Source: an uncultured Chloroflexia bacterium (GTDB lineage Bacteria; Chloroflexota; Limnocylindria; Limnocylindrales; CSP1-4). Taken from it: a stretch of 64,000 bases of DNA. Below, one piece after another: positions 1 through 64,000 of this stretch (the stretch's first letter is position 1; each line of letters starts with the position of its first letter). The translations under genes and the position numbers were made by a program. Location: assembly GCA_963806175.1 (NCBI GenBank), contig CAWDXA010000011.1, positions 602,065 through 666,064 of the forward strand. Reading direction: 5' to 3'. The notes beneath the pieces were generated by a model that searched no databases, was not told where the DNA came from, and worked only from the letters and a program-made list of their open reading frames with translations.

Positions 1-1
1 G

Positions 2-142
2 GTCGGCGAGGTCAAGGGTCTCGGCCGCCGGCCCGATCCGGTGGAGATGGCCGATCTCGGCGAGGCCTGGCGGCCCTGGCGCTCGGTCGCTGCGCGGCTC
101 TTCTGGCACGACTACCTGGCCCGCCGGGGCCGCGCCGGGTAG
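2..142 (+). CDS. C-terminal fragment of an HhH-GPD base-excision DNA glycosylase (AlkA-like); the gene starts upstream of the window
   Basis: Frame 2 reads ...GEAWRPWRSVAARLFWHDYLARRGRAG with stop at 140-142. The WRPWRS.A...W tail is typical of AlkA-type glycosylases. Only 46 codons are visible. Confidence 0.4.
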   Translation, partial: VGEVKGLGRRPDPVEMADLGEAWRPWRSVAARLFWHDYLARRGRAG

Positions 143-167
143 TCGCGGGCCATCCGGCCCCCAACCC

Positions 168-674
168 TCAGCGGTCCGGGCGGTACTCGGCCTCGGGCGG
201 AAAGTCGCCGACGTACTCGGCCAGGTCGGCATGCCCGAGCATCTGGCGGACCGCCGAGACCTCGCCGATGTGCGCCCAGTAGTGGTAGGTGACGTACTGG
301 AGCTGGCTGCCTGCCGACGGCGGGTGCTCTCGCGAGTCGTGTGCCAGCGGCAGTTCCAGGTCGGCGGTCACCAGCGCGTCGAGGAACGGGTCGGCGTCGG
401 CGACGATCCGTTCCCAGGCCTCCTGCATCCTCGCGAGCGACGGCGTCGACGTCGGCCGGCCCGTCGCGAAGGCGTCAATGACTCGTTCGACCTTGAGCCC
501 GCGGGCGCGTCGCATCCAGCACAACCGCTCGTGCCAGGCCATGTGGCCGACCATCCACGAGATCGAGTTCATGGGCAGGAACCGGATGCCGGCATCGATC
601 TCGCTCAGTCCGGCCAGCCCACGTTGCCACTCGCTGCGCGCAAATCGCAGCTGATCGACCCTCGGATGCACCAT
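168..674 (-). CDS. DinB-family (DinB_2-like) metal-dependent protein
   Basis: This is the C-terminal 168 codons of ORF 168..1409, starting at ATG 674 (MVHPRVDQLRF...). It has His-rich DinB-type helices (WMVGHMAWHERL, YHYWAHIGEV). The upstream part of the ORF is R/A-rich noise antisense to folE. Confidence 0.7.
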   Translation of the reverse strand: MVHPRVDQLRFARSEWQRGLAGLSEIDAGIRFLPMNSISWMVGHMAWHERLCWMRRARGLKVERVIDAFATGRPTSTPSLARMQEAWERIVADADPFLDALVTADLELPLAHDSREHPPSAGSQLQYVTYHYWAHIGEVSAVRQMLGHADLAEYVGDFPPEAEYRPDR

Positions 675-731
675 GCGTGAAGCATACGAGGGTCTGGCGT
701 ACGATCGCGGCTCGCACAGGAGCCCGACCAC

Positions 732-1436
732 GTGACGAGTCCGACCGACCTGCCGCCCAACGTCCGCCGCCTGGTGGACGAGATCGAATCGGAAATCGGC
801 GAGGGCGACGTCGGCGTCGACGACATCGTCGCGTCGCGATACGACGAGCGCGACGGTGTAGGCTCGCGCGACGGCCGGGTGGAGGCCGCCGTTCGCGAGA
901 TCCTCGTCGAGATCGGGGAGGACCCCGATCGCCAGGGCCTCGCCGGCACGCCCGACCGCGTCCACCGGATGTACACCGAGCTGACGGCCGGCTACCACGT
1001 CGACCCGGAGCGCCTGATCAACGGCGCGATCTTCGACATCGCCTACAGCGAGATGGTCGTGGTCAAGGAGATTCCGTTCTACTCCCTGTGTGAGCACCAT
1101 CTCCTGCCATTTTTCGGGACTGCCGCCGTTGCCTACATCCCGCGCGGCCGGGTCATCGGTCTGTCCAAGATCCCGCGCATCGTCGAGATGTACGCCCGCC
1201 GCCTCCAGATCCAGGAGCGCCTCACCCAGCAGATCGCCGACTTCCTGCAGGACCGCCTCGCACCGCAGGGCGTCGGCGTGGTCATCGAGGCGACTCACCT
1301 GTGCGCCGTCATGCGCGGCGTGCGCAAGCCCGGCACGATCATGACCACGTCGTCGGTGCTGGGCCTGTTCCGGACGCGCGACCGGACGCGCGCCGAATTC
1401 TTCGCCCATCTCGAGCGTCGAGCATCGGAGGCCTGA
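732..1436 (+). CDS. folE: GTP cyclohydrolase I
   Basis: ORF 732..1436 has GTP cyclohydrolase I signatures ([56 protein letters not shown]). It is intact. Confidence 0.95.
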
Positions 1437-1438
1437 CC

Positions 1439-2203
1439 ATGGATCTCGGCCTGCAGGACCGTGTCGTTCTCATCACCGGCGCCGGTGGCGGCGCGGGTCC
1501 GACCATTGCCCGGGCATTCGCCGCGGAGGGCGCCAGGGTGGCGCTCCACCAGCGGCCCACCAGGGAACGCCAGACGCGCGCCGGCAGCGCCGCCGCCGGG
1601 ATCGTCGCGGGCGGCGGACGGGCGATGGCGGTCGCCGCCGACCTCACCTCGGCCGACCAGGTCGCCGTCATGATCGAGCGCATCACCGCGGAGTTCGGGC
1701 CCGTCGAGGTTCTGGTGACCGGGACCTCGGCCTACCGTCCGGAGCGGTTCGCCGAGATCACCGACGAGTCCTGGGCGTCGATCGTGGACGACCTGCTCGG
1801 CGCGACCTTCCGCGCCTGCCGGGCGGTCGTCCCGGGGATGCAGGCCGCCGGATGGGGAAGGATCGTGAACATTGCCGCTCGTTCGGGCCTGGTCGGCGTC
1901 TCGCGGGCGGCACAGTACGGGGCAGCCAAGGCCGCGATCATCGGCCTGACCGCCTCCCTGGCGAAGGAGCTCGGCCCGAACGGAATCCTGGTCAACGCAG
2001 TCGCGCCGACGCAGCTGCTCACGGTGAAGGACGGCCAGCCATCGATCCCCGACGAGCGGGCCGCCGAGCTGGCCAAGGCGATCCCGCTCCGGCGGGTCGC
2101 CTCACCCGACGACCTCGCTTCGCTCGTGGTCTGGCTCGGATCGGCGGCGAACACCTACGTGACCGGCGAGACCATCTCGCTCCACGGCGGCGACCAGCGC
2201 TGA
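1439..2203 (+). CDS. SDR-family oxidoreductase (FabG-like)
   Basis: ATG 1439 gives MDLGLQDRVVLITGAGGGAG (Rossmann TGxxxG) and a YGAAK catalytic Tyr/Lys motif. It lies in the frame of ORF 1301..2203. Confidence 0.9.
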   Translation: MDLGLQDRVVLITGAGGGAGPTIARAFAAEGARVALHQRPTRERQTRAGSAAAGIVAGGGRAMAVAADLTSADQVAVMIERITAEFGPVEVLVTGTSAYRPERFAEITDESWASIVDDLLGATFRACRAVVPGMQAAGWGRIVNIAARSGLVGVSRAAQYGAAKAAIIGLTASLAKELGPNGILVNAVAPTQLLTVKDGQPSIPDERAAELAKAIPLRRVASPDDLASLVVWLGSAANTYVTGETISLHGGDQR

Positions 2204-2230
2204 TCCCCGCGATCCGACGACCGCGGCCGG

Positions 2231-2824
2231 TCAGCGCTGAACGATCTCGATCGCGCTGGTACCGCCGATGACCTTGACGTCGAACCGGTCGCCGGCGGCT
2301 TTCCAGCCGGACGACTCCAGGGTCGTCTCACCGCCTGTTGCGCCGATCGCCTGGCCGTCGAATTCGATCCGGCCGGCGCCACCCTGGACCAGGAGGCTCA
2401 GCGCGGCACCCGCCGGCCGCTCCAGCCGCAGGGCCTTGACGCCGCCGACGACGCGGATGGGCACGTCGCCGTTCGGCCGGCCGAGCTCGAGCTGGAGGCG
2501 CTCGGACCCGCCGGTCAGGTCGAATCGCCGCAGGTCGATCTCGCGCAGGTCGGCCTCGATGCGCACGACGCCGCCCACGATCTCGATGTCCCAGGGGATG
2601 GAGGGATTGAGATGCATCGTCGCGACGCGCTTGCGGACGTCGAACGGGATCCCGCGGTACTGGACGAGGACGCGCGCATCGCGGACGCGGACGTGCGGCG
2701 TCCCTCCCTCGAACCGGGCGCGATAGAGATCGGCCGGCGAGCGGCCGGGGCGCAGGCGCAGTTCCTGCGGCGCCGGATCGGAACATGAGCCGTGCCGCCC
2801 GGAGGCCACCGAGGGGCGCAGCAT
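2231..2824 (-). CDS. Hypothetical beta-rich protein with a LiaF-C-terminal/toastrack-like repeat domain
   Basis: ORF 2231..2824 has repetitive beta-strand segments (IEIVGGVVRIEADL, LQLELG, IRVVGGVKALRLE, IEFDG) resembling the C-terminal half of the LiaF-like protein at 19971..20936. The start is uncertain and may be linked to the upstream MarR reading frames. Confidence 0.5.
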   Translation of the reverse strand: MLRPSVASGRHGSCSDPAPQELRLRPGRSPADLYRARFEGGTPHVRVRDARVLVQYRGIPFDVRKRVATMHLNPSIPWDIEIVGGVVRIEADLREIDLRRFDLTGGSERLQLELGRPNGDVPIRVVGGVKALRLERPAGAALSLLVQGGAGRIEFDGQAIGATGGETTLESSGWKAAGDRFDVKVIGGTSAIEIVQR

Positions 2825-2829
2825 GCTCG

Positions 2830-3315
2830 GACGGGCCGGTCGGCTCGGACGCCTGGTCCTCGGGTGACGATCGCAGGCGCGCCGACTCGGTCCGGGTGAG
2901 ATCGGCCATGCGCGACAGGAAGTCGTTGATCAGCGCGAGCTGATCGGGCGAGTAGTGCTCGACCTCGCGCGCGGCGGCCCGTTCGAGCGAGGCGAGCAGG
3001 GATGTCGATCGAAGCCACGCGCTCCGGGACGACCTCGACGACGACGCGCCGGCGATCCGACGGGTCCGATTCCCGGCGGACGTAGCCGGCCTGCTCGAGA
3101 CGGTCGATGACCCGGGTGACGGCGCCCGTCGTCAGGCCCATCAGCTCGGCCAGCCGACCGGCGGTGGAGGCCCCGGTGTCGATGAGCAACTCGAGCGCGT
3201 CGATGTCCGATTCGCTGAGGCCCAGCCGGATGGCGACCGTCTGGCCGAAGATCGAGCCCTGGAAGTTGACGCGTCGAAGGGCCCGAACCACGCCCTCCAC
3301 TGCCGTGCGATCCAT
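2830..3315 (-). pseudogene. MarR-family transcriptional regulator (frame-shifted, 3' end uncertain)
   Basis: ATG 3315 gives MDRTAVEG...GRLAELMGLTTGAVTRVIDRLEQAGYVRRESDPSDRRRVVVEV (MarR wHTH). The frame breaks near 3000 and continues as LLASLERAAAREVEHYSPDQLALINDFLSRM in the frame of ORF 2328..2909. I found no clean stop. Confidence 0.7.
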
Positions 3316-3342
3316 CCTGACGACTGCTCCTGCTCCGGTGAT

Positions 3343-3363
3343 GTATCTGCGCCGATCAGATAC
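3343..3363. promoter_or_regulatory. Candidate MarR operator palindrome in the marR / mutase-subunit divergent intergenic region
   Basis: GTATCTG-cgccgat-CAGATAC has perfect 7-bp inverted arms. It lies 28 bp from the marR start and 110 bp from the mutase-subunit start. Confidence 0.4.
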
Positions 3364-3472
3364 TGTCCGGAGATGCTGAATCGCGCAAGTGACCGACCTC
3401 CAGCATAGGGGCAGCACGGGACACGGAGGGGCCCGCGTCACAGCCGCCACCGGCGGGCCTACAATCGCGGTC

Positions 3473-3878
3473 ATGACCGACCGCCCGATCAAGGTCCTGA
3501 TCGCGAAACCCGGGCTCGACGGCCACGATCGAGGTGCGAAGGTGCTCGCGCGCGGGCTCCGCGACGAGGGTTTCGAGGTCGTCTACACCGGGTCTCCGGC
3601 AGACGCCCGAGATGATCGCCACGGCCGCGCTCCAGGAGGACGTCGACGTGGTCGGCCTGTCCATCCTGTCGGGCGCCCACATGACCCTCGTCCCGCGGGT
3701 CACCAGGCTGCTGACCGAGCGCGGCATGGACGACGTGCTGGTGACCGTCGGCGGGATCATTCCCGACGACGACGTGCCGGCACTGCGGGCGACGGGTGTT
3801 GCCGAGATCTTCGGGCCCGGGACCACGATCGCCCAGGTCGCGACCTTCCTCCGGGCGAACGCGCGTCCCCGCGACTAG
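3473..3878 (+). pseudogene. Methylmalonyl/isobutyryl-CoA mutase B12-binding (small, C-terminal domain) subunit, one frame shift
   Basis: [40 protein letters not shown] (DxHxxG B12 motif) lies in the frame of ORF 3389. The protein continues [30 protein letters not shown]... in ORF 3534..3878. The break is near 3591. TACAAT at 3460-3465 sits 7 nt before the ATG, which suggests a leaderless start. Confidence 0.85.
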
Positions 3879-4894
3879 ATGGCGGACGCCGCGGCGCGAG
3901 CGATCGAGCTGGTCGAGGCGGCGGTCGACGGCGATCGGCGCGCGCTGGCACGACTGCTGACGGCGGTGGAGAACCGCTCGGCAGTCGGCGAGGCGGCCCT
4001 GCGGCGGCTGTACCCGATGGCCGGCCGGGCGCATCTCGTCGGGATCACCGGACCGCCGGGCTCGGGCAAGTCGACCCTCGTCGCGGCATTGATCGGCGAG
4101 GTCCGCCGGGCGGGCCGGACGGTTGCGGTCATCGCGGTCGACCCGTCGAGCCCGATCACGGGCGGGGCGCTGCTCGGCGACCGAGTCCGCATGCAGGCAC
4201 ATGCGTCCGACGACGCCGTGTTCATTCGATCGATGGCGTCGCGCGGCCATGCCGGCGGACTGGCGTCGACGTCGACGTCCGCCGCGGCCGTCCTGGACGC
4301 CGCCGGCTTCGACCTGATCCTGATCGAGACGGTCGGGCACCGGGCAGAGCGAGGTCGAGGTGGCGGCTGCCGCCGACACGACGGTCGTGCTGGAGGCGCC
4401 CGAGATGGGCGACGAGATCCAGGCGATCAAGGCCGGCCTGCTCGAGGTGGCCGATCTCGTGGTGGTCAACAAGGGCGACAAGCCGGGCGCCCAGCGCACC
4501 GCGGCGCAGCTCCGGGCGATGCTGGTGGCCGGGGCGGGACGCGATGCAGATCCGTCTCGGGCCGGCCGCCCGCGACCCGAAGCGGCCCGAGGTGATGATC
4601 ACCACCGCCGCGACCGGCGACGGCGTCCCCGAGCTGCTGGCGGCGCTGGACCGGCTTCGCATGGACGGCGCAGGCGGTGCCGGTCGTGCCGGGCAGGACG
4701 GACGGCTGACGCCGGCGCGGCTGGCACGTGCCGAAGCGCAGGTCTGGGCGGTCGTGGCCGATCGGGTCCGGGCGCGGCTCCACGATGCCGTCCGCGGGCC
4801 CGACGACCGCCGAGACGCTCGCGGAGGTCGCGGACCATCGACTGGATCCGTACGCGGCGGCCGACCGGCTGCTCGGAGCCTGGGCGGGGAGTAG
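3879..4894 (+). pseudogene. meaB: MeaB/ArgK-type methylmalonyl-CoA mutase-associated GTPase, at least 3 frame shifts
   Basis: It has Walker [15 protein letters not shown] (break ~4345), VVVNKGD (NKxD) and a C-terminal [16 protein letters not shown]. The pieces sit in the frames of ORFs 3879, 4360, the tail of 3389 and 4728, with breaks at ~4345, ~4540 and ~4790. The stop position is uncertain. Confidence 0.85.
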
Positions 4895-4970
4895 CGGGCC
4901 CGGAGGCAGGCGCGCCGTCGCCGGCACGCCGGAATCCCGCGGCGCCGCCCACGGTCGCTGGCACGCGGAT

Positions 4971-5075
4971 GTTCCTATTGAAGAAGGACGGCGTGTTGGC
5001 GGCGACGTCCGACCCCAGTTGGTGCCCGACTGTGCCAAACGACTGCTGGGCTCGTCCTCCTTCGTCGATTGGAAC
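4971..5075 (+). mobile_element. Copy 1 of a ~105-bp element bounded by imperfect terminal inverted repeats (MITE-like, hypothetical)
   Basis: The left end is GTTCCTATTGAAGAAGG. The reverse complement of the right end is GTTCCAATCGACGAAGG (14/17 match). The internal GGTGCC-N4-TGTGCC-RAACG block is shared with copy 2. Confidence 0.4.
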
Positions 5076-5092
5076 GTCTCGGTTCCATGAGG

Positions 5093-5211
5093 GCTCGGCC
5101 GCGGCAGGGCTCGGTGGCGGCGCTCGGCCGCGGCAAGGCTCGGCCGCGGCAAGGCTCGGCGGCGGCGCTCGGCCGCGGCAAGGCTCGGCCGCGGCAGGGC
5201 TCGGTGGCGGC
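5093..5211. repeat. Tandem minisatellite with 45-bp period, about 2.6 copies
   Basis: It is built from a 16-mer GCTCGGCCGCGGCARG (A) and a 13-mer GCTCGGYGGCGGC (B) in the order A B A A B A A B. Each A carries the palindrome GCCGCGGC. It is intergenic, downstream of both meaB and the XRE gene. Confidence 0.9.
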
Positions 5212-5235
5212 CGGGCCTGGCCCTCGTCGCGACCC

Positions 5236-5910
5236 TCAGAGAAACACGATCGAGTCGCCGCCTGGGTCGCGACCCCCGGCGAGCGCGGCAAGTGCAGCGC
5301 GCGTGGACATCGGGAAGCGGGCTCGAATGGCTGGGTACTCCGCGACGACCCGGCGGTTGTGGCGAGTGTCAGCGACCAGCAGGAGCAGTCTCGCGAGCTG
5401 CAGGTCGCGCTGCTTGGCGCTGAGCCGGCGCTCGAGGGCCTGGAGATCGTCGATGCGAGTCTCGGCCTCGATCAGCAACGCGACACCGTGTCCGTCGATG
5501 ACCGCGTCGGCGCTGCGCAGGTCGCCGGCAATGGGGATCGGCACCTCGGTTCGCCATCGGAGGTCCGGTCCCAGGCGCTTGCGAAGCCGCTCGAGGAGCG
5601 CGACGTGGGCGGTATCGCGGACCGGATCGCCATCCGGGTAAAGCGCAGTGGACAACTGGAGGCCGAGTACCGCCGCGATCCGCGCGGCCAGCTCGATCGT
5701 CAGTTGGCGCGCCTGTCCGCGTTCGACGCGCCCGATCTGCGTGTGCGAGACGTGGATTCGCCGAGCGAGCTCGCGCTGGCTCATCCCGGCACCTCGACGC
5801 GCGACGCGGAACTCGGCCACCAGCCGGGCAACGAGGAAGCGTGCTCGCTGTGCGCCGCGGTCGACCCGACGTTCGTAGACAGGCATCACGGCCATCTTCA
5901 GCTGCACCAC
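5236..5910 (-). CDS. XRE-family HTH protein with a C-terminal domain of unknown function (possibly nuclease-fold)
   Basis: ORF 5236..5910 has the HTH MSQRELARRIHVSHTQIGRVERGQ. The C-terminal ~130 aa has an acidic pattern (DAVIDGHGVALLIEAETRIDD). The alternative start Met9 is at 5886. Confidence 0.8.
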   Translation of the reverse strand: MVQLKMAVMPVYERRVDRGAQRARFLVARLVAEFRVARRGAGMSQRELARRIHVSHTQIGRVERGQARQLTIELAARIAAVLGLQLSTALYPDGDPVRDTAHVALLERLRKRLGPDLRWRTEVPIPIAGDLRSADAVIDGHGVALLIEAETRIDDLQALERRLSAKQRDLQLARLLLLVADTRHNRRVVAEYPAIRARFPMSTRAALAALAGGRDPGGDSIVFL

Positions 5911-5943
5911 TCACCCGGCGATTACCCGATCTCGGCCGTCGCC

Positions 5944-5959
5944 GGAACCTGCAGGTTCC
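5944..5959. promoter_or_regulatory. Perfect palindrome GGAACC-TGCA-GGTTCC, 34 bp upstream of the XRE start (candidate operator)
   Basis: The 16-bp perfect palindrome was read directly. A related GGAAC-N6-GTTCC occurs at 5071-5086. Confidence 0.35.
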
Positions 5960-6060
5960 AATTGACGGCCGATAGGCGTTGCGCTGCGACTACGGGCGCC
6001 GTCCGGTGCCGGTGTGTGCCGAACGGCCGTCGGAGCGCGCCGACCTTCAACGATTGGAAC
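5955..6060 (+). mobile_element. Copy 2 of the ~105-bp inverted-repeat-bounded element (MITE-like, hypothetical)
   Basis: It starts GTTCCAATTG and ends CGATTGGAAC. It has the same orientation and length (106 vs 105 bp) as copy 1, with roughly 60-65% identity over the right two thirds by hand alignment. Confidence 0.4.
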
Positions 6061-6174
6061 CGTGGGGTGCCACTGGCGCGGGACCGCCCTCGCGAATGGA
6101 GGCGGCCGGCTCGGGCGGTCCGAGGCGGCGCTCACGTTCCGTGGCGCCGCGCCCGACCGCGTACCATCGTGTTC

Positions 6175-7059
6175 ATGCCAAGGTCCATCGAGCGGGTCTT
6201 CGTGGCGGGCGCGGGGCTGATGGGCCACGGCATCGCCCAGGTACATGCCGCCGTCGGCCTGTCGGTCGTCCTGTACGAACCCGAGCTGGCACGGGCGGAG
6301 GCCGGCCGGGAGCGGATCGCCGGCAACCTGGAGCGGGCGGTCGTCAAGGGCCGGATGAGTGACGAAGAGCGGGACGCCACACTCGGCCGCATCTCGCTCG
6401 CGGACGACCCGGCCGCCGTCCAGGACGCCGACCTCGTGATCGAGGCCGTCTTCGAGGACGTCGACGTCAAGACTGCGCTATGGCGCGAACTCGACCAATT
6501 GGCGCGGCCCGACGCCATCTTCGCCTCGAACACGAGCTCGATCTCGATCGGCCGGCTCGTGGCGGCGGTGTCGCCGGCCCGGCGCGAGCGGTTCGTCGGG
6601 ATGCATTTCTTCAGCCCCGTGCCGGTCATGCCGCTGATCGAGCTGATCCGTGGCGCCGAGACGGACGGCCCGACGGAGGCGGCGATCCGTGGGCTGGCGA
6701 CGCGCCTCGGGAAGCAGGTGATCGTGTCGGCCGACCGGCCCGGCTTCATCGTCAACCGGATCCTGATGCCGTTCCTCGGCGAGGCGATGCGAGCCTTCGA
6801 GCAGGGTCTCGGGACGGCCGACGATATCGACACCGGAGCCCGGATCGGGCTGAATCACCCGATGGGTCCGCTCGAGCTCGCCGACTTCATCGGGCTCGAC
6901 GTCTGCCTTGGGGTCATGCGCGTCCTCGACGACGGACTGGGGGGCGAGCAGTTCGCGCCGCCGCAGGTCCTCGTCGACCTGGTGGCGGCCGGCAATCTCG
7001 GCCAGAAGACGGGCCGCGGCTTCCACGCCTACCCGCGGCCGGAGCGGGCCGGCCGGTGA
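6175..7059 (+). CDS. 3-hydroxybutyryl/3-hydroxyacyl-CoA dehydrogenase
   Basis: ATG 6175 gives MPRSIERVFVAGAGLMGHGIAQ (NAD fold), NTSSISI, HFFSPVPVMPLIELI and GFIVNRIL. It is the intact C-terminal part of ORF 4360..7059. Confidence 0.9.
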   Translation: MPRSIERVFVAGAGLMGHGIAQVHAAVGLSVVLYEPELARAEAGRERIAGNLERAVVKGRMSDEERDATLGRISLADDPAAVQDADLVIEAVFEDVDVKTALWRELDQLARPDAIFASNTSSISIGRLVAAVSPARRERFVGMHFFSPVPVMPLIELIRGAETDGPTEAAIRGLATRLGKQVIVSADRPGFIVNRILMPFLGEAMRAFEQGLGTADDIDTGARIGLNHPMGPLELADFIGLDVCLGVMRVLDDGLGGEQFAPPQVLVDLVAAGNLGQKTGRGFHAYPRPERAGR

Positions 7060-8219
7060 GCGGGGCGCTCACCCAGGAAGAGGTCCTCCTCCAGTCCACC
7101 ACGCGCGACTTCGCCGCCAGGGAGCTCGCACCCACCGCGATCGAGCGGGACGAGGCCGAGCGCTACGACCGATCGCTGTTCGCGAAGATGGGCGAACTCG
7201 GATTGACGGGAGCGCCGCTGCCCGAATCTGTCGGCGGGTCCGGCTTCTCCTATCTCGGCTGGTCGCTGGCCATGGAGGAACTGGGCGCGGTCGACATGTC
7301 GATGGCGGTGTCGCTGTCCGTCCACCTGCTGTCGCAGTACCCGGTGGTCACGTGGGGCACGCCCGAGCAGCAGGCACGCTGGCTGCCGGCCATGGTGACC
7401 GGCGAGGCACTGGGCGCCTTCGCCCTGACCGAGCCACACGCGGGCAGCGACGCCGCGGCGATCCGAACGCAGGCCGAACGGATCGGGCCGGGCGATGCGC
7501 CGGAGGGCTACCGGCTCACCGGCACCAAGATCTGGATCTCGAACGCGCCCGAAGCTGAGCGCTACCTGGTGTTCGCGACGCTGGACCCGACGGCTGGCGC
7601 CAGGGCGATCACGGCGTTCCTCGTCGAGCGGGGCACGACCGGGTTCCGGTTCGGGGCTCACGAACGCAAGATGGGCATCCGCGCCTGCCCTGCGACCGAG
7701 CTGGTGTTCGACGGCGCGGAACTCCCGGTCGCGAACCGGCTGGGCGCCGAGGGAGAGGGCTACAGGATCGCGTTGTCCGCCCTCGGCGAAGGGCGGATCT
7801 CGATCGCCGCCGCGTGCGTGGGGATCGCCCGGGCCGCGCTGGAGGCCGCGGCACGCTACGTGACCGCGCGCCGCGCCTTTGGCGGGCCGCTCTCCGAGCA
7901 GCAGGGACTCCGGTTCATGCTCGCCGAGATGGCTCGCGAGGTCGCGGCCGCGCGCGCCGTGACCAGGGAGGCGGCCCGGACCAGGGATCGCGGCGAGCCG
8001 CTCGCCGAGGTGTCGTCGATCGCGAAGTGGACGGCCTCGGACGCCGCGATGCGAGTGGCGACCGACGCGGTCCAGTTGTTCGGCGCCAGTGGCTACTCGC
8101 GCGAGACCGGCGTCGAACGGCTGATGCGGGATGCCAAGGGCGCCCAGATCTACGAGGGCACCAACCAGATCCACCGGCTGATCGTCGCCGACGAGCTGTT
8201 GCGGCACGTGACCGGCTGA
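7056..8219 (+). CDS. Acyl-CoA dehydrogenase
   Basis: GTG 7056 overlaps the hbd stop (GTGA). Motifs include ALTEPHAGSDAAAI, KIWISNA and GAQIYEGTNQIHRLIVA. It is intact. Confidence 0.9.
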   Translation: MSGALTQEEVLLQSTTRDFAARELAPTAIERDEAERYDRSLFAKMGELGLTGAPLPESVGGSGFSYLGWSLAMEELGAVDMSMAVSLSVHLLSQYPVVTWGTPEQQARWLPAMVTGEALGAFALTEPHAGSDAAAIRTQAERIGPGDAPEGYRLTGTKIWISNAPEAERYLVFATLDPTAGARAITAFLVERGTTGFRFGAHERKMGIRACPATELVFDGAELPVANRLGAEGEGYRIALSALGEGRISIAAACVGIARAALEAAARYVTARRAFGGPLSEQQGLRFMLAEMAREVAAARAVTREAARTRDRGEPLAEVSSIAKWTASDAAMRVATDAVQLFGASGYSRETGVERLMRDAKGAQIYEGTNQIHRLIVADELLRHVTG

Positions 8220-8268
8220 CGCCGGATCACGCTGCCGGCTCCCGCCGAGGCCGGTGTAGATTCGAGGC

Positions 8269-9510
8269 ATGACCCAGCCTGCTTCCGGCCCCAACGGCCA
8301 CGTCTACGTCGTCAGCGCCGCGCGCACGCCGATCGGCAAGTTCGGCGGATCGCTGGCCGGGGTGCCGGCGGTCGAGCTCGGGGGTGTCGCCATCCGCGCG
8401 GCGGTCGAGCGTGCCGGACTGCCCGACCGGACACCGATCGACGAGGTGCTGATGGGCCAGGTCCTCCAGGCCGGCGCGGGACAGGCGCCCGCCCGCCAGG
8501 CCGCCCTGCGCGGCGGTCTCCCGGACACGACCAGCGCCACGACCATCAACCGCGTCTGCGGATCGGGCCTCAAGGCCATCATGCTGGCGGCGGCCGAGAT
8601 CCGTGCGGGCGATGCCGAGGTGGCCGTCGCCGGTGGAATGGAGTCCATGAACGGCGCGCCGTACCTCCTGCCGGGTGCGCGGTTCGGGTACCGGCTCGGC
8701 AACGCGGAGGTCGTGGACGCGACGGTCAACGACGGGCTGTGGTGCGCGATCGAAGGCTGCCACATGGGCACCCATGCGGAACGAGTGGCGATCAGGGACC
8801 AGGTCGGCCGCGCGGACCAGGACGCCTTCGCGCTGGCGAGCCACCGGAAGGCCGTTGCCGCGATCGACGCCGGCCGTTTCGACGCGGAACTGGCGCCGGT
8901 GACGGTGCGGGACGCGAAGGGCCGCGAGACCGTGGTGACGGCGGACGAAGGCCCGCGCAGGGACACGAGCCTCGAGGCACTGTCGCGGCTCCGGCCGGTG
9001 TTCGATCTGCCCGACGCTGACGACCGGGGCGACGCGACCGACGGCACGGTCACCGCGGGCAACGCGCCCGGCATCACCGACGGGGCCGCCGCGACGGTCG
9101 TGGCCTCCGAACGTGCGGTCGAGCGGCTGGGCCTGACGCCGCTGGCGCGGATCGTCGGCTATGCCCAGGCCGAGGTCGCCCCGAAGTGGCTGTTCCTCGC
9201 GCCCGTCCAGGGCGTCCGGCGCCTGCTCGACCGGATCGAGCTGCCAATCGAGGCGTTCGACCTGATCGAGATCAACGAGGCATTCGCCGCGCAGGCGCTC
9301 GCCGACGGGCGTGAGCTCGGCTTCGACTGGGACCGGGTCAACGTCAACGGCGGGGCCATCGCGCTGGGGCACCCGATCGGCGCCTCGGGGGCCCGGATCG
9401 TGGCCACCCTGCTCCACGAGCTCCGCCGGCGCGAGGGGCGCTATGGGCTGGCGACGCTGTGCCTGGGTGGGGGCGGGTCCGTGGCGGCAGCCTTCGAACG
9501 CGTTCCATGA
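8269..9510 (+). CDS. Acetyl-CoA C-acetyltransferase (thiolase II)
   Basis: ORF 8269..9510 has NRVCGSGLKAI (active Cys), NVNGGAIALGHPIGASGARI and CLGGGG. TAGATT sits 6 nt before the ATG, which suggests a leaderless start. Confidence 0.95.
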   Translation: MTQPASGPNGHVYVVSAARTPIGKFGGSLAGVPAVELGGVAIRAAVERAGLPDRTPIDEVLMGQVLQAGAGQAPARQAALRGGLPDTTSATTINRVCGSGLKAIMLAAAEIRAGDAEVAVAGGMESMNGAPYLLPGARFGYRLGNAEVVDATVNDGLWCAIEGCHMGTHAERVAIRDQVGRADQDAFALASHRKAVAAIDAGRFDAELAPVTVRDAKGRETVVTADEGPRRDTSLEALSRLRPVFDLPDADDRGDATDGTVTAGNAPGITDGAAATVVASERAVERLGLTPLARIVGYAQAEVAPKWLFLAPVQGVRRLLDRIELPIEAFDLIEINEAFAAQALADGRELGFDWDRVNVNGGAIALGHPIGASGARIVATLLHELRRREGRYGLATLCLGGGGSVAAAFERVP

Positions 9511-9609
9511 GGTCGAGGAGACGACGATGAACGACGACGGCATGGTCACGTTCGAGGTGCGCGAGGAGGTTCGCGCGTTGCCGGGCAGGCTCGGTGCGGC
9601 GGGCGGACG

Positions 9610-11142
9610 ATGACCCAGGCAGCCGCCGCGGTCGACCCCGCGCTGGCCGGCGACATCCCGCCGTTCCGCCACTTCATCGCCGGGGACTGGTGCGAATCGA
9701 CCTCCGGGGCGACGTTCGAGAGTCGCAATCCGGCCGACGATGGCGACCTGGTCGGGCGGTTCCAGCAGGGGACGGCGGCCGACGTCGCGATGGCCGTCCG
9801 GGCCGCCGAGACCGCCCGGCCGATGTGGCAGCGGACGCCGGCGCCGAAGCGCGGCGAGATCCTGTACGCCTTCGGCGCGCTCATGACCCAGCACAAGGAG
9901 CGACTGGCGCGGGCGATGACCCGAGAGATGGGCAAGGTCCTGGCCGAGGCCCGCGGCGACGTCCAGGAAGGGATCGACATCGCGTTCCTGATGGCCGGCG
10001 AGGGCCGCCGGATGGCCGGCGAGACGGTGCCGTCCGAGCTGCCCGACAAGTGGGCGATGAGCATCCGCCAGCCACTCGGGGTGGCCGGGATCATCACCCC
10101 CTGGAACTTTCCGATGGCGATTCCCTGCTGGAAGCTGATGCCGGCGCTCGTGACCGGCAACACCGTCGTCTTCAAGCCGTCGTCGGACACACCGCACTGC
10201 GCCACGCTGCTGGTGGAGCTGCTGGCCGAGGCGGGCTTCCCGCCGGGTGTCGTCAACCTGGTGACCGGCAGCGGGGCCGAGGTCGGCAACGCGATCGTCG
10301 ACAACCCGGACGTCGCGGTCGTGTCGTTCACCGGGAGCTCGGCCACCGGAACCGGGATCGCGGAGCGGGCGGGACGCCGGCTGAAGCGCCTGTCGCTCGA
10401 GCTCGGGGGCAAGAACGGCGTGGTGGTCCTCGCCGACGCGGACCTCGACCTGGCCACGGACGGGATCCTCTGGTCGGCGTTCGGGACGACCGGCCAGCGC
10501 TGCACGGCCTGCTCGCGAGTGATCGTCGAGCAGGCCGTCCTCGATCCGCTCCTCCAGCGGCTCGAGGCGCGCACGCGCGAGCTCCGGCTCGGATCCGGGC
10601 TCGACCCCGATGTCGACGTCGGCCCGCTCATCAACGCGGCGGCGCTCGACAAGGTGTCGGACTACGTCCGCATCGGACGCACGGAGGGTGAGCTCGTCGT
10701 CGGTGGCGCGCGCGCCCTCGACCACCACCTGGCCACCGGCCACTTCTTCCAGCCGACGATCTTCTCGGGCGTCAGGCCGATGGATCGGATCGGCCAGGAG
10801 GAGATCTTCGGGCCGGTCCTGTCGGTCATCCCGGTGGCCGACTACGGATCGGCCGTGCTGGCGCTGAACCAGACCCGCTACGGCCTCTCATCGAGCATCT
10901 TCACGCGCGACGTGAACCAGGCGTTCCGGGCGATGCGCGACTTCGAGACCGGGATCGTGTACGTCAACGCCGGGACGACCGGCGCCGAGACGCACCTGCC
11001 GTTCGGCGGCTGGAAGGGGACGGGCAACGGCCATCGCGAGGCCGGCCACGTGGCGCTGGACACCTACACCGAGTGGAAGTCGATCTACGTCGACTTCAGC
11101 GGCCGGCTCCAGCGCGCCCAGATCGACAACCAGCCGGGCTGA
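9610..11142 (+). CDS. NAD(P)-dependent aldehyde dehydrogenase family protein
   Basis: ORF 9610..11142 has PWNFP, FTGSSATG, LELGGKN and GQRCTACSR (catalytic Cys). It is intact. Confidence 0.9.
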   Translation: MTQAAAAVDPALAGDIPPFRHFIAGDWCESTSGATFESRNPADDGDLVGRFQQGTAADVAMAVRAAETARPMWQRTPAPKRGEILYAFGALMTQHKERLARAMTREMGKVLAEARGDVQEGIDIAFLMAGEGRRMAGETVPSELPDKWAMSIRQPLGVAGIITPWNFPMAIPCWKLMPALVTGNTVVFKPSSDTPHCATLLVELLAEAGFPPGVVNLVTGSGAEVGNAIVDNPDVAVVSFTGSSATGTGIAERAGRRLKRLSLELGGKNGVVVLADADLDLATDGILWSAFGTTGQRCTACSRVIVEQAVLDPLLQRLEARTRELRLGSGLDPDVDVGPLINAAALDKVSDYVRIGRTEGELVVGGARALDHHLATGHFFQPTIFSGVRPMDRIGQEEIFGPVLSVIPVADYGSAVLALNQTRYGLSSSIFTRDVNQAFRAMRDFETGIVYVNAGTTGAETHLPFGGWKGTGNGHREAGHVALDTYTEWKSIYVDFSGRLQRAQIDNQPG

Positions 11143-11188
11143 CGCGCGACGCCTGGCGGATGACCGGCCGGAAGCGGTCGGCCGTGCC

Positions 11189-11671
11189 CTAGACGTCGAG
11201 CCGGGCTGCCAGGCGATCGATGAACGGCGCCTGGGCGGCCTTGATCCGCCGACGGGCCTCGTCGGTGTCGAACCATGCCACCCGGTCGATCTCCGGGAAC
11301 GCTGCGTGACGGCCGGAACGCGGGGGCCACTCGATGGTGAAGGTGTTGCTGACCGCGAGCGCCGGGTCCAGGTTGCCCTCGACCGCCCAGGCGACCACGA
11401 TCTTGCCGGATTTCTGGGTGATCTCGCCGAGCGGGAGGTCCTCATTGATCTCGAGGCGGGCGCCGGTCTCCTCCGCGAACTCGCGGCGGGCCACCTCGAT
11501 CCACGCCTCGCCGGGCTCGACCTCGCCCTTCGGGATCGTCCAATGGCCGAGATCCCTGGCCGCCCAGAACGGACCGCCGGGGTGACCGAGCAGGACCTCG
11601 AGTCGACCCCCTGGGCGCCGGAAGAGCAGGACACCGGCACTGACCACGCCGGCCTTCGAGGTATGAGCCAT
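11189..11671 (-). CDS. Nudix hydrolase
   Basis: ATG 11671 gives MAHTSKAGVVSAGVLLF... with the Nudix box GHWTIPKGEVEPGEAWIEVARREFAEETG. It is the C-terminal part of ORF 11189..13621. Confidence 0.85.
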   Translation of the reverse strand: MAHTSKAGVVSAGVLLFRRPGGRLEVLLGHPGGPFWAARDLGHWTIPKGEVEPGEAWIEVARREFAEETGARLEINEDLPLGEITQKSGKIVVAWAVEGNLDPALAVSNTFTIEWPPRSGRHAAFPEIDRVAWFDTDEARRRIKAAQAPFIDRLAARLDV

Positions 11672-11833
11672 GGTCGCGAGAGTACCGCCTGGCAGCCGCG
11701 GCCGCGGCCGCGGCCGGGGCCAGGCGGACGCGACGTCCCGCTCGGCGGGCATGGGGTAACGAACTGACTCGCTTTCGGTGAAGGTTCGTTCAGAGTGCCC
11801 CCGGGACACTGAATCGTTGACTACGGTGCCGGC

Positions 11834-12964
11834 ATGCACCTGTCGACTGCCGCCAACTCGCTCCGGATCCCGTTCGCCGCGACGGCCGGGCTGATCGTCG
11901 TCCTCGTGAGTGCCTGCGGACCATCGACCAGTCCGCCGCCCCCCACGCCGACTACGGCAGCGATCGCCCCGTCCGGGCGGCCCGACCGACCGCACATCGC
12001 GCCGGCGGTGCAGGACGTCCCGACCCCGCTGGGCCCACCGCCGCTCACCGCTCCGACCCAGACGTCCACGGGCCGCTTTCCCGGCGGGCTGCTCATCGCG
12101 GACCGTGGCAACGGCCGGCTCCTGGTCGTTTCGTCCACCGGCTCCACCCTGTGGCGATTCCCCACCAGCGGCAGCCTGCCGCGCGGCCAGGGGTTCGCCG
12201 CGGACGACGCCTTCCTGGCTCCGGACGGCAAGTCGATCGTCGCCAATGACGAGGGACATCACGTCATCGACCGGATCGACATCGCGACCAGGAGGATCGT
12301 CTGGCAGTACGGGCACTACGGCAGGCCCGGACGGGCAGCCGGCTACCTCAACACGCCCGACGACGCCTATCCGCTGGCCAACGGTGACGTCGTGGTGGCG
12401 GACATCCGCAACTGCCGCGTGATCGAGATCGCGCCGAGCAAGCAGATCGTGCGGCAGTGGGGGACGACGGGCAGGTGCGTCGCCTCGGCGCCGACCGCCT
12501 ATGCGTCGCCGAACGGCGACACGCCATTGCCCGACGGCGGCCTCCTCATCACCGAGATCCATGGCGCACGCGTCGTGCGGCTGTCCGCGACCGGCAAGGT
12601 GATCTTCGACATCCACGTGCCGGTGGCCTACCCGTCGGACGCGCATCTCGATGCCCAGGGCAACGTGGTCGTCGCCGACTACAGCACGATCGGCGCCGTC
12701 GTCGCGGTCACCCCGCACGGTCACCTCCTGTGGCGCTACGCCCCACGGTCCGGCAACGGCCGGCTGAACCACCCGAGCCTCGCCGTGCCGATGCCGGACG
12801 GCACCATCGTGATCAACGACGACTTCCGGGCTCGCGTCGTCGTCCTCGATCCGAAGACGATGCGGATCGTGTGGCAATACGGGCGGACCGGCGTCGCCGG
12901 CAGCGGGCCGAACCGGCTCTCCGACCCGGACGGCGTCGACCCGTTGCCGGCTTCCGGCCTGTAG
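11834..12964 (+). CDS. Lipoprotein, beta-propeller (PQQ/NHL-like repeats)
   Basis: It has a signal peptide with lipobox VSAC, a Pro/Thr linker, and repeated blades (LLIADRGNGRLLVV, IVANDEGHHVIDRID, VVVADIRNCRVIEI, LLITEIHGARVVRL, VVVADYS, IVINDDFRARVVVLD). Confidence 0.75.
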   Translation: MHLSTAANSLRIPFAATAGLIVVLVSACGPSTSPPPPTPTTAAIAPSGRPDRPHIAPAVQDVPTPLGPPPLTAPTQTSTGRFPGGLLIADRGNGRLLVVSSTGSTLWRFPTSGSLPRGQGFAADDAFLAPDGKSIVANDEGHHVIDRIDIATRRIVWQYGHYGRPGRAAGYLNTPDDAYPLANGDVVVADIRNCRVIEIAPSKQIVRQWGTTGRCVASAPTAYASPNGDTPLPDGGLLITEIHGARVVRLSATGKVIFDIHVPVAYPSDAHLDAQGNVVVADYSTIGAVVAVTPHGHLLWRYAPRSGNGRLNHPSLAVPMPDGTIVINDDFRARVVVLDPKTMRIVWQYGRTGVAGSGPNRLSDPDGVDPLPASGL

Positions 12965-12979
12965 CTCCCGGACACCCTG

Positions 12980-14018
12980 ATGCCGGCTCGCCATCTCCGC
13001 TGGCTGTTGGCCGGTGCGCTGCTCGTCGCCGGCTGCGGCGCAGCGCGCACGCCTGCGACGGCCGGGCCACCGGCCGCCCCGCAGGCAGCCGCCACATCCT
13101 TGGCCGCGTCGTCGTCCCGGGCAACCACGACCCGTCCGTCCGCCGCCACGCCGGCCATCCCGATCGCAGCGCCGACGAGGCTCACGATCGGGCTCAGCTC
13201 GCTCCGCCTGCCGACGCCGACCACCCGCGCCGTTGCGTTTCCAGCCGGATCCGGATTCCTGGTCGCCGGCGGCCTGACGCCGACGGGGACGACCGGGCGC
13301 GTGGTGCGCGTCCCCCTCGACGGGCAGCCGGCGTCGACGGTCGGCCGCCTCGTGCATCCGGTCCATGACGCGGCGGGAGCCGAGCTCGCATGGGTCGATG
13401 CTCGTGCTCGGTGGCGGGGCCGGCACCCAGGACGCCTGGGTGCAGCGCGTCGTGATCGACGGACGGAGTGCGGTTCCAGGTCGACTCCCGGCGGCTCGCG
13501 CGGACCTGGCCGCGGTGGTCGCCGGTTCGCAGATCATCGTGGCCGGCGGCGGGGCCTCCGGGCGAGCCGATCCCCGCGTGCTCGCCACGACTGACGGAAC
13601 CCGGTTCCACCTGGTGGCCAACCTCCCGGTCCCCGTCCGCTACGCGGCCATGGCCGTCGTCGGCTCGACGGTCCTGCTGATCGGCGGGACGTCGGCCGGC
13701 GGGGACGTGGCGGTCATCCAGGCCGTCGACCTGGCCCGTCACACGGCCACAGTCGTTGGGCGGCTGCCGGAGACGACGTCCCACGCGACCGCGCTGGTCG
13801 TGGGTGGCGTCGTGGTCGTGGCCGGCGGCCGGCATCGAGGCCGGGCGCTCGACAGCGTCCTGGAGGTCGACCCCCGGTCGTTCGCCGTCCGGCCGGCGGG
13901 CCGTTTGCCGACGGCGGCGTCCGACGCCGCCGGCGTCGTCGTCGACGGGGTCGGCTACCTCGTCGGTGGGGAAACGGCCGGGCCGCTGGCGACGATCGTG
14001 AGGATCACCGCCGGGTGA
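12980..14018 (+). pseudogene. Kelch-repeat lipoprotein, one frame shift
   Basis: It has lipobox LVAGC and Kelch-like blades (FLVAGG, MLVLGGG, IIVAGGG, VLLIGG, VVVVAGG, GYLVGG). The N-terminal part is ORF 12980 and the C-terminal part is ORF 13365..14018. The break is near 13375. Confidence 0.7.
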
Positions 14019-14052
14019 GGGACATCGGTCGAACTGGCTCGAAGGAGGCCAC

Positions 14053-14289
14053 ATGGGCGCGTTGTCGCCGACACACCTGATCATCGTCCTCGTCGTGGCG
14101 ATGCTGATCCTGGGTCCGGGCAGGCTTCCGGAGACCGGGGAGGCACTCGGCAAGGCGGTCCGCGAGCTCCGTCGGGCGATGGCCGACGAATCGACGGCGA
14201 CCCTGCCCCCGCCCGCCCGGCCGCCGGCGACGTCGTCCGTGGCGGACTCCACCACCGCGTCGACCGAGGGCCCGGTCCAGGGGTCATAG
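14053..14289 (+). CDS. tatA: Twin-arginine translocase subunit TatA/E
   Basis: The 78-aa product MGALSPTHLIIVLVVAMLILGPGRLPETGEALGKAVRELRRA has a TM helix followed by an amphipathic helix. Confidence 0.9.
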   Translation: MGALSPTHLIIVLVVAMLILGPGRLPETGEALGKAVRELRRAMADESTATLPPPARPPATSSVADSTTASTEGPVQGS

Positions 14290-14348
14290 CTCCAACCGGC
14301 AGGTTCCCACCGTCACCCCCGGTGTTGGGGCAGGGAGGCAAGACAGGC

Positions 14349-15947
14349 ATGCACCGGCGCGCGTTCCTCATCGCCTCCGGGCGGGTCGGGCTCGCAGCGA
14401 CTGCGGGCGCCCTCGGCCTGGCGCTGTCGCGCGCCCTGTCGCCGCTGGCAGCCGGCGGGTCGAGGCCGGCGCCCGCCGCCGGGAGCCGGCCGTCGGCGAT
14501 CCCGGGACTGGTCAGCCTCAAGTCCGCCGTCGCCGGCAGCGCGGCCGGGGGGACCACCGCTCACACCAACCTGGTCAGGCTGGAGAATGCGATGCGCGGC
14601 ACGGATCGCTGGCTGATCGGCGGCCAGCCGGCGACGATCCAGGGCTATGTCGACCGCGCCTCGGTGGCGCCTGGCGACCGGCTCGCGCTCCGCGTCGACG
14701 CCCAGGCGCCGTTCGACGTCGAGTGGTATCGACTCGGCTGGTACGGCGGCCTGGGCGGACGCCTGGTCCGTGTCGATCCGGCGCTGCCGGCCGTGCCCGG
14801 CAACGGAGCCCAGGTGGACACGTCCACGGGCCGCGCCGAGGCACCGTGGCAGGCGTCCCTCGAGCTCCAGGTTCCGCCGGACTGGTCGACGGGCATGTAC
14901 ACGGCGGTCCTGCGTCCGCGTGCCGGCAATCCGGGGTACGTCCCGTTCATCGTGAAGCGCCCGAAGGCCGACCCGGCTCCGGTCCTGTTCGTCAGTGCCG
15001 CCCTGACCTGGCAGGCGTACAACACCTGGGGCGGTGCGAACCTGTACGACGCGAGCATGTCCGACTCCCCCGAGATCTCGAGCGGTCGCCGGGCGGTCCA
15101 GGTGAGCTTCGATCGGCCATACGCGCTGCACCAGGGCGCCGGCTACCAGCCACGCTGGGAGCTCCAGTTCGTCCGCTGGCAGGAACGCGAAGGCGTCGAT
15201 GCCGACTACGCCGCGGATCTCGACCTCGAGCTGGATCCGGGGATCCTGTCAGGCCGCCGACTGGTGGTCTTCGCCGGTCACCACGAGTACTGGTCCCGGC
15301 CCATGCGGACCGCGCTGGAGACGGCCGTGGCGTCGGGGGTCAACGTCGCGTTCCTGTCGGCCAACGAGATCTACTGGCAGGTGCGGCTCGAGGATTCGCC
15401 GCTCGGCCGTGCGCGCCGCGTGACCTGCTACAAGTCCGCGCACCTCGATCCGATCGCGTCCACCCAGCCCGAGCTGACCACCTGCCGCTGGCGCGAGCGG
15501 CCGGTGAACGACCCGGAAGCCCCGCTGGTGGGGCAGATGTACGGGCACATCGTCCGGAGACCCGGAGACTGGGTGGCATCGCAGACGGACCACTGGCTCT
15601 ATGCGGGGACCGGGCTCCGGGAGGGCGATCACCTCGTCAACCTCGTTGGCCAGGAATATGACAGCTACTTTGCGGACCTCGGCAACCAGGGGACGGTCAT
15701 CCTCGCCCGGAGCCCGATCGACGCGGTGATCCAGGCCGATCAGCGGTCCGGGCGGTACGCGAGCCCGGCGCTCCACAACGCGACCATGTATACGGCGAAC
15801 TCCGGTGCGACCGTGTTCGCGGCCGGCACGTTCCAGTGGTCCTGGGCGGTCGACGAGTTCGGCGACCGATCGTATCGGGGCGCCGCGACCCCCTTCGACC
15901 CTCGAGTCGTGCGGATGACCCAGAACCTGTTCGACCGCCTGGGCTGA
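14349..15947 (+). CDS. Tat-signal secreted protein of unknown function (resembles N,N-dimethylformamidase beta-subunit-like / DUF6605 proteins; family recalled from memory)
   Basis: ATG 14349 gives MHRRAFLIASGRVGLAATAG (twin-Arg motif). The 532-aa ORF is intact and contains LTWQAYNTWGGANLY. Confidence 0.7.
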   Translation: MHRRAFLIASGRVGLAATAGALGLALSRALSPLAAGGSRPAPAAGSRPSAIPGLVSLKSAVAGSAAGGTTAHTNLVRLENAMRGTDRWLIGGQPATIQGYVDRASVAPGDRLALRVDAQAPFDVEWYRLGWYGGLGGRLVRVDPALPAVPGNGAQVDTSTGRAEAPWQASLELQVPPDWSTGMYTAVLRPRAGNPGYVPFIVKRPKADPAPVLFVSAALTWQAYNTWGGANLYDASMSDSPEISSGRRAVQVSFDRPYALHQGAGYQPRWELQFVRWQEREGVDADYAADLDLELDPGILSGRRLVVFAGHHEYWSRPMRTALETAVASGVNVAFLSANEIYWQVRLEDSPLGRARRVTCYKSAHLDPIASTQPELTTCRWRERPVNDPEAPLVGQMYGHIVRRPGDWVASQTDHWLYAGTGLREGDHLVNLVGQEYDSYFADLGNQGTVILARSPIDAVIQADQRSGRYASPALHNATMYTANSGATVFAAGTFQWSWAVDEFGDRSYRGAATPFDPRVVRMTQNLFDRLG

Positions 15948-16077
15948 GCCGCCCCTGCGCGCTGTCGCGCGTCGCGGCGAGGCGGTCCTCGCGGCGCCGC
16001 CGGCTGCCGCCGCGACGGCCGGATCGGGTTCCTGCCCGCCGGTATCCGGCCGGCTGCGGTATCATCCCCGGGCTCGT

Positions 16078-16152
<75 letters not shown>

Positions 16153-16273
16153 CGATGTCGCGCTCGAACGTACGTCCTTCCGGCGATTGGGACGGGCGCT
16201 CTGCCAGTGCTGACACGCAGGCCGACGGCCTGCTCGGGCTTCGGTCTCGCCGGTAGCCGACGACCACCACGAC

Positions 16274-16301
16274 GGAGCGCCGGCGTCTGCGCCGGCGCTC
16301 C
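16274..16301. terminator. Perfect 12-bp GC hairpin between the tRNA-Lys and the convergent surface-protein gene
   Basis: GGAGCGCCGGCG-TCTG-CGCCGGCGCTCC lies 27 nt past the stop of the minus-strand gene. There is no U tract, as in I-shaped terminators of high-GC genomes. Confidence 0.55.
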
Positions 16302-16327
16302 TCGGGTTGATGTCGTGCCGTCGGCCG

Positions 16328-18187
16328 TCAGGAGACCGAGTAGTACTCGTAGCCCGTCGGGAAGCTGTTGGCATTGACACTCGTCGGCTGGAGGTTCACG
16401 CGAAGTCGCCAGGTGCCCTTCGCATTGAACGTGACGCTGAAGGTGGCGGTGCCGCTCGACTTGCTGATCGAGACCACGCTGCTGACGACGGTCACCCAGG
16501 TCGAGCCGGACTTGCGTTCGACGAGGTATTGCGCCGACTGCGTGGGCAGCTCTGCCCGGTTGGGCCGGGCCGTCACCGTGAACAGGACCTTGGCCTTCTG
16601 GTGGACGCGGCACGGCGAGGACGACGTGCAACTGGTTGGGCGCAGGAACACCAGGGCACGGACCACGACGCGGATCGTGGGGCTGGTGGCGGGGCCGAGG
16701 TCGCCGGCGCCGGCGAACGTGACGCGGTAGTACCGGTTGTCAGAGGGGCGGTAGAACACGCTGGCATTGCCGGACGCGTCCGTCGTCGCGGGCTGGATCG
16801 TCGACCAGGTCACCAGGTCCTTGGAGAACTCGAAGGTGACGGCGCGATTCGCGCCGTTCGTCGGGAGATTGGCACGGAGCCAGACGCCCTCGGTGAGGTT
16901 CTGCGGCAGCTTGATGTTCGTCTGCGCCGGCGTCTTCGAAGCGTCCGAAGGGCACTGGTTCGAACCGCCGGTCGAGACGGGTGTGGGCGTGCCGCAGAAG
17001 GTGGTCAGCGAGATGGATGTCGTCGGAATGGGCGCCGCGACGGCGAAGTTGACGCCGGTCGCGTTGGCGAACCCGACGGTCGCGGTGAGCTGGTAGCCGG
17101 CGTCCTCGGTGGTCTGGGCGCAGCCCGTCCAGGCCGCCTCACCATTGACGGTCGTGCTGGTCAGCCCGCCCGTGCATGTGAACGAGGCCGCGTTCTTGTT
17201 GATGGCGAGGGTGATGGCGGTCGCCGGGAAGGTGGTGACCGTGTTGCCGCCCGCATCAGTGATGGCGACACGAGGCTGTGGCGTCAGGACGGACGGGGTC
17301 GTGCTGCCCGGATAGCTCCTGAACACGATCTTGGTGGCCGGACCCACGTTCACGTTGAACGTGCCGCTGTCGCTGGAGACGCTGCCGTTCGTCGCCCGGA
17401 CCTTGTACGAGCCGGCGAGATCGATCCTGCATCCCGCACCGCTGAAGTCGGCGACGCCACCCCCGTCGGTGTCGAGCGGATTGGTGGTGCACGTCAGGAT
17501 CGCGCCGGACGCGCCGGTGCCCGGCGTGATCGACAGGGTGATCGGAGCGTTGGCGGCGGTAGTGCCGAACTGGTCGCGCGCCAGGATCCTCGGCTGGGTG
17601 ACGAACGCGACGCCGCCGGAGTTCGACGCACTGGGCTGGGTGAGGTAGATGAGCTCCGTGATCGCACCTGCGACCTTCGTGAGGGTTCCGTAATTCGTCA
17701 CGCCGCCCGGCGCCGTGCTGGTGCCGGTCTTGGTGATGTTCCCGCTGGCGAAGCCCGGGCCGGCGGTGGGCTGCACCTGGAGCCCGACGAAGGTCGCGAT
17801 ACAGCCGCTGGCGGTCGAGGCGTGGGTCACCGTGAAGGTCGCCTGCGAGGCTGTGACCGTGAGCGTGCCGCTGAGATCGCAGGCGCCGCCGCCGATGCTC
17901 ACGTTGCCGCTGCCCGGGTTGAACCGGAAGCCCGTCGGGATGTTCAGGATCGTCGTTGAGCCAAGCACGAGCTCGCCTGCCGCTGCCTCGGCGATCGCAG
18001 GCCCGGTCAGCGTGGTGAAGTCGCTGGTTGCGAATTCGTCGGCGGAAATCGCGCCGCCACCGCTCGCCGGGTTGACGACCGTGGCGAGCACGTTCGACAC
18101 GGGGATCAGGGACCCGAAGAGTGCGAGCAGCAACACCGCCGGGGCGATCCGACTTCGGCGACCGAGAGAGGGCAGGGCCATCGTCAT
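16328..18187 (-). CDS. Large secreted surface protein with tandem Ig-like (Big-type) domains
   Basis: It lies in ORF 16328..18295. The probable start is MTMALPSLGRRSRIAPAVLLLALFGSL (18187 or 18181, with GGAGG just upstream). It is Thr/Ser/Gly/Asn-rich with repeated modules (QPRILARDQFG..., QPRVAITDAGGN...). The C-terminus has no LPXTG. Confidence 0.8.
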   Translation of the reverse strand: MTMALPSLGRRSRIAPAVLLLALFGSLIPVSNVLATVVNPASGGGAISADEFATSDFTTLTGPAIAEAAAGELVLGSTTILNIPTGFRFNPGSGNVSIGGGACDLSGTLTVTASQATFTVTHASTASGCIATFVGLQVQPTAGPGFASGNITKTGTSTAPGGVTNYGTLTKVAGAITELIYLTQPSASNSGGVAFVTQPRILARDQFGTTAANAPITLSITPGTGASGAILTCTTNPLDTDGGGVADFSGAGCRIDLAGSYKVRATNGSVSSDSGTFNVNVGPATKIVFRSYPGSTTPSVLTPQPRVAITDAGGNTVTTFPATAITLAINKNAASFTCTGGLTSTTVNGEAAWTGCAQTTEDAGYQLTATVGFANATGVNFAVAAPIPTTSISLTTFCGTPTPVSTGGSNQCPSDASKTPAQTNIKLPQNLTEGVWLRANLPTNGANRAVTFEFSKDLVTWSTIQPATTDASGNASVFYRPSDNRYYRVTFAGAGDLGPATSPTIRVVVRALVFLRPTSCTSSSPCRVHQKAKVLFTVTARPNRAELPTQSAQYLVERKSGSTWVTVVSSVVSISKSSGTATFSVTFNAKGTWRLRVNLQPTSVNANSFPTGYEYYSVS

Positions 18188-18353
18188 CCTCCAGGGACTG
18201 GGCACCGCGCGGCCGTCTGAGGATGGCTCCAGTCGTCGGAGCCCGACCGGCGGAGGGGACGTCCCCGAGTCTAGCGCGGCCGACCGTGAACGCAACCCTG
18301 TACGAGTTGCTGGCTCACCATGACGCCCGCCTCGCCCAGGGGGCGCTGCCGGG

Positions 18354-19274
18354 TCAGTGGCAGACCTTCGGATGCGGCGTGGGGTGCGCCGCGTCGTGGT
18401 CCGCCGCCGCCGTGCCGATCCGCGTGGCCACGACGATCAGCTTGTTCCTGGTGCCGTGCGGGCCTTCGGAGGTCTGCACCCAGAGCTGCTCGGTCTTCGC
18501 GCTGTAGGCGCCATCCAGGGTGTACACGTGCCGGCGCACCCGGACGATCCGGTAGGTCGACACGAGGTCGTTGCTGGTCCACACCCTGATGGTCATGCCG
18601 ATGAGGCTCGCGCCGTTCTTGACCTTCGAACGCTCGAGCAGCGGCAGGAACATTCCCGCACGGGCGTGGGCGTACAGGAAGGACACGCCGCCTTCACGTG
18701 GCTGGGAGAGCGAGGGGAAGTACATTGCCACGTTGCAGTACGGGTAGCCGCTCGGGCCACGGACCACCGGCAGGTCGATCTTGAGCGCCGGCATGGCGAT
18801 CCGTGTCGCGACCGGGAAGGTCAGCGGCGCGCAGCGGCCGAGCGCCCCGGTCCCGATCTTGATCGCGATGGCTCCGGTCCGGCCGTAGGCCCAGACGGAG
18901 TTCATGATCCGGGTCGACACCGCGGAGGTCTTCGAGACCGCGCCCGCGGCGTCGGTTACCGCGCCGGGGAGCCGGGTGATGACCTGTGGCGTGGCGCAGG
19001 ACCCGCGATAGGCGACGATCGGATAGGTCGTCGACGGCTGGAGTCCTCTCAGGTTGAGCTCGAGCGAGCCATCGCCCGCGACATAGCCGCGAAGGACGGC
19101 GGTGCCGTTGAGGCCGTTCGAGCCGACGTTGGCCGTCCACGTCCGTCGGACCGAGAACGCCGAGGCTGGTTGGGCGAACAGGCCGGCCAGGATCCCGGCC
19201 AGACCGAGGAGGACCAGGGCGCGGCGAACGAATCCGGGGCGGCGAATGGTCGTCTGCATGACCCAACCGTACAT
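18354..19274 (-). CDS. Secreted sortase-fold protein with Ser in place of the catalytic Cys, plus an N-terminal ~120-aa domain
   Basis: Its signal peptide ends ...LFAQPASA/FS. The sortase-like order of motifs is IDLPVV, YAHAR (His), LWVQTSEGP where TLxTC is expected (TCC codon at 18468-18470), and RNKLIVVA (Arg). Confidence 0.6.
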   Translation of the reverse strand: MYGWVMQTTIRRPGFVRRALVLLGLAGILAGLFAQPASAFSVRRTWTANVGSNGLNGTAVLRGYVAGDGSLELNLRGLQPSTTYPIVAYRGSCATPQVITRLPGAVTDAAGAVSKTSAVSTRIMNSVWAYGRTGAIAIKIGTGALGRCAPLTFPVATRIAMPALKIDLPVVRGPSGYPYCNVAMYFPSLSQPREGGVSFLYAHARAGMFLPLLERSKVKNGASLIGMTIRVWTSNDLVSTYRIVRVRRHVYTLDGAYSAKTEQLWVQTSEGPHGTRNKLIVVATRIGTAAADHDAAHPTPHPKVCH

Positions 19275-19372
19275 GACAGACGGCCCTGACAGCGGGGCAC
19301 GACCAAGTGCATCATCGCGGAACGGGACAATCCGACCCGACCAGCCCGACCTTTCGGCGGAGGCTCCTCCTG

Positions 19373-19974
19373 ATGTCTGACCACCTCCATCGATCGCGTG
19401 ACGATCGAATGCTCGCCGGCGTGGCGGGCGGTCTCGCCGAGATGTGGGACGCCGACCCGTCCCTCGTCCGGATCATCTGGGCATTGCTGGTCATCTTCAC
19501 CGGCGGCATCGCGCTGGTCGTCTACATCGTCATGGCCATCGTGGTTCCAGAGGACGACGACGAGGACGCCCGGTCGGCGCCGGCCTCGTTCGCTCCGCCG
19601 GCCGCGCAGGCGGGTGCCGCTTGGCCCGCGACGGCGCCCGATCCCGCGACCGCGCCCGGCCCGGGCCTCGGGCGGCTTCGCCGGAAGCCGGGCCCCCTCC
19701 GACGTACTGGATGCCCGGCACCCGTCCGTCGCGCGCCGACGAGCGCGCCGCCCGTCGCGCGGCCCGTCGCGAGTCGCGCCGTCGGGGCGACAGCTCCGCG
19801 CCGGCGGTGATCGGCGCGTTCCTGGTGCTCCTCGGCGGCTTCTTCCTCGCCCGGCAGTGGCTGCCCGAGCTGGACTGGAACTGGTTCTGGCCGACGATGC
19901 TGATCGCGCTCGGCGTGCTCCTCCTGGTGCTCGCCCTGGGTCGTCGACCGGACGACCATGGTGACCGGTCATGA
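19373..19974 (+). pseudogene. PspC-domain envelope-stress membrane protein, frame-shifted
   Basis: MSDHLHRSRDDRMLAGVAGGLAEMWDADPSLVRIIWALLVIFTGGIALVVYIVMAIVVP is the PspC domain. The C-terminal TM part (VIGAFLVLLGGFFLARQW...LIALGVLLLVLALG) is in the frame of ORF 19444..19974. The break is near 19680. Confidence 0.75.
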
Positions 19975-20936
19975 CGCGATCACGTCGCGGCTCGTTGATC
20001 GCCGCCACCTGGCTGATCGGCCTTGGCCTCGTCTTCCTGGTCCGGGAGGCGACCGACCTGTCGTGGTCCGAGGCCTGGCCGTTGTTCGTGATCCTGGGTG
20101 GGGCAGGTGCCTTCGTGTCGACCGCCGTCCGCGGACACCTCGGGATCGCGGGCATCTGGGCCTTCACCTGGCCGATCGCGTGGGTGGTCGTCGGCGCACT
20201 GCTCCTGCTCAGCACGACCGGAAACCTCGGCTCGGGACCCGGCGAGCTCATCTCGGACTGGTGGCCCCTGGCCCTCGTGGTCCTGGGGATCTGGTTCCTG
20301 ATCGGCGCCATCGTGCCGAGCTCCGGATCGGCGGAGGCGCTGGTCCTCCCCATCGGCGGCGCCACGAGCGCGAACGTGAGGATCCAGTACGGCGCGGGCG
20401 AGCTGACGACGCACGCGGCGGCTGCCGGCAATCTCGTCGACGGCCAGTTCGTCGGCGGCGTGTCGCACCGCAACGATGGCCCCGGACGCGTCGAGCTGCG
20501 CCAGGACACGAGCAACGGCTGGCCCTGGTTCGACCGGCGGTTCGCGTGGGACGTCGGGCTGACCGCCGAGCTGCCACTCGACCTTCGCGTGGACGGCGGC
20601 GCGACGCGCATGGTCCTCGACCTGCGCGATCTCAAGGTGCGAAGCCTTGAGCTGCACACCGGCGCCAGCGGCACGCGCGTGCTGCTGCCGCGCAGCGCCG
20701 GCGCAACGGCGGTCCGCGCCGAGAGCGGCGCCGCCGAGCTCGTGTTCGAGGTTCCGCCCGGCGTCGCGGCGCGGATCCGGAGCCGGATGGTGCTCGGCAG
20801 CACGCAGATCGACCAGGGTCGGTTCCCGCCGACCGCGGTCGGCTACGAGTCGATCGATTACGCGTCGGCTGAGAACCGCGTCGACATCGACGTCCAGGGC
20901 GGCGTCGGCTCGTTGAAGGTCGTGTCCGGCGTCTGA
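19971..20936 (+). CDS. LiaF-like membrane protein (N-terminal TM helices, C-terminal DUF2154/toastrack-like domain)
   Basis: ORF 19971..20936 starts with ATGA overlapping the pspC stop. It has 4-5 TM helices, then a beta-rich domain (LDLRVDGGATRMVLDL, LELHTGASGTRVLL, VDIDVQGGVGSLKVV). Confidence 0.75.
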   Translation: MTRSRRGSLIAATWLIGLGLVFLVREATDLSWSEAWPLFVILGGAGAFVSTAVRGHLGIAGIWAFTWPIAWVVVGALLLLSTTGNLGSGPGELISDWWPLALVVLGIWFLIGAIVPSSGSAEALVLPIGGATSANVRIQYGAGELTTHAAAAGNLVDGQFVGGVSHRNDGPGRVELRQDTSNGWPWFDRRFAWDVGLTAELPLDLRVDGGATRMVLDLRDLKVRSLELHTGASGTRVLLPRSAGATAVRAESGAAELVFEVPPGVAARIRSRMVLGSTQIDQGRFPPTAVGYESIDYASAENRVDIDVQGGVGSLKVVSGV

Positions 20937-21002
20937 TCGAGGCGGGATCGGGCCGATCCTCCGGCCGCCTTCCTCTGGTACTCTGCGGACGTCCTTTCAT
21001 GG

Positions 21003-21042
21003 CCGGTCCCGTGAGGCCGGCGTACCGGTCCCGTGAGGCCGG
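21003..21042 (+). promoter_or_regulatory. Two tandem copies of an 18-nt hairpin motif in the carA leader (candidate PyrR-type or other RNA-protein site)
   Basis: CCGGTCCCGTGAGGCCGG occurs at 21003-21020 and again at 21025-21042. A third partial copy, CCGGTCCCGT, is at 21111-21120. The loop UCCCGUGAGG resembles the Bacillus PyrR loop UCCAGAGAGG. Confidence 0.4.
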
Positions 21043-21060
21043 GAAGGAGGCTGATCGTCC

Positions 21061-21180
21061 GTGCCACCGCCGATCGGCGGACCGCGCCGCCGCGCCCGCC
21101 GCCAACGCGCCCGGTCCCGTTGGGTGCACGGTGAGCCCCCTTCCTCCGGCTCCTTGACGGGTCCCGACCTGCCCACGTGA
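21061..21180 (+). CDS. Candidate 39-codon upstream leader ORF, Arg-rich, translationally coupled to carA
   Basis: GGAAGGAGG (21042-21050) lies 10 nt before GTG 21061. The product is MPPPIGGPRRRARRQRARSRWVHGEPPSSGSLTGPDLPT. Its stop TGA 21178-21180 overlaps the carA GTG 21177 (GTGA). The composition could also be a high-GC artefact. Confidence 0.3.
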   Translation: MPPPIGGPRRRARRQRARSRWVHGEPPSSGSLTGPDLPT

Positions 21181-22334
21181 CCATCCCGCCGTCCCCGCGC
21201 GCCTCAGCCGTCGTCGACCCGCGGATCGGCGACCTCGGTCCGGCGCTGCTCGCGCTCGAGGATGGATCCGTCTTTCCGGCGATCGCCTTCGGGGCCGCGG
21301 CGTCCGTCGGGTGGCGACCTGGTGGTGAACACCAGCCAGACCGGCTACCAGGAGGTCTGCACCGACCCGTCGTATGCCGGCCAGGTCGTGGTCATGACCT
21401 ACCCGCTGATCGGCAACTACGGCCGGCTGCCTCGACGACGACCAGTCGCTCCGGCCCTGGCTCCGTGCCCTCGTGGTCGCCAATGCGACCGCGGCCGTCC
21501 TCGACGGCGCCCGCCAGCTGGCGGCGCTCCTGCGCAACAACGGGATCCCGGCGATCGCCGGCGTCGACACGCGGGCCCTCGCCCGCCACTTGCGGACGAA
21601 CGGCTGCCTGCGCGGGATCGTGACGTCGCCCGGCGACGTCGACCCTGCCGCGGCCGTCGATGCCGCGCGCGCGGTCGCCCGCTGGGAGGACCAGGACTTC
21701 GTGGGACAGGTGTCGCCGCCGCAGGTCACCGAGTATCCGGCCGACGGCCCCCGGCGGACCGCGGATCGGCATCGTGGACCTCGGACTGAAGGCCAACATC
21801 GTGCGGGCCATGCGGCATCGCGGCGCGAGCGTCCGGGTCTTTCCACACACGCGCGCCGCCCTCGGACGTCCTCTCCTCCGACATCGACGGGGTGATCCTG
21901 TCACCCGGTCCGGGCGATCCGGCCCGGCTCGAGGCGCAGGTTGCGCTCGCCCGCGCGGTGATCGCCGACGGGCGGCCGCTGCTCGGGCATCTGCCTTGGT
22001 CACCAGATCGTGGCGCGCGCCGCCGGCGCCGAGACGCGGCGCCTCCGGTTCGGTCACCACGGCGCGAACCATCCCGTCCAGGACGTCGAGCTCGGGCGGG
22101 TCCAGGTCACGGCCCAGAACCACGAGGTCCAGGTGGTCGGCGAGTCCGTGACGGCGAGCATCCGGCTTCCACGTGAGCCAGGTCAATCTCAACGACGGGT
22201 CGGTCGAGGGGCTCCGCCACCGCGAGCTCCCGATCGAGACGGTCCAGTACCACCCGGAGGGCGCGCCGGGCCCGCTCGACGCGCTCGAGGTGTTCGATCG
22301 GTTCGTGGCCGCGGCCCGGGAGCGGGCCGGATGA
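21177..22334 (+). pseudogene. carA: Carbamoyl-phosphate synthase small (glutaminase) subunit, at least 6 frame shifts
   Basis: [88 protein letters not shown], (C)[23 protein letters not shown] and [11 protein letters not shown] lie in six different frames. The breaks are at ~21312, ~21425, ~21750, ~21865, ~21985 and ~22155. Confidence 0.9.
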
Positions 22335-25300
22335 GCGGGCCGGGCCCGAAGCCCGCGTCCGTCCTGATCCTCGGTTCCGGCCCGGTCGTCATCGGCCAGG
22401 CCGCCGAGTTCGACTACGCCGGGACGCAGGCCTGCCGGGCGCTGCGAGCCGAGGGGATCCGGACGATCCTCGTCAACTCGAACCCGGCCACGATCATGAC
22501 CGACCCATCGGTCGCCGACGCCATCTACCTGGAGCCGTTGACCGTCGAGGTGGTCGAGGCCGTGATCGCCGCCGAGCGTCCGGAGGGATTGCTGGCCGGC
22601 CTGGGCGGACAGACCGCGCTCAACCTGACCGCGGCCATGGCCGACGCCGGCGTCTTCGCCCGCCATCCGATCCGGTTGCTCGGGACGCCCCTGGAAGCGA
22701 TCCGGATGGCCGAGGATCGTGAGGCGTTCCGCGACCTGCTGGACCGGATCGGCCAGCCGTACGCTCCCAGCCGGATCGTCGAGGGGGCGACGGCGGAGGA
22801 GCGGTCGGGCTCGGCCGACACGGCCCTCGCGGAGATCGGCCTGCCGGCGATCATCCGGCCCGCCTTCACGCTCGGCGGGACCGGCGGCGGCATCGTCGAG
22901 ACCGAGCCCGCGTTCCGGGAGCGGATCCGGGCCGGCCTCCGGGCGAGCCCGATCGGCCAGGTCATGGTCGAGCGCTACCTGACCGGCTGGCAGGAGATCG
23001 AGTACGAGGTGATGCGCGACGCGGACGACACCTGCATCGCCGTGTGCGGCATGGAGAACGTCGACCCGCTCGGCGTGCACACCGGCGACTCGATCGTGGT
23101 CGCGCCGATCCAGACGCTGACCGACGCGGTCCACCAGCGGCTCCGCAGCGCGGCGCTGGCGATCATCCGGGCGCTCGGTGTCGAAGGCGGCTGCAATGTC
23201 CAGTTCGCCCTGTCGCCGGACTCGACCGAGTACGCCGTGATCGAGGTCAACCCGCGCGTCTCGCGGTCGTCGGCCCTGGCCTCCAAGGCGACCGGTTACC
23301 CGATCGCCCGGGTTGCGGCGCAGATCGCGGTCGGCCGCCGGCTGGCCGAGATCCCGAACGTGGTGACCGGCACGACCGTGGCGGCCTTCGAGCCGGCGCT
23401 CGACTACGTCGTGGTCAAGCTGCCCCGCTTCCCGTTCGACAAGTTCCCGACCGCCGACCGGACGCTGGGCAGCCAGATGAAGGCCACCGGCGAGGTGATG
23501 GCCATCGACCGGACCTTCGGCTCGGCGCTCAACAAGGCGCTCCGTGGGCTCGAGCAGGCGGGCGTCGGGCCGCTCGCCGAGGACCCGTCATGGAGGGCCA
23601 CGTTCGACTACCTCGCCGCCGTCTACGCGCGACGACCAGGACGCGGACGAGCCGATCCGCTGGGTCGACGAGACGGGCGCCGCGTGCGAATCCACGCGCC
23701 ACGCGCAGCGTGCCGGGGCCCCGATCGTCCTGCGCCGGTTCCTGGAGCCGTCCGACAGCCGGCTGTGGCGGATCCTCGGGCTGATGCGCCGCGGCGTGCC
23801 GGAGGCCCTCATCGGCGAGGTGACCGGCATCGCGCCCTGGTTCCTCGGCGAGATGGGCCGCAACGTCGCCCTCGAGGGGGAGGCGCGGGCGGCCGGCGAA
23901 GGGCTCGCCAATGCCGGCGACCCGGCAGCCGCAGAGCTGCTCGCGACGCTCAAGCGGGCTGGGTTCGGCGATCGCGAGCTGGCCGGCCTGGCCGGCACGA
24001 GCCCGGCGGCGATCCGCGCCGCCCGCGTGGCCCTCGGGCTGCGGCCCGGCTACGCCATGGTCGACACCTGCGCCGCCGAGTTCGCCGCGGAGACGCCCTA
24101 CTTCTACTCGACCTACGCGGCCGCCGGATCGCCCCCGGAGGCGCCGCCGGTCGAGCGGGAGGCGGCGCTCGTGATCGGTTCCGGCCCGGTCCGGATCGGG
24201 CAGGGGATCGAGTTCGACTACTGCGCCGTCCAGGCGGCCGACACCCTTCGGAAGGCGGGCTGGCGGGCGGTCATGATCAACTCCAACCCCGAGACGGTGT
24301 CGACCGACTTCGACGCCAGCTCGCGCCTCTACTTCGAGCCGCTCGACCCGGAAAGCGTGCGCAACGTCATCGAAGCGGAGTCGCCCGACGGCGTCGGGCT
24401 GCTCCCCGCGGTGGTCGCCTACGGCGGCCAGACGCCGCTCAACCTCGCCAGCTCGCTGGCCGCCGACGGGGTGCCGCTGCTCGGCTCGGATCTCGAGGCC
24501 ATCGACCAGGCCGAGGAACGGACACGCTTCTCGGCCCTGCTCGACCGGCTCGGCATCCCGCAGCCCGAGGGTGGCATGGCCCACAGCGTCGAGGAGGCGC
24601 TGACCCTGGCCGATCGGATCGGGTACCCGGTCATCGTTCGGCCATCGTTCGTGATCGGCGGCCTCGCGATCGACTTCTGCTACTCGGCGTCGGACCTGGC
24701 CCGTCAGCTGGCGGCGGCCACGGTCGTCGACCCCGACCGGCCCGTCCGCATCGACCGCTACCTCGAGGGAGTCGAGGTCGACGTCGACGCCATCTCCGAT
24801 GGCCAGGTCGTGCTCATCCCGGGGCTCCTCGAGCACGTGGAGCGGGCCGGCGTCCACAGCGGCGACTCGGTCGGCATGTTCCCGCCGCAGACGGTCTCGA
24901 CCGGCGACCAGGAGCTGATCGTGGCGACGATGGAGCGGATCGCCCTGGCGCTCGGCGCGCGCGGGCTGGTGAATGCCCAGTTCATCGTCCGCGACGATGG
25001 CGTCTACCTGATCGAGGTCAACCCGCGGGCGTCGCGCACCGTGCCGTTCATGTCGAAGGTGACGGGCGTGCCGATGGTCGAGCTGGCGGTGCGGATCTCG
25101 CTCGGCGCGACCCTGCCCGAGCTCGGCTGGCAGGGCGGGCTGCTGGCTCCGCCGCAGCTGGTCGCCGTCAAGGCACCGGCCTTCTCGACCGCCAAGCTGC
25201 GCGGGGTGGATCCGTCGCTCGGCCCGGGCATGCAGTCGACCGGCGAGGTTATCGGGATCGCGACCGACCCGCGTGTCGCCCTGGCGAAGGCCCTGCTCGG

Positions 25301-25778
25301 CGCCGGGCTCATCCCGCCGCGTCCCGGCGCCGGCGGAACGGTCGCGCTGCTGTCGATCGCCGACCGCGACAAGGCGCTGCTGCCCCGGCTGGCGGCCGGC
25401 CTCGCATGACGCGGGCTACCAGTTGGCGGCGACCCCCGGGACGCGTGCCGCGCTGGCCGACGGCGGGCTTCGATTCCCGTCCGGTGGCGAAGCTCGGCGA
25501 CGCAGCCGACGACGGCATCGGCGAGGTCCCGATCCTCGACCTGATCCGCTCCGGGGAGGTGCGCCTCGTCGTCAACACGCCCACGCCGCGCTCCGGGGTG
25601 GTACGCGACGCGGCCGAGATCCGCCACGCCGCGACCGCCGAGGGGATCCTGTGCCTGACCGCGATCGAGACCGGCGGTCGCCGCCGCGGAGGCGCTCGAC
25701 CCGGCGATCGCCGAGCGGCTCGCCGAGGTCCGGTCGCTCGAGTCGTGGGTGCCGGCGGGGTCGGCCGTTCCCGCGTAA
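22331..25778 (+). pseudogene. carB: Carbamoyl-phosphate synthase large subunit, about 4 frame shifts
   Basis: ATG 22331 overlaps the carA stop (ATGA). [22 protein letters not shown], both ATP-grasp halves (second: [22 protein letters not shown]) and the MGS-like tail ...[10 protein letters not shown] are present. The breaks are at ~23600, ~25400, ~25465 and ~25675, and the stop is TAA 25776-25778. Confidence 0.95.
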
Positions 25779-25815
25779 CGGACGGCTCGTCCGGCCGCAT
25801 CCGGCCGCGTGCCGC

Positions 25816-27187
25816 TCAGCCGGCCGTATGCACCACGATCGCCTGGCCGAGCGACCAGAGGGTCAGCGTCGTCAGCCCGACCATCACGACGGCCAGCGGC
25901 AGCTGCAGCATCCGGAGCGCCCGCGAACCGAGTCCGGGCGCGGCCGACTCGGCGGCGACCACGTGACCGCCCCAGGCACCCAGCATGTGGCCGCCGACCA
26001 CGGCCGCGAGCTGGAGCGTCCAGATGAGACCGGGCGGCAGCCACGACCCGGTGGCGTGTAGAACGCGGTCCCGAACAGGTCCCAGCCCTTCTGGAAGCGG
26101 GTCGGACAGCGCGATGACGATCCGCTGGCCGTCGATGAGCAGGTACGTCAGGTAGTGCGCGATCAGGTACCCGAGTGCGATCGGCAGGAGCCCGGCACCG
26201 GTCGCCGCGAGGCCTACCGTCCGGGTCACCGCGAACGCGGCCACGACGATGATCCCGAGGAACGCCACGAGCAGGACGGTCTTCACGGCAGTGCCCGGCG
26301 CACCGAACAGGTCGAAGAAGATCTGCGTCTGGGACAGGCCGTCGAACAGGATCGAGCCGACGCCGAGCGCCACGAGCGTGACGTCGGCGCGCGACCAGCC
26401 CGGCTCGAGGAGCCCGCTGGCGAACGGCGCGGCGACGGACCCGCCCGTCCTCGTCGACGAGGGCGAACATGGCGCGAGCCGGCCGAGCAGGCGGAACCAG
26501 ACCGTGAACGCCTCCCCGTGCGCCCGCCACGCGTCGCGCCCGAACTGGGCCATCATCGCCAGCGTGTAGGCGGTGTAGCCGAGCGACCACCACGAACAGG
26601 GTCGACGGACCGGCGAGCGCGACGAGCTCGAGCCAGACGAAGCCGGCGAAGGCGACGATCGCCGGCCAGCGCCCGAGGCGCTCCGGGTAGTCGGCCGGCG
26701 CCCAGCCGGCCAGTCCGACGCGCCGGAAGGCCAGCGGCGCCGAGGTCGTGGAGCGTGGAGAACGGGTCGAGGAACTGCCAGATCGGGCCCACGACCGCCG
26801 AGACGATGGCCACGCCGACCCAGCCGTAGACCCACAGGAAGAGCGTCGCCACGCTGCCGTCGCTCGATCCGCCGGCGATCCCCTGGGCCATGATCCAGGC
26901 CCACCCGAGCAGGCCGACCACCCGGAGGACGACGCGCAGCGGCGCCGGGGGCAGCGCTGCCGGGACCGGTCGCCGGCGGGGCGGCCGCCCGGACGTCGCG
27001 AACGATCACGAACGCGAATGACAGGGCCACGGTCGTCGCGGCACCGACCAGGTAGACCGCCAGCGGCAGCCGGCTCTCGTACGTGGCGTTGAGGGTGTGG
27101 GCCGCGACCGATGCGGGCAGGACGAGCGCCAGGACGAGCGCGCCGGCGATCGCCGGCCGCGAGACGGCGAAGGCGATCGGCGATCAT
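25816..27187 (-). pseudogene. Polytopic membrane protein co-transcribed with CopC (copper-related partner, family unclear), several frame shifts
   Basis: ATG 27187 overlaps the copC stop (ATGA). The true frame reads ...IAGALVLALVLPASVAAHTLNATYESRLPLAVYLVGAATTVALSFAFVIV. Further TM pieces sit in the frames of ORFs 26553..26921, 25004..27187 and 25816..27030, and the protein ends ...[16 protein letters not shown]. Confidence 0.6.
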
Positions 27188-27819
27188 GCCGGACGGTTGC
27201 GCCGGACCAGGTAGACCACGCCGGCCGCGGCGACGATGAGCGCGATGACGATCGGCAGGATCACGTCCATGCCGCCGCTGCCCGCGTCAACCGGGGAGGC
27301 GGGCGACGGCGCGGGCGTGGCGGCGTCGGGCGTCGCCGGCGCGCTCGGGGGGTTCGTGCCTCGCCGGAGGGTTCGACGGTCGGGGCCGCCGATGCGTCGC
27401 GGCGGCCGACGCCGTGGCGGCGGCCGATGGACTCGAGCCGGCCGCCACGGTGAACGCGACGGTCCCGCGCAGCAGGTCACCGTCGTCGGCGATGCTCACC
27501 CACTCCACCGAGTAGTCCCCGGCCGCCAGCGACGACGGCAGGTCGATGGTCATCGTGCCCGCGTCGACGGTCGCCGACGCGATCAGCTGATGGCCCGGTC
27601 CGTAGAGGTCCGCCTTGCTGCCGATCGGCCAGCGACTCGGTGAAGGTCATCACGACGGGTCCGCTGAACGGCGACGGGACGACGGCGCCCTCCGCGGGAT
27701 CGGACGACTGGAGCTCGGAATGGGCGCTCACCGGCAGCGGGCAGCAGCAGGACGAGCAGCGCGGCTGCGAGGGCCAAGCTGGCCGAACGTCGGCACAGGC
27801 CGGTTGGGAGGGGCGACAT
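27184..27819 (-). pseudogene. copC: CopC-domain copper-binding protein with C-terminal TM anchor, about 3 frame shifts
   Basis: The signal MSPLPTGL...LLVLLLPA is followed by AHSELQSSDPAEGAVV (CopC N-terminal His), MTIDLPSSLAAGDYSVEWVSIADDGDLLRGTVAFTV, and the anchor ILPIVIALIVAAAGVVYLV. The pieces sit in ORFs 27583..27948, 27477..27731, 27287..27553 and 27184..27480. Confidence 0.75.
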
Positions 27820-27941
27820 CGCGAGGGAGTCTACGCAATAACGGCCAAGGTCGCTTGCGAACCGGACGGCGCCGGAGGCAGTACGATCGTCGCCAACCTG
27901 ACCCTCCGCGGCGGCCCACCGCCCCAACCCCGAGGTCCTGC

Positions 27942-29290
27942 GTGCCAACCTCCGTTCCTGAGGTCGTCTTCAGCGACCAGCGCCTCGCCAACGGCCTGCG
28001 GGTCATCGTGGCCGAGGACCACCTGGCCCCGGTCGTCGCGATCAACCTCTGGTACGACGTCGGTTCGAAGCACGAGGTCCCGGGCAAGACCGGGTTCGCC
28101 CACCTGTTCGAGCACGTCATGTTCCAGGGCTCGCGCCACGTCGGGAAGGCCGAGCACGTGGCCATCGTCCAGGCGGCCGGCGGCACGATGAACGGCTCGA
28201 CCTGGCTGGATCGGACGAACTACTTCGAGACCATGCCGGCCCACCAGATGGAACTCGGCCTGTGGCTCGAGGCGGACCGGATGGCGACCCTGCTCGAGGC
28301 CCTCAGCCAGGAGAACCTCGACAACCAGCGCGAGGTCGTCAAGAACGAGAAGCGCTGGTCGTACGACAACCGGCCGTACGGCTCGTGGCAGGAGAAGCTC
28401 CAGGCGCCACCTGTTCCCGCCGGAGCACCCGTACCACCATCCGACGATCGGCTCGATGGACGATCTCGACGCCGCCTCGCTCGAGGACGTCAGCGCCTTC
28501 TTCCGGACCTACTACGCGCCGAACAACGCGGTCCTGTCGGTCGTCGGCGACGTCGACACGGCCGAGGTGCGGCCGCGGCGGAGCGCTACTTCGGCCGGAT
28601 TCCCGGCGAACCCGGACATCCCGCCGCTGGGTGACCTGTCGCTCCCGCTGACGCTCGGCGGCGAGCGGCGCGAGACCGTCTACGACCGCGTCCCGCTGCC
28701 GCGCGTGCACCTCGGGTTCCGGGCGCCGGTCTTCGGCGACCCGCGCCTCGACGCGCTCGAGATGGCCGGCCAGATCCTGGCCGGCGGGAAGGGCAGCCGG
28801 CTCAACCGGCGCCTCGTCCGCGACGAGCGGATCGCCCAGGACGTGGTCGCTGTTCACGCTCGGGTTCATCGGCGGGGCGTCGGTCTGCGCCGGCTGGGCG
28901 ACCGTCCGGCCGGGCGTCGACGTCGCCCGCGTCGAGGCGGCCTTCAACGAGGAGCTGGCGCGCCTGACGACCGAGCTCGTCAGCGACGACGAGCTGGCCC
29001 GGGCCAAGGCGCTGACCGAGGCCGACGAGCTCGGTTCGCTCCAGCGGGTGGAGGAGCGCGCCGACCGGCTGTCGATGTTCGCGACGCTGTTCGACGATCC
29101 GGCCCTGATCAACACGATGCTGCCGCGCTACCTGGCGGTGAGCCCGGAGGCGATCCGCGATGTGGCCGCCGCGGTCTTCCGCGCCGACAACCGGCTGGTG
29201 ATCACGTACCTGCCCGAGGGACCGGCCGCCGACGACATCGCGCTCCCCGACGCCGGCGGCGAGTCGGCCGACGAGGAGGCGGCGGCATGA
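27942..29290 (+). pseudogene. M16 (pitrilysin-family) zinc peptidase, catalytic subunit, frame-shifted
   Basis: GTG 27942 opens a protein with the HxxEH motif GFAHLFEHVMFQG plus NQREVVKNEKR. The breaks are at ~28410 and ~28850, with a compensating pair near 28566/28605. The C-terminus is in ORF 29048..29290. Confidence 0.85.
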
Positions 29291-30827
29291 GCACGACGCG
29301 TCGGGCCCGGACCGCGACGACATCGTGGTCGGCGACCGGCCGCGGCCCGGCGCGCCGCGGCCGTACGAGTTCCCGGCGGTCGACCGTCGCACCGGCTGTC
29401 GAACGGCCTGTCCGTCCTGGTCGCCGACCTTCCGGGCCGGCCGCTCGTCGTCGGCGTCGATCGTCGTTCGCGGCGGGGCCGTCCGAGGAGCCGGCCGAGC
29501 TCGCCGGGAGCACCGTGCTCGCCGCTCGCGCGCTGTCGGAGGGCACCGAGCGCTTCGACGCGATCGCGCTGGTCGAGGCCGCCGAGCGACTGGGCGCGTC
29601 GATCCATGCCGAGGCCGGCTGGGACGCGTTGAGCGCCAGCGTCGACGTCCCGGCCGACCGGCTCGCCCCGGCGCTCGAGCTCGTCGCCGAGGTCCTGCTG
29701 CGGCCGACCTTCCCGGCGTCGGAGGTCGAGCGCCTGCGCGACGAGCGCCTGAACGACCTGCTCCAGGCCCAGGCCGACCCGCGGCGGCGCGCCGAGCAGG
29801 CGTTCGCCGACACCATCTACGCGCGCGGCCTCGCCGTATCACCGGCCGTCGGGCGGGACGCGCGAGACCGTGGAGCGGCTGACCGCCGCCGACCTTCGAA
29901 CGGCCTACGAGCGCAACCTCGATCCGCGTCGGGCCACGCTCGTGGTCGCCGGCGACCTCGGCGGCCAGGATGTCGTCGAGCTGGCCGAGCGGATGTTCGG
30001 CTCGTGGCACGGGCCGTCCGGGCCGGCCCGCGCCGACGGGTCGATCGTCGACACGGCGGCGTCGAACCGGCGGCTCGTCCGGGTCGTCCATCGGCCGGGC
30101 TCGGTCCAGACCGAGATCCGCATCGGTCACCGCGGCCTGCCGCGGCAGATCCCGGATTTCCACGCGGTCTCGGTGATGAGCGCGATCCTGGGCGGCCTGT
30201 TCAACTCGCGGCTGAACATGAAGCTGCGCGAGGAGAAGGGCTACACGTACGGCGCCGGCGCCGGGTTCGACCTGCGCCGCGGCGCGGGCCCGTTCGCGGC
30301 GCGGGCCGCGGTGAACACGGAGGTGACCGTGGCCGCGACGCTCGACACGCTGGCCGAGCTGAGCCGGATGCGCGAGCAGCCGGTCGAGTCGTCCGAGCTG
30401 GACGCCGCGCGCGACTTCCTCATCGGCGTCTTCCCGCTCCGGTTCGAGACCGCCGGGGCGGTGGTCGGGGCGCGTCTCCGGGCTCGCCGTCCACGGCCTG
30501 CCGCTCGACGAGCTGGTCGGCTATCGCGCCCGGATCGAGGCGGTCGACGGCGCGGCCGTGGAAGCGGCCGCCCGCGCGCATCTCCACGTCGACACGGCCG
30601 CGATCGTGCTGGTCGGCGACGTCGATGCCTTCGGCGCGGAGCTCGAGGCGGCCGGTCTCGGACCGATCGTCATCGAGCGCGACGACGTCGTCGAGCCGGC
30701 ACCGCCGCCGGAACCCGAGGCGGCGCCCGGCCCGGTCGATCGCGAGGACGAGGAGGGACCGACGGCCGGCGCCGAGGAGCCCGAGCTGCCGGGCGTCCCC
30801 GAGGAGACGGCGGTCGAAGAGCACTGA
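29287..30827 (+). pseudogene. M16-family peptidase, non-catalytic (beta-like) subunit, frame-shifted
   Basis: ATG 29287 overlaps the upstream stop (ATGA). I saw no HxxEH motif. It has conserved M16 C-terminal modules (LNMKLREEKGYTYGAGAGF, FPLRFETAG). The pieces lie in the frames of ORFs 28456, 29325, 29870 and 30558..30827. Confidence 0.8.
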
Positions 30828-30865
30828 GCCGCACGATCGCCGGCCGAGGCGCGTACGCTGGGCCG

Positions 30866-31524
30866 GTGATCGTGTCATCGGGTCCCCGGTCGGCTGGTTG
30901 CGCGACGAAGCGATCGTGCCGACCGGCACGCCGGCGCGGGTCGCCCTCGCCGCGGCCGCCGCCGGTCGCGAGGTCCAGCTCGTCGGGCGGACCGGGGACG
31001 ATCCGACCGCCGACGGGCTCCTGCTGGCCCTCGCCCGCGGCGGTGTCGGCCACGTGGCGCTCCTGCGCGACCCCGCCCGCCCGACCCCGCTGCGTTCCCG
31101 AGCCTGCGAGCGACGACCTGGCGGCCGGCGCAGCCGGACGACGCAGCCAAGCCCGTCGGCGGAGCCGCCCGTCGATCCCGTCGCTCGATGCCGGCGACGT
31201 CGACCTGGGCCTCCGCTACCTGACGAACTATCGCCGTCGTCGTCCTGGCCGAGCCGGCCGGCCCTGATGTCGTCCGGGTCGTCGCGGACGCCGCCGGCTG
31301 GAACGGCGCCCGCCTGGTCGTGGTCGTCGAACCGGGCACGGAGCCGCCCGACGGGCCTGCCGCCGGACGCGATCGTGTTCGAGGCCCCGGCGAGGATCCC
31401 GACGGCGACTTCGCCGCGCTCGTCGGACGGTTCGCGGCCGCGCTCGACGACGGCTCTGATGCGGCCGACGCGTTCCGCTCGTCGCTCGCCGAGGAAGGCT
31501 GGACCGCAGGCCGTCGGCGACTGA
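30866..31524 (+). pseudogene. PfkB/ribokinase-like domain protein (degenerate, frame-shifted)
   Basis: It contains GTPARVALAAAAAGREVQLVGRTGDDPTADGLLLALARGGVGHVALL and, later, VVVLAEPAGPDVVRVVADAAGWNGARLVVVVEP and DGDFAALVGRFAAALDDG, all in different frames. The assignment is weak. Confidence 0.4.
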
Positions 31525-31534
31525 CCGACCGGAC

Positions 31535-32219
31535 TCAGGCCGAGGCGGCGAGCGGGACGATCAGGGCGGGACCGTCCTGCCGGACGTCGTTGACCAGCCG
31601 GCTGACCGCCTGGACGCGGAGGTCGACCGATCTCGTTCGGCTCGAGCAGGCCGATGAGCTCGTCGAGACCCGTCGGCGCCCGGCGCCAGCCAGCGACGCC
31701 CAGGCGTCCTCGGGGACGATCACCGGCATTCGGTCGTGCAGGTCGGCCAGCGACCTCGTTCGGGGTCGTGGTCACGATCGTGAAGGTCCGGCGGACGGCG
31801 TCGGTCGAGGGGTCGTGCCAGCCGGCCCACAGCCCGGCCAGCGCGAGCGGCCGGCCGCCGACCTGGTCGACCAGGTACGGCTGACGGACGGTCCCTTCGC
31901 GCTTCCACTCGTAGAACGCGTCCACCGGCACCAGGCAGCGCCGCCGCCGGAAGGCCTCACGAAAGGCCGGGCTGGCCGTCAGCGTCTCGGCCCGGGCGTT
32001 GAACATGCGCGAGCCGACCTTCGGGTCGGTCGCCCAGTGCGGGATCAGCCCCCAGCGGTAGGCGGTCACCGCCCGACGGTCGTCGCGCTGCACGACGACG
32101 AGCGCCTCGTCGGTCGGGGCGACGTTGTAGTGGCCGCCCGGGTCGTCGACGAGCGGCTCGGCCCCGAAGATCTCGGCCAGCTCCGAGACCGGGCGCTGCT
32201 GGGTGAACCGTCCGCACAC
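31535..32219 (-). pseudogene. SOS-response-associated peptidase (SRAP/YedK family), about 3 frame shifts
   Basis: GTG 32219 gives MCGRFTQ (catalytic Cys2), YNVAPT, WGLIPHW, FNARAET, RCLVPVDAFYEW and MPVIVPEDAW, ending VSRLVNDVRQDGPALIVPL (ORF 31535..31729). Confidence 0.85.
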
Positions 32220-32246
32220 GCCTCGAAGTCTAGTATCGTCCGCGCG

Positions 32247-33519
32247 ATGGACGAGACCAGACCGCCGTCCCCAGCGCCCGACCCCGGGGTCGGCGGTCCG
32301 CTCACCCGCGACGACGCCCTCGCGCTGCTCGATCGCGCCGCGCGAGCTGCTCGTCCGTCGGCGACTTCCAGGCGGCCGGTGAGCACTACGCCCGGGTCAT
32401 CGGCTTCGACGATCCGTCGATCACCGCGGCGGCGCTCCTCGGGCTCGGCGAGGTCCGCTACCGGCTCGACGACGAGGCCGCGGCGGTCGCGACCTGGTCG
32501 GCCGTCCTCCGCCTCGGCGAGACGCCGTCGACCTACACGGCCTGGCGGAACGTCGCCGCGGCGCGGGTCCGGGCCGGCGAGCTGCGGGGCGCCATCGACG
32601 CCTACCGAGAGGCGGACCAAGCGTGCGCCACGCGAGGACAAGGCCGAGATCGCCAACCGGCTCGGCTGGCTGACCAAGGAGACCGGGGATCCACGCGCGG
32701 CGCGGCGGTACTTCGCCGCCGGCCGCGGCGACAGCCCGCTGCTCACGGTGACGCTCGCCCTCATCGCGGTCACCTCCATCATCTCGCTGACGGCCCAGTG
32801 GGCAGACGATCCGTCGCTGTACCTGAACCTCGAGCTCGACAAGCTCGCGCGTGGCGGCCGGGGAGTACTGGCGACTCTGGACGGTGACCCTGGTCCATGG
32901 ATCGTTCCACGGTGACCCGATCCACCTGCTGTTCAACATGTACGCGCTATGGATCGGCGGGGCCGATCGTCGAACGCTGGTACGGCCGTGCACGTTTCCT
33001 GCTGTTCTACCTCGTCTTCGCGGCCGCGGCGTCGACCTCCAGCTTCGTGTTCGGCGGCGACATCGCCGGCGGTCGGCGCCTCGGGGGCGATCTTCGGGCT
33101 GTTCGGCGTGCTGCTGGCGGCCGGCCGGCTCCATCACCCGGTCGATCGGCAGAGCCGCGCGCTCGTCAGCCAGATCGGGACGCTGATCGTCATCAACCTG
33201 GTGTTCGGGTTCGCGTTTGCCGGCGTCGATCGACAACTTCGCCCACGTCGGCGGCCTGGTCGCCGGGCTCTGGATCGGAGCGATCGCCGTGCCGACCGGC
33301 GTGCCGACGCTGTCCTCGTTCTGGTCGCGACCGGCCGGGACGCCCGCGTCCGCCCAGCGCGCCGCGACATCGCCGTTGCTCGAGCTGATCGGCGTCGCCG
33401 TGGTGGTGGCGGTCGTGGCCGGCGGGGTGGCCGTCGGGACCGCCGAGCGGCACGGCCGGGGCAGTGCCACCGGTCCGCCGACGCGGCCGCCGGTCGCGCT
33501 CGTCGATCGCACCGGCTGA
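32247..33519 (+). pseudogene. TPR-repeat / rhomboid-family intramembrane serine protease fusion, multiple frame shifts
   Basis: The N-terminal TPR-like part is AGEHYARVIGFDDPSITAAALLGLGEVRY...AIDAYREA. The rhomboid core is YWRLWTVTLVHGS, HLLFNMYALW, GASGAIFG (Ser) and FAHVGGLVAGL (His). The pieces are in 4-5 frames and the protein ends at 33519. Confidence 0.8.
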
Positions 33520-33546
33520 CACGGGTCGCCGGGCTGCCGCGCAGCC

Positions 33547-35010
33547 TCAGCGAGCTGCCGGCACGGTCGGCAGCACGACGCTGACCCGGGCGCCGTGGGG
33601 CGCCACGTTCTCGGCGTGGACGGTGCCGCCGTGGGCCGTCGCCAGCTCGCGGACGATGGCGAGGCCGAGACCGCTCCCCGGGCCGGTCCGCGCCGGGTCC
33701 GCGCGATAGAAGCGTTCGAACACGTGCGCGGCGGTGCCCGGCGGGAACCCGGGCCCATCGTCGGTGACGGCCAGGACGACCGATTCGGCAGTGCCCTCGG
33801 CGCGCGACGGGCCCGCCGTCGCCGACAGCCAGACGTGCCCGCCGGGCCGGGGTGGCCGCCAGGGCGTTGTTGACCAGGTTGGCCATGATCCGCTCGACGG
33901 CGCCGCGGTCGGCGACGAAGGCCAGCGAGTCCGGGCCCGGGGCCGCGTCCGCGGGCCGGTGGACTCGGATCGCCCGCGAATGACCGTCAGCTCGACGCCG
34001 GCCGCGACCGCCGCGCTGTCGAACCGGGCCGCCGAGCTCAGCACGATCTCGTTCGCGTCGAGCGGCTCCGGGCGGAGCCCGTCGGCCCCCTGGCGGAGCC
34101 GTTCGACGGCACCGAGCTCGTCGACCAGTCGTTCCAGCCGCGCGGCCTCCTCGCCGATCGTGCGGGCCGCTCGCTCGGCGTCGGGACCGGTGGCCGTTCC
34201 GTCGGCGAGGGCCGCGGCGTACCCGCCGATCACCGTGAGCGGCGTCCGCAGGTCATGCCGGAGGTCGGCCAGCAGCTCGGTCTCGCGCTGGCGGGCGTCG
34301 GTCAGCTCGCCGGCCATGGCGTTGAACCTCGCGGTGAGCTCGCGGACCTCGCTCGGGCCCTCGAGCGGCAGCGGATCGTGGCCCGACCGGACGGGCAGGT
34401 CCGCGGTCGCCTCGGCCAGCCGTCGCAACGGGCCACCCACCGATCGGGACAGGAGGACCACCAGCGGGAGCCCGACGACGGCGCTCAACAGGATGACCAG
34501 CGGCAGCGTCCGGACCAGGTCCGCGATGGCCGCCGCGCGCGAGCGGTCCGGCAACGACAGGACGACCGCGCGCGGCCCGGCCGCGCCGGCCGGTCGCAGG
34601 ACCGTCGCCGCATAGAGGTGCGACTGGCCGTCGGTGAATGGCGCCGACCCGGTGATCGTGGCGCCACGCACGGCGCCGGGCGGAATCGTGATCGGGCCGA
34701 CGGGCACGGCCGGCCCGCCGGTCGCGCCGAGATCGACATAGCGTCCCGTCGGCACGCAGCACCTGGACGCTGATGTCGGTGCCGGCCACGGCGTCCTGCA
34801 CCTCCCCGACGAGCGCCCGAAGGTCGCGATCGAGGACGGCGTGCGGAACCGCGCGATCAGGGTCTGGCCGATGTCGCCGAGCGAGGACTTCGTGGCGTCG
34901 GCGTGGAGGTTGCCGAGGATCACGGTCAGGGTCAGGCCCATCGCCAGCCACGCCGCGAGGATCGGGAGGACGACGACCAGGACGATCCGGCCGGTCAGCG
35001 AGCGCGGCAC
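33547..35010 (-). CDS. Sensor histidine kinase (TM-HAMP-HisKA-HATPase); the ORF stays open but contains two internally out-of-frame stretches
   Basis: It has ELLADLRHDLRTPLT (H box), DDGPGFPP and GSGLGLAIVRELA (G boxes). The N box MANLVNNALAATP lies in another frame (ORF 33134..33886), between compensating indels at ~33985 and ~33847. A second pair is at ~34850 and ~34745. Confidence 0.85.
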   Translation of the reverse strand: MPRSLTGRIVLVVVLPILAAWLAMGLTLTVILGNLHADATKSSLGDIGQTLIARFRTPSSIATFGRSSGRCRTPWPAPTSASRCCVPTGRYVDLGATGGPAVPVGPITIPPGAVRGATITGSAPFTDGQSHLYAATVLRPAGAAGPRAVVLSLPDRSRAAAIADLVRTLPLVILLSAVVGLPLVVLLSRSVGGPLRRLAEATADLPVRSGHDPLPLEGPSEVRELTARFNAMAGELTDARQRETELLADLRHDLRTPLTVIGGYAAALADGTATGPDAERAARTIGEEAARLERLVDELGAVERLRQGADGLRPEPLDANEIVLSSAARFDSAAVAAGVELTVIRGRSESTGPRTRPRARTRWPSSPTAAPSSGSWPTWSTTPWRPPRPGGHVWLSATAGPSRAEGTAESVVLAVTDDGPGFPPGTAAHVFERFYRADPARTGPGSGLGLAIVRELATAHGGTVHAENVAPHGARVSVVLPTVPAAR

Positions 35011-35013
35011 GGG

Positions 35014-35730
35014 TCAGGCGTGTCGAGGTCGGGGATCGGCGTCGGGCAGCGCCTCGCGTCCGGGCGGGACGAGCCGGTAGCCGAGGCCGCGGACCGTCTC
35101 GATCGCCGGGCCCTCCGGCCGGAGCTTCTTGCGGACCTCGGACACGTGGACGTCGACCGTCCGGGTCTCGCCGGGGAAGTCGGTGCCCCAGACGTCCTCG
35201 AGGAGCGCGTCGCGGGTGAGGACGACGCCCGGGTCGCGGGCCAGGGCCACCAGCAGGTCGAACTCGCGCGATCGGAGGTCGAGCCGGCGCCCCGCCACGG
35301 TGGCTTCGCGCCGGCGCGGATCGATGCGCAGGTCGCCGACCTCGATCGGACGTCCGCCACGGCTGGTCACCTCGGTCCGGCGCAGGATCGCCTTGACGCG
35401 GGCCATCAGCGCCCGGGGGTTGAACGGCTTGGTGACGTAGTCGTCGGCGCCGAGCTCGAGCCCCACGATCGCGTCGATGTCGTCGTCGCGCGCGGTCAGC
35501 ATCAGGACCGGCGTGTCGCCGCGTCGGCGGAGCTCGCGGCAGACCTCGAAGCCGTCCTTCCCGGGCAGCATCAGGTCGAGGATCACGAGGTCGGGATCGT
35601 GCCGGGCATGCAGGGCAAGGGCCTCGTCGCCGTCGCCGGCGGCCAGCACGGCGAAGCCCTCCTTCTCGAGGTAGAGCCGCACGAGGTCGACGATGTTGCG
35701 CTCGTCGTCGACGACCAGGATCGTCTTCAC
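35014..35730 (-). CDS. OmpR/PhoB-family response regulator
   Basis: GTG 35730 gives VKTILVVDDERNIVDL...LDLMLPGKDGFEV...VTKPF and the winged helix TVDVHVSEVRKKL...VRGLGYRL. It is intact. Confidence 0.95.
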   Translation of the reverse strand: MKTILVVDDERNIVDLVRLYLEKEGFAVLAAGDGDEALALHARHDPDLVILDLMLPGKDGFEVCRELRRRGDTPVLMLTARDDDIDAIVGLELGADDYVTKPFNPRALMARVKAILRRTEVTSRGGRPIEVGDLRIDPRRREATVAGRRLDLRSREFDLLVALARDPGVVLTRDALLEDVWGTDFPGETRTVDVHVSEVRKKLRPEGPAIETVRGLGYRLVPPGREALPDADPRPRHA

Positions 35731-35844
35731 TCGACCAACGATAGCGTCGGGCGTCGGGGCGATGGCCCTCGACGTAAGCTGCGTGTAAGCGGCGGTGCCG
35801 ACGGCCATGGATCGGGCACGCCGCGTCGCTGGGAGCACCATCCG

Positions 35845-36762
35845 ATGTTCGCGACGCTGCTCGGACCGCTGCCGCGCCCGCCCCTGGCCGCCCGACGCGA
35901 GCGATCTCGACCTCGTCGAGGCGGCGGTCCGGGCGCAGGAAGCCGCCGGGCTCGAGCCGGTCACCGACGGCGGGCTGGAGAACGGCCGATCGCCGCTCGA
36001 GCGCTGGCTGGCGATGGCCGGGCTGACGTCGAAGGCCGCCAAGCAGGACCTGGTCGGCCCGCTGACCACGGCCCGGGGAGGAGATCGGGCGGCCGTGCCT
36101 CGCGGCGGCCGAGACCCTCAACGCGGATCTCCGGGCACTGGCCGCCGCCGGCTGCCCGATGATCGAGATCCACGAGCCGGCGGCGATCGAGATCGGGTCG
36201 CGACGAGGCGGCGCGGCGGCTCTTCCGGGAGGCGCATCGTCGCCTGCTCGACGGGGTGGACGGGCCGCACCTGTCGCTGGCGATCATCGGCGGCAATGCC
36301 GACGCCGACCGGGATCGACACGCTGCTGTCGGCCCCGTACGCCAGCCTGGCGGTCGACCTGATCGCCGGGCCGGACAACTGGCGGCTGGTGGTGGCCACA
36401 CCCGGCGACCGGGGCATCGTGTGCGGCGCACTCTCGCCCGAACCCGAGCTCGGACGACTCGCCGGAGGTCCTCCTGTGGGCCGCCGCCTACGCGGCGTCG
36501 ACCGCCGGCCGCGGGCCGTCCCGCGTCGGGCTGGCGACGGCCGGTTCGCTCGGCGGGCCTGACCTGGGAGGCCGCCGTCGCGAAGATGCGCCGGCTCGGC
36601 GAGGCGGCCCGGCTGGCCGACCTGCCGCCCGACGAGCTCCGTCGCTCGATCGACCCGCGGGCCGTGGACATCCGGAGTGCCGCGTTCGGGCGAGTCGACG
36701 CCCCGGCCGCCCGTCGCGGGGTCGCCGTTCCGGGCGCTGAACCTCGGCCGGGCAGCGCTTGA
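35845..36762 (+). pseudogene. Cobalamin-independent methionine synthase (MetE C-terminal-like / UROD-fold) family protein, multiple frame shifts
   Basis: MFATLLGPLPRPP, LVEAAVRAQEAAGLEPVTDGG, CPMIEIHEPAAIEIG, HLSLAIIGGNADA and LSAPYASLAVDLIAGPDNWRLV are spread over at least 4 frames. Confidence 0.6.
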
Positions 36763-36854
36763 TTCCGTCGCGCTCCGGTGCCACCATCCTCGCCTCCAGG
36801 ACTTCAGCGCTCGCCGATTCGTCTCCACCAGTGCGTCGCAGGAGGTTCTCGTCC

Positions 36855-37352
36855 GTGGGCGAACACATCTCGTTCGTGGTCAACGGCACACCCCGGGAGC
36901 TGGACGTCGAGCCCAGACGGCTGTTGGTCCAGGCCCTCCGCGAGGACCTGGACCTGACCGGGACCCATGTCGGTTGCGACACCAGCCAGTGCGGGGCCTG
37001 CACCGTCCACGTCGACGGCATGGCCGTCAAGTCGTGCACGATGCTGGCCGTCCAGGCCGACGGCTCGGACGTCCGCACGATCGAGGGGCTCGCCGACGGC
37101 GAGACGCTCCACCCGCTCCAGGCCGCGTTCTGGGAGAAGCATGGCCTGCAGTGCGGGTTCTGCACGCCGGGCATGATCATGACCGCGGCCGACCTGCTGG
37201 CGCGCAACGCGGATCCGTCCGACGACGAGATCCGGCACGCGATCGAGGGCAACATCTGCCGCTGCACCGGCTACCAGAACATCGTCGCCGCCGTCCGCGA
37301 GGCGGCCCGCGTCGTCCGCACCGACGGCGCGCCGGTCGCGGCCCAGGGCTGA
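36855..37352 (+). CDS. coxS: Form II CODH/xanthine-dehydrogenase-family small subunit, [2Fe-2S]
   Basis: AGGAGG is followed by GTG 36855. The protein has [12 protein letters not shown] and [10 protein letters not shown]...CRCTGY and is intact. Confidence 0.9.
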
Positions 37353-37363
37353 GGAGAAGCGCC

Positions 37364-39768
37364 ATGGCAGTCGACGTGCTCGGCTCCCCGGTCAAGCGAA
37401 CCGAGGACCCCCGGTTCATCACCGGCAAGGGTCGCTACCTCGACGACATCAAGCTCCAGAACATGGCCCACATGGCCATCCTCCGCAGTCCGTACGCCCA
37501 CGCCAACATCAGGTCGATCGACACCTCGGCGGCGAAGCGCGATGCCCGGCGTCATCGCCGTCATCGTCGGGGCCGACATCCCGTACAACCCGCTGCCGAT
37601 GGCCTGGCCGGCCGGCGGCTCGTCGGGCATCCAGAACAACGTCAACACGCCGCGCGCGCTGGCCACCGACAGCGTCAAGTGGACCGGCGAGGGCGTCGCG
37701 GCGGTCGTCGCCGAGACCCCGGAGCAGGCGGTCGACGCGCTCGAGGCGATCGCCGTCGACTGGGAGCCGCTGCCGGCCGTGGTCGATGCCGAGAAGGCCA
37801 CCCAGCCCGGCGCGCCGCAGCTCCACGAGAACGCCCCGAACAACGTCGTGTTCGTCTGGAACGTCGGCGACAAGGCCGGCACGGACGCCGCCATCGAGTC
37901 GGCCGAGGTCGTGGTCAGGCAGCGGATCGTGAACCAGCGGCTGATCCCGAACCCGATGGAGGTCCGCGGCGACATCGGCCTGTACAACCCCGGCACCGAC
38001 GAGTACACGGTCTGGATGTCGAGCCAGACGCCGCACATCCAGCGGCTGCTCCTGACCGCGTTCGTGACCGGCATCCCCGAGCACAAGGTGCGCTGCATCT
38101 CCCCGGACGTCGGGGGCGCCTTCGGAACGAAGATCTTCTGCTACGCGGACATGGCCCTGGTCATGTTCGCCAGCAAGGCCATCGGCGGACGCGCGGTCAA
38201 GTGGGTCGAGAGCCGCCGCGAGAGCTACGGCTCCACGATCCACGGCCGCGACCACATCACGTACCTCGAGATCGCCGGCACGCGCGACGGCCAGGTCACC
38301 GGGCTGCGGGTCAAGACCTACGCGAACCTCGGCGGCCGGCTGTCGACCATCGGCCCCGGCATCCCGACCACGCTCTACGGACGCGTCCTGTCGGGGCCCT
38401 ACAAGTTCCCGAACGTGTCGTGCGAGGTGACCGGCGTCTACACGAACACGACCTTCGTCGACGCCTACCGCGGCGCGGGCCGACCCGAGGCGACCTATGT
38501 CGTGGAGCGGGCCATGGACCTGTTCGCGGCCGAGATCGGGATGGACCCGGCCGAGCTCCGCCGGCGCAACTTCATCGCGCCGGACCAGTTCCCGTACGAC
38601 AACCCGTCCGGCCTCGGGACGGCCGTCAACGGCGAGAAGATCTTCATCGACTCGGGCAACTACGAGCCGGCGATGGACAAGGCGCTGGCGACCGTCGGCT
38701 ACAGCGGACATGGCCGCGAAGAAGGCCGAGGCCCGGGCGCGTGGCAAGTACCTCGGCGTCGGCCTGTCGACCTACATCGAGGTCTGCGGCGTCGCGCCGT
38801 CGAAGTGGATCGGCGCGGTCGGCGAGGGCTGGGGCGCCGCGATGTGGGAGTCGGCCAACATCAAGGTCCACCTGACCGGCAAGATCATCGCCACGGTCGG
38901 CACCCAGCCGCAGGGCCAGGGGCACGAGACGACCTACGCCCAGGTGATCTCGCACGAGCTGGGCGTGCCGATGGAGGACGTGATCGTCCAGCACTCGGAC
39001 ACGCAGGGCACGCCGTTCGGCTACGGCTCGTACGGCAGCCGGACCAGCTCGGTGGGCATGACCGCCGCGGTCAAGGCGGCGGCCAAGGTCCGCGAGAAGG
39101 CACGGCGGTACGCCGCCCACATGCTCGAGGCGAACGTCGAGGACATCGAGGTCGACGGCGCCAACTACCGGGTCAAGGGGTCGCCGGACAAGGTCAAGAC
39201 CATCCAGGAGATCGCGTTCGCGATCGATCTCGGCTTCAGCCTCCCGCCCGACATGGAGCCGTACCTCGACGAGACCGCCTATCACGACACGCCGAACTGC
39301 ACGTGGCCGTTCGGCACCCACATCGCGGTCGTGGAGGTCGACGAGGAGAGCGGGGTGGTCGACCTCGTCCGCTACGTCGCGGTCGACGACGTCGGCAAGA
39401 AGATCAACCCGCTGATCGTCGACGGCCAGCTCCACGGCGGGATCGCCCAGGGTGTCGGCCAGGCGCTCTGGGAAGGCGCGATCTACGGCGACGACGGCCA
39501 GCTCCAGTCGGGCTCGCTGCTCGACTACGCGCTGCCGCGGGCGTCGTGGTTCCCGAACCTCGAGCTCGACGAGACGGTCACGCCGTCGCCCGTCAACCCG
39601 CTCGGCGTCAAGGGCGTCGGCGAGGCCGGGGCGATCGCCAGCACGGCGGCGGTCTCCAACGCGGTGATCGACGCGCTGCGTCCGCTCGGCATCCGCCATC
39701 TCGACATGCCGTACACGGCGCAGACCGTGTGGCGGGCGATCCAGGGTTCGAAGGGAGGCCGGGCGTGA
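37364..39768 (+). pseudogene. coxL: Form II CoxL-like molybdopterin large subunit (substrate unknown), 2 frame shifts
   Basis: It starts MAVDVLGSPVKRTEDPRFITG. The form II signature AYRGAGR is at 38463-38483. The breaks are at ~37540 and ~38705, and the pieces are ORFs 36677-frame, 37542 and 38497..39768. Confidence 0.9.
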
Positions 39769-40632
39769 TCCCCGCGGCGTTCGACTACCAGCGCTCGGCC
39801 ACGCTCGACGACGCGCTCCGGGCCATCTCCGGCGCGAAGGGCACGGTCAAGTTGCTGGCCGGCGGCCAGAGCCTGCTGCCGCTGCTCAAGCTCCGGCTCG
39901 GATCGGCGGACCTGCTGGTCGACATCGGCCGGCTGGCGGAGCTCAAGGGCGTCCGTCCGCTCCCGGACGGCAGGCTGGCGATCGGCGCCATGACCACGTA
40001 CAGCGAGCTGGCCGAGTCAGCGGCCAGGAACTACGGGCTGCTCCGAGACGCGCTGCCGACGATCGGCGACGTCCAGGTCCGCAACCGGGGCACGGTCGGG
40101 GGCGCGATCGCCCATGCCGACCCGCGTCTGACCTGGCCGCCTGCCTGCTGGCCCTCGACGCCGAGATCGTCGCCCGCTCGGTCAGGGGCGAGCGGACGAT
40201 CCCGATCGACGGGTTCTTCACGGGTCCGTTCTCGACCGGGCTCGCGTCCGACGAGCTGATCACGGAGGTCCGGCTGCCCGGCCCCCGCGACGACGCCGGG
40301 TCGGCCTATGCCTGCCTCGAGCAGCCGGCCTCCGGCTACGCGATGGTCGGCGTGGCAGCGGTCGTGTTCGTGGCCGGCGACGGCTCGATCGCCGGGGCGA
40401 ACGTCGCCCTGACGGGCGTCGGGCCGACATCCCGTACCGGGCTCGGGCCGTGGAGGCGGCACTGGCCGGCTCGGACCGCTCGGCCGCGTGGCCATCCGGG
40501 CGGCCGCGGCGCACGCCACCGACGGCGATCGACGTCGTCGGTGACATCCATGCCGACCCGGCCTACCGAACGGCGATGGCCGCCGTCTACACCCGCCGCG
40601 CGATCGAGGCCGCCCTCGCCCGGCTCGCCTGA
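39765..40632 (+). pseudogene. coxM: Form II CODH-family medium (FAD-binding) subunit, frame-shifted
   Basis: GTG 39765 overlaps the coxL stop. It has LLAGGQSLLPLLKLRL, VRNRGTVGGAIAHADP and the C-terminal DIHADPAYRTAMAAVYTRRAI (ORF 40450..40632). The breaks are at ~40125 and ~40430. Confidence 0.85.
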
Positions 40633-40647
40633 CGGGCCGGTCACCGC

Positions 40648-41699
40648 GTGCGAGTCGAGCGGGTCACCCCGGGCAAGCGCCCGCCCGCTCGACTGGCCGG
40701 GTCCGTCCTGGCGCGCGACCTGGCGCTCGGCGGCGCCCGCTGGGCCAAGGGCCGGCGGCTGACCGCCGACGACCTGCTGGCGATCGCGGCAGCCGAGCCC
40801 GACGGAACCGGTCAGCGTGCTGGTCCCGGACTCCAGCGAGCTCCACGAGGACGAGGCAGCGCTGCGGCTGGCCGCGGCGGTCGGCGGGCCCGGGCTCACG
40901 GTCGCGCGGGCCCGTCCCAGAGCCGGGTCGACCTGGTCGCCGCAGCGCGGCCGGCGTCGCCAACGTGCGGATCGCCGACCTCGAGCGGCTCAACCGGATC
41001 GATCCGCTCGAGGTCTTCACCGTGTTCGACGGCCAGGTCGTCGAGGCCGGGCGACCTCGTCGCCAGCGTCAAGGTCGCCCCGCACCTGGTCGAGGCCGCG
41101 ATCGTGGAGGAGGGCGCGCGCCTGGCCGACTTCGGTGGCCGCCCGCTCGTCTGGGTCGCCCCGTTCGTCCCGAGCCGGGTCGGGGTGATCGTCAAGGAAT
41201 CGGTTCGGGCCACGGCCCGGGAGCGGTTCGAGACGAGCGTCCGCGCGAAGGTCCAGGGGCTCGGCTCCGACGATCGCCTCGATCGTCTATGTCGAGGACG
41301 ATCCGGAGGCGGTGGTAGCCGCGATGTCCGCCTTCGTCCGCGGCCCCGACACCGTCGACCTGATCCTGACCGCCGGCGCGGCCAGCACGGACCCGCTGGA
41401 CGCCTGCTTCGTGGCGATCGCCGCTCTCGGCGGGCGCGTCGTCCGGCGGGGAGTGCCCGGCCCACCCCGGGTCGATGCTCTGGCTGGCCCGGATCGGGCG
41501 GACGGCGATCCTCGGCCTGCCGACCTGCGGTGCCTACTCGAAGGCGACCGCCGCGGACCTGCTGCTGCCCCGGCTGCTGTCCGGCGAACCGGCCTCGGAA
41601 CGGACGGTCGCCAAGCTCGGCCACGGCGGGATCCTGACCCGCAGCCAGCGCTTCCGGTTCCCGCCCTACGCTCGCGAACTGGACGCGCCGGATGGCTGA
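40648..41699 (+). pseudogene. Molybdopterin-binding (MoCF-biosynthesis, MoeA/CinA-like) domain protein, multiple frame shifts
   Basis: It contains VGVIVKESV, VDLILTAGAASTDPLD and HPGSMLWLARIGRTAILGLPTCGAYS, and ends in ORF 41475..41699. The pieces are in 4-5 frames. Confidence 0.55.
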
Positions 41700-41727
41700 C
41701 GCGCCCGGCGTGTAGGATCGGCCCACG

Positions 41728-42646
41728 ATGCGCGACCGCGACCAGCGCCCAGCCGGCACCCGTTCCATCGAGGCGATCCAGGACGACTTCCGCGCCCGCA
41801 ACTACATCGCGGACCGGTCGGTCGCCACGGCCGTCTTCCTGGCCCTCGAGCTCGAGCGGCCGCTGCTGCTCGAAGGCGAGGCCGGCGTCGGCAAGACCGA
41901 GCTCGCCAAGGTGCTGGCGGCGGCGCTCGACACCCGCCTGATCCGCCTCCAGTGCTACGAGGGCCTGGACGTCAACACCGCGGTCTACGAGTGGAACTAC
42001 CCGCGCCAGATGCTCGAGATCCGGCTGCTCGAGGCGCGTGGCGAGGCCGAACGGGCTACCGCCCACGACATCTTCGGGCCCGACTTCCTGATCCGCCGGC
42101 CGCTCCTCCAGGCGCTCGAGGCGGCCGACGGCAACGCGCCGGTCCTGCTGATCGACGAGATCGACCGGGCCGACGAGGAGTTCGAGGCGTACCTCCTCGA
42201 GATCCTGTCGGACTTCCAGGTGACGGTCCCCGAGATCGGCACGATCCGGGCCGAACGCGCCGCCCCGGGTGATCCTGACCTCGAACCGGACCCGCGAGGT
42301 CCACGACGCGCTCAAGCGCCGCTGCCTGTACCACTGGATCGACTACCCGACGGCCCAGAAGGAGTACGAGATCGTCCTGGCCAAGGTGCCCGAGGCTCCC
42401 GAGCGCCTGGCCCGCGAGGTCGTGGCCTTCGTCCATCGCCTGCGCCAGGCCGACCTGACCAAGGTCCCGGGGATCGCCGAGACGCTCGACTGGGCGGCCG
42501 CGCTCCTGTCGCTCGGGGCCCGCGAGCTGGCGCCGGAGCTCGTCGACGAGACCCTCGGCGTCGTCCTCAAGTACGAGGAGGACATCCGCCAGGTCCGCGG
42601 CGACGGGACCCGGCGGTACCTGACCGAGGCCGCCGCCGGCGGCTGA
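41728..42646 (+). pseudogene. coxD: MoxR-type AAA+ ATPase (CoxD-like), one frame shift
   Basis: It has Walker A EGEAGVGKTELA and Walker B VLLIDEIDRAD, then ILTSNRTREVHDALKRRCLYHWIDYP in ORF 42269..42646. The break is near 42265. Confidence 0.85.
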
Positions 42647-42661
42647 CCGACCCGTCCCAAG

Positions 42662-44057
42662 GTGCAAGCCATGCCGGATCCCGCGATCGTCAAGGCGCCC
42701 TGGGGGCCCGAGGTCGACGGGCGCCGGCTGCTCGGCGAGGCCGTCGGGTTCGGCCGGTCGCTCCGGGCGGCGCGCCTGTCGATCGACCTCGGCGCCGCCG
42801 TCGACTTCGCGCGCGCCCTCACCCTGGTCGACATCGCCGATCGCGAGCAGGTCCGGGCGGCCGGGGCCGCCATCTTCGTTCGCCGGCGCGACGACCGGCC
42901 GTCTACGACGCCGCCTTCGACCGCTGGTGGCGCCGCCGTGCCGGCCAGGTCGACGCAGGAGTTCCAGCCCTCCTCGCTCCGTCGCGAGGAAGAGGCCGCC
43001 GCCGAGGAGGAGGTCCAGGGCGCGACCCCGCCGGAGCCCGGGTCCGAGCAGGCCACGATGCGCCCCGAGGAACGCGGCACGCCGATCCCCTCCGATTCCG
43101 ACGAGGACGCCGACGACGAATCGCCGATCGAGGGCGTCGTGGTCTCGCCCGACGCGTACTCCCGCGGCGAGGTCCTGCGCCACCGCGAGTTCGACCGGAT
43201 GACGCCCGGCCGAGCTGCGCGAGGCCGAGCGCCTGGTCGACCTGCTCGTCCCGCGGCTCGAGCGTCGCCGGACGCGCCGCTACGAGCTCCACACCCACGG
43301 CCGCCGGCTGGCGCCGCGGGCGATGTTCCGGCGCAACCTCGGGACCGGCGGCCAGCTGCTCTCCTGGGTCTGGCGCCGGCAGATCCGCGAGCCGCGTTCG
43401 CTGGTCGTGCTGTGCGACATCTCGGGCTCGATGGAGCGCCACTCGCGCCTGCTGCTGCGGTTCATCCAGGCCCTGTCGGCGGCGTCGGAGGTGCGGACCG
43501 AGTCGTTCGTGTTCGGGACGCGCCTCACGCGGGTGACTCGGCTCATGCGCGACCGCGACCGCGATCGGGCGCTGGCCCGCGTGGCGGACTCGGTCAACGA
43601 CTGGGCCGGCGGGACGCGGATCGGCGACTCGTTCCGGACGTTCAACCAGCACTGGGCGCGGCGATCGCTGCGGACGTCCGGCGTCGTGGTCGTCGTGTCC
43701 GACGGCTGGGACCGCGGCGACCCGACGATCGTGGCCGCCGAGACGGCCCGCCTCCGTCGCAACTGCCACCGCCTCGTCTGGCTCAACCCGCTGGCCGGCA
43801 CGCCCGGCTACCAGCCGCTGGCCGGCGGCATGCGGGCGGCCTACCCGTACATCGACGACTTCCTGCCGGCCGGCACGGTCGCCAGCCTCGAGCGGCTCGG
43901 CGAGATCCTGGGCGGCGTCCGGGCCGGCGACACGCGACGGGGCAGCGAGGCGGCCGCCCACGCGGCCCTGCCGGCCGACGGACCGCTGGTGTACGGCCTG
44001 CCGGGCGTCGTCGGCGGCGAACCCGTCGATCCCGGAGTTGCGAGGCCACTGCGATGA
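42662..44057 (+). pseudogene. coxE: VWA-domain CoxE-like protein, frame-shifted
   Basis: The MIDAS region is LVVLCDISGSMERHS. VVVVSDGWDRGDP and RLVWLNPLAG lie in ORF 43323..44057. The N-terminal part is in ORF 42662, with additional breaks at ~42900-43210. Confidence 0.8.
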
Positions 44058-45179
44058 AGGAACTGCTCGAGACGCTGGCCGGCTGGGAGCGCGACGGCGT
44101 CGGGCATCGGCCGCGCCGTCGTCGTCCGGACGTTCGGGTCCGCGCCACGACCCGAGGGTGCCGTCCTGCTGTACGCGAGGGACGGCCGGATCGCCGGCTC
44201 GGTCAGCGGCGGCTGCGTCGAAGGGGCGGCCGCGGAGGAGATCGAGCACGCCTGGACGAACGGCCACGCCCGGGTGATCCGCTACGGGATCAGCGACGAG
44301 CAGGCCTGGGACGTCGGGCTCGCCTGCGGCGGCACGATCGACGTCCTCGTCGAGCCGGTCGCGCCGGCCGTCGTGATCGACGCGGCGCGCGGGTCCGTGG
44401 GCGCGAACGGCCACGGCGCGGCGGTCATCACGCCGCTCCCCGCCGACTCGCCGCCGGGCGAGTTCGGGCCGCACCAGCCGGGGCCGGGCGCGCCGCCGGC
44501 GGCCGAGCTGGTCGTCTCGGACGCGGGACGCCTGACCGGCACGCTCGGCAGCGCCGAGCTGGACGCCGCGCTCGTCGTCCGCCGCCACGGAGGCCCTCCG
44601 CCGCGGGCTGTCGCGGACGGTCGAGCTCGGCGGTCGCTCGCTGTTCATCGAGGTCTTCCCGGTCCGCCCGCGCCTGGTCCTGGTCGGCGGCGTCGAGGTC
44701 GCCCGGTCGCTGGTCCGGCTCGCGCGCGAGCTCGGCTTCGAGACCGTCGTGGTCGACGGTCGCGCGTCGTTCGCCACGCCGGAGCGGTTCCCCGACGTGG
44801 ACCGGCTGGTCGTCGGCTGGCCGGACGAGGTCGCCGACGAGATCGGCCTCGGCCCCAACGACGCCGTCGCCGTCCTGTCGCACGACGTCAAGTTCGACGA
44901 GCCGGCGATCGTCGAGGCGCTCCGCCGCGGCTGCCGCTACGTGGGGGCGGTGGGCTCGCGCAAGACCCAGGCGGACCGGCAGGCGCGCCTCCTGGCCGCC
45001 GGCGTCGCGACGGCCGACCTCGCGCGGCTCCGCGGACCGGTCGGGCTGGACCTCGGCGGACGGGCGCCGGCGGAGACGGCGCTGGCGATCCTGGCCGAGA
45101 TCGTGGCCGAGCGCTACGGCGGCTCCGGCGCCCCGATGCGCGAGCGCGCCCTCGCCGCCGGCGGCGAGGCCGGGCCTGA
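44054..45179 (+). pseudogene. XdhC/CoxF-family molybdoenzyme maturation protein, frame-shifted
   Basis: ATG 44054 overlaps the coxE stop. It has GSVSGGCVEGAAAEE, DVGLACGGTIDVLVEP, a Rossmann part (LVLVGGVEVARSL) and GAVGSRKTQADR. The stop is unclear: the open frame runs on into the next domain. Confidence 0.8.
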
Positions 45180-45805
45180 CCTTGTCGCCGCGCGCAGGCC
45201 GCCGGGACCGACCGTCGCGCTCGTGCTGGCCGCCGGCGCCGGATCGCGCTTCGGCGGCGGCAAGCTGCTCGCGCCGCTCGCCGGCCGGCCGATCCTGCAG
45301 CACGTCCTCGACCCGCTGGCCGCCGCCGGGACTCGCCGACGTGACCGTCGTCCTCGGGCGCGACGCGCCGGCGATCGAGCGGGCGATCGCCTGGCGAACC
45401 GAGCGGCGGGTCGTCAACCCGGACCCGGAGCGCGGCCTGTCGAGCTCGCTCCAGGTCGGGATGGCGACGCGTCCCGGCCGATGCCGACGCGGTCCTGATC
45501 GCCCTCGGCGACCAGCCGCTGGTGGCGGTCGGCGACGATCCGGGCGTTGCTGGCCGCCGCCGTGCGAGCCGTCCAGGCCGGTCGTGGTGCCCGCCTACGC
45601 CGGCGATCCCGGCCGCAATCCCGGTGCTCCTTCGGCGGCGCGGCCTTCCGCCTGGTCGGCGAGGCCTCGGGCGATCGCGGGCTCGGACCGGTCCTGGCGG
45701 CCCATCCCGGACGTCGTGCAGGAGGTTCCGATCACCGGCGACAATCCCGACGTGGACACCCAGGCCGACCTCGCCCGGGCCGTCGAGGCGGCGTGGGCCG
45801 CCCGG
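45136..45805 (+). pseudogene. MobA/MocA-like molybdenum cofactor nucleotidyltransferase domain; boundaries uncertain
   Basis: It has VALVLAAGAGSRFGGGKLLAPLAGRPIL, NPDPERGLSSSLQ, LIALGDQPLV and DNPDVDTQADL. No stop separates it from the XdhC tail upstream or the methyltransferase downstream. The breaks are at ~45330 and ~45480-45620. Confidence 0.6.
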
Positions 45806-46608
45806 GTGCGCGCCAACCGCGAGCAGGTGGAGCGGGTTCGCGAGGTCCCCGACGGAGCCGACTTCTACGCCCCGGTGCGCTCGCTCTTCCGAGCCGACCC
45901 GACGCGAACCGACGACCCGATCCTGGATGTCCTGCTCGACCTGGTCCGGTCCGGCGACCGCTGGCTCGACGTCGGGGCGGGAGCCGGTCGGTTCGCGCTG
46001 CCGCTCGCCCGGGCGCTCGACCCGTCGGGTGGCTCCGTGGTCGCGCTCGACGCGTCGCCCTCGATGCTCGAAGGCTTGCGCGAGATCGCCGAGGACTACG
46101 CGATCGAGAACGTCCGGGCCGTGGAGGCCCGCTGGCCGCCGGCGGACGCCGGGGCCTTCGACAGCGGACGTCGCGCTGATCGCGCACGTCGGCTACGACA
46201 TCGAGGCGATCGGTGCCTTCATCGACGCCCTGGAGGCGACCGCGCGACGCCTGTGCGTGGCCGTCCTGACGGAGCAGCCACCCGCCGCCGCCGCCGACCC
46301 GTTCTGGCCGGCCGTCCACGGTGAGGCGCGGTCGACCCTGCCGGCGCTGCCCGACCTCGTCGAGCTGCTCGTGGCGCGGGGCCGCGAGCCGTCCGTCGTC
46401 CGCATCCTCGGGGAGCCACGCCGGTTCGAGACCGCGCGACGCGCTCGAGGGGTTCGTCCGGCGGCAGCTGTGGATCGACCCGGCCGGCCGCAAGGCGGGC
46501 CGTCTTCGCGCGGCGCTCGACGACCTGGCGATCGCCGACGGTGACGGCTGGACGATCCGCGGGCGACTGCCGACCGATACCGGGGTGGTGACCTGGAGCC
46601 CGCACTGA
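45806..46608 (+). pseudogene. Class I SAM-dependent methyltransferase domain, frame-shifted
   Basis: It has RWLDVGAGAGRFALPLA (motif I) and VVALDASPSMLE, and ends ...GVVTWSPH at 46608. The breaks are at ~46165 and ~46430. The start given is the first in-frame GTG after the MocA DxDT motif. Confidence 0.6.
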
Positions 46609-46765
46609 GCGCACCCTCCCCCGGATGACCCCGTTGCCCCCGAAGGGATGATCCCGCCGGTGGATGGCGGGCCAGGCAATCCGGCGGCGCTCCGGCGGCG
46701 TACGGGGATCGAAGGGCGACGACGGACGCGCTCGATGCACGAGGTGACCCGACCCACGAGACACG

Positions 46766-46795
46766 TTGACGTGCGAACGACCCGAGGCGGATACT
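46766..46795 (+). promoter_or_regulatory. Candidate sigma-A-type promoter for the form I cox operon
   Basis: TTGACG (46766-46771), an 18-nt spacer and GATACT (46790-46795). The -35 lies inside the near-palindrome CACGT-TG-ACGTG. The ATG of coxM is ~150 nt downstream. Confidence 0.4.
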
Positions 46796-46947
46796 CCGCC
46801 GCAGCGCATTCCCAACACCCACCGGACCCCCGGTCGACGCCCCCCGACGTGACCGCCGGCCCGCGATCGTCGCCAAGGTTCTGGGCCCATCCGGGCCGGA
46901 TGGCGCCGACATCGTCCCGCTTGTGCGGGGAGGAGGGTCCCAGCGCG

Positions 46948-47841
<894 letters not shown>

Positions 47842-47845
<4 letters not shown>

Positions 47846-48354
47846 CCACCCAGCACGTCACGGTCACCGTCAACGGCACGACCCACGAAGCCGACGTCGA
47901 GCCTCGACTCCTCCTCGTCCATTTCCTGCGCGACAGCCTCGGCCTGACCGGCACCCACGTCGGCTGCGACACCAGCAACTGCGGCGCGTGCACGGTCCAT
48001 ATCGACGGCCAGAGCGCCAAGTCCTGCACCCGGCTGGCCGTCCAGGTCGACGGCTGCCAGATCAAGACGATCGAGGGCATGGCCGACGAGCCGCACCTCC
48101 ATCCGCTCCAGCAGGCGTTCTGGGACCAGCACGGGCTCCAGTGCGGGTTCTGCACCCCGGGCATGATCATGCAGTCGGCCTGGCTCCTGGACCAGAACGC
48201 CGATCCGTCCGAGGCGGAGATCCGCGAGGGGATCAGCGGCAACCTGTGCCGCTGCACCGGCTACGTGAACATCGTCAAGTCCATCCAGCAGGCGGCCGCC
48301 GAGATGCGGACGGCCGCCGCAACCCAGACCGGCGCGCCGGTCGCGGCCGGTTGA
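47842..48354 (+). CDS. coxS: Form I CO dehydrogenase small [2Fe-2S] subunit
   Basis: ATG 47842 overlaps the coxM stop (ATGA). It has [12 protein letters not shown] and [10 protein letters not shown]...CRCTGY and is intact. Confidence 0.95.
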
Positions 48355-48369
48355 GCGGGGAGTGACGAG

Positions 48370-50758
48370 ATGACCACCGAAGCAGACACCCCGCACGACG
48401 TTCGAGATGGGTGGCATGGGCCACTCGGTCAAGCGCAAGGAAGACCCGCGGATGATCCGCGGCCAGGGCGAGTACATCGACGACGTCAACCTGCCCGGCC
48501 AGCTGTGGCTGGACATCGTCCGCAGCCCGTACGCGCACGCGACGATCAAGGGGATCGACGCCAGCGAAGCGCTCAAGATCCCGGGCGTCCTGGCGGTCGT
48601 CACCGGCAAGGATCTCGAGGGCTACAAGCTCCACTGGATGCCGACGCTGGCCGGCGACATGCAGATGGTGCTTCCGACCGACACGGTCATGTACCAGGCC
48701 CAGGAAGTCGCCGCGGTCATCGCGACCACCAAGTACATCGCCGCCGACGGCGTGGCCGCGGTTCTCGTCGACTACGAGCCGCTGCCGGTCATCGTCGATC
48801 CGTTCAAGTCGCTCGAGCCCGACGCGTTCGTGCTCCGGCCGGACCGCGGACCCGACAAGCAGAACAACCACATCTGGCACTGGGAGTCCGGCGACCGGGC
48901 GGCGACCGACGCCGACCTCGCCGCGGCCGACGTCCACATCGAGCAGGACATCTACATCCCGCGGATCCACGTCGCGTCGATCGAGACGTGCGGATGCGTC
49001 GCCGACTGGAACCCCGTCCGCCAGCAGCTCACGCTCCACATGACGTCCCAGGCGCCGCACGCCATCCGCACGGTGCTGGCGCTCGTCGCCGCCGGCGCCG
49101 GCCTGCCGATCAGCGAACAGAACATCCGGGTGAAGACCCACGACATCGGCGGCGGGTTCGGCGGCAAGGTGCCGGTCTACCCGGGGTACGTCCTCGCCGT
49201 CGCGGCGTCGTTCCTCATCGGCAAGCCGGTCAAGTGGATCGAGGATCGCTCGGAGAACCTCCAGGCCGACTCGTTCGCCCGCGACTACCACATCCACGCC
49301 GAGCTGGGCGCGACCAAGGACGGCAGGATCACCTCGCTCAAGGCGAAGACCATCGCCGACCACGGGTACAGCGACGCCGCGGCCGACCCGTCGAAGTACC
49401 CGGCCGGGCTGTTCAACGTCATCACCGGCTCGTACGACTTCCCGAACGCCTTCGTCGAGGTCGACGGCGTCTACACCAACAAGCCGCCGGGAGGCGTGGC
49501 CTACCGCTGCTCGTTCCGGGTGACCGAGGCCGTCCACGCCGTGGAGCGGATGGTCGACATCCTCGCCCACCAGATCGGCAAGGACCCGGCCCAGCTGCGG
49601 ATGGAGAACTTCATCCAGCCCGAGCAGTTTCCCGTACAAGACCCCGACCGGCTGGTCGTACGACTCCGGGAACTACCCCGCCGCGCTCCAGAAGGCCATG
49701 GACATGATCGACTACGCCGGCCTCCGCAAGGAGCAGGCGGAGAAGCGCGCCAGGGGCGAGCTGATGGGCATCGGCATCAGCAGCTTCACCGAGATCGTCG
49801 GCGCCGGTCCGTCGCACGACTTCGACATCCTCGGGCATCAAGATGTTCGACGCCTGCGAGATCCGGGTCCATCCGACCGGCAAGGTCATCGCGCGGCTCG
49901 GCGTCCAGTCCCAGGGCCAGGGCCACGAGACCACGTTCGCCCAGATCATCTCCGAGGAGCTCGGCTTCCCGGTCGCGGACATCAAGATCGAGGAGGGCGA
50001 CACCGACACCGCGCCCTACGGCCTCGGCACGTACGCCTCGCGGTCCACGCCGGTCGCCGGCGCGGCCACCGCCATGGCGGCCCGCAAGATCCGCGACAAG
50101 GCGCGCAAGCTGGCCGCGCACCTGCTCGAGGCCAATGAAGAGGACCTCGAGTGGGAGCCCGGCAAGTTCAGCGTCAAGGGCTCGCCGGACCGGTTCAAGA
50201 CGATCCAGGAGATCGCCTTCGCGGCCTACACCAACCACCCGCAGGGCATGGAGGCGGGTCTCGAAGCGGTCGACTACTACGACCCGCCGAACCTGACCTT
50301 CCCGTTCGGCAGCTACATCTGCGTCGTCGACATCGACAAGGCGACCGGCCAGGTCCACGTCCGCCGCTTCGTGGCGGTCGACGACTGCGGCAACATCATC
50401 AACCCGATGATCGTCGACGGCCAGATCCACGGCGGCCTGACGATGGGCCTCGCCCCGTCGCTGTACGAGGAGATCACCTACGACGAGCTGGGCAACAACC
50501 TGGCCGGCACGTTCATGGACTACCTGCTCCCGACGGCGGTCGAGACGCCGAGCCTGGGAGACCGGCAAGACGATCACGCCGTCGCCGCATCACCCGATCG
50601 GCGCGAAGGGGGTCGGCGAGTCGGCCACGGTCGGCGCGCCGCCGGCGATCGCCAACGCGGTCGTCGACGCCCTCTGGCATCTCGGCGTCCGCAACGTCGA
50701 CATCCCGATGACGCCCCAGAAGATCTGGGCCATCCTCCACGAGAAGGGCGTGGCCTAG
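48370..50758 (+). pseudogene. coxL: Form I CO dehydrogenase large Mo-Cu subunit, about 4 frame shifts
   Basis: The form I active-site loop VAYRCSFR is at 49496-49519. It also has KRKEDPRMIRGQG. The pieces are ORFs 48370, 48407..50296, 49698-frame and 49843-frame, with breaks at ~48400, ~49640, ~49835 and ~50560. The stop is TAG 50756-50758. Confidence 0.9.
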
Positions 50759-50767
50759 GTCGCCGCG

Positions 50768-51805
50768 ATGACCGCGCAGTCGATCTTCGCAAGGGCCGCC
50801 GAGCTCGAGGCGGCAGGCCGGTCGTTCGTGGTCGCCACCGTCGTGGCGGTCCGGCGGCCGACCTCGGCCCGCCCGGGCGCGTCCGGGATCGTCCATCCCG
50901 ACGGCACGATCGAGGGCTGGGTCGGCGGCAGCTGCGCCCAGCCCGTCGTCGTCCGCGAGGCGCTCCGGGCGCTGGTCGACGGCCAGCCGCGCCTCCTCCG
51001 CCTGTCGAAGGACGTGCCGGCCGAGGGCCGGCGCGGCGACGGGATCGTGGAACTGGTCATGACCTGCCATTCCGGGGGAACACTGGAGATCTACGTGGAA
51101 CCGCACCTGCCTGCGCCGGTCCTGTGGGTGGCCGGAACGACCCCGATCGCGGGCGCGCTCGTCGCGCTCGGTTCGGCGGCCGGCTGGCGCGTCTCGGTCT
51201 TCGACCCGGTCGCCGACCCGGCCGCCTTCCCGGGCGCCGAGCACGTCGGGCTCCGGCAGCCGAGCTCCGGGACACGGACCCGGCGGCGGCGCCGGCCGTC
51301 GTGTCGCCACGCAGGGCGTCTGGGACGAGGAGGCGCCGGCCGCGGCGCTGTCGCGGAACGCCGCCTATGTCGGGCTGGTCGCCTCGCCGACGCGGGCCGG
51401 CGTCGTGCGCGCCTGGCTGCGCGACGAGGCGCGGATCCCGGATGAGCGGCTGGCCGCGCTGCGCGCGCCGGCCGGTCTCGACCTCGGGGCCGAGACGGCC
51501 GAGGAGGTGGCCCTCTCCATCCTGGCCGAGCTGGTCCAGGTCAGGCGCGGTACCGCGACGTTCGTCGCCTCGCCGGGACCGGCGACCCTCGCCGGCGCCG
51601 GCGAACCCGCCGTCGATCGAGCCGGTCGTCGACGACATCGTGCTGCTGGACCCGGTCTGCGGGATGACCGTGGACCGGGCGCACGCGCGGCACCTCGCCG
51701 AGCACGACGGAGTGGTCTACGCCTTCTGCTCGATGGGCTGCCGGACGAGCTTCATCCGCGAGCCCAGCCGCCTATCTGCCGCCCTCGGTATCATCCCCGG
51801 ACTGA
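50768..51805 (+). pseudogene. XdhC/CoxF-family protein with C-terminal YHS (TRASH-type metal-binding) domain, frame-shifted
   Basis: It has GWVGGSCAQPVV and CHSGGTLEIYVEP (XdhC N-terminal domain), a Rossmann part, and then DPVCGMTVDRAHARHLAEHDGVVYAFCSMGCRTSF (YHS) at ~51649-51770. The breaks are at ~51250, ~51590 and ~51757. Confidence 0.75.
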
Positions 51806-51839
51806 TCCGGGCCGCATCTCGTAGCGCTGGAGTATCGGC

Positions 51840-52282
51840 ATGCGTTTCGAAGGCACCGTCCCAATCCGCGCGTCACGTGACCGCGTCTGGGCGTTCGTGA
51901 TCGATCCCCAGCAGGTTGGCCAGTGCGGCCCCGGCGTCGAGAAGATCGAGGTCGTCGACGCATACACACTTCAAGGCGACGGCCAAGGTCGGGATCGGCT
52001 TCATCAGCGCCCGCTTCGTGGTCGACATGGAGTTCGCCGAGTCCGCAGCCGCCGGACCGCGCGCTCATCAAGGCCCACGGGCAGGCGCCCGGCAGCGCGG
52101 TCGACGCGACCGCCGAGATGCGCCTGTCGGACGGCCCGGATGGCACGACCGTCATGGACTGGAATGCGGACGTCAACATCGCGGGGACGCTCGCCAGCAT
52201 GGGTGCGCGGCTGATCGAGGGCACGGCCAACAAGATGATCGGCCAGACCTTCGAGTGCATGCGCGCGAAGCTCGAGGCGTGA
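51840..52282 (+). pseudogene. coxG: CoxG-like SRPBCC protein (CO dehydrogenase subunit G), 2 frame shifts
   Basis: MRFEGTVPIRASRDRVWAFVIDPQQVGQCGPGVEKIEVVD is followed by FKATAKVGIGFISARFVVDMEF and then MDWNADVNIAGTLASMGARLIEGTANKMIGQTFECM (ORF 51923..52282). Confidence 0.8.
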
Positions 52283-52313
52283 CCGATCGGCCCATGGCCG
52301 TGCGCCTCGCCGC

Positions 52314-53255
52314 GTGACCTTCTCGATCGTCGCGCTCGACCCGGCCAGCGGCGACCTCGGCGTCGCGGTCCAGTCGAAGTTCCTGGCCGTTGGTTCGGTG
52401 GTGCCCTGGGCGATCGCCGGGGTCGGCGCGATTGCCACCCAGTCGTTCGCCAACGTGGCATACGGCCCGGACGGTCTGGCGCTCCTGGCCGGCGGGCGCT
52501 CGGCGCAGGATGTCCTGACCCGGCTCGTGTCCGATGACAGTCTGCGCGACCAGCGCCAGGCCGGGATCGTCGACGCCCAGGGCCGCGCGGCGACCCACAC
52601 TGGCCGGCACTGCTTTGCCTGGGCCGGTGGGCGCACCGGCGCGGGTTTCGCGGCGCAGGGCAACATCCTGGCTCGCGCCGAGGTCGTCGACGGGCTCGCG
52701 GACACGTTCCTGGCCGGTGGCCGGCCGTTTCCCGAGTTGCTCGTGGCCTGCCTGGCCGCCGCCGATGCGGCCGGCGGGGATCGGCGCGGTCGCGAGTCGG
52801 CCGCCCTGCTCATCGTCCGTGCCGCGGGCGGGTATGGCGGCGGCAACGATCGATGGCTGGACCTCCGCGTCGATCACCACGCCGACCCGATCGGTGAGCT
52901 GGCCCGCCTGGTCGACCTCCAGCACCTCTACTACGACCGGCCGTCGATCGACGATCTGCAGGCCGTCGACGAGGAGGTCGCCGCCGAGATCCGGACTCTC
53001 CTCGAGTCACTCGGGGCCGGTCCGGGCGGGCGCTTCGGCGCCGTCTACACCCACATGGGCGGCGCCGTTGCTGGCGACACCGAGCCGCGCCCGTTCGTCG
53101 GGGAGTCGCGGCCCTATCCGTCCAACTGGGACGAGCGCTGGCAGCGTGCCCTCGACGACTGGATGGGGGTGGCGAACCTCGAGGAGCGAGCGGCCGCTCC
53201 CGGCTGGGTCGACGGACGCGTGCTCGCGGTGCTGCGCGATCAACGGCCCGCCTGA
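52314..53255 (+). CDS. DUF1028 (Ntn-hydrolase fold) protein with a C-terminal extension
   Basis: GTG 52314 gives MTFSIVALDPASGDLGVAVQSKFLAVG, the typical DUF1028 N-terminus with Thr2. The 313-aa ORF is intact. Confidence 0.8.
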   Translation: MTFSIVALDPASGDLGVAVQSKFLAVGSVVPWAIAGVGAIATQSFANVAYGPDGLALLAGGRSAQDVLTRLVSDDSLRDQRQAGIVDAQGRAATHTGRHCFAWAGGRTGAGFAAQGNILARAEVVDGLADTFLAGGRPFPELLVACLAAADAAGGDRRGRESAALLIVRAAGGYGGGNDRWLDLRVDHHADPIGELARLVDLQHLYYDRPSIDDLQAVDEEVAAEIRTLLESLGAGPGGRFGAVYTHMGGAVAGDTEPRPFVGESRPYPSNWDERWQRALDDWMGVANLEERAAAPGWVDGRVLAVLRDQRPA

Positions 53256-53308
53256 CCGCTCGACCCACCGGCATCGGCCTGCATCGGTCGTCTGCCACAA
53301 TCGGACCG

Positions 53309-53948
53309 ATGGAACGCCTCACCCGCGTGGTCGGCCCGGTCGCGACCAACGTCCACGTCCTGGCCGATGAGCAGTCGCACGAGGCGATCGCGATCGACAC
53401 CGCGACCCCGAGCCTGGCCTGGATCTCCGAGGCGCTGGCCGAGCGTGGCTGGACGCTCAAGCTGATCGTGTCCACGCACGGCCACTGGGATCATATCGGC
53501 GACAACGCTGCGGTCGCGGCCCACACCGGGGCGCCGATCGCCGTCCACCCGCTCGATCGCGACCGACTCGAGCACCCGCGTGCCGCTCTTCGCTCCGTTC
53601 GACATCCCGCCGTCGGTGCCGGCCGTCGAGCTGGCCGAGGGCGGGCTGGTCCGCTTCGGCGACATCCGCCTGCGCGTCCTCCACACGCCCGGTCACACCG
53701 AGGGGTCGGTCTGCCTGCTGTCCGAGGACGACGGCCTGCTGTACAGCGGCGACACGCTGTTCGCGGCCGGCTGGGGCCGGGTCGACCTGCCCGGCGGTCA
53801 CGCCGAGGCCATGGTCGAATCGATCGGACGGCTGGCATCCCTCGACGACCGGGTGGCGGTCTTCCCCGGCCACGGCAAGTCGACCACGATCGGGCGCGAG
53901 CGAGCCTGGATGGAGCTCGTCCGCGACAGCGGCCGGTTGTTCGCCTGA
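53309..53948 (+). pseudogene. MBL-fold metallo-hydrolase (glyoxalase II-like), one frame shift
   Basis: It has STHGHWDHIG (HxHxDH), then VLHTPGHTEGSVCLL and VFPGHG in ORF 53580..53948. The break is near 53580. Confidence 0.85.
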
Positions 53949-53949
53949 C

Positions 53950-54913
53950 TCAGCGCTCGAGTGGTCGCCCGTACGCCGTCGACCGGCGGAAGACCGTGAA
54001 CCCGAGGCGCTCGTAGAGACCGAGTGCGCCGGTCGGGTTCTGGGCGTCCACTCCAAGCATCGCCTCGTCCATCCCGGCATCGCGTACCTTGCGCAGCGCC
54101 GCCGCGGTCAATGCCCGGCCGAGCCCGCGCCGCCGCCACGGTCGGCGCACGCTGATCCGCTCAAGCCAACCACGGCGGACGCCGAGTCGTTCGTTCTCGG
54201 TCGGCCAGATCCAGGTCTCGACGACACCGGCAACGTCATTGCCGTCCCACGCCACGACCCACAGGCCCGTGTCGTTTTCGTCCTGGTCGAACGTCTGGCG
54301 AAACGCCTCTTCGCCCATCTCGTGATGGCCCCAATGGTCCCGGAAGGCCTCGTTCTCGGCCTCGAAGACCGCGCGATGGTGCTCCGGCTGAACGGGTCGG
54401 ACCTCCAGTCCGTCCGGCATCGGCACGGACGGGTACGCGGTCCAGGTCGGTGTGGCGCATCAGGAAGAAATGGCGGACGGGGACGAAGCCGGCCTGCTCG
54501 TACAGGGTCCGTGCACCGACTTCCGGCTCCTCGGCGTCGGCGAGGATCTCCACCGCGCCGTCCGGGTCCTCGACCCGGGCACGCTCCGCCACCCGACGAA
54601 GGCTCCAGTCGAACAGCCAGCGCCCGATGCCGCGGCGGCGCATCTCGGGGGCGACCCGGCCCCACAGGTCGTAGGTGGGCGTGTCGTCGCGCAGTTGCCG
54701 CTGCACGGACGTGACCGCGATCAACCGCCCGCCCGCCTCGACGAGCACCACGTCGCGAGCCGGATCGATGCCTTCGCGCCGCATGGAGAGACGCAGGTTG
54801 TCGGCGGTCGGCAGCCACGGGATGTCGTCGTGGGCGTGGCACTCGCGGACGAGGGCCGACAGTGGCTCGAAGTCCGCGTCGTTCGTGACGAACCGAACCT
54901 GCAGGCCGTCCAT
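53950..54913 (-). pseudogene. Tandem-GNAT acetyltransferase, mycothiol synthase (MshD)-like, one frame shift
   Basis: The N-terminal GNAT is ORF 54236..54913 (RRRGIGRWL). The C-terminal GNAT is ORF 53950..54426 (VRRPWRRRGLGRALT...LGVDAQNPTGALGLYERLGF). The break is near 54430. Confidence 0.65.
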
Positions 54914-54961
54914 CGGCGGCGCGTCCGGCAGGTCGGTCCTGGGTGCTGGTTCCGTGCGCTG

Positions 54962-56058
54962 TCATCGATCGTCTCCGTACTTGCGCGCCATGTGCTCGTT
55001 CACGGATTTCGAGATGATCCGCCAGGTTCGGCGGTGCTCGGCTCGGGCCCGCGGATCGCCCTGGCGGGCGGCGTGGGCCATCTCGCGCTCGAGCTTGCGG
55101 TGACTGGCCAGGCGGTCCTCGCTCAGCCGGCCGTCGGCGACGGCGGCACCCACCGCACAACCCGGCTCGCCGGCGTGCGCGCAGTCGCTGAACCGGCAGC
55201 CGGCCGCCAGGGAGGCGACGTCGTCGAAGGCCGGCGCGAGCCCTTCGTCGGCGCCGAGCACCTCGAGCGCGCGGATCCCCGGGGTGTCGACCAGCAGGGC
55301 GCCGCCCGGGCAACTCGAACAGCTCGCGGTGGGTCGTGGTGTGGCGGCCTCGCGAATCCGAGACGCGGACCTCGGCGGTCTTCTGGCGAGCCTCGCCGAG
55401 GAGGGCGTTGACCAGGGTGGACTTGCCGACACCCGACGATCCGAGGATCGCGGCGGTCGTCCCGGGCCGGAGGTGCGCGAGCAGGTCGTCGAGCCCGGCA
55501 CCGGTCCAGGCGGAGACGGCGACCACCGCCACGCCGGGCGCGATCGCGTCCGACCGCGACCAGCCGCCCGTCGGTGTCGCCGTCGAGGTCGGCCTTGTTC
55601 AGGACGACGACCGGGATGATCGCGCTCGACCAGGCGACCGCCAGGTAGCGTTCGATCCGGCGCAGGTTGAAGTCGTTGTCCAGCCCGGCCACGAGCAGCG
55701 CGACGTCGACGTTGGAGGCCATGATCTGCTCGTCGTCGAGGCCGCTTCCATGGCGGGTCCCGTCCGCGGCCATCCGCTTGAAGACGCTTCGACGCGGGAG
55801 GATCGCCGTGATGACGCCGTCGCCGTCGAGGGCGACCCAGTCGCCGACGGTCGGATAGTCCGACGTCGCCAGCGCCTCGAACCGGAACGAGCCCGAGACC
55901 GCGGCCGGCCGGTCGCCCGCGCCGTCGCGGACGATCGAGGTCTCGCGATGGACGGCGACAACCCGGGCCGGGCGCCGGCCCCGGGCCGCGTGCGGCGCGA
56001 AGGCATCGGTCCAGCCGACGTCCCAGCCGAGGGCGCCCAGCGCGCGACCGTCGCCCAT
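54962..56058 (-). pseudogene. rsgA: Ribosome small-subunit-dependent GTPase A, about 3 frame shifts
   Basis: It has an OB-fold N-terminus (GDWVAL), VVLNKADL, GSSGVGKSTLVNALLG, GRHTTTHRELF, DTPGIR and the zinc knuckle CRFSDCAH..EPGCAV. The pieces lie in the frames of ORFs 55123, 54108 and 54962. Confidence 0.85.
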
Positions 56059-56081
56059 CTCCGGCCCTGCCGAATCGGGGA

Positions 56082-57102
56082 TCACGGCTCGACCTCCGGC
56101 TCGAGTGGCTTGCGCCACGCGGTCGAGCGATAAGCGACCTCGAACCCGAGACGTTCGTACAGCTGGAGCGCACCGTTGGGGTTGTCGGCATCGACGCCGA
56201 GACCGGCGGAGGTCAGGCCGCGCTCCCGAAGACGTCGCAGCGATTCGACGATGAGCGCCCCGGCGAGTCCGCGCCGTCGCCACGGCCGGCGGGTGAAGAC
56301 GCTTCCCAGCCAGCCCCGTTCCAGGCCCATCACCTCGTTCTCGGCAGCGTCGATCTTGTTGAGCACCCCGCCTGCCAGCTCGTTGCCATCGAAGGCTACG
56401 ATCCAGAGCGACAGGTCCGTCGACGGCTGGGCTAGCTGGCGCCCGAGTCGCTCCTCCGATTCGTCGACGCCGCCCCAGTGGTCCTGGAATGCCTCCGCCT
56501 GCGCGTGCCAGACCGCGGGTGCCAGGTCGATCGTGATCGGCCGGATGTCGAGTCCACTGGGCAACGGTTGCTCCGGGATGGCCTCGAGGTTCGGCCTCGT
56601 CATGTCGAAGAAGAACCGCGCCGGGGCGAACCCGGCGGCCGTCAGCAGGGCAACGTCGCCCGGCTGGCTGTCGCCGCTGAACGATCCGAACACGCAAGCG
56701 CCGCCCGGTCCATCGCTCCTGGCAAGCGCGCGACTGCGCCGCTCGCTCTCGGCCAGCAGGGCTGTGCCGATGCCGCGCCGGCGCCACGAAGGGTCGACCG
56801 CGCCATCGATGCGGTATTCGCGCAGCCCGTCCGTCGTCTCGACCCATTCTCGCGACGCGACGGCCACCGGCCGCCCGTCGAGCTCGGCGATCGTGACGTC
56901 GCGAACGGGATCGAAATGAGGGCTCGGATGGGCGAAGCGCACCGCCAGCGACTCGATGATCTGCACGTTCAGGCAGGCGATCGGCCTCGGCCTCCGCGTT
57001 CTCGATGCGGACGATCTCGGCCAGGTCGGGCTCGCCCGCGAAGGGACGCAACCGGAGCCCGGCCGGTGCGGCCCGGGGCATGGCCAACGGCGAGTCGCTC
57101 AT
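56082..57102 (-). pseudogene. Second tandem-GNAT acetyltransferase, MshD-like paralogue, one frame shift
   Basis: ORF 56082..56966 (WRRRGIGTALL and TRRPWRRRGLAGALI...LGVDADNPNGALQLYERLGF) is joined to the N-terminus MSDSPLAMPRAAPAGLRLRPF from ORF 55123..57102. The break is near 56975. Confidence 0.65.
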
Positions 57103-57103
57103 C

Positions 57104-57908
57104 TCAGCCGACCCGCTTGAGCTTGCCGGTCCGCTTGGCGTAGCGCTCGGCGCGGCCGAAGGCCCACAGCCCGAACGGGATGAACACGACGCCCATCACG
57201 ATCAGCGGCCAGACGTCGCCGAACAGGTCGAGGACCGAGGTGCCCTTGAGCAGCCCGGCGCGGACGCCGTGGAGGACGTACGTCGCCGGCGACAGGTGCG
57301 ACAGCACCTGCATCCACGGCGGCAGGATGTCGACCGAGTAGTACACGCCGCTGACCAGCAGCAGGCACGACTGCAGCACGAACGTCATCTGCGCGCCGCG
57401 CTCCACGTAGAGCAGCGGCAGGATCGCCGCGATCATGCCGATCCCGACGAAGCTGAACGAGCCGAGGAGCATGAACGCCAGCACGGTCACCGGGTTCGCG
57501 CCGTGCGAGGTCGAGCTGCGGGAAGAACAGGATCAGCACGATGAGGATGACCGTGGTGTGGACCAGGCCATAGACCATCGCGTACAGGACCGACCCGAGC
57601 AGCTGCGACCAGCGCCGGATCGGCGCCATCATCGTGTACTCGAGGGTGCCCTCCCAGCGTTCGACCGAGATCGTCTCGGCGATCCAGCTGAAGACGACCG
57701 ACAGGTAGTTCCAGAAGATCGCCCCGACCATCAGGGTCAGCAGCAGCGTCGGGCTGCCCTGGTCGGCACCGATGAGCGAGATCGACAGCGCGCCCGCGAC
57801 CGAATAGACCAGGAAGGCGATTTCCCAGCCCCAGTAGCGGCGTGTCAGGAAGAAGTTGCGCTCGATGAAGGCGTACGAGGCCTTCAGCTCATGGGCGACG
57901 ATGGTCAC
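57104..57908 (-). pseudogene. ABC-2-type (DrrB-like) exporter permease, one frame shift
   Basis: MTIVAHELKASYAFIERNFFLTRRYWGWEIAFLVYS... is ORF 57099..57908. The C-terminal half is ORF 57104..57490 (LSHLSPATYVLHGVRAGLL). There are six predicted TM helices. The break is near 57500. Confidence 0.8.
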
Positions 57909-57944
57909 GGGAGGATCTCCAGGTGGGGGAGCTGGCCCGGCCCC

Positions 57945-58132
57945 CTAGCGGGACCGGGCCAGCTCCAGACGGGACTCCGCCGCGATTCGCTCGCCGACCG
58001 CGATGACGCGGCGGCCGATCGACCGGCGGATGGACGAGCGGCCGTCGTCGAGCAGGCGCTCGCGCGCGAGCTCCTCGATCAGTCGCTCCTGGCGCTCGCG
58101 CGCCAGTTCGTAGGCCAACTGGTTCAGTTCAT
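57945..58132 (-). pseudogene. Small coiled-coil-like hypothetical protein (~61 aa) between the ABC ATPase and the permease; needs one indel correction
   Basis: AAGGAGG lies 8 nt before ATG 58132, but the frame reads ATG AAC TGA. A shift of one base gives ...LNQLAYELARERQERLIEELARERLLDDGRSSIRRSIGRRVIAVGERIAAESRLELARSR, ending at 57945. Confidence 0.3.
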
Positions 58133-58147
58133 GGTTCTCACCTCCTT

Positions 58148-59051
58148 TCAGTCGTCAGATTCGGTCTCGTCTTCCTCGACGTCGTCGTCGAGGGAGCGAC
58201 CGGTGAAGGTCATGAACACGTCCTCGAGGGTGGCCGGCCGGCCGAGCCGGCTCGCCACCAGGGCGATCAGCCCGTCGGGCGTGTCCTCGGCGACGACACG
58301 GCCGTCGTTGAGGATCGTGATCCGGCCGCACAGGCGTTCTGCCTCGGCCAGGTCGTGGGTCGTCAGGACGATCGTGGCGTCATGGGTCTCGCGAAGCTCC
58401 TCGATGAAGGTCTGGACGTCGAGCTTCGAGCGCGGGTCCAGGCCGGTGGTCGGCTCGTCCAGGAGCAGCAGGGTCGGGCTGGTCAGCAGTGCTCGCGCGA
58501 TCGCGACCTTCTGCTGCATGCCCCGGCTCATCTGCTCGATCGGACGGGTCGTCCGGTTGGCGCCGATGCCGAGCCGGGCGAGGATCTGGAGCGCCTCGCG
58601 CTTTGCCGTGGTCCCGTCCATGCCGTACAGGCGGGCGGCGAACAAGCAGGTTCTCCATCGGGCTGAGCTTCTTGAAGAAGGCAGCGTCCACGCTGACCCG
58701 GTTGATCAGCCGCTTGACCGCCATCTCGTCGCGAACGATGTCGTGCCCGAAGACCTCGACCCGGCCCTCGTCGAGGGTCAGGAGCCCGCAGATCAGCCGG
58801 ATGAGCGTCGACTTGCCCGAGCCGTTGGCCCCCAGGATCCCGTGGATGTCGCCGCGCTCGAGGCGCATCGACACGTGCGAGATCGCGCTGACCGGCTTGC
58901 GCTTGCGCCCGACGATGAACCGCTTGCTGGCGTCCTCGATCAGGAGGGCGGGCAGGGCGGGATGCCGCTGGGCGATTGCGACCGGCTGGGTCGGCCGGCT
59001 CGGCGAGCCGTTCGATCCGTTCTTCAGTTCCGGGAGAAGGGTGGCGGTCAC
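58148..59051 (-). pseudogene. ABC transporter ATP-binding protein (DrrA-like), one frame shift
   Basis: It has Walker A GANGSGKST (frame of ORF 58380..59381), the signature MSRGMQQKV and Walker B LLLLDEPTTGLD (ORF 58148..58645). The GTG start at 59051 is tentative. The break is near 58650. Confidence 0.85.
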
Positions 59052-59193
59052 GGTTGGTGCTCCAGGTGTTGCGGGAGGTTCGGGGATGGCGTCCGAAAAC
59101 GACAAGAGCCGCGGGCTCCGACCCGACGTGCTCGACGTCGGGGGCCTCGCGGCTCCTGGTGTCCGGTCCTGCGGGACGCAGGCACTGGGCATC

Positions 59194-59226
59194 AAAAAAG
59201 CCGGGGGCCCGATCTGGCCCACGGCT
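59194..59226 (-). terminator. Intrinsic terminator: 11-bp GC stem (one mismatch) followed by U6
   Basis: The minus-strand RNA reads AGCCGUGGGCC-AGAUCG-GGCCCCCGGCU-UUUUUU. It lies 38 nt after the stop of the 28-codon ORF and 143 nt before the ABC ATPase start. A T6 run is rare in this genome. Confidence 0.7.
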
Positions 59227-59263
59227 CGTGGTTCGTCCGGTCGGCGGTCCTGCCGCCTGCGGT

Positions 59264-59350
59264 CTAGCTCGAGATGGGCACAGATCTCCCGATGCCATCG
59301 GCGCCGGTAGGCGCAACGCATCGGTTGAGGAGGAACGTCTTCGTCGTCAT
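59264..59350 (-). CDS. 28-codon leader/small peptide ORF (MTTKTFLLNRCVAPTGADGIGRSVPISS)
   Basis: AAGGAGG lies 9 nt upstream of ATG 59350, and the stop is TAG 59264-59266. It has its own consensus-like promoter and is followed by an intrinsic terminator. Confidence 0.5.
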   Translation of the reverse strand: MTTKTFLLNRCVAPTGADGIGRSVPISS

Positions 59351-59402
59351 TCGGAGCCGCCTCCTTTGTCGTGATCTGCACGCGACATGCGAGCCGGACG
59401 GG

Positions 59403-59432
59403 AGTCTACCCGGGCTGTCGAGCCGGTGTCAA
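59403..59432 (-). promoter_or_regulatory. Near-consensus promoter driving the 28-codon ORF
   Basis: On the minus strand, TTGACA (59432-59427), an 18-nt spacer and TAGACT (59408-59403). The -35 overlaps the stop codon of the upstream GNAT gene. Confidence 0.55.
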
Positions 59433-60031
59433 CCCGATACCCGACCCTCGTGGCGGACGAGGTCGAGCCGCACGATCGGTCGGACCGGGGTCGTCGCGTT
59501 CCATTGCCGCCGGGCCACGACCTCGAAGCCCGCGCGCTCGAACATCGCGAGCGTGCCGCGGAAGACGTCGCCCGACGCGATCCGACCACCCGCGGGGATC
59601 TCGACCGGGTAGGCCTCCAGTGTCGTTGCGCCGAGCTCGCGGGCGTAGCCGATCCCCGCATCGAGGAGCGCCCGTGCCAGTCCGTGTCCACGGGCCCGAC
59701 GTGCGACGACGAAGCAGACGATCGACCAGACCGGCCGGTCATCGACCGGGGCCAGGACCTTTGAGTGGGCGAGGCGCTCATAGTCCTCGCGCGGCCCGAT
59801 GCTGATCCAGCCGACCGCGCCATCGGCATCGTAGGCCACCAGACCGGGCGCGCGGCCCAGCGCCACGCCATCCTCGACCGCGGTCTCGAGCACCGCCCGA
59901 TGCCGGACCTTGGCCGCGCCCGAGAATTCGACGCCGCGGACGCGGAAGTAGGCGCACCAGCACCACTTGGGGTCGCCGCCCTCCTCGAAGAGGTCGGCGA
60001 GATCTGGCAGGCGTTCCGGCGTCAGGGGCAT
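59429..60031 (-). CDS. GNAT-family N-acetyltransferase
   Basis: It lies in ORF 59429..60190, with the probable start MPLTPERLPDLADLF at 60031. It has VVARRARGHGLARALLDAGIGYARELG (acetyl-CoA site) and is intact. Confidence 0.8.
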   Translation of the reverse strand: MPLTPERLPDLADLFEEGGDPKWCWCAYFRVRGVEFSGAAKVRHRAVLETAVEDGVALGRAPGLVAYDADGAVGWISIGPREDYERLAHSKVLAPVDDRPVWSIVCFVVARRARGHGLARALLDAGIGYARELGATTLEAYPVEIPAGGRIASGDVFRGTLAMFERAGFEVVARRQWNATTPVRPIVRLDLVRHEGRVSG

Positions 60032-60104
60032 GATCGACAGGTCTTTGAGCGTCACGCGGGGATCCTCACCTGCAATCCTGCCATCTGCTGTCGACATCGA
60101 TGGG

Positions 60105-61148
60105 TTACCCGAGGACATACCGCTCGGCCAGCCGGCTGACCTGGGCGAGGGCGTCGTCGCGCAGCTCGAGGCGGCCCCATTGGGCGTCATCCACGGAGAG
60201 CGCGACCAGCCCTGCGTACATGAGGATCCGGACGTGATGCTGGAGGCTGGTCCTCGGGACCCCCAGTCGCTCCGCGAGGTCCGTGAGGGTGAGCGGTCCG
60301 TGGCGCAGCTCGCGCAGCGCCTTCAGCCGCAGCGGGTCCCCAAGCGCCTTGCCCAGGCGGACCAGAGTCTCGGGAGGAATGTCGGGATCGACACCGGATG
60401 CCCCGGCCGGATAGGCGATCAGCAACGTCGATCCGTGGTCACCGATGACGTACCCGGGGCGGAGGACGAGGTCGGGGATCAGGACGACGAGCGACTGACC
60501 GACCTCGCGGGCGAAATTGATCCCGGGCGCGATCCGTTCGAGGACGGCGTCGAGCTCCATGGCGCCGGTCAGCTCACGAACCGCCCGGGCGTCCTCGAGC
60601 TGGGCGTTGCCGATCCCAAGCTCGAGCTCGGCGAACCCGCGTTCGTACCAGGCCCGCAGGACGTCGACCACGTCAGCCCGGACGCGGTCCGGCGGTGCGG
60701 ACAACAGGTGGCGAAGGCTGGCCTGCCAGTAGCGAAGGTCCGGAAAGGATGTGCGCCGGAATTCCCATCGCGCATCTTCGTCGCCATCGACGGCGGCCCG
60801 AATGACCGCGGCCGGTGTCACGAGGCGCATCGCCCGGCGGTGGTAGCCGACGAGGGCACGGACGACCTCGCGGTCCGTCGCCGAGGCGAGTGCCGTCAGC
60901 GCCGCTTCGGCGGTCGGCTCTTCGGTCATCGCGTGGACGAAGCCGAGGAGGTTGATGAACGGCTCGCGGCCGATCCGGCGGATGCCGCCCAGGATGTCCG
61001 GGCCTGCCGCCTCGGCTCGCTTCCGCCAGTCAAGCGCGTTGTCGAGCGAGCGACCGGCCTGTCGCTCGGCCACGATCATGGCGCTGAGCAACAGTTCGTA
61101 GCCGGTGCCCGGCTGGACGATCACGCGAACGCTCTCCATGTACCGCAA
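60105..61148 (-). CDS. ArsR/SmtB-type wHTH regulator with a ~250-aa N-terminal domain of unknown function (DUF5937-like; family recalled from memory)
   Basis: ORF 60105..61148 has the C-terminal LGDPLRLKALRELRHGPLTLTDLAERLGVPRTSLQHHVRILMYAGLV (ArsR HTH). It is intact. Confidence 0.8.
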   Translation of the reverse strand: MRYMESVRVIVQPGTGYELLLSAMIVAERQAGRSLDNALDWRKRAEAAGPDILGGIRRIGREPFINLLGFVHAMTEEPTAEAALTALASATDREVVRALVGYHRRAMRLVTPAAVIRAAVDGDEDARWEFRRTSFPDLRYWQASLRHLLSAPPDRVRADVVDVLRAWYERGFAELELGIGNAQLEDARAVRELTGAMELDAVLERIAPGINFAREVGQSLVVLIPDLVLRPGYVIGDHGSTLLIAYPAGASGVDPDIPPETLVRLGKALGDPLRLKALRELRHGPLTLTDLAERLGVPRTSLQHHVRILMYAGLVALSVDDAQWGRLELRDDALAQVSRLAERYVLG

Positions 61149-61208
61149 GACTATCGAGTCCGTCCCCGCTCATGCGACCGATCTGGCTCGTTGCGTCCGC
61201 TGTGTATG

Positions 61209-61235
61209 ATCGGCGCGTGCCGATATTTGTCGGCA
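61209..61235. promoter_or_regulatory. Overlapping palindromes in the divergent ArsR-like / lipoprotein intergenic region (candidate operator)
   Basis: ATCGGC-GCGT-GCCGAT is at 61209-61224 and TGCCGA-TATTTG-TCGGCA is at 61218-61235. TATGAT and GATATT -10-like hexamers are adjacent. Confidence 0.35.
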
Positions 61236-61278
61236 TGCCCTCCGCGCGGCGTACCCAGGACGATCCAAGGAGAGCCTC

Positions 61279-62349
61279 GTGATCAAGGCATCGATCGCGT
61301 GCGCGGCCACGATCGCGATCCACGTGCTCGCCGGCTGCGCCGGGGCATCGACCGGACCCTCGCCGACGGGCTCCATCGATGCCAATGCCTCGTTCGAGGC
61401 GACGACGCCCGCCGTCGAGCCGACTCCGGCATTGGCTGCCGGCTCACCCGCAGCCGGCTCATTGGCCGCCGCCGATCTCGCGGTCGCCCGGATCGAGGCG
61501 ATCCCGAGCCCGTGTGAACTGGCAGAAGGACTCGGCCTTGTCTGGGTGACCTCCTATGCCCGCAGCGAGGTCGACGCCATCGACGCGTCGACGAACGCGG
61601 TCGTGCGCACGTTCGCGGTGCCAAACGGCCCGTGCGGCGTGGCGATCGGGTTCGGCTCGATCTGGGTCAGCGGCGGGACGAAGACGGTCGCCCGGCTCGA
61701 CCCGACATCAGGCGTGCAGCTCGCGTCCATCCCGGTCCCCGGCGAGATCTACGACGTCCAGGTCGGTCCGGACGCGGTCTGGGCGAGCGATCGGACGAAC
61801 GGATCGCTCGTGCGCATCGATCCGGCGAGCAATTCGATCATCGCGACGATCAAGGTCGGTGCCAGCGCCGACGGGTTCCGGATCGCCGACGACGCCATCT
61901 GGGTCGCCAGCGATCGCGACTCGGCGGTGATCAGGATGGACCCGACGAGCGGCTCGGTGGTTGCGACCATCGCGGTCGGTACGAAGCCGAACTGGCTGAC
62001 GATCGCCGACGGAGCGGTCTGGGTGGAAAACACGGGTGATGGGACCGTCAGCCGGATCGATTCGGCGACCAATGCCGTGACCGGAACGTTCAAGGTCGGG
62101 CGAGGGCCGGTGTATCTCGCGGTGGCCGGTGGGCGCCTCTGGGTGGCCAACGGCCTGGCGCGATCCGTGAGTGTGCTCGACGCGAACAGCGGGGAACCGG
62201 TCGCCGAGATCGGGTTCGAGACCGGCGTTCACGGCCTCGCCGCCGCCGCCGGGGCGGTCTGGGTCCTCGACCTGCACGGGCGGTCGTTCCTCGGCAACCT
62301 GAAGGGGACCACGATCTGGCGTTTCGACCCTGGGAGGATCAGCCAATGA
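61279..62349 (+). CDS. Lipoprotein, YVTN/NHL-type beta-propeller
   Basis: AAGGAG precedes GTG 61279, and the lipobox is LAGC. There are seven repeats of the pattern ...VW(V/A)S/...RIDP.SN.V.ATI.VG. It is intact. Confidence 0.8.
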   Translation: MIKASIACAATIAIHVLAGCAGASTGPSPTGSIDANASFEATTPAVEPTPALAAGSPAAGSLAAADLAVARIEAIPSPCELAEGLGLVWVTSYARSEVDAIDASTNAVVRTFAVPNGPCGVAIGFGSIWVSGGTKTVARLDPTSGVQLASIPVPGEIYDVQVGPDAVWASDRTNGSLVRIDPASNSIIATIKVGASADGFRIADDAIWVASDRDSAVIRMDPTSGSVVATIAVGTKPNWLTIADGAVWVENTGDGTVSRIDSATNAVTGTFKVGRGPVYLAVAGGRLWVANGLARSVSVLDANSGEPVAEIGFETGVHGLAAAAGAVWVLDLHGRSFLGNLKGTTIWRFDPGRISQ

Positions 62350-63374
62350 GTGGCATCGCATCGCTCGCCGGCCGGCGCTCCAGGTCGGCGGTCATCGCCT
62401 GGGTCGTGGCGGCCCTCGTCACCGGCTGTGCTGGACCGGGCTCGGCAACGAGTCAAGCGTCGTCCCCCGGTCCGTCGGCGGCGACCACCAGCCGCACCCC
62501 GGACAACGCGACCGCCGTCGCCTCCGCAGCACCAGCGACGCCCGGCGCGAGCGTCGACCTCGCGGCGGCGCGATCCGCCTTCGACTACGACGTCGCCGAG
62601 CCGGCGTTCGTGGAGGTCGCGAAGACAACGAAGGGCGGCGTCACCGTGAGCGACGTCACCTACGCCTCGGTCGGCGGCCGGACGCTGTCGGCCCTCCTGG
62701 TCGCGCCGGCCGGTGGGTCTGGCCATCCGGTCGTCCTCTTCCTGCACTGGTACGCGACCAACGAACCGGACGGCAACCGGACCGAGTTCCTCCAGGAGGC
62801 GACCGCGCTGGCCGCCCGCGGCGTCGTGTCGTTGCTGCCCGAGCAGCAGTTCCCGTGGCACAAGCCACCCGCCGGCACCGCCCAGGACCACCAGGCGGTC
62901 ATCGACCAGGTCGTCGACGACCGGGTCGGGCTGGACGCGCTCGTGGCGCTGCCCGGCGTCGACCCGAAGCGCGTGGCGGTCGTCGGGCACGATTTCGGCG
63001 CGATGTACGCGGCACTGGTCGCCGGCCTGGATGACCGGGTGGGTGCGACCGTGATCATGGCCGGCGTGCCGCATTTCGCGGACTGGTACCTGCGCTATTG
63101 GCACCCGGTGGCGGCGTCCGAACAGGCGACATACAAGGCGACCATGCTCGAAGTCGATCCCGTGACCTTCCTGCCCGAGGCCGCTGGCCCGGTGCTCTTC
63201 CAGTTCGCCGATTTAGACCAGTACGTCTCGCCGGCGGCGATCGATGCCTGGATCGCGGCGGCGCCCGGTGGCGCTTCGGTCAAGACGTACAACTGGAACC
63301 ACAGCCTGCGGACGGACGCAGCCAGTACCGACCGCGACGCCTTCCTTGCAACGGCACTCGCCCTCGGTCACTAG
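62346..63374 (+). CDS. Lipoprotein alpha/beta-hydrolase (dienelactone-hydrolase-like) with an Asp at the nucleophile elbow
   Basis: ATG 62346 overlaps the upstream stop (ATGA), and the lipobox is VTGC. It has HPVVLFLHWY and the elbow VVGHDFGAMYAA (GxDxG instead of GxSxG). It is intact. Confidence 0.75.
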   Translation: MSGIASLAGRRSRSAVIAWVVAALVTGCAGPGSATSQASSPGPSAATTSRTPDNATAVASAAPATPGASVDLAAARSAFDYDVAEPAFVEVAKTTKGGVTVSDVTYASVGGRTLSALLVAPAGGSGHPVVLFLHWYATNEPDGNRTEFLQEATALAARGVVSLLPEQQFPWHKPPAGTAQDHQAVIDQVVDDRVGLDALVALPGVDPKRVAVVGHDFGAMYAALVAGLDDRVGATVIMAGVPHFADWYLRYWHPVAASEQATYKATMLEVDPVTFLPEAAGPVLFQFADLDQYVSPAAIDAWIAAAPGGASVKTYNWNHSLRTDAASTDRDAFLATALALGH

Positions 63375-63467
63375 CGGACTGATCCCGCGACGGGGCCGTT
63401 TGACGCTCCGGGGACCCGGCCGTACGCTGCCGGTCCGATCCGTCCATCTCGCTCCCGTGGAGTCACC

Positions 63468-64000
63468 GTGGCCAACACCTCCCCCGCGCAGGGCCGGTGG
63501 GCCGTTCGCCCCGTTCCACCGGAACCTCGCTCGATCGTCGAGCTGATCCGTGCCGGCACGCTCGATTCCGAGCTGGCCGCGACGATCTGGTTGCTGATCG
63601 AGGCGGGCGTCCCGATCGTGGTCGCCGGCGAGGGCCAGGGCACGGGCAAGTCCACGCTCCTCGGTGCCCTGCTCGCGTTCGTGCCGCCGGACACCACGAT
63701 CGTCGAGCTGCCGCGGCGCGTCGGAGACGTTCGGCTGGCTGCCGCAGGCCACGGAGCTCGGCTGGGCGGGCGTCGCGAGCGCGGCCCCGCTCCCGGATCG
63801 CGCGGTCATCAGGCCCGATCGCACCGTGCTGCTCGCGAGCGAGCTGTCGGACCACCTGCCGGCCTACACGTGGGGCGAAGCCGCGCGGCTCGCGGTTCGG
63901 GCCGCCTCGATCGGCTACGGCCTCGCGACCACGATCCACGCCGACTCGCTCGAGGCGGTCTTCGACGAACTGCGACCGCGCCCAGTTGCGCTGACCGAGG
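63468..64000 (+). pseudogene. Type II/IV secretion-family (GspE/VirB11/CpaF-like) P-loop ATPase, partial at the window end, one frame shift
   Basis: It has IVELIRAGTLDSELAATIWLLIEAGVPIVVAGEGQGTGKSTLLGALL (Walker A). After a break near 63715 it continues ETFGWLP...LLASELSDHLPAYTWGEAARLAVRAASIGYGLATTIHADSLEAVFDEL. The start codon is tentative. Confidence 0.6.

Follow-up and report, generated by a model that had tools for sequence, protein, structure and literature searches.

A small XRE-type gene flanked by triplet palindrome arrays in a Chloroflexota genome: a candidate nuclease-plus-repeat system

In the REP/REPIN-RAYT systems a nuclease-type gene is flanked by repeats that are dispersed in intergenic regions, the repeats occur as clade-specific variants, and the genes, vertical-looking in their distribution, lie at conserved loci (PMC3116915, PMC3337134, PMC5581495). 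The locus described here, from a Chloroflexota MAG (G000), resembles these systems in several respects: a single predicted XRE-nuclease gene is flanked by repeats that are dispersed between genes elsewhere, each clade of the XRE protein has its own dispersed repeat variant (with G021 as an exception), the repeats are built from inverted palindromic units, and the genes stay at clade-conserved loci, with the appearance of vertical inheritance, and the repeats are lineage-specific. The components are nevertheless different. RAYT proteins are Y1 HUH, IS200/IS605-like tyrosine transposases, whereas the protein found here combines an XRE-type HTH with a PD-(D/E)xK-like domain. REP sequences are hairpins of 20-40 nt with a GTAG/CGTC tag, whereas the present repeats are tag-free and look like operators for a dimeric protein on double-stranded DNA, with 6-bp half-sites, an N6-N9 spacer and arms in which changes are not compensated. 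Moreover, unlike REPINs, these units are triplets with a fixed spacing of 61/50 bp or 72/63 bp, they occur in tens rather than hundreds of copies, far below typical REPIN populations, and minisatellites adjoin them.

Other known elements and enzymes share part of these features. Correia elements, ERIC/IRU and Nezha, which are MITEs or long intergenic repeats, are likewise 100-190 bp long, intergenic, polymorphic and sometimes near promoters, with long terminal inverted repeats; the arrays described here differ in having no known parent IS or transposase and no consistent target-site duplication, in containing three protein-type palindromes, and in being linked specifically to a non-transposase gene family. 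An XRE HTH and palindromic operators upstream of the own gene are shared with the C proteins of R-M systems and with HTH-fused Type II enzymes (BamHI/OkrAI-type), and an acidic D...ExE triad in a C-terminal restriction-like fold (a weak fold match) is shared with Type II restriction endonucleases of the BamHI/OkrAI type. Unlike in R-M systems, there is no methyltransferase partner and the host genome itself carries the cognate sites in multiplied form, and unlike C-boxes, which are two adjacent boxes, the operators stand in triplets 50-72 bp apart. Free-standing homing endonuclease genes are known from phages (Seg/Mob), and I-Ssp6803I is a homing enzyme of the PD-(D/E)xK type. Like these, the present gene would be a small gene for a site-specific nuclease lying between conserved, otherwise adjacent genes, patchily distributed and with occasional pseudogenes; however, homing endonucleases carry no arrays of their own site around the gene and seed no solo arrays at unrelated loci, and the cognate site was not seen in the empty meaB-hbd junctions.

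The features of the locus are listed below, with positions counted within the window, that is, the whole 64-kb stretch of DNA analysed (el, repeat element; H, palindrome).
3903-4894 (start approximate), + strand: meaB, left flank, located by tblastn of the G016 MeaB protein against the window
4959-5087, + strand: el1, a 129-bp array of three palindromes
4959-4976: el1-H1, TGGCAC-gcggat-GTTCCT
5020-5037: el1-H2, TGGTGC-N6-GTGCCA
5070-5087: el1-H3, TGGAAC-gtctcg-GTTCCA
5090-5216, no strand: minisatellite, GC-rich, unit of 45 bp (16+13+16), 2.7 copies, TRF score 226
5236-5910, - strand: XRE gene, encoding an HTH (residues ~37-86) and a restriction-endonuclease-like domain of ~125 aa (residues ~95-224)
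5888-5942, - strand: putative promoter/leader of the XRE gene
5943-6072, + strand: el2, a 130-bp array
5943-5960: el2-H1, CGGAAC-ctgcag-GTTCCA, with the perfect 16-bp palindrome GGAACCTGCAGGTTCC
6004-6021: el2-H2, CGGTGC-N6-GTGCCG
6055-6072: el2-H3, TGGAAC-cgtggg-GTGCCA
6175-7059, + strand: hbd (3-hydroxybutyryl-CoA dehydrogenase), right flank of the insertion

The initial annotation had proposed that this block is inserted between metabolic genes, and comparison with other species of the genus, in which meaB and hbd are directly adjacent or overlapping, bears this out. In G013 and G016 no spacer separates the two genes (the hbd start overlaps the meaB stop), the spacer measures 40-50 bp in G062, G059 and G071, and the XRE block lies between them in G000, G009, G066, G065 and G047. 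On this comparison the module is an insertion that interrupts the meaB-hbd operon of this organism; the hbd tree fits a cassette that was inserted repeatedly as well as one that was lost repeatedly. In the assembly meaB is split into four frame segments, with three frame changes relative to the intact MeaB of G016, and exact base counts should therefore be read with care.

The two elements of ~105 bp and equal orientation noticed earlier on either side of the XRE gene proved to be non-random. Both lie on the + strand, and their terminal decamers, measured from outer edge to outer edge, span 105 bp in el1 and 106 bp in el2. The decamer GTTCCWATYG has four matches in the window, at 4971(+), 5066-5075(-), 5955(+) and 6051-6060(-), all of them element ends, whereas shuffled sequences give 0.04 matches and 0 of 100 shuffles reach four. 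Direct reading of the sequence, the mutual alignment of el1 and el2, pattern statistics and an nhmmer family search (E=1e-36 for el1) define each element as three palindromes TGGMAC-N6-GTKCCA with centre distances of 61 and 50-51 bp. The GGAAC-N6-GTTCC palindromes previously described as abutting the elements are present, but they form part of them; both ends of el1 and of el2 carry one, and the units are accordingly 129 and 130 bp long. In the same way, the internal GGTGCC/TGTGCC block is shared as noted, but is really a third palindrome (H2; 5020-5037 and 6004-6021), weaker than H1 and H3. The inner arms of el1 reach out to GTTCCTATTGAAGAAGGA / TCCTCCTTCGTCGATTGGAAC, and element ends have the form TGGAAC-Nx-GTTCCAAYCGNCGAAGGA, inverted, with long inverted repeats of ~30 bp and a length range of 130-190 bp. 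el1 occupies the spacer in which meaB and the XRE gene converge with their 3' ends, and el2 lies in the divergent region with the XRE gene on one side and hbd on the other, a position at which G009 and G066 carry a homologous array.

By nhmmer profile and pattern searches at least six copies of the element (el1-el6) were found in G000, in agreement with the earlier suggestion of a multi-copy family. None of the four solo copies (el3-el6) was seen in the orthologous spacers of relatives: G016 and G013 have a glnS-LCP spacer without el3, el4 together with its minisatellite is absent in G016, G013, G009, G066 and G055, G016 shows a clean empty site at the el5 locus, and el6 is absent in G013. The reverse comparison gave the same picture, arrays of G021 and G072 being absent at the orthologous sites of G000. 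A mobile element had been said to be contradicted by the lack of other copies combined with an identical meaB-hbd spacer in relatives; instead, copies exist and the spacer differs. Target-site duplications, also proposed as a check, gave a less definite result: no clean one was found, and neither recognisable duplications at el1-el3, L081 and L077 nor defined element termini emerged, the sole candidate in five empty-site comparisons being an imperfect ~15-bp direct repeat at el5.

The genus-wide architecture is TGGAAC-N7-9-GTTCCA in triplets 63 and 72 bp apart. This pattern occurs at 24 sites in G021 and 20 in G072 (0 for the reversed control), and only 6 of the 61 genomes searched carry it in large numbers. 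Copy numbers are low, with 6 arrays in G000 and at most ~9-13 loci, or up to 24 palindromes, per genome searched. Copies inside one genome resemble each other in their spacers too, which, together with the fixed geometry, argues for common descent by duplication rather than convergent evolution of sites. The majority of the solo arrays have at least one gene downstream of them; el1 and L084 are located between convergent genes, where a promoter is not expected. The genes neighbouring the arrays vary from species to species, and copies are seen in both orientations relative to them.

The 45-bp-period minisatellite reported between the two elements is real and by far the strongest of ten tandem repeats in the window, with sub-periods of 16/29 according to TRF; only 3 bp separate its start from the outer el1 half-site, and its other end is 20 bp away from the stop codon of the XRE gene. 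Minisatellites adjoin three of the six arrays (el1, el4 and el6) and also both sides of the C7 paralogue, an adjacency with a chance probability of ~5e-6, which a pessimistic model raises to no more than 0.003.

The minus-strand XRE-family gene called at 5236-5910 is likewise genuine, with a match to PF01381 (HTH_3) at E=1.4e-11 over residues 37-86, but the likely start is the internal ATG at 5885-5887, giving 216 aa, because homologues are typically of this length. The HTH is of the five-helix type, its fold matches HipB, C.Esp1396I, ClgR and SinR, and the protein family comprises ~875 clusters at 50% identity. Since the HTH dominates comparisons of the full-length AF2 model with the PDB and leaves the C-terminus uninformative, a separate model of the C-terminal domain was required. 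This model (pLDDT 86.5, pTM 0.82) has the order alpha-beta-beta-beta-alpha-beta (H6-16, E23-26, E42-46, E49-56, H62-76, E80-85), with D135 directly preceding strand 2 and E148/E150 within strand 3, which is the core arrangement of the PD-(D/E)xK superfamily. The signature E122, D135, E148-A-E150, Q157 and K166 is 91-100% conserved among 110 members down to ~42% identity; D135, D155 and Q157 are invariant, and E122, E148, E150 and K166 are conserved at 91-99%. The combination D...ExE is the BamHI variant of the active site. Most of the top Foldseek matches of the domain in the PDB are PD-(D/E)xK nucleases (R2 RLE, EcoT38I, Bax1, BspD6I, Hjc, Mus81, OkrAI and RecU), each of these matches being weak and by itself insignificant (E 0.02-1, TM 0.3-0.47). 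In this model the C-terminal domain looks like a restriction-type nuclease (PD-(D/E)xK, with the BamHI-type D...ExE), predicted to be catalytic, and a gene commonly labelled "XRE family transcriptional regulator" may therefore not be a simple regulator. No profile in Pfam, NCBIfam or PADLOC covers this domain, the only models matched being of XRE-type HTHs; a Pfam scan of 32 family members matched the HTH alone, and a PDB sequence profile search gave HTH matches and none for the C-terminal domain. The gene is patchily distributed and multi-copy, with pseudogenes, and has conserved loci within clades; its neighbours at homologous loci include HAD phosphatase, aminotransferase, ABC transporter and acetyltransferase genes, among others, and a methyltransferase was found at none of them as immediate neighbour.

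Upstream of the XRE gene, comparison by eye of the corresponding regions of 20 homologue loci revealed a GGGTAA/GGTGAG motif, which most homologues carry 20-40 nt before the start codon and to which GGGTAATC (5920-5927, minus strand) and GGGTGAG (5910-5916) conform. A scan for the sigma-70 consensus gave no match, and the promoter assigned from this motif is a putative one. Given that the proximal half-site of el2-H1 lies ~16 nt further upstream, el2 is probably the autoregulatory operator of the XRE gene.

Homologues of the XRE gene are flanked by arrays in G009, G066, G008, G072, G050, G070, G024, G041 and in unrelated metagenome contigs. Arrays are present on both sides of the gene in G000 (el1, el2), G009, G066, G008, the second paralogue of G072 and contig L113, and in clade B they are found upstream only, as an operator region would be. 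The second G072 paralogue has TGGTCC-N7-GGACC arrays on both sides, and solo arrays of this variant occupy at least six loci. The recognition helix varies together with the half-site (SHTQ with TGGAAC, SHQT with TGGTCC, SRSQ with TGCATC, SASQ with GCTACC), a correlation drawn from few independent clades, in which the SHTQ/TGGAAC pairing recurs in two clades only 51-53% identical. G021 is an exception, with its 24 well-preserved TGGAAC sites and no clade-B SHTQ gene found in a 91%-complete assembly. Because homologues adjoin their own repeat variant and the helix co-varies with the half-site, the XRE protein is, on the strength of these sequence patterns, the probable binding partner of el1 and el2. 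The same two observations speak against the view of the initial annotation that the gene is passive cargo of a MITE-flanked composite transposon.

We therefore favour, with a probability of roughly 0.55, the reading that this is a nuclease-plus-repeat system, in which el1 and el2 belong to a dispersed lineage-specific repeat recognised by the protein encoded between them, with a logic like that of REPIN and RAYT. The XRE gene and its flanking arrays would form one module, and the solo copies would be non-autonomous relatives of these arrays, gained in this lineage. We infer that the XRE protein binds the arrays, is catalytic, mobilises them and regulates its own gene: cutting or tight binding at the arrays may drive their duplication to new intergenic sites, and break repair or fork stalling caused by the same activity may give rise to the minisatellites that abut them. 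We know of no route by which a PD-(D/E)xK nuclease could by itself achieve strand transfer. Upstream-only arrays, as in clade B, and the C7 paralogue, which has local sites only and no dispersed copies, run counter to this explanation and fit a plain autoregulated repressor.

More tentatively, and with greater doubt, we propose that the system represents an undescribed class of protein-repeat partnership in Chloroflexota, in which an HTH-nuclease of ~216 aa would recognise long interrupted palindromes and multiply triplet arrays of them, both beside its own gene and at new intergenic positions, by break-and-repair with minisatellites at the array borders as a by-product, a REPIN-RAYT analogue built on a different nuclease superfamily; our literature search found no description of such a system. 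To our knowledge, a nuclease maintaining its own intragenomic repeat population has so far been recognised only for RAYT/REPIN, and we are aware of almost nothing known about repeats in Chloroflexota. A genuine pairing would mean that a resident nuclease of this kind has arisen independently a second time. The small sequence-specific nucleases so defined would make up a large family that is as yet unannotated and a possible source of rare-cutting enzymes. The recognition helix and its 12- to 26-bp target could then be read together in the same genome, providing a data set for HTH specificity codes. The association with minisatellites would offer a testable bacterial model of how tandem repeats are seeded by protein roadblocks or by breaks at specific sites.

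The main rival, which we regard as rather unlikely, is a plain transcription factor with a regulon, that is, a repressor or activator under its own control, with a C-terminal domain that would serve for dimerisation or as an effector module; the arrays would then be triple operators, placed at the promoter of the XRE gene and at a few target promoters (hbd, glnS/LCP, the tRNA/leuS region and others). It would readily account for the position of the proximal el2 palindrome just upstream of the putative XRE promoter, for the upstream arrays of the clade-B homologues, for the majority of solo arrays preceding at least one gene, and for the low copy number, and co-variation of helix and half-site is expected for any DNA-binding protein. 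On the other hand, a regulator does not explain why el1 and L084 lie between convergent genes, why minisatellites are associated with arrays, or why the genes beside them differ among species; shared spacers and fixed geometry indicate duplication rather than convergent evolution of sites, all four solo copies are lineage-specific insertions, and a mere dimerisation module would not need an acidic/Lys/Gln signature conserved at 91-100%. Should the protein be a nuclease, it could alternatively serve in defence or addiction, as a solitary HTH-fused Type II-like endonuclease directed against foreign DNA, with the flanking arrays acting in C-box-like self-control and the solo arrays as by-products or decoys. 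Both the sequence and the fold of the HTH are indeed most similar to those of R-M controller proteins and of the antitoxins HigA/HipB, a PADLOC Type II REase profile (237 aa, with an N-terminal XRE HTH) gives a weak match restricted to the HTH region (E=0.0028), and the BamHI-like D...ExE signature and the patchy, multi-copy distribution with pseudogenes point the same way. We nevertheless consider this role improbable, since the neighbours of the gene are meaB and hbd, with neither a methyltransferase nor any other defence gene adjacent, the cognate sites in the genome are unprotected, and the genes lie at clade-conserved loci instead of defence islands; it would also leave dispersed arrays of common descent and insertion polymorphism unexplained.

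Very improbable, in our judgement, is an ordinary MITE family derived from an insertion sequence, two copies of which bracket an unrelated regulator gene by chance (the composite cassette of the initial annotation). Intergenic units of 130-190 bp with inverted-repeat ends of ~30 bp and presence/absence polymorphism are what such a family would produce, and the imperfect repeat flanking el5 could be its footprint; however, the association with the XRE-nuclease gene recurs across many genomes and repeat variants, a consistent target-site duplication is absent, and a third, central palindrome and fixed spacing between sites are not MITE features. Moreover, no transposase gene lies beside any inspected array, and the whole-genome profile search of G000 returned short copies only. 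The least probable of the explanations considered is that the arrays act as structured RNA or single-stranded DNA, as hairpin-forming dispersed small RNAs, leaders or terminators. Their inverted repeats could fold, and the el1 and el2 ends have one wobble-compatible T:G position on the + strand, but an Rfam scan of 4500-6500 gave no match at E <= 1, and RNAalifold on nine arrays returned a covariation term of -0.26 kcal/mol, the varying arms breaking pairs rather than compensating. Whether an arm reads TGGAAC, TGGCAC or TGGATC is independent of the arm on the other side, a terminator scan detected no T-runs of terminator type, and the use of both orientations relative to neighbouring genes is also at odds with an RNA.

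Some other candidates were discarded. An integron cassette with attC does not fit, as the ends TTGGAAC / GTTCCAA miss the RYYYAAC...GTTRRRY core and the block is flanked by meaB and hbd, with no integrase beside it; sigma-54 or ECF promoters, dif/Xer sites and several known operator consensuses do not match the sequences. The exact two-ended pattern had no match in 40 relatives, which suggested a species-specific element, an idea given up because the family is genus-wide, with other spacers and half-sites. Within G000 the strict pattern TGGNAC-N6-GTNCCA has 4 matches versus 2-3 at other spacings, which is no enrichment, and all four lie inside elements. A search for the TGGTCC pattern, whose background in GC-rich DNA is high, had been devised with G047 in mind; no enrichment was seen there, but the second repeat family of G072 came to light.

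The decamer GTTCCWATYG matches the 64-kb window at only four places, 4971(+), 5066-5075(-), 5955(+) and 6051-6060(-), where 0.04 matches are expected from shuffles and four were reached in 0 of 100 shuffles; therefore the two plus-strand units of about 105 bp described in the initial annotation are real. Read more widely, each unit (el1 and el2) extends over 129-130 bp and contains three interrupted palindromes, with centre-to-centre distances of 61 and 50-51 bp in both. The "abutting palindromes" and "internal block" noted earlier are thus components of this one architecture. The longer arms are the inward-facing ones (GTTCCAATCGACGAAGG and its complement).

Features of the module between meaB and hbd
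4959-4976, el1 palindrome 1, TGGCAC-N6-GTTCCT
5020-5037, el1 palindrome 2, TGGTGC-N6-GTGCCA
5070-5087, el1 palindrome 3, TGGAAC-N6-GTTCCA
5090-5216, minisatellite between el1 and el2, the top-ranking tandem repeat of the window (TRF)
5236-5910, minus strand, XRE gene, likely start at 5887
5943-5960, el2 palindrome 1, CGGAAC-N6-GTTCCA
6004-6021, el2 palindrome 2, CGGTGC-N6-GTGCCG
6055-6072, el2 palindrome 3, TGGAAC-N6-GTGCCA

We conclude that this is a real inserted module, in which a gene for an HTH-fused, putative restriction-like nuclease is bracketed by two triplet-palindrome arrays. Pfam, NCBIfam, PADLOC and PDB recognise only the XRE-type HTH of the protein (residues 37-86), and the C-terminal 125 or so residues had a Pfam match in none of 32 family members. 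The AlphaFold model of this domain (pLDDT 86.5, pTM 0.82) has the order alpha-beta-beta-beta-alpha-beta of restriction-type nucleases, and its best PDB neighbours, none of them significant, are mostly PD-(D/E)xK enzymes (R2 RLE, EcoT38I, Bax1, BspD6I, Hjc, Mus81, OkrAI, RecU and NucS). Among 110 members, down to about 42% identity, D135, D155 and Q157 are invariant and E122, E148, E150, K166, R132 and D169 are 91-99% conserved; the catalytic motif in its BamHI variant reads D...E-x-E. The domain family comprises 875 representatives at 50% identity, and most of the 150 best-scoring ones listed share the same architecture of about 216 aa. The family is patchily distributed across the genus and occurs in multiple copies, up to 14 matches being found in one genome; stop codons or frameshifts interrupt some of the copies.

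The window's own genome (G000) encodes a 41% identical paralogue (C7:182945-183577, minus strand, within locus C7:182852-183990) with two GATCGCTCGGCGATC copies upstream, 162 bp apart; no dispersed copies of this palindrome were found. Fragments of another member at C11:1314386-1314900 contain an internal TGA and therefore represent a decayed copy, with short GC-rich tandem repeats behind it.

Homologues in many of the genus's genomes, and others on unrelated contigs from metagenomes, are flanked by arrays built in the same way. Their half-site varies among clades, and the HTH recognition helix varies along with it:

Recognition helix and half-site
SHTQ, TGGAAC/GTTCCA, the window's protein; also a clade sharing only 51-53% identity with it
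SHQT, TGGTCC-N7-GGACC, second paralogue of G072 (a relative), arrays on both sides; solo arrays of this variant at six or more other loci
SRSQ, TGCATC..GATGCA, homologue loci L026-L028
SASQ, GTGCTACCGACG, G021 (another relative)

This co-variation, drawn from few independent clades, is the strongest evidence that the arrays bracketing the gene are most probably the ones its protein binds. Gene and arrays do not strictly co-occur, since G021 has 24 TGGAAC sites, yet an SHTQ-type gene was not found in its 91%-complete assembly. In clade B, a conserved stretch, GAGGGCGGGTCGGGAG...GATTCTACGC, lies ahead of the arrays in four genomes (loci L019, L021, L022 and L023); it may be the terminal part of an RNA gene or some other conserved non-coding element. 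Downstream of the XRE gene, these loci invariably have a gene for a HAD-family phosphatase.

The G000 assembly (3.29 Mb, 71% GC, 14 contigs, 76% completeness), whose window proteins have homologues labelled Chloroflexota, was searched with a profile built from three copies, and six arrays (el1-el6) were found, all intergenic. The weakest match is el6 (E=0.022), where four half-sites were recognised by eye. In the relatives compared, the orthologous spacers lack all four solo copies: el3, whose neighbours are glnS and an LCP gene, is missing in G016 and G013; el4, together with its minisatellite, in five genomes; el5 in G016, where the flanks meet at a clean empty site; and el6 in G013. The four solo copies were gained in the G000 lineage. 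The extra DNA at el5 is flanked by an imperfect direct repeat of about 15 bp; no consistent target duplication was seen at the other array sites. At this locus (C3:346296-346560; L004, about 1470-1760), el5 and a small GGCGGAGCGTTG repeat lie directly upstream of the conserved box CTGATATACTCC of a tRNA gene (GGGGCTATAGCTCAGC...), the insertion point being between the stop codon of the preceding gene and the tRNA promoter region.

Across the genus, TGGAAC-N7-9-GTTCCA is abundant in only 6 of 61 genomes (24 sites in G021 and 20 in G072, none with a reversed-pattern control) and is arranged in triplets spaced by 63 and 72 bp. Copies of one genome resemble each other in their spacers too, which argues for common descent and not for independently evolved sites. 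G000 lacks the G021 and G072 arrays at its orthologous sites, and these two relatives have one array site in common. At L090 (G072:C3:168650-169450) a TGGTCC-type array directly adjoins a TGGAAC-type array, so that arrays of different families cluster or insert near each other; at L078 (G021:C8:535270-536620), 1.3 kb of DNA that is extra relative to G000 lies between two conserved genes and holds a DinB-family gene beside a TGGAAC array, thus arrays can border small variable gene insertions. In G000, a 76-bp tandem repeat (C3:203595-203860) contains TGATGCA...TGCATCA motifs, which correspond to the half-site found next to SRSQ-type homologues, and a minisatellite (14-bp x 5.7) comes after it; this may be a third array family. 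A separate dispersed family of G000 comprises six loci (C11:172741, C11:517828, C11:1236598, C4:117114, C7:48506 and C7:52166) of about two tandem copies each, with a 116-129-bp unit and related consensus sequences.

Minisatellites accompany the arrays. Three of the 71 tandem-repeat loci scoring at least 100 in G000 (TRF) start 0-7 bp from the outer edge of el1, el4 or el6, and two more flank the C7 paralogue, one per side (15-bp x 6 and 33-bp x 2.4). By chance, this adjacency has a probability of about 5e-6; with everything confined to intergenic DNA the figure would still not exceed 0.003. A smaller minisatellite occurs at el5, and homologue loci of other genomes likewise show them.

If the arrays were simple operators of a regulon, their placement at the gene would be accounted for: most homologues conserve a GGGTAA/GGTGAG motif ahead of the start codon, the proximal palindrome of el2 is located about 16 nt upstream of this motif, and one clade has arrays upstream only. 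On these positions the gene is likely to be autoregulated through el2. However, a pure regulon is at odds with copies between convergent genes (el1 and L084), with their common descent and lineage-specific insertion, with the conserved catalytic-type residues and with the abutting minisatellites. A structured RNA is disfavoured by the absence of an Rfam match, by an RNAalifold covariation term of -0.26 kcal/mol and by arm variants that lack compensation. The composite, MITE-flanked cassette first proposed holds as far as an inserted module is concerned, but the association of arrays with this gene family, which recurs and is specific to the repeat variant, contradicts an ordinary MITE carrying the gene as cargo, as does the lack of a transposase beside any of the arrays inspected. 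An integron cassette was rejected, its core sites being unfit and no integrase lying next to the block.

The gene-plus-array module matches the logic of REP/REPIN-RAYT systems but differs in protein, site type and copy number, and we treat it as a variant of that kind, not a member. In the scheme favoured here, error-prone repair after breaks made by the nuclease, or after roadblocks from tightly bound protein, would spread the arrays and also give rise to the minisatellites beside them. A literature search found no prior description of such a system.

Insertion between meaB and hbd agrees with the synteny of relatives, some of which lack the block: the two genes overlap in G013 and G016, G062, G059 and G071 have a short spacer between them, and the block is present in G000, G009, G066, G065 and G047. 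Its distribution on the hbd tree is patchy and therefore requires several gains or several losses, which this tree is too weak to tell apart. Compared with the intact 334-aa MeaB of G016, meaB of the window is in four pieces (frames 3, 1, 2, 3; 77-96% identity), with three frame changes within 1 kb (about 4334-4336, 4577-4581 and 4789-4806); it is either a recent pseudogene or the product of indel errors in a probably long-read assembly, the latter fitting the 76% completeness of the 14 contigs. In many species of the genus a conserved GTACCATCG motif stands 6-8 nt ahead of the hbd ATG regardless of the upstream gene (window 6158-6177; L034, L040, L042, L043, L045, L046, L048 and L050); G013 and G016, where hbd overlaps meaB, lack it. 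The motif may serve as the -10 element of an hbd promoter with a short leader or none.

Follow-up and report, generated by a model that had tools for sequence, protein, structure and literature searches.

Background

Several systems are known in which pyrimidine genes are controlled through their leader. For the pyr operon of Thermus strain ZO5, which reportedly comprises the genes pyrR-pyrB-pyrC, a model is said to have been proposed in 1997 that places a PyrR site beside the ribosome-binding site of a leader ORF. The terminator of this leader reportedly lies within the ORF, with no antiterminator, and the translating ribosome was reportedly proposed to keep it from forming; the ORF is said to run into the start of the downstream gene. 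The pyrR leader of Mycobacterium smegmatis reportedly confers PyrR-dependent translational repression for which no terminator is needed. The leader of Escherichia coli pyrBI contains an ORF that extends across an intrinsic terminator, where termination is suppressed by a closely following ribosome. The product of carAB feeds both the pyrimidine and the arginine pathways. PyrR-motif control of carA/carB has been tabulated for Firmicutes (Lactococcus, Lactobacillus) (PMC3766115).

The locus described here comprises positions 20940–21180, upstream of carA, of a 64-kb stretch of DNA from a Limnocylindria-like Chloroflexota MAG, which as a whole is referred to as the window; all features discussed lie on its + strand. 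Inspection of the sequence located every element that the initial annotation had listed for this region, namely twin hairpins and a partial third copy, a strong Shine-Dalgarno (SD) sequence, an upstream ORF (uORF), its GTGA overlap with the carA start, and the lack of an evident SD of carA itself. We consider it likely that the carA leader is a conserved PyrR-type pyrimidine control element, in which the SD of the uORF is gated and the effect is relayed to carA.

Results and discussion

Conservation of the leader

The same leader precedes carA or carB at approximately 130 loci of related genomes. It is positioned upstream of carA at 104 loci and upstream of carB at 15 loci, and it is present whatever the upstream gene, as the neighbour 5' of the leader differs between loci. 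Because of its conservation at about 130 loci, and because an independent covariance model places its hairpins at the top two ranks within the window (see below), the leader is far beyond chance expectation.

Twin PyrR-type hairpins

The sequence CCGGTCCCGTGAGGCCGG occurs in two exact copies with a distance of 22 nt from start to start, and the 64-kb window contains no further exact copy. Hairpin 1 (21003–21020) consists of a 6-bp stem (CCGGUC/GGCCGG) and the hexaloop CCGUGA, which conforms to the pattern C-N-G-N-G-A. A 4-nt spacer, CGUA (21021–21024), is followed by the identical hairpin 2 (21025–21042), whose 3' arm continues straight into the SD; this is the canonical geometry of a PyrR site. 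Both hairpins read UC-CCGUGA-GG, i.e., the hexaloop is closed by a C-G and then by a U-G pair, and both belong to the 5' leader of a gene of pyrimidine biosynthesis.

Loop variation among 124 leaders is limited to the two N positions of C-N-G-N-G-A, and the exact Bacillus-type UCCAGAGAGG was found among the hairpins of relatives. In the carA-anchored relatives, which were chosen without regard to hairpin sequence, hairpin 2 varies at the two N positions of the loop; besides, there is one C-to-U change resulting in a U-G pair (L014) and one shorter stem, GGCC/GGCC, with an unchanged loop (L011). The metagenome leaders were picked by a pattern that fixes hairpin 2. Their spacer has a length of 4 nt in all 112 matches measured, with a search pattern that permitted 3–6 nt, and CGUA is the spacer sequence in 84 of the 124 leaders. 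Stem changes in hairpin 1 of the relatives concern pair 3 (G-C, G-U or A-U) and pair 5 (U-G, U-A, C-G or G-C). Covariation inside Limnocylindria is thin, with double changes at two pairs, since these sites hardly vary and the metagenome loci had been pattern-selected on hairpin 2.

A covariance model, R1, was built solely from ten hairpins located just 5' of pyrR genes in other phyla; six of the seven pairs of these source hairpins covary, and none of 500 shuffles was equally good. When the 64-kb window was searched with R1, hairpin 2 ranked top with 26.5 bits (E 1.9e-5) and hairpin 1 second with 17.6 bits (E 0.011), followed by a third match at 12.5 bits. The Rfam model of the PyrR element, RF00515, which the initial annotation had suggested as a check, gave no match in the window, neither at the gathering threshold nor at E ≤ 10; the scan returned chance-level matches alone (mir-3960, CRISPR-DR23, M23). 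The twin leader L009 did not match RF00515 either. This model is insensitive for high-GC sites that are linked to pyrR: L033, located 5' of pyrR, scored 43.9 bits vs a threshold of 54, and the remaining control sites, which are genuinely pyrR-linked, were unreported at gathering. The consensus hairpin of RF00515, CCUUuUAAaucAGUCCaGaGAGGCUgaaAAGG, agrees with hairpin 2 and its lower stem. Taken with the C-N-G-N-G-A loop, the R1 match and the occurrence of UCCAGAGAGG in relatives, the resemblance to PyrR loops that had been pointed out earlier holds, and the hairpins are predicted PyrR-type binding loops.

The partial third copy, CCGGTCCCGT, is indeed present at 21111–21120; it lies, however, inside a 21-nt in-frame insertion (21105–21125) that is missing from the closest relative, L122, and from the other members of the subclass. 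Since the GAGG half of the site is missing, this copy is probably functionless.

Promoter and lower stem

An extended -10 promoter element, TGGTACTCT (TGnTAnnnT), is located at 20976–20984. It is conserved in the related leaders: the motif was found in 121 of 127, and in 118 of these 121 it ends 16–18 nt upstream of hairpin 1. A simple sigma-70 scan detected no -35/-10 pair in the window leader. As judged from the position of the -10 element, transcription would start at about 20989–20992. The 5' box UCCUUUC (20992–20998) is the partner of the GAAGGA of the SD, with which it pairs in the predicted fold, forming a lower stem around both hairpins. In 122 of 127 leaders, a YCYU(U/G) box lies no more than 16 nt 5' of hairpin 1; its counterpart in the Rfam PyrR consensus is the lower stem CCUUU/AAAGG. 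The lower stem UCCUUU/GAAGGA is conserved, and the short 5' bulge (UAAA) of RF00515 is replaced by the second hairpin plus spacer. For the protein-free RNA, nearest-neighbour energies are better for an alternative extended hairpin, at -31.4 kcal/mol, than for the twin hairpins with the lower stem, at -23.8 kcal/mol, and the whole leader folded no better than its shuffles (z = -0.9 for the window leader, -0.8 in a second test).

The leader ORF and its coupling to carA

The SD of the uORF, GGAAGGAGG (21042–21050), shares G21042 with hairpin 2, and its predicted pairing with the 16S tail amounts to -14.4 kcal/mol, vs -3.7 kcal/mol for the SD of carA. The same asymmetry is observed across the family, with mean SD strengths of -12.6 kcal/mol for the uORF vs -4.9 kcal/mol for the main start; all of the 98 uORF starts scored (98/98) reach -8 kcal/mol or better. 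The leader ORF MPPPIGGPRRRARRQRARSRWVHGEPPSSGSLTGPDLPT (21061–21180) comprises 39 codons, with a GTG start and a TGA stop at 21178–21180. This stop overlaps the GTG start of carA at 21177, resulting in a GTGA element (21177–21180).

In 98 of 118 complete leaders the stop of the uORF overlaps or abuts the main start, over >21 uORF lengths; these comprise 87 NTGA overlaps, three TGATG overlaps, and eight cases of directly abutting codons. The 87 leaders with a 4-nt overlap have 21 different uORF lengths, and across the family the leader ORFs span 15 to 59 codons. As read from the listed sequences, the base after the main start codon is A throughout, and the second codon of carA differs (Ile, Thr, Lys). 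L122 has the same uORF frame and N-terminal motif, followed by a carA gene that is uninterrupted on that contig. Seven leaders have an in-frame fusion of the SD-proximal start with carA, and the twin hairpins of L005 are placed directly on the ATG of carB. The coupled uORF that had been proposed earlier is real: the conservation of phase and of the stop/start overlap in 98 of the 118 leaders supports an ORF that is coupled to carA.

Terminators and leader subclasses

An intrinsic terminator inside the uORF, without an antiterminator, is present in 62 of 118 relatives, and in 57 of 61 cases the terminator (hairpin plus U tract) is part of the minimum-energy fold of the full leader. Detection was based on RNAfold, with criteria chosen by us, because the bulged terminators of L182 and L001 had escaped a simple promoter/terminator scan; this simple scan also returned nothing in the window. 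The window leader has no intrinsic terminator inside its uORF according to both the RNAfold-based and the simple scans. At roughly the position which the terminator hairpin occupies in other leaders, an alignment of the terminator-less leaders revealed a conserved box, AUCGGCGG-N6-CCGCCGCGCC (21073–21096), whose GC hairpin (GGCGG/CCGCC) is not accompanied by a U tract. Third codon positions within this box are invariant in the terminator-less leaders, which points to a constraint at the RNA level.

Pyrimidine boxes and the proposed SD switch

The initial annotation had also suggested a switch in which the SD pairs alternatively with an upstream or a downstream pyrimidine tract. The upstream tract, CCUUCCUC (20968–75), is not the conserved partner of the SD, that role being taken by UCCUUUC at 20992–20998. 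The element, read as CCTTCCTC, is located at 20968–20975, one base from the position originally given, and it is probably absent from the RNA, since the -35 region of the conserved promoter lies on one side of it and the -10 region on the other. Relative to the SD, the pyrimidine tracts read as mirror images and are not perfect reverse complements; manual antiparallel pairing yields eight of nine pairs, with one G-U pair and one A-C mismatch. The downstream, anti-SD-like box CCCCCUUCCUCC (21136–21147) is situated in the C-rich 3' half of the uORF, the base composition of which is 0.47 C and 0.32 G. A duplex of the SD with the downstream tract has a predicted energy of -19.3 kcal/mol vs a shuffle mean of -16.7 kcal/mol (p = 0.095 in the window), and a few subclass members alone reach p values of 0.02–0.035. 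The switch as originally drawn is not upheld, and the duplex is non-significant for any sequence taken singly. The downstream box does recur: terminator-less leaders carry a YYUUCC box at a distance of about 30–45 nt 5' of the main start, and we retain it as a conserved element. Another box of the uORF, CCGCCGAUCGGCG, was considered for its pairing with carA codons at 21219–21231; it is palindromic in the window and in L122 alone, and the pairing was judged to follow incidentally from the codons for IGG and RIGD.

pyrR genes

No pyrR gene was detected in the 64-kb window by tblastn or with a profile HMM, none at distances of up to 6 kb from carA in the relatives L001–L014 (14 loci; tblastn), and none in the sequence available for the metagenome loci. 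A protein database search with a Dormibacterota PyrR as query yielded close Dormibacterota-like proteins alone and did not reach Limnocylindria. Rokubacteria, Omnitrophota, and proteobacterial MAGs have the same leader architecture in front of pyrR itself.

Proposed mechanism

Transcription of the carAB mRNA would start about 7 nt past the extended -10 element, and the RNA is predicted to form two identical PyrR-type hairpins inside a single lower stem of UCCUUU and the GAAGGA of the SD. When pyrimidines are abundant, PyrR loaded with either UMP or UTP, which probably spans both hairpins as a dimer of dimers, would lock this fold and hide the ribosome-binding site of the leader ORF. At low pyrimidine levels, ribosomes would translate the leader ORF, stop at the UGA which overlaps the GUG of carA, and reinitiate on carA, itself without a ribosome-binding site. 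In about half of the relatives, an untranslated leader would terminate before carA, and the translating ribosome would suppress the terminator. In the subclass of the window, where the U tract has been lost, control would therefore be mainly translational, with possible reinforcement by Rho at the untranslated, C-rich leader.

Alternative explanations

Since the window uORF is rich in arginine codons, the initial annotation had considered a leader that responds to arginine as well. A leader sensing two signals, pyrimidines through PyrR and arginine through ribosome stalling at Arg codons of the uORF, would resemble the fungal arginine attenuator peptide or amino-acid attenuators, and carAB does, according to textbook knowledge, also supply arginine synthesis. 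Residues 9–20 of the window uORF indeed include eight Arg in 12 positions, and an RRA or RR motif recurs within the subclass. However, arginine richness is not a property of the family: the median Arg fraction of the relatives' uORFs is 0.11, vs 0.21 in the window, most of them are not Arg-rich, and many are without any Arg, e.g. MSAYALAHHADQAGGSFVIWTAVG. The uORF peptides differ between subclasses, with no conserved regulatory peptide. Within the subclass of the window, the conserved Arg codons are confined to an invariant CGCCGC that shows no synonymous variation and that constitutes the 3' arm of the GC hairpin (GGCGG/CCGCC), indicating a constraint on the RNA rather than on the peptide. 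Moreover, seven of the 39 window codons, including two for Arg, fall within the 21-nt insertion that L122 lacks, and a search of the 64-kb window for an ARG box gave no match. Stalling within a reinitiation relay would presumably lower the translation of carA, the wrong direction for arginine starvation. We therefore regard sensing of two signals as extremely improbable. A narrower variant, in which, in the terminator-less subclass, PyrR gates ribosome loading on the uORF and the CGC-CGC Arg codons of the GC hairpin couple ribosome progress, reinitiation, and the shielding of the C-rich leader from Rho to arginine, so that one carbamoyl phosphate synthetase (CPSase) operon would answer to both of its end products, appears highly improbable as well. 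The statement that no bacterial example was described had gone too far, since for bacteria translational repression by PyrR has reportedly been described and a PyrR-gated leader peptide with a terminator reportedly been proposed. Control by this leader would be a variation on known PyrR regulation, with no sign of arginine sensing.

The identity of the hairpins, the translation of the uORF, and the state of carA each leave room for a different reading. That the hairpins are not PyrR sites and represent the target of another protein, a small-molecule riboswitch, a repeat or mobile element, or a terminator belonging to the preceding gene might be suspected from the lack of pyrR near any examined locus and of an RF00515 match, but we consider this very unlikely, given their match to the independent, pyrR-linked model R1 and to the PyrR loop consensus, their restriction to the sense strand 5' of carA/carB, downstream of a conserved promoter and behind variable upstream genes, and the absence of another exact copy from the window; an 18-nt hairpin is, by general knowledge, also too small for a typical aptamer. 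It is likewise quite unlikely that PyrR-type hairpins repress translation while the uORF stays untranslated, carA being initiated directly and the open frame and its GTGA overlap being by-products of GC richness. Open frames do arise easily in DNA of 72% GC, where stop codons are rare, many overlapping ORFs are listed in the window, and between subclasses there is little conservation of the uORF peptides. Against this, 98 of 118 leaders preserve the phase in spite of >21 uORF lengths, vs one third expected by chance, a strong SD always precedes the start of the uORF whereas that of the main start is weak, the base after the main start remains A while the encoded residue changes, and the insertion specific to the window, with 21 nt, is in frame. 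Rather unlikely, finally, is a leader that is a relic in this genome due to decay of carA to a pseudogene. As sequenced, carA (21177–22334; CPSase small subunit) requires six +1 frame corrections, its stop overlapping the ATG of carB at 22331 (ATGA). Six +1 insertions in 1.15 kb of carA compare with at least one frameshift in 3.4 kb of carB, where signs of further frameshifts were seen near 25400–25750, and the six are all located outside homopolymer runs of more than 3 nt. Nevertheless, the frame segments of carA are free of in-frame stops and keep both a high third-position GC and 83–85% identity to relatives, frame breaks occur in other genes of the window too, as an error-prone assembly would give, and the leader itself is intact and, except for the 21-nt in-frame insertion, colinear with that of L122, where carA is uninterrupted.

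Significance of the leader family

We know of no description of a tandem of PyrR-type hairpins in which a single lower stem encloses both and the spacer is fixed at 4 nt; the twin arrangement suggests cooperative binding by a PyrR oligomer. If the predicted function is correct, carA and carB form a class-wide regulon under this leader in Limnocylindria, an uncultured lineage that is abundant in soil and freshwater. The concept of PyrR gating a leader ORF rests on the 1997 Thermus proposal, for which, to our knowledge, there is no experimental test. About 130 natural variants now lend comparative support to a model of the Thermus type; their leader ORFs range from 15 to 59 codons, and nearly all are in phase with the start downstream. 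With its terminator-bearing, terminator-less, and directly fused leaders the family represents a natural series. The results also indicate that RF00515 misses high-GC, non-Firmicute PyrR sites, even those directly 5' of pyrR.

Comparison with known systems

The window leader resembles that of Thermus ZO5 in that a PyrR-type site adjoins the SD of an ORF running into the start of a gene. The exact layout, terminator included, is shared by 62 of the 118 relatives, and the likeness extends to the pyrR leaders of L025, L045, L033, L041, L052, and L053. As is reported for Thermus, the leaders of the relatives have no competing antiterminator (57 of 61 folds), a point that does not apply to the window. 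The differences are that the window family has twin hairpins nested in a single lower stem instead of one hairpin, that its targets are carA and carB and not pyrR-pyrB-pyrC, and that the window leader itself has no terminator.

With M. smegmatis, the window leader has in common that the 3' arm of the PyrR-type hairpin continues into the SD, so that binding would block initiation. The same geometry is found in L020, L073, L074, and L079, as well as in the seven fused Limnocylindria leaders and before carB of L005. However, the window has twin hairpins, and the ORF that would be gated directly is the 39-codon leader ORF, which would relay the effect by stop/start overlap; the mycobacterial type proper, in which the gene itself would be repressed, occurs only in the seven fused leaders and L005 carB.

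The leaders of the Bacillus subtilis pyr genes, as represented by RF00515, share with the window the C-N-G-N-G-A hexaloop, the UC...GG set of closing pairs, and a target in the pyrimidine pathway; their CCUUU/AAAGG lower stem has a counterpart in the window, with the second hairpin and spacer in place of the 5' bulge. In contrast, the window leader lacks the antiterminator/anti-antiterminator switch, leaders of its type are predicted to be translated, and its hairpins go undetected by the RF00515 covariance model. Finally, those relatives whose uORF contains a terminator resemble E. coli pyrBI, in that translation would suppress termination. Whereas pyrBI relies on UTP-sensitive pausing of the polymerase, with no RNA-binding protein involved, ribosome loading in the leaders described here would be gated by a PyrR-type site.

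Organization of the carA leader

The leader of carA is a real, strongly conserved regulatory element of the PyrR type, of the translated-leader kind. On the plus strand it comprises hairpin 1 (21003–21020) and hairpin 2 (21025–21042), exact repeats of CCGGTCCCGTGAGGCCGG, each with a 6-bp stem CCGGUC/GGCCGG containing one U-G pair and the hexaloop CCGUGA; the Shine-Dalgarno (SD) sequence GGAAGGAGG (21042–21050), whose first G is the last G of hairpin 2; and an upstream open reading frame (uORF) of 39 codons from GTG at 21061 to TGA at 21178–21180, which overlaps the GTG of carA at 21177. These positions, including the GTGA overlap, reproduce those of the initial annotation, which had also noted that carA lacks a visible SD; predicted pairing with the 16S rRNA tail is indeed just -3.7 kcal/mol for carA, versus -14.4 kcal/mol for the uORF. 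The third, partial hairpin copy annotated at 21111–21120 is present, but within a 21-nt insertion missing from L122, the closest relative. Since carA ends in an ATGA overlap with the start of carB (22331–22334), a coupling chain would run from the uORF via carA to carB.

The GC content of the window is 72%, and the nearest relatives of the reconstructed CarA (67–85% identity) stem from MAGs labelled Candidatus Limnocylindrales, Chloroflexia or Chloroflexota (L001–L014). Six +1 frame corrections were required in carA. Compared with L122, the insertions (at about 21309, 21429, 21741–44, 21850, 21988 and 22159, region 21300–22170) are alike in the direction in which they shift the frame, and none lies within a homopolymer run of more than 3 nt; in the 3.4 kb of carB, at least one frameshift is seen, at about 23614–23649. 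Each frame segment still codes for well-conserved protein, and the breaks could reflect assembly error or recent pseudogenisation. Because of them, the uORF frame needed checking in cleaner relatives: in L122, a metagenome contig with 81% nucleotide identity, carA is uninterrupted, and the uORF frame, N-terminal motif and GTGA overlap are as in the window.

The gene 5' of the leader codes for a PspC/LiaF-like membrane protein and is no pyr gene. Just 3' of its stop, a perfect palindrome (GGATCGG-G-CCGATCC, 20946–20960) covers the expected -35 position; it is not kept in relatives, whose upstream genes are different, and could be the terminator stem of the upstream gene or an operator. A tRNA-Lys(CUU) gene (16078–16152) is located 5 kb 5' of the leader; a near-identical tRNA, judged by reading the sequence, adjoins the leader of L011 on its 5' side, and an Rfam match indicates a tRNA gene 5' of that of L006 (3367–3438).

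Identity of the hairpins

The hairpin loops had been likened to the PyrR-binding loop, with the Rfam PyrR model RF00515 proposed as a check. RF00515 gave no match in the window at E ≤ 10. This model describes one hairpin and a terminator of the Firmicute type; a genuine site before an Omnitrophota pyrR scored 43.9 bits against a threshold of 54, and the other pyrR-linked control sites all went unreported at the gathering threshold. Because the test was thus insensitive, an independent covariance model (R1) was built from ten hairpins located directly 5' of pyrR in other phyla, with zero Limnocylindria sequences; these hairpins showed covariation at six of seven stem pairs, equalled by 0 of 500 shuffles. 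Over the whole window, with filters off, R1 gave its best match at hairpin 2 (26.5 bits, E = 1.9e-5), followed by hairpin 1 (17.6 bits, E = 0.011) and then by a match of 12.5 bits. Together with the loop consensus C-N-G-N-G-A, which among the leaders listed varies at the two N positions only (variants in relatives include UCCAGAGAGG), these ranks bear out the proposed resemblance.

No pyrR was found in the 64-kb window or near carA in the relatives. PyrR-motif regulons have been tabulated for Chloroflexus and Thermus (both pyrRBC), and carA or carB is among the PyrR-motif targets of Lactococcus and Lactobacillus (PMC3766115); PyrR is thus present in the phylum, and carA and carB are known targets elsewhere.

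When energies were computed for the RNA without protein, an extended hairpin came out more stable (-31.4 kcal/mol) than the twin hairpins with their lower stem (-23.8 kcal/mol), so that the twin form would need co-transcriptional folding or protein binding. The U-G wobble of hairpin 1 (pair 5–14) is several times replaced by C opposite A (CCGGCC...GAGACCGG, e.g. in L116, L184 and L198), and Solirubrobacterales pyrR-linked sites (L073, L074, L079) likewise show a C-A opposition in the stem. Since a protonated A-C wobble is shaped like G-U, the conserved trait may be the wobble geometry. On the strand opposite the hairpins, RF03006 (M23 RNA) matched weakly in the window (20993–21041, minus) and in L009 (370–417, minus), scoring 14.0 and 18.8 bits where the threshold is 41.2. 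Reverse-complemented, the M23 consensus is similar to CCUUUC...CCGG, and the matches are probably due to chance.

Conservation, promoter and coupling

A leader like that of the window precedes carA in 12 of 14 carA-anchored relatives, a set not selected on the hairpin; the exceptions are L011, a variant with different stems, and L005, where the twin hairpins stand before carB. A search of metagenome contigs with a twin-hairpin pattern yielded at least 120 further loci; among the matches listed, the gene 3' of the leader is carA in at least 104 and carB in at least 15, the remaining contigs being too short to assign. Although the pattern permitted inter-hairpin spacers of 3–6 nt, the spacer is 4 nt in every leader listed. 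Of the 127 leaders listed, 121 have an extended -10 motif (TGnTAnnnT) 5' of hairpin 1; in 118 of these, the motif ends 16–18 nt before the hairpin. This placement suggests an RNA 5' end at about 20990, which locates the upstream pyrimidine tract CCTTCCTC within the promoter spacer and argues against its annotated role as "anti-SD". The tract itself is present, but at 20968–20975, shifted from its annotated position, and the pyrimidine tracts described as complementary to the SD are its mirror and no exact reverse complement.

Where carA and carB are apart, carB has its own PyrR-type hairpin leader: in L005 it lies directly on the carB ATG (5040–5100) with no uORF, carA being devoid of this leader; L184 has twin-hairpin leaders before both genes; and in L099 a twin leader precedes carA, with one hairpin detected 5' of carB. 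Three hairpins, or a hairpin 1 loop split by an inserted stem-loop (CCGGUCC-AUC-GCGACCG...CGGUCGC-GCGAGGCCGG), occur in the leaders of L006 (5760–5850), L097, L140 and L179.

Coupling of the uORF to carA, as initially annotated, is corroborated by 118 complete leaders with a separate uORF among the matches listed. The overlap of the uORF stop with the main start (the start codon of carA or carB) takes the form NTGA in 87 and TGATG in three, and in eight the stop directly adjoins the start; uORF length takes 21 values (18 to 59 codons) among the 87 with the 4-nt overlap, every one in phase with the main start. SD pairing is always strong for the uORF (mean -12.6 kcal/mol) versus generally none at the main start (-4.9 kcal/mol). 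In the listed sequences, the base 3' of the main start codon is a constant A while the encoded residue is variable, suggesting that the overlapping stop codon is under selection.

The uORF peptides differ among subclasses, and RNA structure accounts for their apparent conservation; the HRA...AGGFFV class, for example, is the translation of a hairpin CCACCG...CGGUGG followed by UUUUU. Arginine sensing by the uORF, proposed because Arg occupies 8 of 12 positions at residues 9–20 in the window, was rejected, as no line of evidence favours it. The median Arg fraction is 0.11 among the leaders listed versus 0.21 in the window, entire uORF subclasses contain zero Arg, the conserved CGCCGC codons are accounted for by the arm of a GC hairpin, and no ARG box was found in the window. 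It is best to abandon this element of the first reading.

Leaders with and without terminators

With RNAfold and our own criteria, the uORFs of 62 of the 118 leaders listed were found to enclose a stable hairpin (-10 to -23 kcal/mol) and, 3' of it, a U tract; where the uORF has 18 codons, this tract runs as far as the main start codon. In 57 of 61 cases, folding the entire leader gave a minimum-energy structure that includes the terminator, so that no antiterminator is present. A simple scan overlooked these terminators in two relatives, apparently due to a 1-nt bulge in the stem.

The U tract is absent from the window, L122, L087, L088, L117, L200 and others. This subclass shares an invariant box, AUCGGCGG-N6-CCGCCGCGCC, which forms a GC hairpin with zero synonymous variation, and a pyrimidine box (CCCUUCC or CGUUUCC) about 30–45 nt 5' of the main start. 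The suggested switch between the SD and the downstream pyrimidine tract gains from the recurrence of this box, but the pairing of the two does not reach significance in the window (p = 0.095). Terminator-less leaders are C-rich and G-poor (C/G 1.30 versus 1.03 in terminator-bearing ones; window uORF: C 0.47, G 0.32).

A translational mechanism is supported for the window. PyrR would block the SD of the uORF, leaving translation of carA reliant on reinitiation, and Rho-dependent polarity on the untranslated C-rich leader may reasonably add to this control; PyrR binding, effector, cooperativity and reinitiation are all parts of the model that we infer.

Comparison with known PyrR systems

For Thermus ZO5, attenuation has been proposed to proceed without an antiterminator and to be relieved by the translating ribosome, a model matched by the layout of the terminator-bearing relatives. 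The Mycobacterium layout is resembled by seven further leaders and L011, in which the start next to the SD opens a frame continuous with carA, and by L005, with its twin hairpins directly on the carB ATG. A PyrR hairpin, SD, terminator-containing leader ORF and overlapping start also precede pyrR in Rokubacteria (L025, about 3110–3215; L045, about 3005–3180), Omnitrophota (L033, about 750–905) and proteobacterial MAGs (L041, L052, L053), where the SD of the leader ORF bears one PyrR hairpin; L025, L033, L041 and L052 were read through, and have the terminator inside the leader ORF and its stop overlapping the pyrR start. Given its occurrence before pyrR in several phyla, the translated-leader PyrR attenuator looks widespread. 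Compared with the RF00515 consensus CCUUuUAAaucAGUCCaGaGAGGCUgaaAAGG, the canonical site corresponds to hairpin 2 plus the lower stem UCCUUU/GAAGGA of the window, with hairpin 1 and the spacer replacing the canonical 5' bulge (UAAA). Apparently new are the tandem hairpins sharing one lower stem, the targeting of carA and carB in Limnocylindria, and the subclass without a terminator, to which the window belongs.

Follow-up and report, generated by a model that had tools for sequence, protein, structure and literature searches.

The window, a stretch of 64,000 nucleotides from the genome of an uncultured Chloroflexia bacterium, contains thirteen genes at positions 36855 to 52282, all on the plus strand (Table 1). 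We located them by Pfam domain scans of the plus-strand reading frames and by tblastn, for which the undamaged proteins of G010, a close relative, served as queries. The genes run in the order coxS-coxL-coxM, a MoCF-binding protein, coxD, coxE, xdhC and a mocA-methyltransferase fusion, followed after a gap of 339 nt by coxM-coxS-coxL, xdhC-YHS and coxG. The loops AYRGAGR and VAYRCSFR of the two coxL genes are the sole AYRGAGR and AYxCSFR motifs in the 3.29-Mb assembly. Domain scans, tblastn and motif search thus confirm the order of the genes and the two active-site motifs given in a preliminary description of this DNA, which had read the region as form II and form I operons fused into one cluster.

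Table 1. Features of the cox locus (coordinates count from the first nucleotide of the window)
Feature	Position	Strand	Evidence and remarks
coxS, form II (2Fe-2S subunit)	36855..37352	+	Fer2, Fer2_2; 84% identity to G010 CoxS2; single frame
coxL, form II (molybdopterin subunit)	37352..39768	+	AYRGAGR at 38463-38483; Hammerhead, MoCoBD_1 and MoCoBD_2 in three frames
coxM, form II (FAD subunit)	39765..40632	+	FAD_binding_5 in two frames; tblastn to G010 CoxM2; 2 frameshifts
MoCF_biosynth-domain (molybdopterin-binding) accessory protein	40648..41699	+	weak MoCF_biosynth match; tblastn; about 3 frameshifts
coxD (MoxR-type AAA+ ATPase)	41728..42646	+	AAA_5; 91-94% identity to G010 CoxD; 1 frameshift; sole genome copy
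coxE (VWA_CoxE)	42662..44057, start uncertain	+	VWA_CoxE 8.7e-61; tblastn; 1 frameshift; sole genome copy
xdhC-family maturation factor without YHS tail, form II-linked type	44058..45200, 3' end unclear in assembly	+	XdhC_CoxI, XdhC_C; 1 frameshift
mocA (MCD cytidylyltransferase)-class I methyltransferase fusion	45214..46608	+	NTP_transf_3, Methyltransf_25; about 3 frameshifts
Non-coding gap before form I coxM	46609..46947 (339 nt)	+	promoter-like TTGACG-18-GATACT at 46766-46795
coxM, form I	46948..47845	+	FAD_binding_5, CO_deh_flav_C; first cassette gene; 4 frameshifts
coxS, form I	47842..48354	+	Fer2, Fer2_2; 85% identity to G010 CoxS1
coxL, form I Mo-Cu CODH	48370..50758	+	VAYRCSFR at 49496-49519; domain matches; 3-4 frameshifts
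xdhC with C-terminal YHS/TRASH metal-binding domain, CoxF-type factor	50768..51805	+	XdhC_CoxI, XdhC_C, YHS; last cassette gene; 2-3 frameshifts
coxG (SRPBCC)	51825..52282	+	COXG in two frames; 2 frameshifts

As assembled, the locus carries about 25 single-base indels in 15.4 kb, which break every one of these genes, other than the two coxS, across reading frames. The preliminary description was silent on these frameshifts. In form II coxL the indels lie near 37530 and 38710, and form I coxM carries single-base insertions relative to the near relative G016 at 47187, 47375, 47463 and 47645. Between 46.9 and 52.3 kb, 20 of the 21 indels relative to G016 are not multiples of three, and most add one nucleotide to the window. 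So many frameshifts could mean that the cluster is a decaying relic of true pseudogenes, but we find this reading hardly credible: frame switches occur at like density through the entire window, the essential rpoB of the same genome lies in at least seven pieces, and the changes are nearly all 1-nt insertions. GC3 remains 0.9-1.0 in the shifted frames, and protein identity to relatives is 85-95%. An estimated completeness of 76% in 14 contigs also matches the pattern expected of an unpolished long-read assembly. Since the damage is genome-wide and includes rpoB, we ascribe the frameshifts to an error-rich, probably long-read, assembly, and not to decay. At this genome-wide error rate, the cox genes should be intact in the living organism.

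Two enzymes and their helper genes

As judged from its sequence, the second CoxL is a true form I Mo-Cu CO dehydrogenase large subunit. It has the AYXCSFR loop with the Cu-binding cysteine, its gene stands in the order coxM-coxS-coxL, and FastTree and IQ-TREE quick analyses place it, with support of 100, in one clade with three solved form I CODHs (1N5W, 1FFU and 8UEM), apart from form II and other Mo hydroxylases. The form I assignment of the preliminary description therefore withstands the phylogenetic check. Pieces of the protein are 90-95% identical to G010 CoxL1 (94% overall for the orthologue), which scores 1207.9 against the NCBIfam model TIGR02416 (cut-off 991) and more than 1000 bits against PDB entries 1FFU, 8UEM and 1N5W. 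The tblastn pieces of form I CoxM are 76-91% identical to G010 CoxM1.

The first CoxL is a form II protein by its AYRGAGR loop, the order coxS-coxL-coxM and its grouping, as sister to form I, with loci from Bradyrhizobium and Mesorhizobium in the trees from both programs. King and Weber are said to have defined, in 2007, such form II (AYRGAGR, coxSLM) clusters as putative CODH clusters, with Bradyrhizobium and Mesorhizobium among them. FastTree supports the AYRGAGR assemblage at 81 as a whole set and at higher values for inner nodes, with QorL outside; on the IQ-TREE quick tree the AYRGAGR label requires only two changes. The G010 orthologue of this CoxL, to which the pieces are 80-85% identical, scores 739.8 with TIGR02416, below the cut-off of 991. 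The adjoining form II CoxM starts with VIPAAFDY.

The genome has just two xdhC genes, both within the cluster. The one behind coxE, 84-92% identical to the G010 protein, had been described as xdhC/coxF, but it is of the form II-linked type without YHS tail that follows coxE in form II clusters. CoxF of the paradigm best matches xdhC-YHS, which follows form I coxL here and adjoins form I coxMSL, after or before, in Chloroflexota, Actinomycetota and Deinococcota. The MoCF_biosynth domain is clear in the intact G010 protein, and other phyla also have this accessory gene in their form II clusters. The mocA-methyltransferase gene is one intact ORF of 469 residues in G010, with a match to TIGR03310 below that model's cut-off. 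Finally, coxG is part of the form II scaffold and not of the form I cassette, because in three relatives (G004, G102 and G291) it directly follows mocA-methyltransferase with no form I genes between.

That coxDEF should follow a form II enzyme had been taken as anomalous. This premise does not hold. In most sampled Chloroflexota, and in 24 of the 58 named form II loci that were informative, coxD-coxE(-xdhC-mocA) comes after form II coxSLM. The 24 loci belong to Pseudomonadota, Acidobacteriota, Bacillota, Myxococcota and Methylomirabilota, plus a haloarchaeon. In a FastTree phylogeny the CoxD of this family falls in the half where form II-linked copies predominate, apart from the Oligotropha-type and actinobacterial form I-linked CoxD; the supports for the split are moderate (94 and 86, SH-like) and the rooting is by midpoint only.

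The junction between the two halves

The gap between mocA-methyltransferase and form I coxM holds the only sigma-70-like match in the 17.5 kb from 36000 to 53500, along with a conserved palindrome CCATCCGGGCCGGATGG at about 46886-46904 and the ribosome-binding site GGAGGAGG. Neither an Rfam match nor an unusual fold was found in this gap. In seven of nine relatives the hexamers and the palindrome are kept before coxM1, whatever lies upstream, with the promoter-like element at a constant distance from the start codon.

Alternatively, all thirteen genes could form one transcription unit, in which transcription from the form II promoter would read through into form I and co-expression of both enzymes would be obligatory. 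In its favour, the genes share one strand, a search of the 339 nt gave no terminator-like site, and the genomes G236 and G276 are comparably compact. The lone, conserved promoter-like element in the gap argues against such a unit, as do the 1.4-6 kb of other genes at the same junction in G010, G016, G015, G007, G147 and G299, including one on the opposite strand in G007 and G015. Elsewhere in Chloroflexota the cassette is found upstream, convergent, 47-284 kb distant or on another replicon. We consider a single unit quite improbable. As far as sequence can tell, obligatory co-transcription of the two halves is not supported, and the "fused" or read-through expression of the preliminary description is not a conserved property.

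Instead, the region is best explained as two adjacent modules. Module A would be an ordinary form II-type cluster, consisting of coxS-L(AYRGAGR)-M, the MoCF-binding protein, coxD, coxE, xdhC and mocA-methyltransferase, and it would end with coxG. Module B would be a portable form I cassette of four genes, coxM-S-L(AYRCSFR) and xdhC-YHS, which has its own promoter-like element and leader and sits between the mocA-methyltransferase and coxG genes of module A. The form I enzyme would then be matured by its own xdhC-YHS and by coxD and coxE (and mocA) from module A, and the same module A helpers would also serve the form II enzyme. We hold this explanation as a whole, including the shared helpers and the intact genes, with moderate confidence.

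One helper set, probably for both enzymes

Relatives of this bacterium, although not independent samples, provide natural variants of the arrangement. Two of them (G004, 91% complete, and G102, 97%) have form II followed by D-E-xdhC-mocA_MT-coxG without form I, and mocA_MT abuts coxG. A third (G268, 95% complete, 2 contigs) is without form II and keeps MoCF-D-E-xdhC-mocA_MT-M-S-L1-xdhC_YHS-coxG, with a 39-residue C-terminal coxM2 remnant as a deletion scar. The modules are thus gained and lost: the cassette is lost in some relatives, form II is lost in another, and the helper genes are kept in both.

CoxD and CoxE are reportedly both required to build the Mo-S-Cu site in Oligotropha, a finding attributed to Pelzmann et al. 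(2009, J Biol Chem 284:9578). The preliminary description had named, as evidence against its reading, two separate transcription units with coxDEF duplicated elsewhere; a whole-assembly search detected no second coxD or coxE. Since the genome has a single copy of each, the form I enzyme most likely uses the helpers of module A. That one coxD/coxE set acts on both enzymes is our best reading, and it is consistent with G268, which kept the helpers before form I after the loss of form II, and with a Thermomicrobium roseum-like genome (G190), in which the four-gene cassette stands alone on a second replicon and the chromosome carries the sole coxD and coxE next to G-S-L(AYRGAGR)-M. Of the two options raised in the preliminary description, the shared maturation module is the better supported, by the deletion variants and the single coxD and coxE; read-through is the less likely one.

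In a different reading, the two operons would merely lie side by side, with coxD, coxE, xdhC and mocA serving form II only, or Mo hydroxylases generally, and form I matured by xdhC-YHS alone. The widespread form II-linked layout and the lineage of this family's CoxD, with the moderate support of that tree, fit this reading. So do two relatives (G111 and G291) that keep coxD, coxE, xdhC, mocA and coxG although neither coxL was found; their helpers may serve other Mo hydroxylases, of which the present genome encodes five more, or their clusters may be decaying. Furthermore, two of seven sampled actinobacterial form I clusters are without coxD and coxE within 40 kb. Against it stand the helpers retained ahead of form I in G268, the presence of coxE in 44 of 45 form I-bearing genomes of the phylum sample (162 of 301 overall), and the form I-only clusters sampled from other phyla, 13 of 15 of which have coxD beside coxMSL (12 with coxE as well; one more has coxE alone). 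The requirement for CoxD reported from Oligotropha also speaks against it. On balance, we regard mere adjacency as rather unlikely.

There is also a broader reading, to which we would give slightly less than even chances. In Chloroflexota the true CODH may travel as a minimal cassette (coxMSL plus xdhC-YHS) that relies, in cis or in trans, on CoxD, CoxE, MocA and CoxG of the far more widespread form II enzymes, which would be matured by the same AAA+/VWA system despite having no Cu-binding cysteine. If so, Cu insertion would not be the core job of this system, which could instead be, for instance, sulfuration or the insertion of a cofactor, and cultured Thermomicrobium would offer a way to test the chemistry of form II.

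Comparison with known cox clusters

The arrangement is new and its parts are all familiar; this is no new system, and its host is a soil Chloroflexota of the Limnocylindria type. The local novelty is the form I four-gene cassette between mocA-methyltransferase and coxG. The cluster and its relatives show that coxD, coxE, xdhC, mocA and coxG, usually called form I accessories, belong to form II clusters in many lineages, and that form I behaves like a small mobile cassette. They also offer a concrete, testable hypothesis on the role of CoxD and CoxE, and a warning for annotators: a complete set of accessory genes does not by itself make a coxSLM cluster a CO dehydrogenase.

The form I paradigm, coxMSLDEFG on pHCG3 of Oligotropha carboxidovorans, compared here for these genes, has the order coxM-S-L and the AYRCSFR loop in common with this locus. 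The CoxL proteins are about 60% identical (1026 bits to PDB 1N5W), and coxD, coxE, an XdhC-type factor and coxG are likewise in the neighbourhood. In sampled members of the same family as Oligotropha the order is M-S-L-D-E-F-G. In contrast, form I coxL is followed here by xdhC-YHS and coxG only; coxD and coxE are found 4-5 kb ahead of form I, after the form II coxSLM, and CoxD is of the form II-linked lineage. The factor right after coxL carries a YHS/TRASH tail, which alphaproteobacterial CoxF lacks. With the form II clusters of Bradyrhizobium and Mesorhizobium the locus has AYRGAGR, the coxSLM order and the clade in common; the sampled loci are without coxD and coxE within 10 kb, whereas here, as in about half of the other form II loci sampled, these genes lie directly downstream of form II, and a form I cassette is hosted in addition.

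Actinomycetota form I clusters (mocA, xdhC-YHS, coxD, coxE, coxG, coxMSL) also have accessory genes ahead of coxMSL, a YHS-tailed xdhC and a CoxL that is 72-75% identical. They differ in having no form II coxSLM in front, in placing xdhC-YHS upstream and not after coxL, and in a CoxD from another part of the tree. The same parts occur in G190, which we infer to be T. roseum: coxG-S-L(AYRGAGR)-M-D-E-xdhC-mocA on the chromosome, coxM-S-L(AYRCSFR)-xdhC_YHS, one coxD and one coxE. This layout is consistent with the published form I genes trd_A0564-6 (Wu 2009, PMC2615216) and with coxGSLM (trd_1206-1208) plus maturation genes trd_1209-1215 (Islam 2019, PMC6776052). The difference is that the cassette occupies a second replicon there and is nested in the form II cluster here.

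Gene content and integrity of the cluster

The Pfam domains of the cluster follow the gene order given in the preliminary description, and both loop motifs lie where it had placed them (see the table of features). The window corresponds to G000:C11:602065-666064, and no further copies of either CoxL loop motif occur in the whole assembly (G000; 3.29 Mb, 14 contigs, 71% G+C). Among named contigs, its nearest matches are MAGs labelled "Candidatus Limnocylindrales bacterium" and "Chloroflexota bacterium".

Features of the cluster and of the loci compared with it (positions refer to the window unless a locus is named)
Feature	Position	Strand	Content
Form II part	36855 onward	+	Fer2/Fer2_2; hammerhead, MoCoBD_1, MoCoBD_2; FAD_binding_5
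Form II loop	38463-38483		FVDAYRGAGRPE
Middle helpers		+	MoCF_biosynth (weak), AAA_5, VWA_CoxE, XdhC_CoxI + XdhC_C, NTP_transf_3, Methyltransf_25
xdhC-mocA	44536-46608		xdhC frame enters mocA without a stop
Sigma-70-like match	46766-46795		TTGACG-18-GATACT
Element before form I coxM	46766-46904		promoter-like hexamers and perfect palindrome CCATCCGGGCCGGATGG, the latter ~45 nt 5' of the start codon
Form I part		+	FAD_binding_5 + CO_deh_flav_C; Fer2/Fer2_2; hammerhead, MoCoBD_1, MoCoBD_2
Cassette coxM-S-L-xdhC_YHS	46.9-51.8 kb
Form I loop	49496-49519		GGVAYRCSFRVTE
3' part	to 52282	+	XdhC_CoxI + XdhC_C, YHS, COXG
DUF1028 gene, peptidoglycan-binding tail	52239-53255		between coxG and MBL-fold hydrolase
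rpoB	G000:C11:1434042-1437328		at least seven pieces
xdhC, mocA-methyltransferase of G010	L011:9186-11715		separate xdhC; 469-residue mocA-methyltransferase ORF
Inverted duplicate of coxD start	G004:C12 (L013:13784-14176)		contig end
Form I cassette of G190	L168, G190:C2:546000-565999		AYRCSFR
Form II genes of G190	L027, G190:C1:1190700-1210699		G-S-L(AYRGAGR)-M

According to a GC3 frame plot and to frame tracking with a Viterbi path, the coding frame switches every 200–1200 nt within the cluster genes. Searching with the intact proteins of a relative (tblastn) recovered about 40 in-frame pieces across the cluster, which amounts to roughly 25 frameshifts. The identical pattern extends over the entire window, and even the essential rpoB gene is broken up. 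When 46.9–52.3 kb is compared with G016, a near relative at 88% nucleotide identity, 20 of the 21 indels have lengths not divisible by three, and the majority of indels are single extra bases on the window side. Since the frameshifts are genome-wide, we rejected the reading of the cluster as a set of pseudogenes, and we infer that its genes are intact in the organism. The small number of contigs and an estimated completeness of 76% are consistent with an unpolished long-read MAG. Any "pseudogene", "fusion" or "read-through" in G000 needs checking against a relative first.

A close relative, G010 (95% complete), carries the same cluster with intact genes. Because mocA and the methyltransferase form a single ORF there, this fusion is real; the continuous xdhC-mocA frame of the window is probably an assembly artefact. 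The inverted copy of the coxD start in the relative G004 is probably an artefact as well. Downstream of the cluster, the MBL gene of G010 directly follows coxG, and the window has a DUF1028 gene between the two.

The two large subunits and the form I cassette

Judged by sequence comparison, the protein families of the cluster are clear. The form I large subunit (CoxL1) of G010, 90–95% identical to that of the window, scores above the NCBIfam equivalog for the aerobic CO dehydrogenase large subunit (TIGR02416; 1207.9 vs a cut-off of 991); the form II subunit (CoxL2) of G010 stays under this cut-off (739.8). Against the solved form I enzymes from Hydrogenophaga pseudoflava (1FFU), Mycobacterium smegmatis (8UEM) and Oligotropha (1N5W), CoxL1 scores more than 1000 bits and CoxL2 600–685 bits. 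We also computed a phylogeny from 121 large subunits, among them these three PDB sequences, a quinoline oxidoreductase, those of the 80 named form II loci and members of the phylum sample. The second CoxL of the window falls into the clade of all AYxCSFR sequences (support 100), and the first lies inside the AYRGAGR assemblage together with Bradyrhizobium and Mesorhizobium loci. IQ-TREE on 58 rows gave the same placement of both. The original assignment of the first enzyme to form II and of the second to form I is therefore upheld by tree, equivalog and bit scores alike, with the second CoxL within form I rather than outside it.

At least 10 species of the genus have collinear form I and form II coxL genes, separated by 11–20 kb. 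Two relatives, G004 and G102, contain form II followed by D-E-xdhC-mocA_MT-coxG-MBL, with coxG directly after the mocA-methyltransferase gene; form I was not found anywhere in either genome. A third, G268, keeps MoCF-D-E-xdhC-mocA_MT-M-S-L1-xdhC_YHS-coxG and is devoid of form II, except that the last 39 residues of the form II coxM remain between the upstream gene and MoCF as a deletion scar. Because the first two genomes lack the form I cassette and the third keeps it without form II, coxM-S-L-xdhC_YHS is a block that is gained and lost as a unit. For G004, secondary loss is the simpler reading, since this genome is nested in the tree among cassette-bearing members of the genus. Elsewhere, the cassette stands after D-E-F (G312), before the form II genes (an Anaerolineae MAG), convergent to them (G183) or alone on a 918-kb second replicon (G190). 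The form I CoxL of the family shares 72–75% identity with actinobacterial CoxL but only 61–62% with the CoxL of several other Chloroflexota, suggesting movement of the cassette between phyla. The cluster in the window is thus built modularly from well-known parts; the arrangement recurs in Limnocylindria and is present in other Chloroflexota. The picture of a cassette in a form II scaffold is one of two useful outcomes of this finding.

How is the inserted block transcribed? The sole long gap of the cluster contains the only sigma-70-like match in 36000–53500. The hexamers (TTGAC-N18-GATACT), the palindrome and the ribosome-binding site before the form I coxM are kept in 7 of 9 relatives. The DNA upstream of this element varies from 0.3 kb in the window to 1.4 kb in G016, four small genes in G010, and 4–6 kb in G007, G015, G147 and G299, with an opposite-strand DUF1801 gene in G007 and G015. 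Because the element is conserved while the content upstream of it differs, form I very probably has its own promoter. The palindrome could be the operator of a CO- or starvation-responsive regulator. Read-through from the form II genes, which the preliminary description had considered, may occur in G000 itself; no terminator-like site was found in the gap. Neither the gap nor the remainder of 35500–54000 contains Rfam elements, and the form I coxM leader folds no better than shuffled sequences (z = 0.65).

Helper genes behind form II

The position of coxDEF behind the form II enzyme had been regarded as an oddity. This view was not borne out. Forty regions of 20 kb, each surrounding a coxE, were compared from 39 genomes of the phylum; their recurrent layout is S-L(AYRGAGR)-M-D-E-xdhC(-mocA), often with coxG in front. 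The 80 named form II loci span many phyla, and 58 of them were informative, with 5 kb or more of sequence 3' of coxL: 24 have a same-strand coxD within 5 kb downstream, in 21 both coxD and coxE are so placed, and 30 have either gene anywhere in the locus. These loci stem from Pseudomonadota, Acidobacteriota, Bacillota, Myxococcota, Methylomirabilota and a haloarchaeon; those sampled from Bradyrhizobium and Mesorhizobium are without coxD/E. Form II is described as having no consensus accessory order (PMC11411561). The literature on form I/form II adjacency and form II accessory genes otherwise yielded general statements such as definitions (PMC13203968, PMC13240472, PMC7645674), and we found no account of this layout in it. 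Against NCBIfam, CoxD and CoxE gave only sub-threshold, uninformative MadB/MadC-family matches.

G000 encodes seven Mo-hydroxylase large subunits. Its sole coxD, sole coxE and both xdhC genes lie within the cluster, so coxDEF is not duplicated elsewhere. Across the phylum sample, in which genomes are not independent, coxE occurs in 44 of the 45 form I-bearing genomes other than G000, vs 162 of 301 overall. Only 12 of these 45 have form I no more than 12 kb from coxE, but all five genomes of this family do. The single copies, the coxE association and the variants in G268 and G004 support the proposed shared maturation module, in which one helper set would serve both enzymes. Two caveats apply to this sharing: G111 and G291 keep the helpers although searches found neither a form I nor a form II coxL in them, and 2 of 7 sampled actinobacterial form I clusters have no nearby coxD/E. 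The loci on G291:C66 (L023) and G111:C66 (L019) retain coxD, coxE, xdhC, mocA-methyltransferase and coxG; in G291, coxM directly follows coxS, as would result from excision of coxL alone. The second useful outcome is a testable idea: coxD and coxE would belong primarily to form II clusters, and form I would depend on them.

Comparison with known CO dehydrogenase clusters

The gene positions in G190 are consistent with Thermomicrobium roseum, whose form I genes trd_A0564-6 were located on a megaplasmid by Wu et al. (PMC2615216). A chromosomal "coxGSLM" cluster was described as the type I CODH by Islam et al. (2019; PMC6776052), who assigned trd_1206-1208 to it and trd_1209-1215 to maturation. 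The coxGSLM genes on the 2.0-Mb chromosome of G190, beside which its only coxD and coxE lie, encode AYRGAGR; AYRCSFR is encoded on the second replicon. If G190 is T. roseum, the type I label had been given to form II genes.

Form I-only clusters were sampled from the Oligotropha/Bradyrhizobium family, where the order is M-S-L-D-E-F-G, and from Actinomycetota, with mocA, xdhC-YHS, D, E, (G), M-S-L. The CoxD tree (SH-like support 94, FastTree, midpoint rooting only) places all paradigm form I-linked CoxD in one half and the CoxD of the G000 family in the other, where form II-linked copies predominate; the family genome with form I only is no exception. The gene between the two enzymes, described earlier as xdhC/coxF, turned out to be of the form II-linked XdhC type: for the XdhC-type gene of either form I-only group, the closest counterpart in the window is xdhC-YHS, not the xdhC after coxE. 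A YHS/TRASH tail (DPVCGM...FC..C) adjoins form I in Chloroflexota, Actinomycetota, Deinococcota and a myxobacterium. From these matches and this distribution, the predicted form I-specific factor in the window is xdhC-YHS, the gene after form I coxL. Unlike this protein, alphaproteobacterial CoxF has no YHS/TRASH tail.

Follow-up and report, generated by a model that had tools for sequence, protein, structure and literature searches.

The coxF-YHS gene and its neighborhood

The window, by which we mean the whole 64,000-nucleotide stretch of DNA analyzed here, contains genes of a form I (Mo-S-Cu) carbon monoxide dehydrogenase (CODH) cluster, and all of the features described below lie on its + strand. 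Directly after the gene for the CODH large subunit, at 50768..51805, is a gene that we call coxF-YHS. Its product, 345 amino acids (aa) long when stitched across four frame breaks, is an XdhC maturation factor of the CoxF type that carries a YHS domain at its C terminus. The ATG start codon of the gene at 50768 lies 9 nt past the coxL stop codon (TAG, 50756-50758), and the TGA stop codon (51803-51805) is aligned with the stop codon of orthologues. The first-pass annotation had proposed an XdhC-YHS fusion at 50768-51805, between form I coxL and coxG. Pfam analysis of the stitched product and comparison with intact relatives confirmed both the coordinates and the fusion, and the placement was borne out by the AYRCSFR motif encoded upstream and a PF06240 open reading frame downstream.

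The large-subunit gene coxL (48407..50758) encodes the form I motif AYRCSFR at 49496 and the domains Ald_Xan_dh_C and MoCoBD_1, read across three frame shifts. The genes coxM (46948-47812, with four frame shifts) and coxS (47842-48354, with Fer2 and Fer2_2 domains) were located by tblastn with intact orthologue proteins. Downstream of coxF-YHS is coxG (51840..52282), a SRPBCC/CoxG gene that matches PF06240 with 67 bits and contains two frame shifts. Further upstream lie the C-terminal part of a gene for a CoxE-like VWA protein (43323..44057; PF05762 VWA_CoxE, 195 bits) and a partial gene for a CoxD-like MoxR AAA+ ATPase with one frame shift (42010..42643), which is 97.6% identical, in two frames, to an intact 307-aa orthologue. 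The MoxR/CoxD assignment was made from Walker motifs that we read in the translation and from the position before coxE; a Pfam search with a 127-aa fragment of this gene gave no match. coxF-YHS is clustered with form I coxL, with coxG downstream and the VWA_CoxE and MoxR-like genes upstream.

The coding sequence of coxF-YHS runs through frame 2 (50768-~51253), frame 1 (to ~51302), frame 0 (to ~51600), frame 1 (to ~51763), and frame 2 again to the stop codon; the YHS peptide DPVCGMTVDRAHARHLAEHDGVVYAFCSMGCRTSF is read in frame 1 at 51649-51753. Compared with four intact orthologues, the indels are +2 near 51254, -1 near 51302, a net +1 near 51598 in the variable linker, and +1 in a CCC run at 51762-51764. 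Breaks had previously been placed near 51250, 51590, and 51757; breaks are indeed present, but there are four of them rather than three. Four indels within 1038 bp could point to a decaying pseudogene in which the breaks are real, but we regard this as highly improbable. Frame shifts occur at equal density in coxM, coxL, coxG, and unrelated neighbors, genes that nevertheless remain ~72-98% identical to intact orthologues per frame segment, and the XdhC-YHS gene itself keeps 93-98% amino acid identity within each frame segment. The genome from which the window comes consists of 14 contigs and has a completeness of only 76%; other genomes of the genus with few contigs, which are presumably long-read assemblies, have similarly low completeness (59-87%), while completeness rises to as much as 93% in assemblies split into hundreds of contigs, which presumably come from short reads.

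Intact orthologues are numerous. About 100 relatives have a single uninterrupted frame of 343-348 aa, and 17 of 24 genomes of the same genus gave a full-length match in one stop-free open frame at 76-91% identity (for example, L004:1501-2544, 347 aa, and L003:1492-2529, 345 aa). Intact frames were also found in 80 species-level Limnocylindria loci, these being the best 80 loci of a search with a four-sequence alignment, all of which belong to the Limnocylindria. Because about 100 relatives are intact and the neighboring genes are similarly broken, the four frame breaks are, as judged from these comparisons, most plausibly indel errors of the assembly and not gene decay. A stop codon between the XdhC and YHS parts was looked for in the intact relatives, and none was found. 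We also considered two separate genes, one for XdhC and one for a small YHS protein, and rejected this arrangement, as the relatives have one continuous frame and a linker without a stop codon. The apparent pseudogene would thus be an assembly artifact, and frameshift-aware gene calling is needed for the whole assembly.

Domain architecture of the product

The stitched 345-aa product matched the Pfam families XdhC_CoxI (65.5 bits; cutoff, 24.3), XdhC_C (94.9 bits; cutoff, 29.7), and YHS (35.8 bits; cutoff, 30.3; E value, 7.9e-9), and an intact orthologue (P0001) gave similar scores for XdhC_CoxI (63.6 bits) and YHS (35.0 bits versus the cutoff of 30.3). The N-terminal XdhC_CoxI domain (PF02625; aa 15-78; 50810..51001) contains the conserved cysteine C56 in a GGSC motif, and a second family-wide cysteine, C100, lies in a TCHSGG motif just past this domain (~51065); C56 is retained in 124 and C100 in 125 of 126 representative homologues. 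The XdhC Rossmann domain (PF13478; aa 119-256; 51122..51540), which contains the breaks near 51254 and 51302, is followed by an Ala/Pro-rich linker of variable length (51541..51642), which contains the third break, and by the YHS domain (PF04945; 51643..51770). Across 121 homologues, the linker has a length of 0 to 86 aa with a median of 21, and Ala, Pro, Glu, and Gly make up about half of its residues.

In the AlphaFold model of P0001, the pLDDT is 84 overall, ~90 in the core, and 84-91 in the YHS domain, with values below 50 for linker residues 263-288. Foldseek matched the model of the intact orthologue to the solved structures 2WE8 and 2WE7 (E value, 1e-17) and 3ON5 (2e-16), and the core also matched 2WE8/2WE7 by sequence (4.5e-18). 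In the model, the XdhC core with its two domains is followed by ~25 disordered residues rich in Ala and Pro, a linker that could act as a tether, and then by a C-terminal YHS domain of ~50 residues, which lies within about residues 289-347 of an intact orthologue.

Relation to CoxF and CoxI

On plasmid pHCG3 of Oligotropha carboxidovorans, the best match falls at the coxF position (34840-35682; 39.6% identity). Orthologues of the window protein scored 135-150 bits in BLAST against CoxF of this organism versus 47-64 bits against its CoxI, and they scored 177-192 bits against the coxF-position protein of Paraburkholderia, whose cluster has the order coxMSLGDE-XdhC/YHS. These similarities identify the coxF-YHS product as an orthologue of CoxF and not of CoxI. 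CoxF of O. carboxidovorans OM5 (280 aa) resembles the window protein in its two-domain XdhC core (39.6% identity over residues 1-260), in both family cysteines, and in its location within a form I coxMSL cluster with coxD, coxE, and coxG. Unlike the window protein, it stops right past the Rossmann domain and lacks the linker, the YHS domain, and the C-terminal cysteines. The gene order differs as well: in the window, coxF-YHS directly follows coxL and the coxD and coxE genes are upstream, whereas in O. carboxidovorans coxD and coxE lie between coxL and coxF. The best solved-structure match for the core (TM score, ~0.55) is the Mycobacterium smegmatis homologue of Rv0376c, an XdhC-like protein of the mycobacterial cox region (2WE7/2WE8), but this protein is CoxI-like, with a duplicated N-terminal domain and without YHS, and is only ~30% identical.

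A second XdhC paralogue is encoded 6 kb upstream of coxF-YHS at 44274..45150; it is frameshifted, matches XdhC_C with 104 bits, and has no YHS domain, and its intact relatives have ~380-400 aa and a duplicated N-terminal domain. We considered it as the CoxF counterpart, as it follows coxE, and rejected it: by similarity it is of the CoxI type, and its orthologues, which also lack YHS, match best the CoxI-position proteins of Paraburkholderia and Natronorubrum. The YHS domain was absent from 16 CoxI-type paralogues of the same loci and from five other XdhC loci. On these sequence comparisons, the YHS domain appears to be specific to the CoxF clade.

Distribution and linkage to form I coxL

The gene product has 7339 homologues, and the best 120 all contain PF02625, PF13478, and PF04945 except for P0085, which is without a precomputed YHS match. 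Of 126 near-full-length proteins that represent 50%-identity clusters, 111 have the fusion, which was found in Chloroflexota, Deinococcota, Burkholderiales, and haloarchaea; it is common and not an oddity. Among 401 Chloroflexota genomes that were drawn, we counted 73 form I coxL genes; a gene for XdhC-YHS follows 70 of them, and contig ends cut the remaining three. The fused copy adjoins a form I type coxL in all 68 evaluable Limnocylindria loci, and so do all six plasmid-borne copies, which come from four phyla, one of them archaeal; plasmids with the form I-linked fusion occur in Thermomicrobium, Deinococcus, Paraburkholderia, Caballeronia, and Natronorubrum. The first-pass annotation had held that occurrence of the fusion equally beside molybdoenzymes without copper would speak against its reading, and we found that every fused copy with readable surroundings lies beside a form I type coxL and none away from it. 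This linkage is partly expected because of the orthology to CoxF. The survey covered CoxF-like sequences in Chloroflexota and on plasmids, including the best 150 of 944 matches of the phylum search, and XdhC-YHS fusions may also exist in other XdhC clades.

XdhC-YHS proteins in the surveyed genomes were called with two hidden Markov models built from one alignment (A1), and in another 58 loci the family model scored the YHS domain at 42-86 bits. When homologues were searched with a profile made from 15 diverse fusions, most matches were again from Limnocylindria, and the search contributed no more than two divergent sequences. Many matches to the degenerate DNA pattern for AYxCSFR were due to chance, with a reversed control giving matches of the same order, and doubtful loci were inspected. 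Six matches were attributed to chance (those in G324, G206, G302:C563, and G276 are in non-coxL frames, and G386 and G181 have no motif-bearing frame), and six other doubtful loci were true coxL genes. A plasmid of Caballeronia sp. SBC1 looked like a counterexample, with no AY.CSFR near XdhC-YHS, but proved not to be one: its coxL encodes AYRCSFM within a full coxMSLGDE-XdhC/YHS cluster.

The putative metal site of the YHS domain

The YHS domain carries a potential ligand set with the spacing D-x2-C-x22-C-x3-C, with Asp encoded at 51649 and Cys at 51658, 51727, and 51739, and a Met at 51664, so that its first part reads D-x2-C-G-M. In 121 homologues, the corresponding residues are conserved at 88% (D296), 93% (C299), 95% (C322), and 98% (C326), and the Met (M301) is conserved at 89%. 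The spacing is identical to that of the set D178/C181/C204/C208 proposed for the copper-responsive YHS domain of a Mycobacterium phlei adenylyl cyclase, a domain that confers Cu2+-specific activation on the attached enzyme domain (PMC4626032). YHS domains of Cu/Ag P-type ATPases (PF04945) share this pattern, and the window domain is 57-59% identical to the N-terminal YHS domain encoded by plasmid genes annotated as copper- or heavy-metal-translocating P-type ATPases. The YHS domains of the ATPases and the cyclase sit on a pump or a signaling enzyme, whereas that of the window sits on a cofactor maturation factor via a long disordered tether.

The solved YHS relatives give no support for a copper role. 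The nearest match in the PDB is the C-terminal region of phenol hydroxylase (E value, 0.03), a copper-bound YHS structure was sought among the PDB matches and none was found, and the YHS domain of toluene 4-monooxygenase has no metal bound (PMC4626032). The domain had been described as a canonical YHS (TRASH) domain. The YHS assignment stands, given the Pfam score and the Asp and three Cys; a canonical four-Cys TRASH domain it is not, as the first ligand is the Asp of DPVC. No TRASH family passed an E value of 0.01 with the stitched window protein or 0.001 with P0001, and PF24273 (TRASH_HVO_1752_C) matches 55 of 126 homologues, the window protein not among them. The domain is of the YHS type and a relative of TRASH.

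Some homologues differ at this end of the protein. The copy of Deinococcus sp. AJ005 is without the first Cys (SPVDGE), five YHS-less homologues end in CC-rich tails, and in one homologue (P0156) the place of the YHS domain is taken by a CopZ-like HMA domain with the motif MSCAHC. HMA chaperones of the CopZ/Atx1 type are small thiolate domains that take Cu(I) to a partner, a job like the one that we propose below for the YHS domain, but their MxCxxC ferredoxin-like fold is unrelated to the YHS/TRASH-like knuckle.

A proposed role in copper delivery

CoxF of O. carboxidovorans, the only CoxF studied experimentally and one without YHS, is needed for copper in CODH, as seen with coxF::km (PMC4240915). 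In both coxF and coxE mutants the enzyme is complete in molybdenum and sulfane sulfur but without copper (PMC4240915). Our preferred reading, which we think probable, is that the product of coxF-YHS is a maturation factor of the CoxF type, that it serves the form I (Mo-S-Cu) CODH encoded upstream, and that its tethered YHS domain carries Cu(I). We infer that this domain both binds Cu(I) and donates it, and the fusion likely marks CoxF as a copper carrier. In the mechanism that we envisage, the tethered YHS domain would take Cu(I) from the cytoplasmic pool or a chaperone, hold it with its thiolates, and swing it to the CoxF core docked on sulfurated apo-CODH, so that copper would be placed on the Mo-SH group and the Cys of AYRCSFR. 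CoxD (AAA+) and CoxE (VWA), encoded 7-9 kb upstream, would act in the same pathway. Because CoxF of O. carboxidovorans supports copper insertion without a YHS domain, this domain is not indispensable to the copper chemistry.

Other functions of the YHS domain have to be weighed against copper carriage. It could be a zinc-type structural knuckle or a docking module, keeping CoxF on CoxL, CoxE, or CoxD or stabilizing CoxF, and would then not carry the copper of the finished enzyme. Some YHS/TRASH folds are purely structural metal knuckles, as in ribosomal eL24, one of the weak PDB matches; no copper role is known for the YHS regions of phenol hydroxylase and toluene monooxygenase; and the model-organism CoxF functions with no such domain. 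Against this, the domain hangs on a disordered linker of 0 to 86 aa instead of being packed on the core, and three Cys with Asp and Met are not the four-Cys set of a zinc site. The replacement of YHS by a CopZ-like Cu(I) domain in one lineage and by CC-rich tails in others also argues against a structural role, as does the finding that the nearest relatives outside the family are the YHS domains of copper and heavy-metal P-type ATPases. We therefore consider a structural role unlikely.

It is less plausible still that the YHS domain senses copper instead of donating it, turning the XdhC core on or off as the supply changes; a sensor of this kind has been proposed for the M. phlei adenylyl cyclase. 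The one biochemical study of a YHS domain did find Cu2+-specific activation through the same set of Asp and three Cys, but the linker of that cyclase has 8 residues (PMC4626032). The linker of coxF-YHS is long, disordered, and variable and seems better suited to reach than to allosteric coupling, and the chaperone-type domain that takes the place of YHS in P0156 points to carriage. It is very unlikely that the YHS cysteines serve the Mo-S part of the center, by relaying persulfide sulfur or by binding another metal or a molybdenum cofactor (Moco) intermediate. A connection of XdhC proteins with the sulfuration of Moco, and with keeping the sulfido ligand protected, has been described (PMC4240915), and the YHS domain is rich in thiols, but sulfuration in O. 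carboxidovorans requires CoxD and still takes place in the coxF mutant (PMC4240915). Moreover, the domain was not found on the CoxI-type and other XdhC paralogues, which serve copper-free sulfurated Moco enzymes.

Returning to copper carriage, we would give an even chance to a broader proposal, namely, that the Mo-S-Cu center has the tethered YHS domain as its dedicated source of Cu(I), that in most CO oxidizers the ancestral or normal CoxF is one with YHS, and that the YHS-less CoxF of the model organism, with its proposed phytate-based copper route, is the exception. To our knowledge, what is known of how copper gets to the Mo-S-Cu site comes only from mutant phenotypes and from a model based on sequence, all in a single alphaproteobacterium. 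That a conserved, putatively metal-binding domain appears confined to the CoxF clade and, in most lineages, is covalently attached to CoxF provides independent comparative evidence for CoxF as the copper-handling step. If the proposal is true, the last outstanding step of Mo-Cu CODH assembly becomes directly testable with one small domain. The domain also gives an expressible handle for work on metal binding, truncation, and transfer and for better production of active CODH in heterologous hosts. Oxidation of CO from the atmosphere by form I CODH is a widespread trait of soil bacteria, and soil is a habitat rich in Limnocylindria.

A literature search for work that pairs XdhC with YHS, or a YHS domain with carbon monoxide dehydrogenase, returned none, in agreement with the remark in the first-pass annotation that the fusion was uncharacterized. 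The XdhC-YHS fusion is thus widespread and apparently unstudied. In NCBIfam, no family scored over its cutoff for the coxF-YHS protein and none is named for CoxF; the XdhC equivalogs xanthine_xdhC (TIGR02964; 25 bits versus 161.6) and XdhC_rel_AOR (NF045664; 104 versus 350) were not reached. The names that NCBI (PGAP) and JGI give to the fusion proteins are generic, such as XdhC family protein and xanthine dehydrogenase accessory factor, and the label CoxF-YHS is more informative.

A broken XdhC-YHS fusion gene downstream of form I coxL

The gene at positions 50768 to 51805 (+ strand) encodes an XdhC/CoxF-type maturation factor with a C-terminal YHS domain in a genome of 3.29 Mb, 14 contigs and 72% G+C, which close homologues assign to Limnocylindria (phylum Chloroflexota). 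Its ATG lies 9 nt past the stop codon of coxL, the large-subunit gene of form I CO dehydrogenase (CODH), and its terminal TGA aligns with the stop of its orthologues; coxM, coxS and coxL lie 5' and coxG lies 3', and coxL has AYRCSFR, the form I signature, at 49496. No single frame is open across the whole stretch, and the reading path passes through frames 2, 1, 0, 1 and 2. The stitched product of 345 aa matches three Pfam families, each above its gathering score: XdhC_CoxI (residues 15 to 78, 65.5 bits), XdhC_C (residues 119 to 256, 94.9 bits) and YHS (residues 295 to 338, 35.8 bits for a cutoff of 30.3, E = 7.9e-9). The first-pass annotation had placed both parts in one product between form I coxL and coxG and had given a YHS peptide, which is found in the window translation; all of this is confirmed apart from its count of frame breaks. 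Breaks are present, but alignment with four intact orthologues located four rather than three: near 51254 (+2 relative to the orthologues), near 51302 (-1), near 51598 in the variable linker (net +1) and in the CCC run at 51762 to 51764 (+1).

These breaks look like the signature of uncorrected indel errors and not of single-gene decay, because the neighbors are equally damaged, the identity within frame segments is high, and genomes in few contigs score low for completeness. Relative to intact orthologues, coxM carries four frameshifts (five frame segments), coxL three (four segments) and coxG two (three segments), and a hydrolase gene unrelated to cox at 53309 to 53945 is also split by one. 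Identity to the intact orthologue per segment is 93 to 98% in the XdhC-YHS gene and mostly 72 to 98% in neighboring genes. The genome is only 76% complete despite having just 14 contigs; other few-contig genomes in the genus, presumably from long reads, are 59 to 87% complete, and those in hundreds of contigs, presumably from short reads, reach 93%. That the breaks are real and the gene a pseudogene in this genome is, on these comparisons, very improbable. In same-genus genomes, the full-length match is a single open frame in 17 of 24, and in none of these intact frames does a stop separate the XdhC and YHS parts, the outcome that the first-pass annotation had set against a fusion. Two of the intact copies, of 347 and 345 aa, are each flanked by form I coxL and coxG. 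The window copy is best read as an assembly-damaged version of an ordinary gene conserved in its lineage. Nearly all genes between 42000 and 58000 are frameshifted, those besides coxM, coxL, coxG and the hydrolase gene by one or two shifts; at a density of about one indel per 300 to 400 bp, the assembly needs frameshift-aware annotation.

Relationship to CoxF and distribution of the fusion

Sequence comparison identifies the protein as an ortholog of CoxF. Its best match on plasmid pHCG3 of Oligotropha carboxidovorans is the 280-aa product at the coxF position of coxMSLDEFG (39.6% identity), which, unlike the window protein, terminates immediately after the Rossmann domain. Limnocylindria orthologues score 135 to 150 bits against CoxF versus 47 to 64 bits against CoxI, and 177 to 192 bits against a Paraburkholderia protein at the exact coxF position (coxMSLGDE-XdhC/YHS). 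The core of an intact orthologue has a fold like that of the mycobacterial XdhC-family structure 2WE8. NCBIfam gave no family above cutoff for the protein, nor one named for CoxF.

The fusion is genuine and common. A large protein collection holds 7,339 homologues, and among the best 120 all but one carry the three Pfam domains, the exception having no precomputed YHS match; the names given there are no more specific than "xanthine dehydrogenase accessory factor" or "XdhC family protein." A search of 1.84 billion 50%-identity representatives returned 495 matches below 1e-30; among the best 150 of these, 126 were near full length, and 111 of the 126 carry a Pfam YHS domain, 1 an HMA domain and 5 an extra N-terminal MobA-like nucleotidyltransferase. 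Very common and already evident from Pfam annotation, the combination does not constitute a new type of system. The first-pass annotation knew of no characterization, and in the library that we searched there was likewise no paper joining "XdhC" with "YHS" or "YHS domain" with "carbon monoxide dehydrogenase." Four homologues of 533 to 565 aa (P0134, P0148, P0171 and P0173) are triple fusions of MobA-like nucleotidyltransferase (NTP_transf_3, MocA type), XdhC and YHS, uniting cytidylyl-Moco synthesis with the CoxF-YHS factor.

The association with form I coxL that the first-pass annotation had proposed to survey holds throughout. Among the best 80 species-level Limnocylindria loci, all 68 with enough upstream DNA have AYRCSFR some 1.26 kb 5' of the gene and in its orientation. 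From 401 Chloroflexota genomes, drawn evenly, we scored 58 loci outside the window's family with two HMMs (XdhC core and YHS block) built from an alignment of diverse homologues; each evaluable fused gene directly follows form I coxL (AYRCSFR or AYACSFR), and one locus was ended by the contig end. In the reverse count, a true form I coxL is present in 73 of the 401 genomes, and XdhC-YHS adjoins it in 70; in the other three the contig ends there, twice inside the XdhC gene itself. YHS is carried by 0 of 16 CoxI-type paralogues at the surveyed Chloroflexota loci and by 0 of 5 other XdhC loci without form I coxL. Plasmid copies occur in Thermomicrobium roseum, Deinococcus sp. AJ005, Paraburkholderia aromaticivorans, two Caballeronia strains and the haloarchaeon Natronorubrum bangense; all six lie in a coxMSL cluster with coxG, most also with coxD and coxE. 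Among the matches listed for the Chloroflexota draw, the Limnocylindria loci and the plasmids, we found no fused copy beside a molybdoenzyme of any other kind; the first-pass annotation had named an equal occurrence beside non-Cu molybdoenzymes as evidence against its reading. A position in the cox cluster is partly expected, since the proteins are CoxF orthologues; the informative point is that YHS appears confined to the CoxF clade, in one phylum and plasmids among the matches listed.

The Caballeronia plasmid coxL reads AYRCSFM and retains the copper-ligand Cys. In Caballeronia sp. SBC1 (plasmid pSBC1_2) it lies at 3821 to 6235 of locus L020, in an otherwise standard coxMSLGDE-XdhC/YHS cluster; the PLSDB record has two annotated features in all, none within that interval.

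The window holds a second XdhC gene, CoxI-type and without YHS, at about 44274 to 45150, 3' of a VWA_CoxE gene. In intact relatives (e.g., loci L045, 2707 to 3891, and L058, 1111 to 2283) this protein has about 380 to 400 aa and a duplicated XdhC_CoxI N-domain, as in the 2WE8 protein. A second CODH-like cluster (coxS-coxL-coxM, 36861 to 40605) stands 5' of the coxD/coxE/CoxI-type accessory genes; its large subunit, with AYRGAGR at 38463, is form II-like and lacks the copper-ligand Cys.

A possible role in copper insertion

In O. carboxidovorans, CoxD drives sulfuration of the Mo site. The CODH made by coxE and coxF mutants contains Mo and sulfane sulfur and lacks copper, and CoxF was proposed, on motifs only, as a copper escort (PMC4240915). 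The sole CoxF studied is the YHS-less form. The copper role suggested by the first-pass annotation finds support in comparative genomics, and we somewhat favor a model in which YHS acts as a Cu(I) carrier on a tether. The domain would take its Cu(I) load from the cytoplasm, the CoxF core would dock on sulfurated apo-CODH, and the loaded domain would pass copper to, or via, the docked core. The comparisons establish what the protein is, its orthology to CoxF, its linkage to form I coxL, the conserved ligands and the tether; the binding and transfer of copper are inferred.

Six positions of the domain are conserved over 121 homologues (D296, 88%; P297, 94%; C299, 93%; M301, 89%; C322, 95%; C326, 98%), and the spacing of the Asp and the three Cys, D-x2-C-x22-C-x3-C, is that of the set proposed to bind copper in the Mycobacterium phlei adenylyl cyclase. 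Through its YHS domain that cyclase is activated by Cu2+, an effect that none of the other transition metals tested had (PMC4626032). Plasmid-borne P-type ATPases annotated as copper- or heavy-metal-translocating have N-terminal YHS domains 57 to 59% identical to that of XdhC-YHS. The 345-aa homologue P0156 has a CopZ-like HMA domain (MSCAHC) in place of YHS, and five YHS-less homologues (P0241, P0249, P0260, P0263 and P0269) end in CC- or CxC-rich tails. In the AlphaFold model of an intact orthologue (mean pLDDT 84), the core and YHS are predicted with confidence, YHS as a small domain of a beta-hairpin and helices, and the linker between them (residues 263 to 288, pLDDT below 50) is disordered; across the 121 homologues the linker spans 0 to 86 residues, about half of them A, P, E or G.

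Against copper, the closest match to the domain among solved structures, at E = 0.03, is phenol hydroxylase in its C-terminal region; the phenol hydroxylase site holds zinc. The toluene monooxygenase YHS domain, which also counts against copper, held no metal in the crystal (PMC4626032). A structural or docking knuckle is an unlikely alternative. A copper sensor gating CoxF seems less probable again, and a sulfur relay or a site for another metal is the most doubtful of these readings.

The YHS domain encoded on Deinococcus sp. AJ005 plasmid p380k (locus L016, 8995 to 10056) lacks the first cysteine (SPVDGE versus DPVCGM) and retains C-x3-C (FTCANC); this variant may have degenerated or may use a different set of ligands. 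The window's genome has another YHS match, and a stronger one (59 bits; contig C5, 82056 to 82190, or about 1501 to 1635 of locus L001, minus strand), which falls in a 110-aa open frame and looks like a stand-alone YHS protein.
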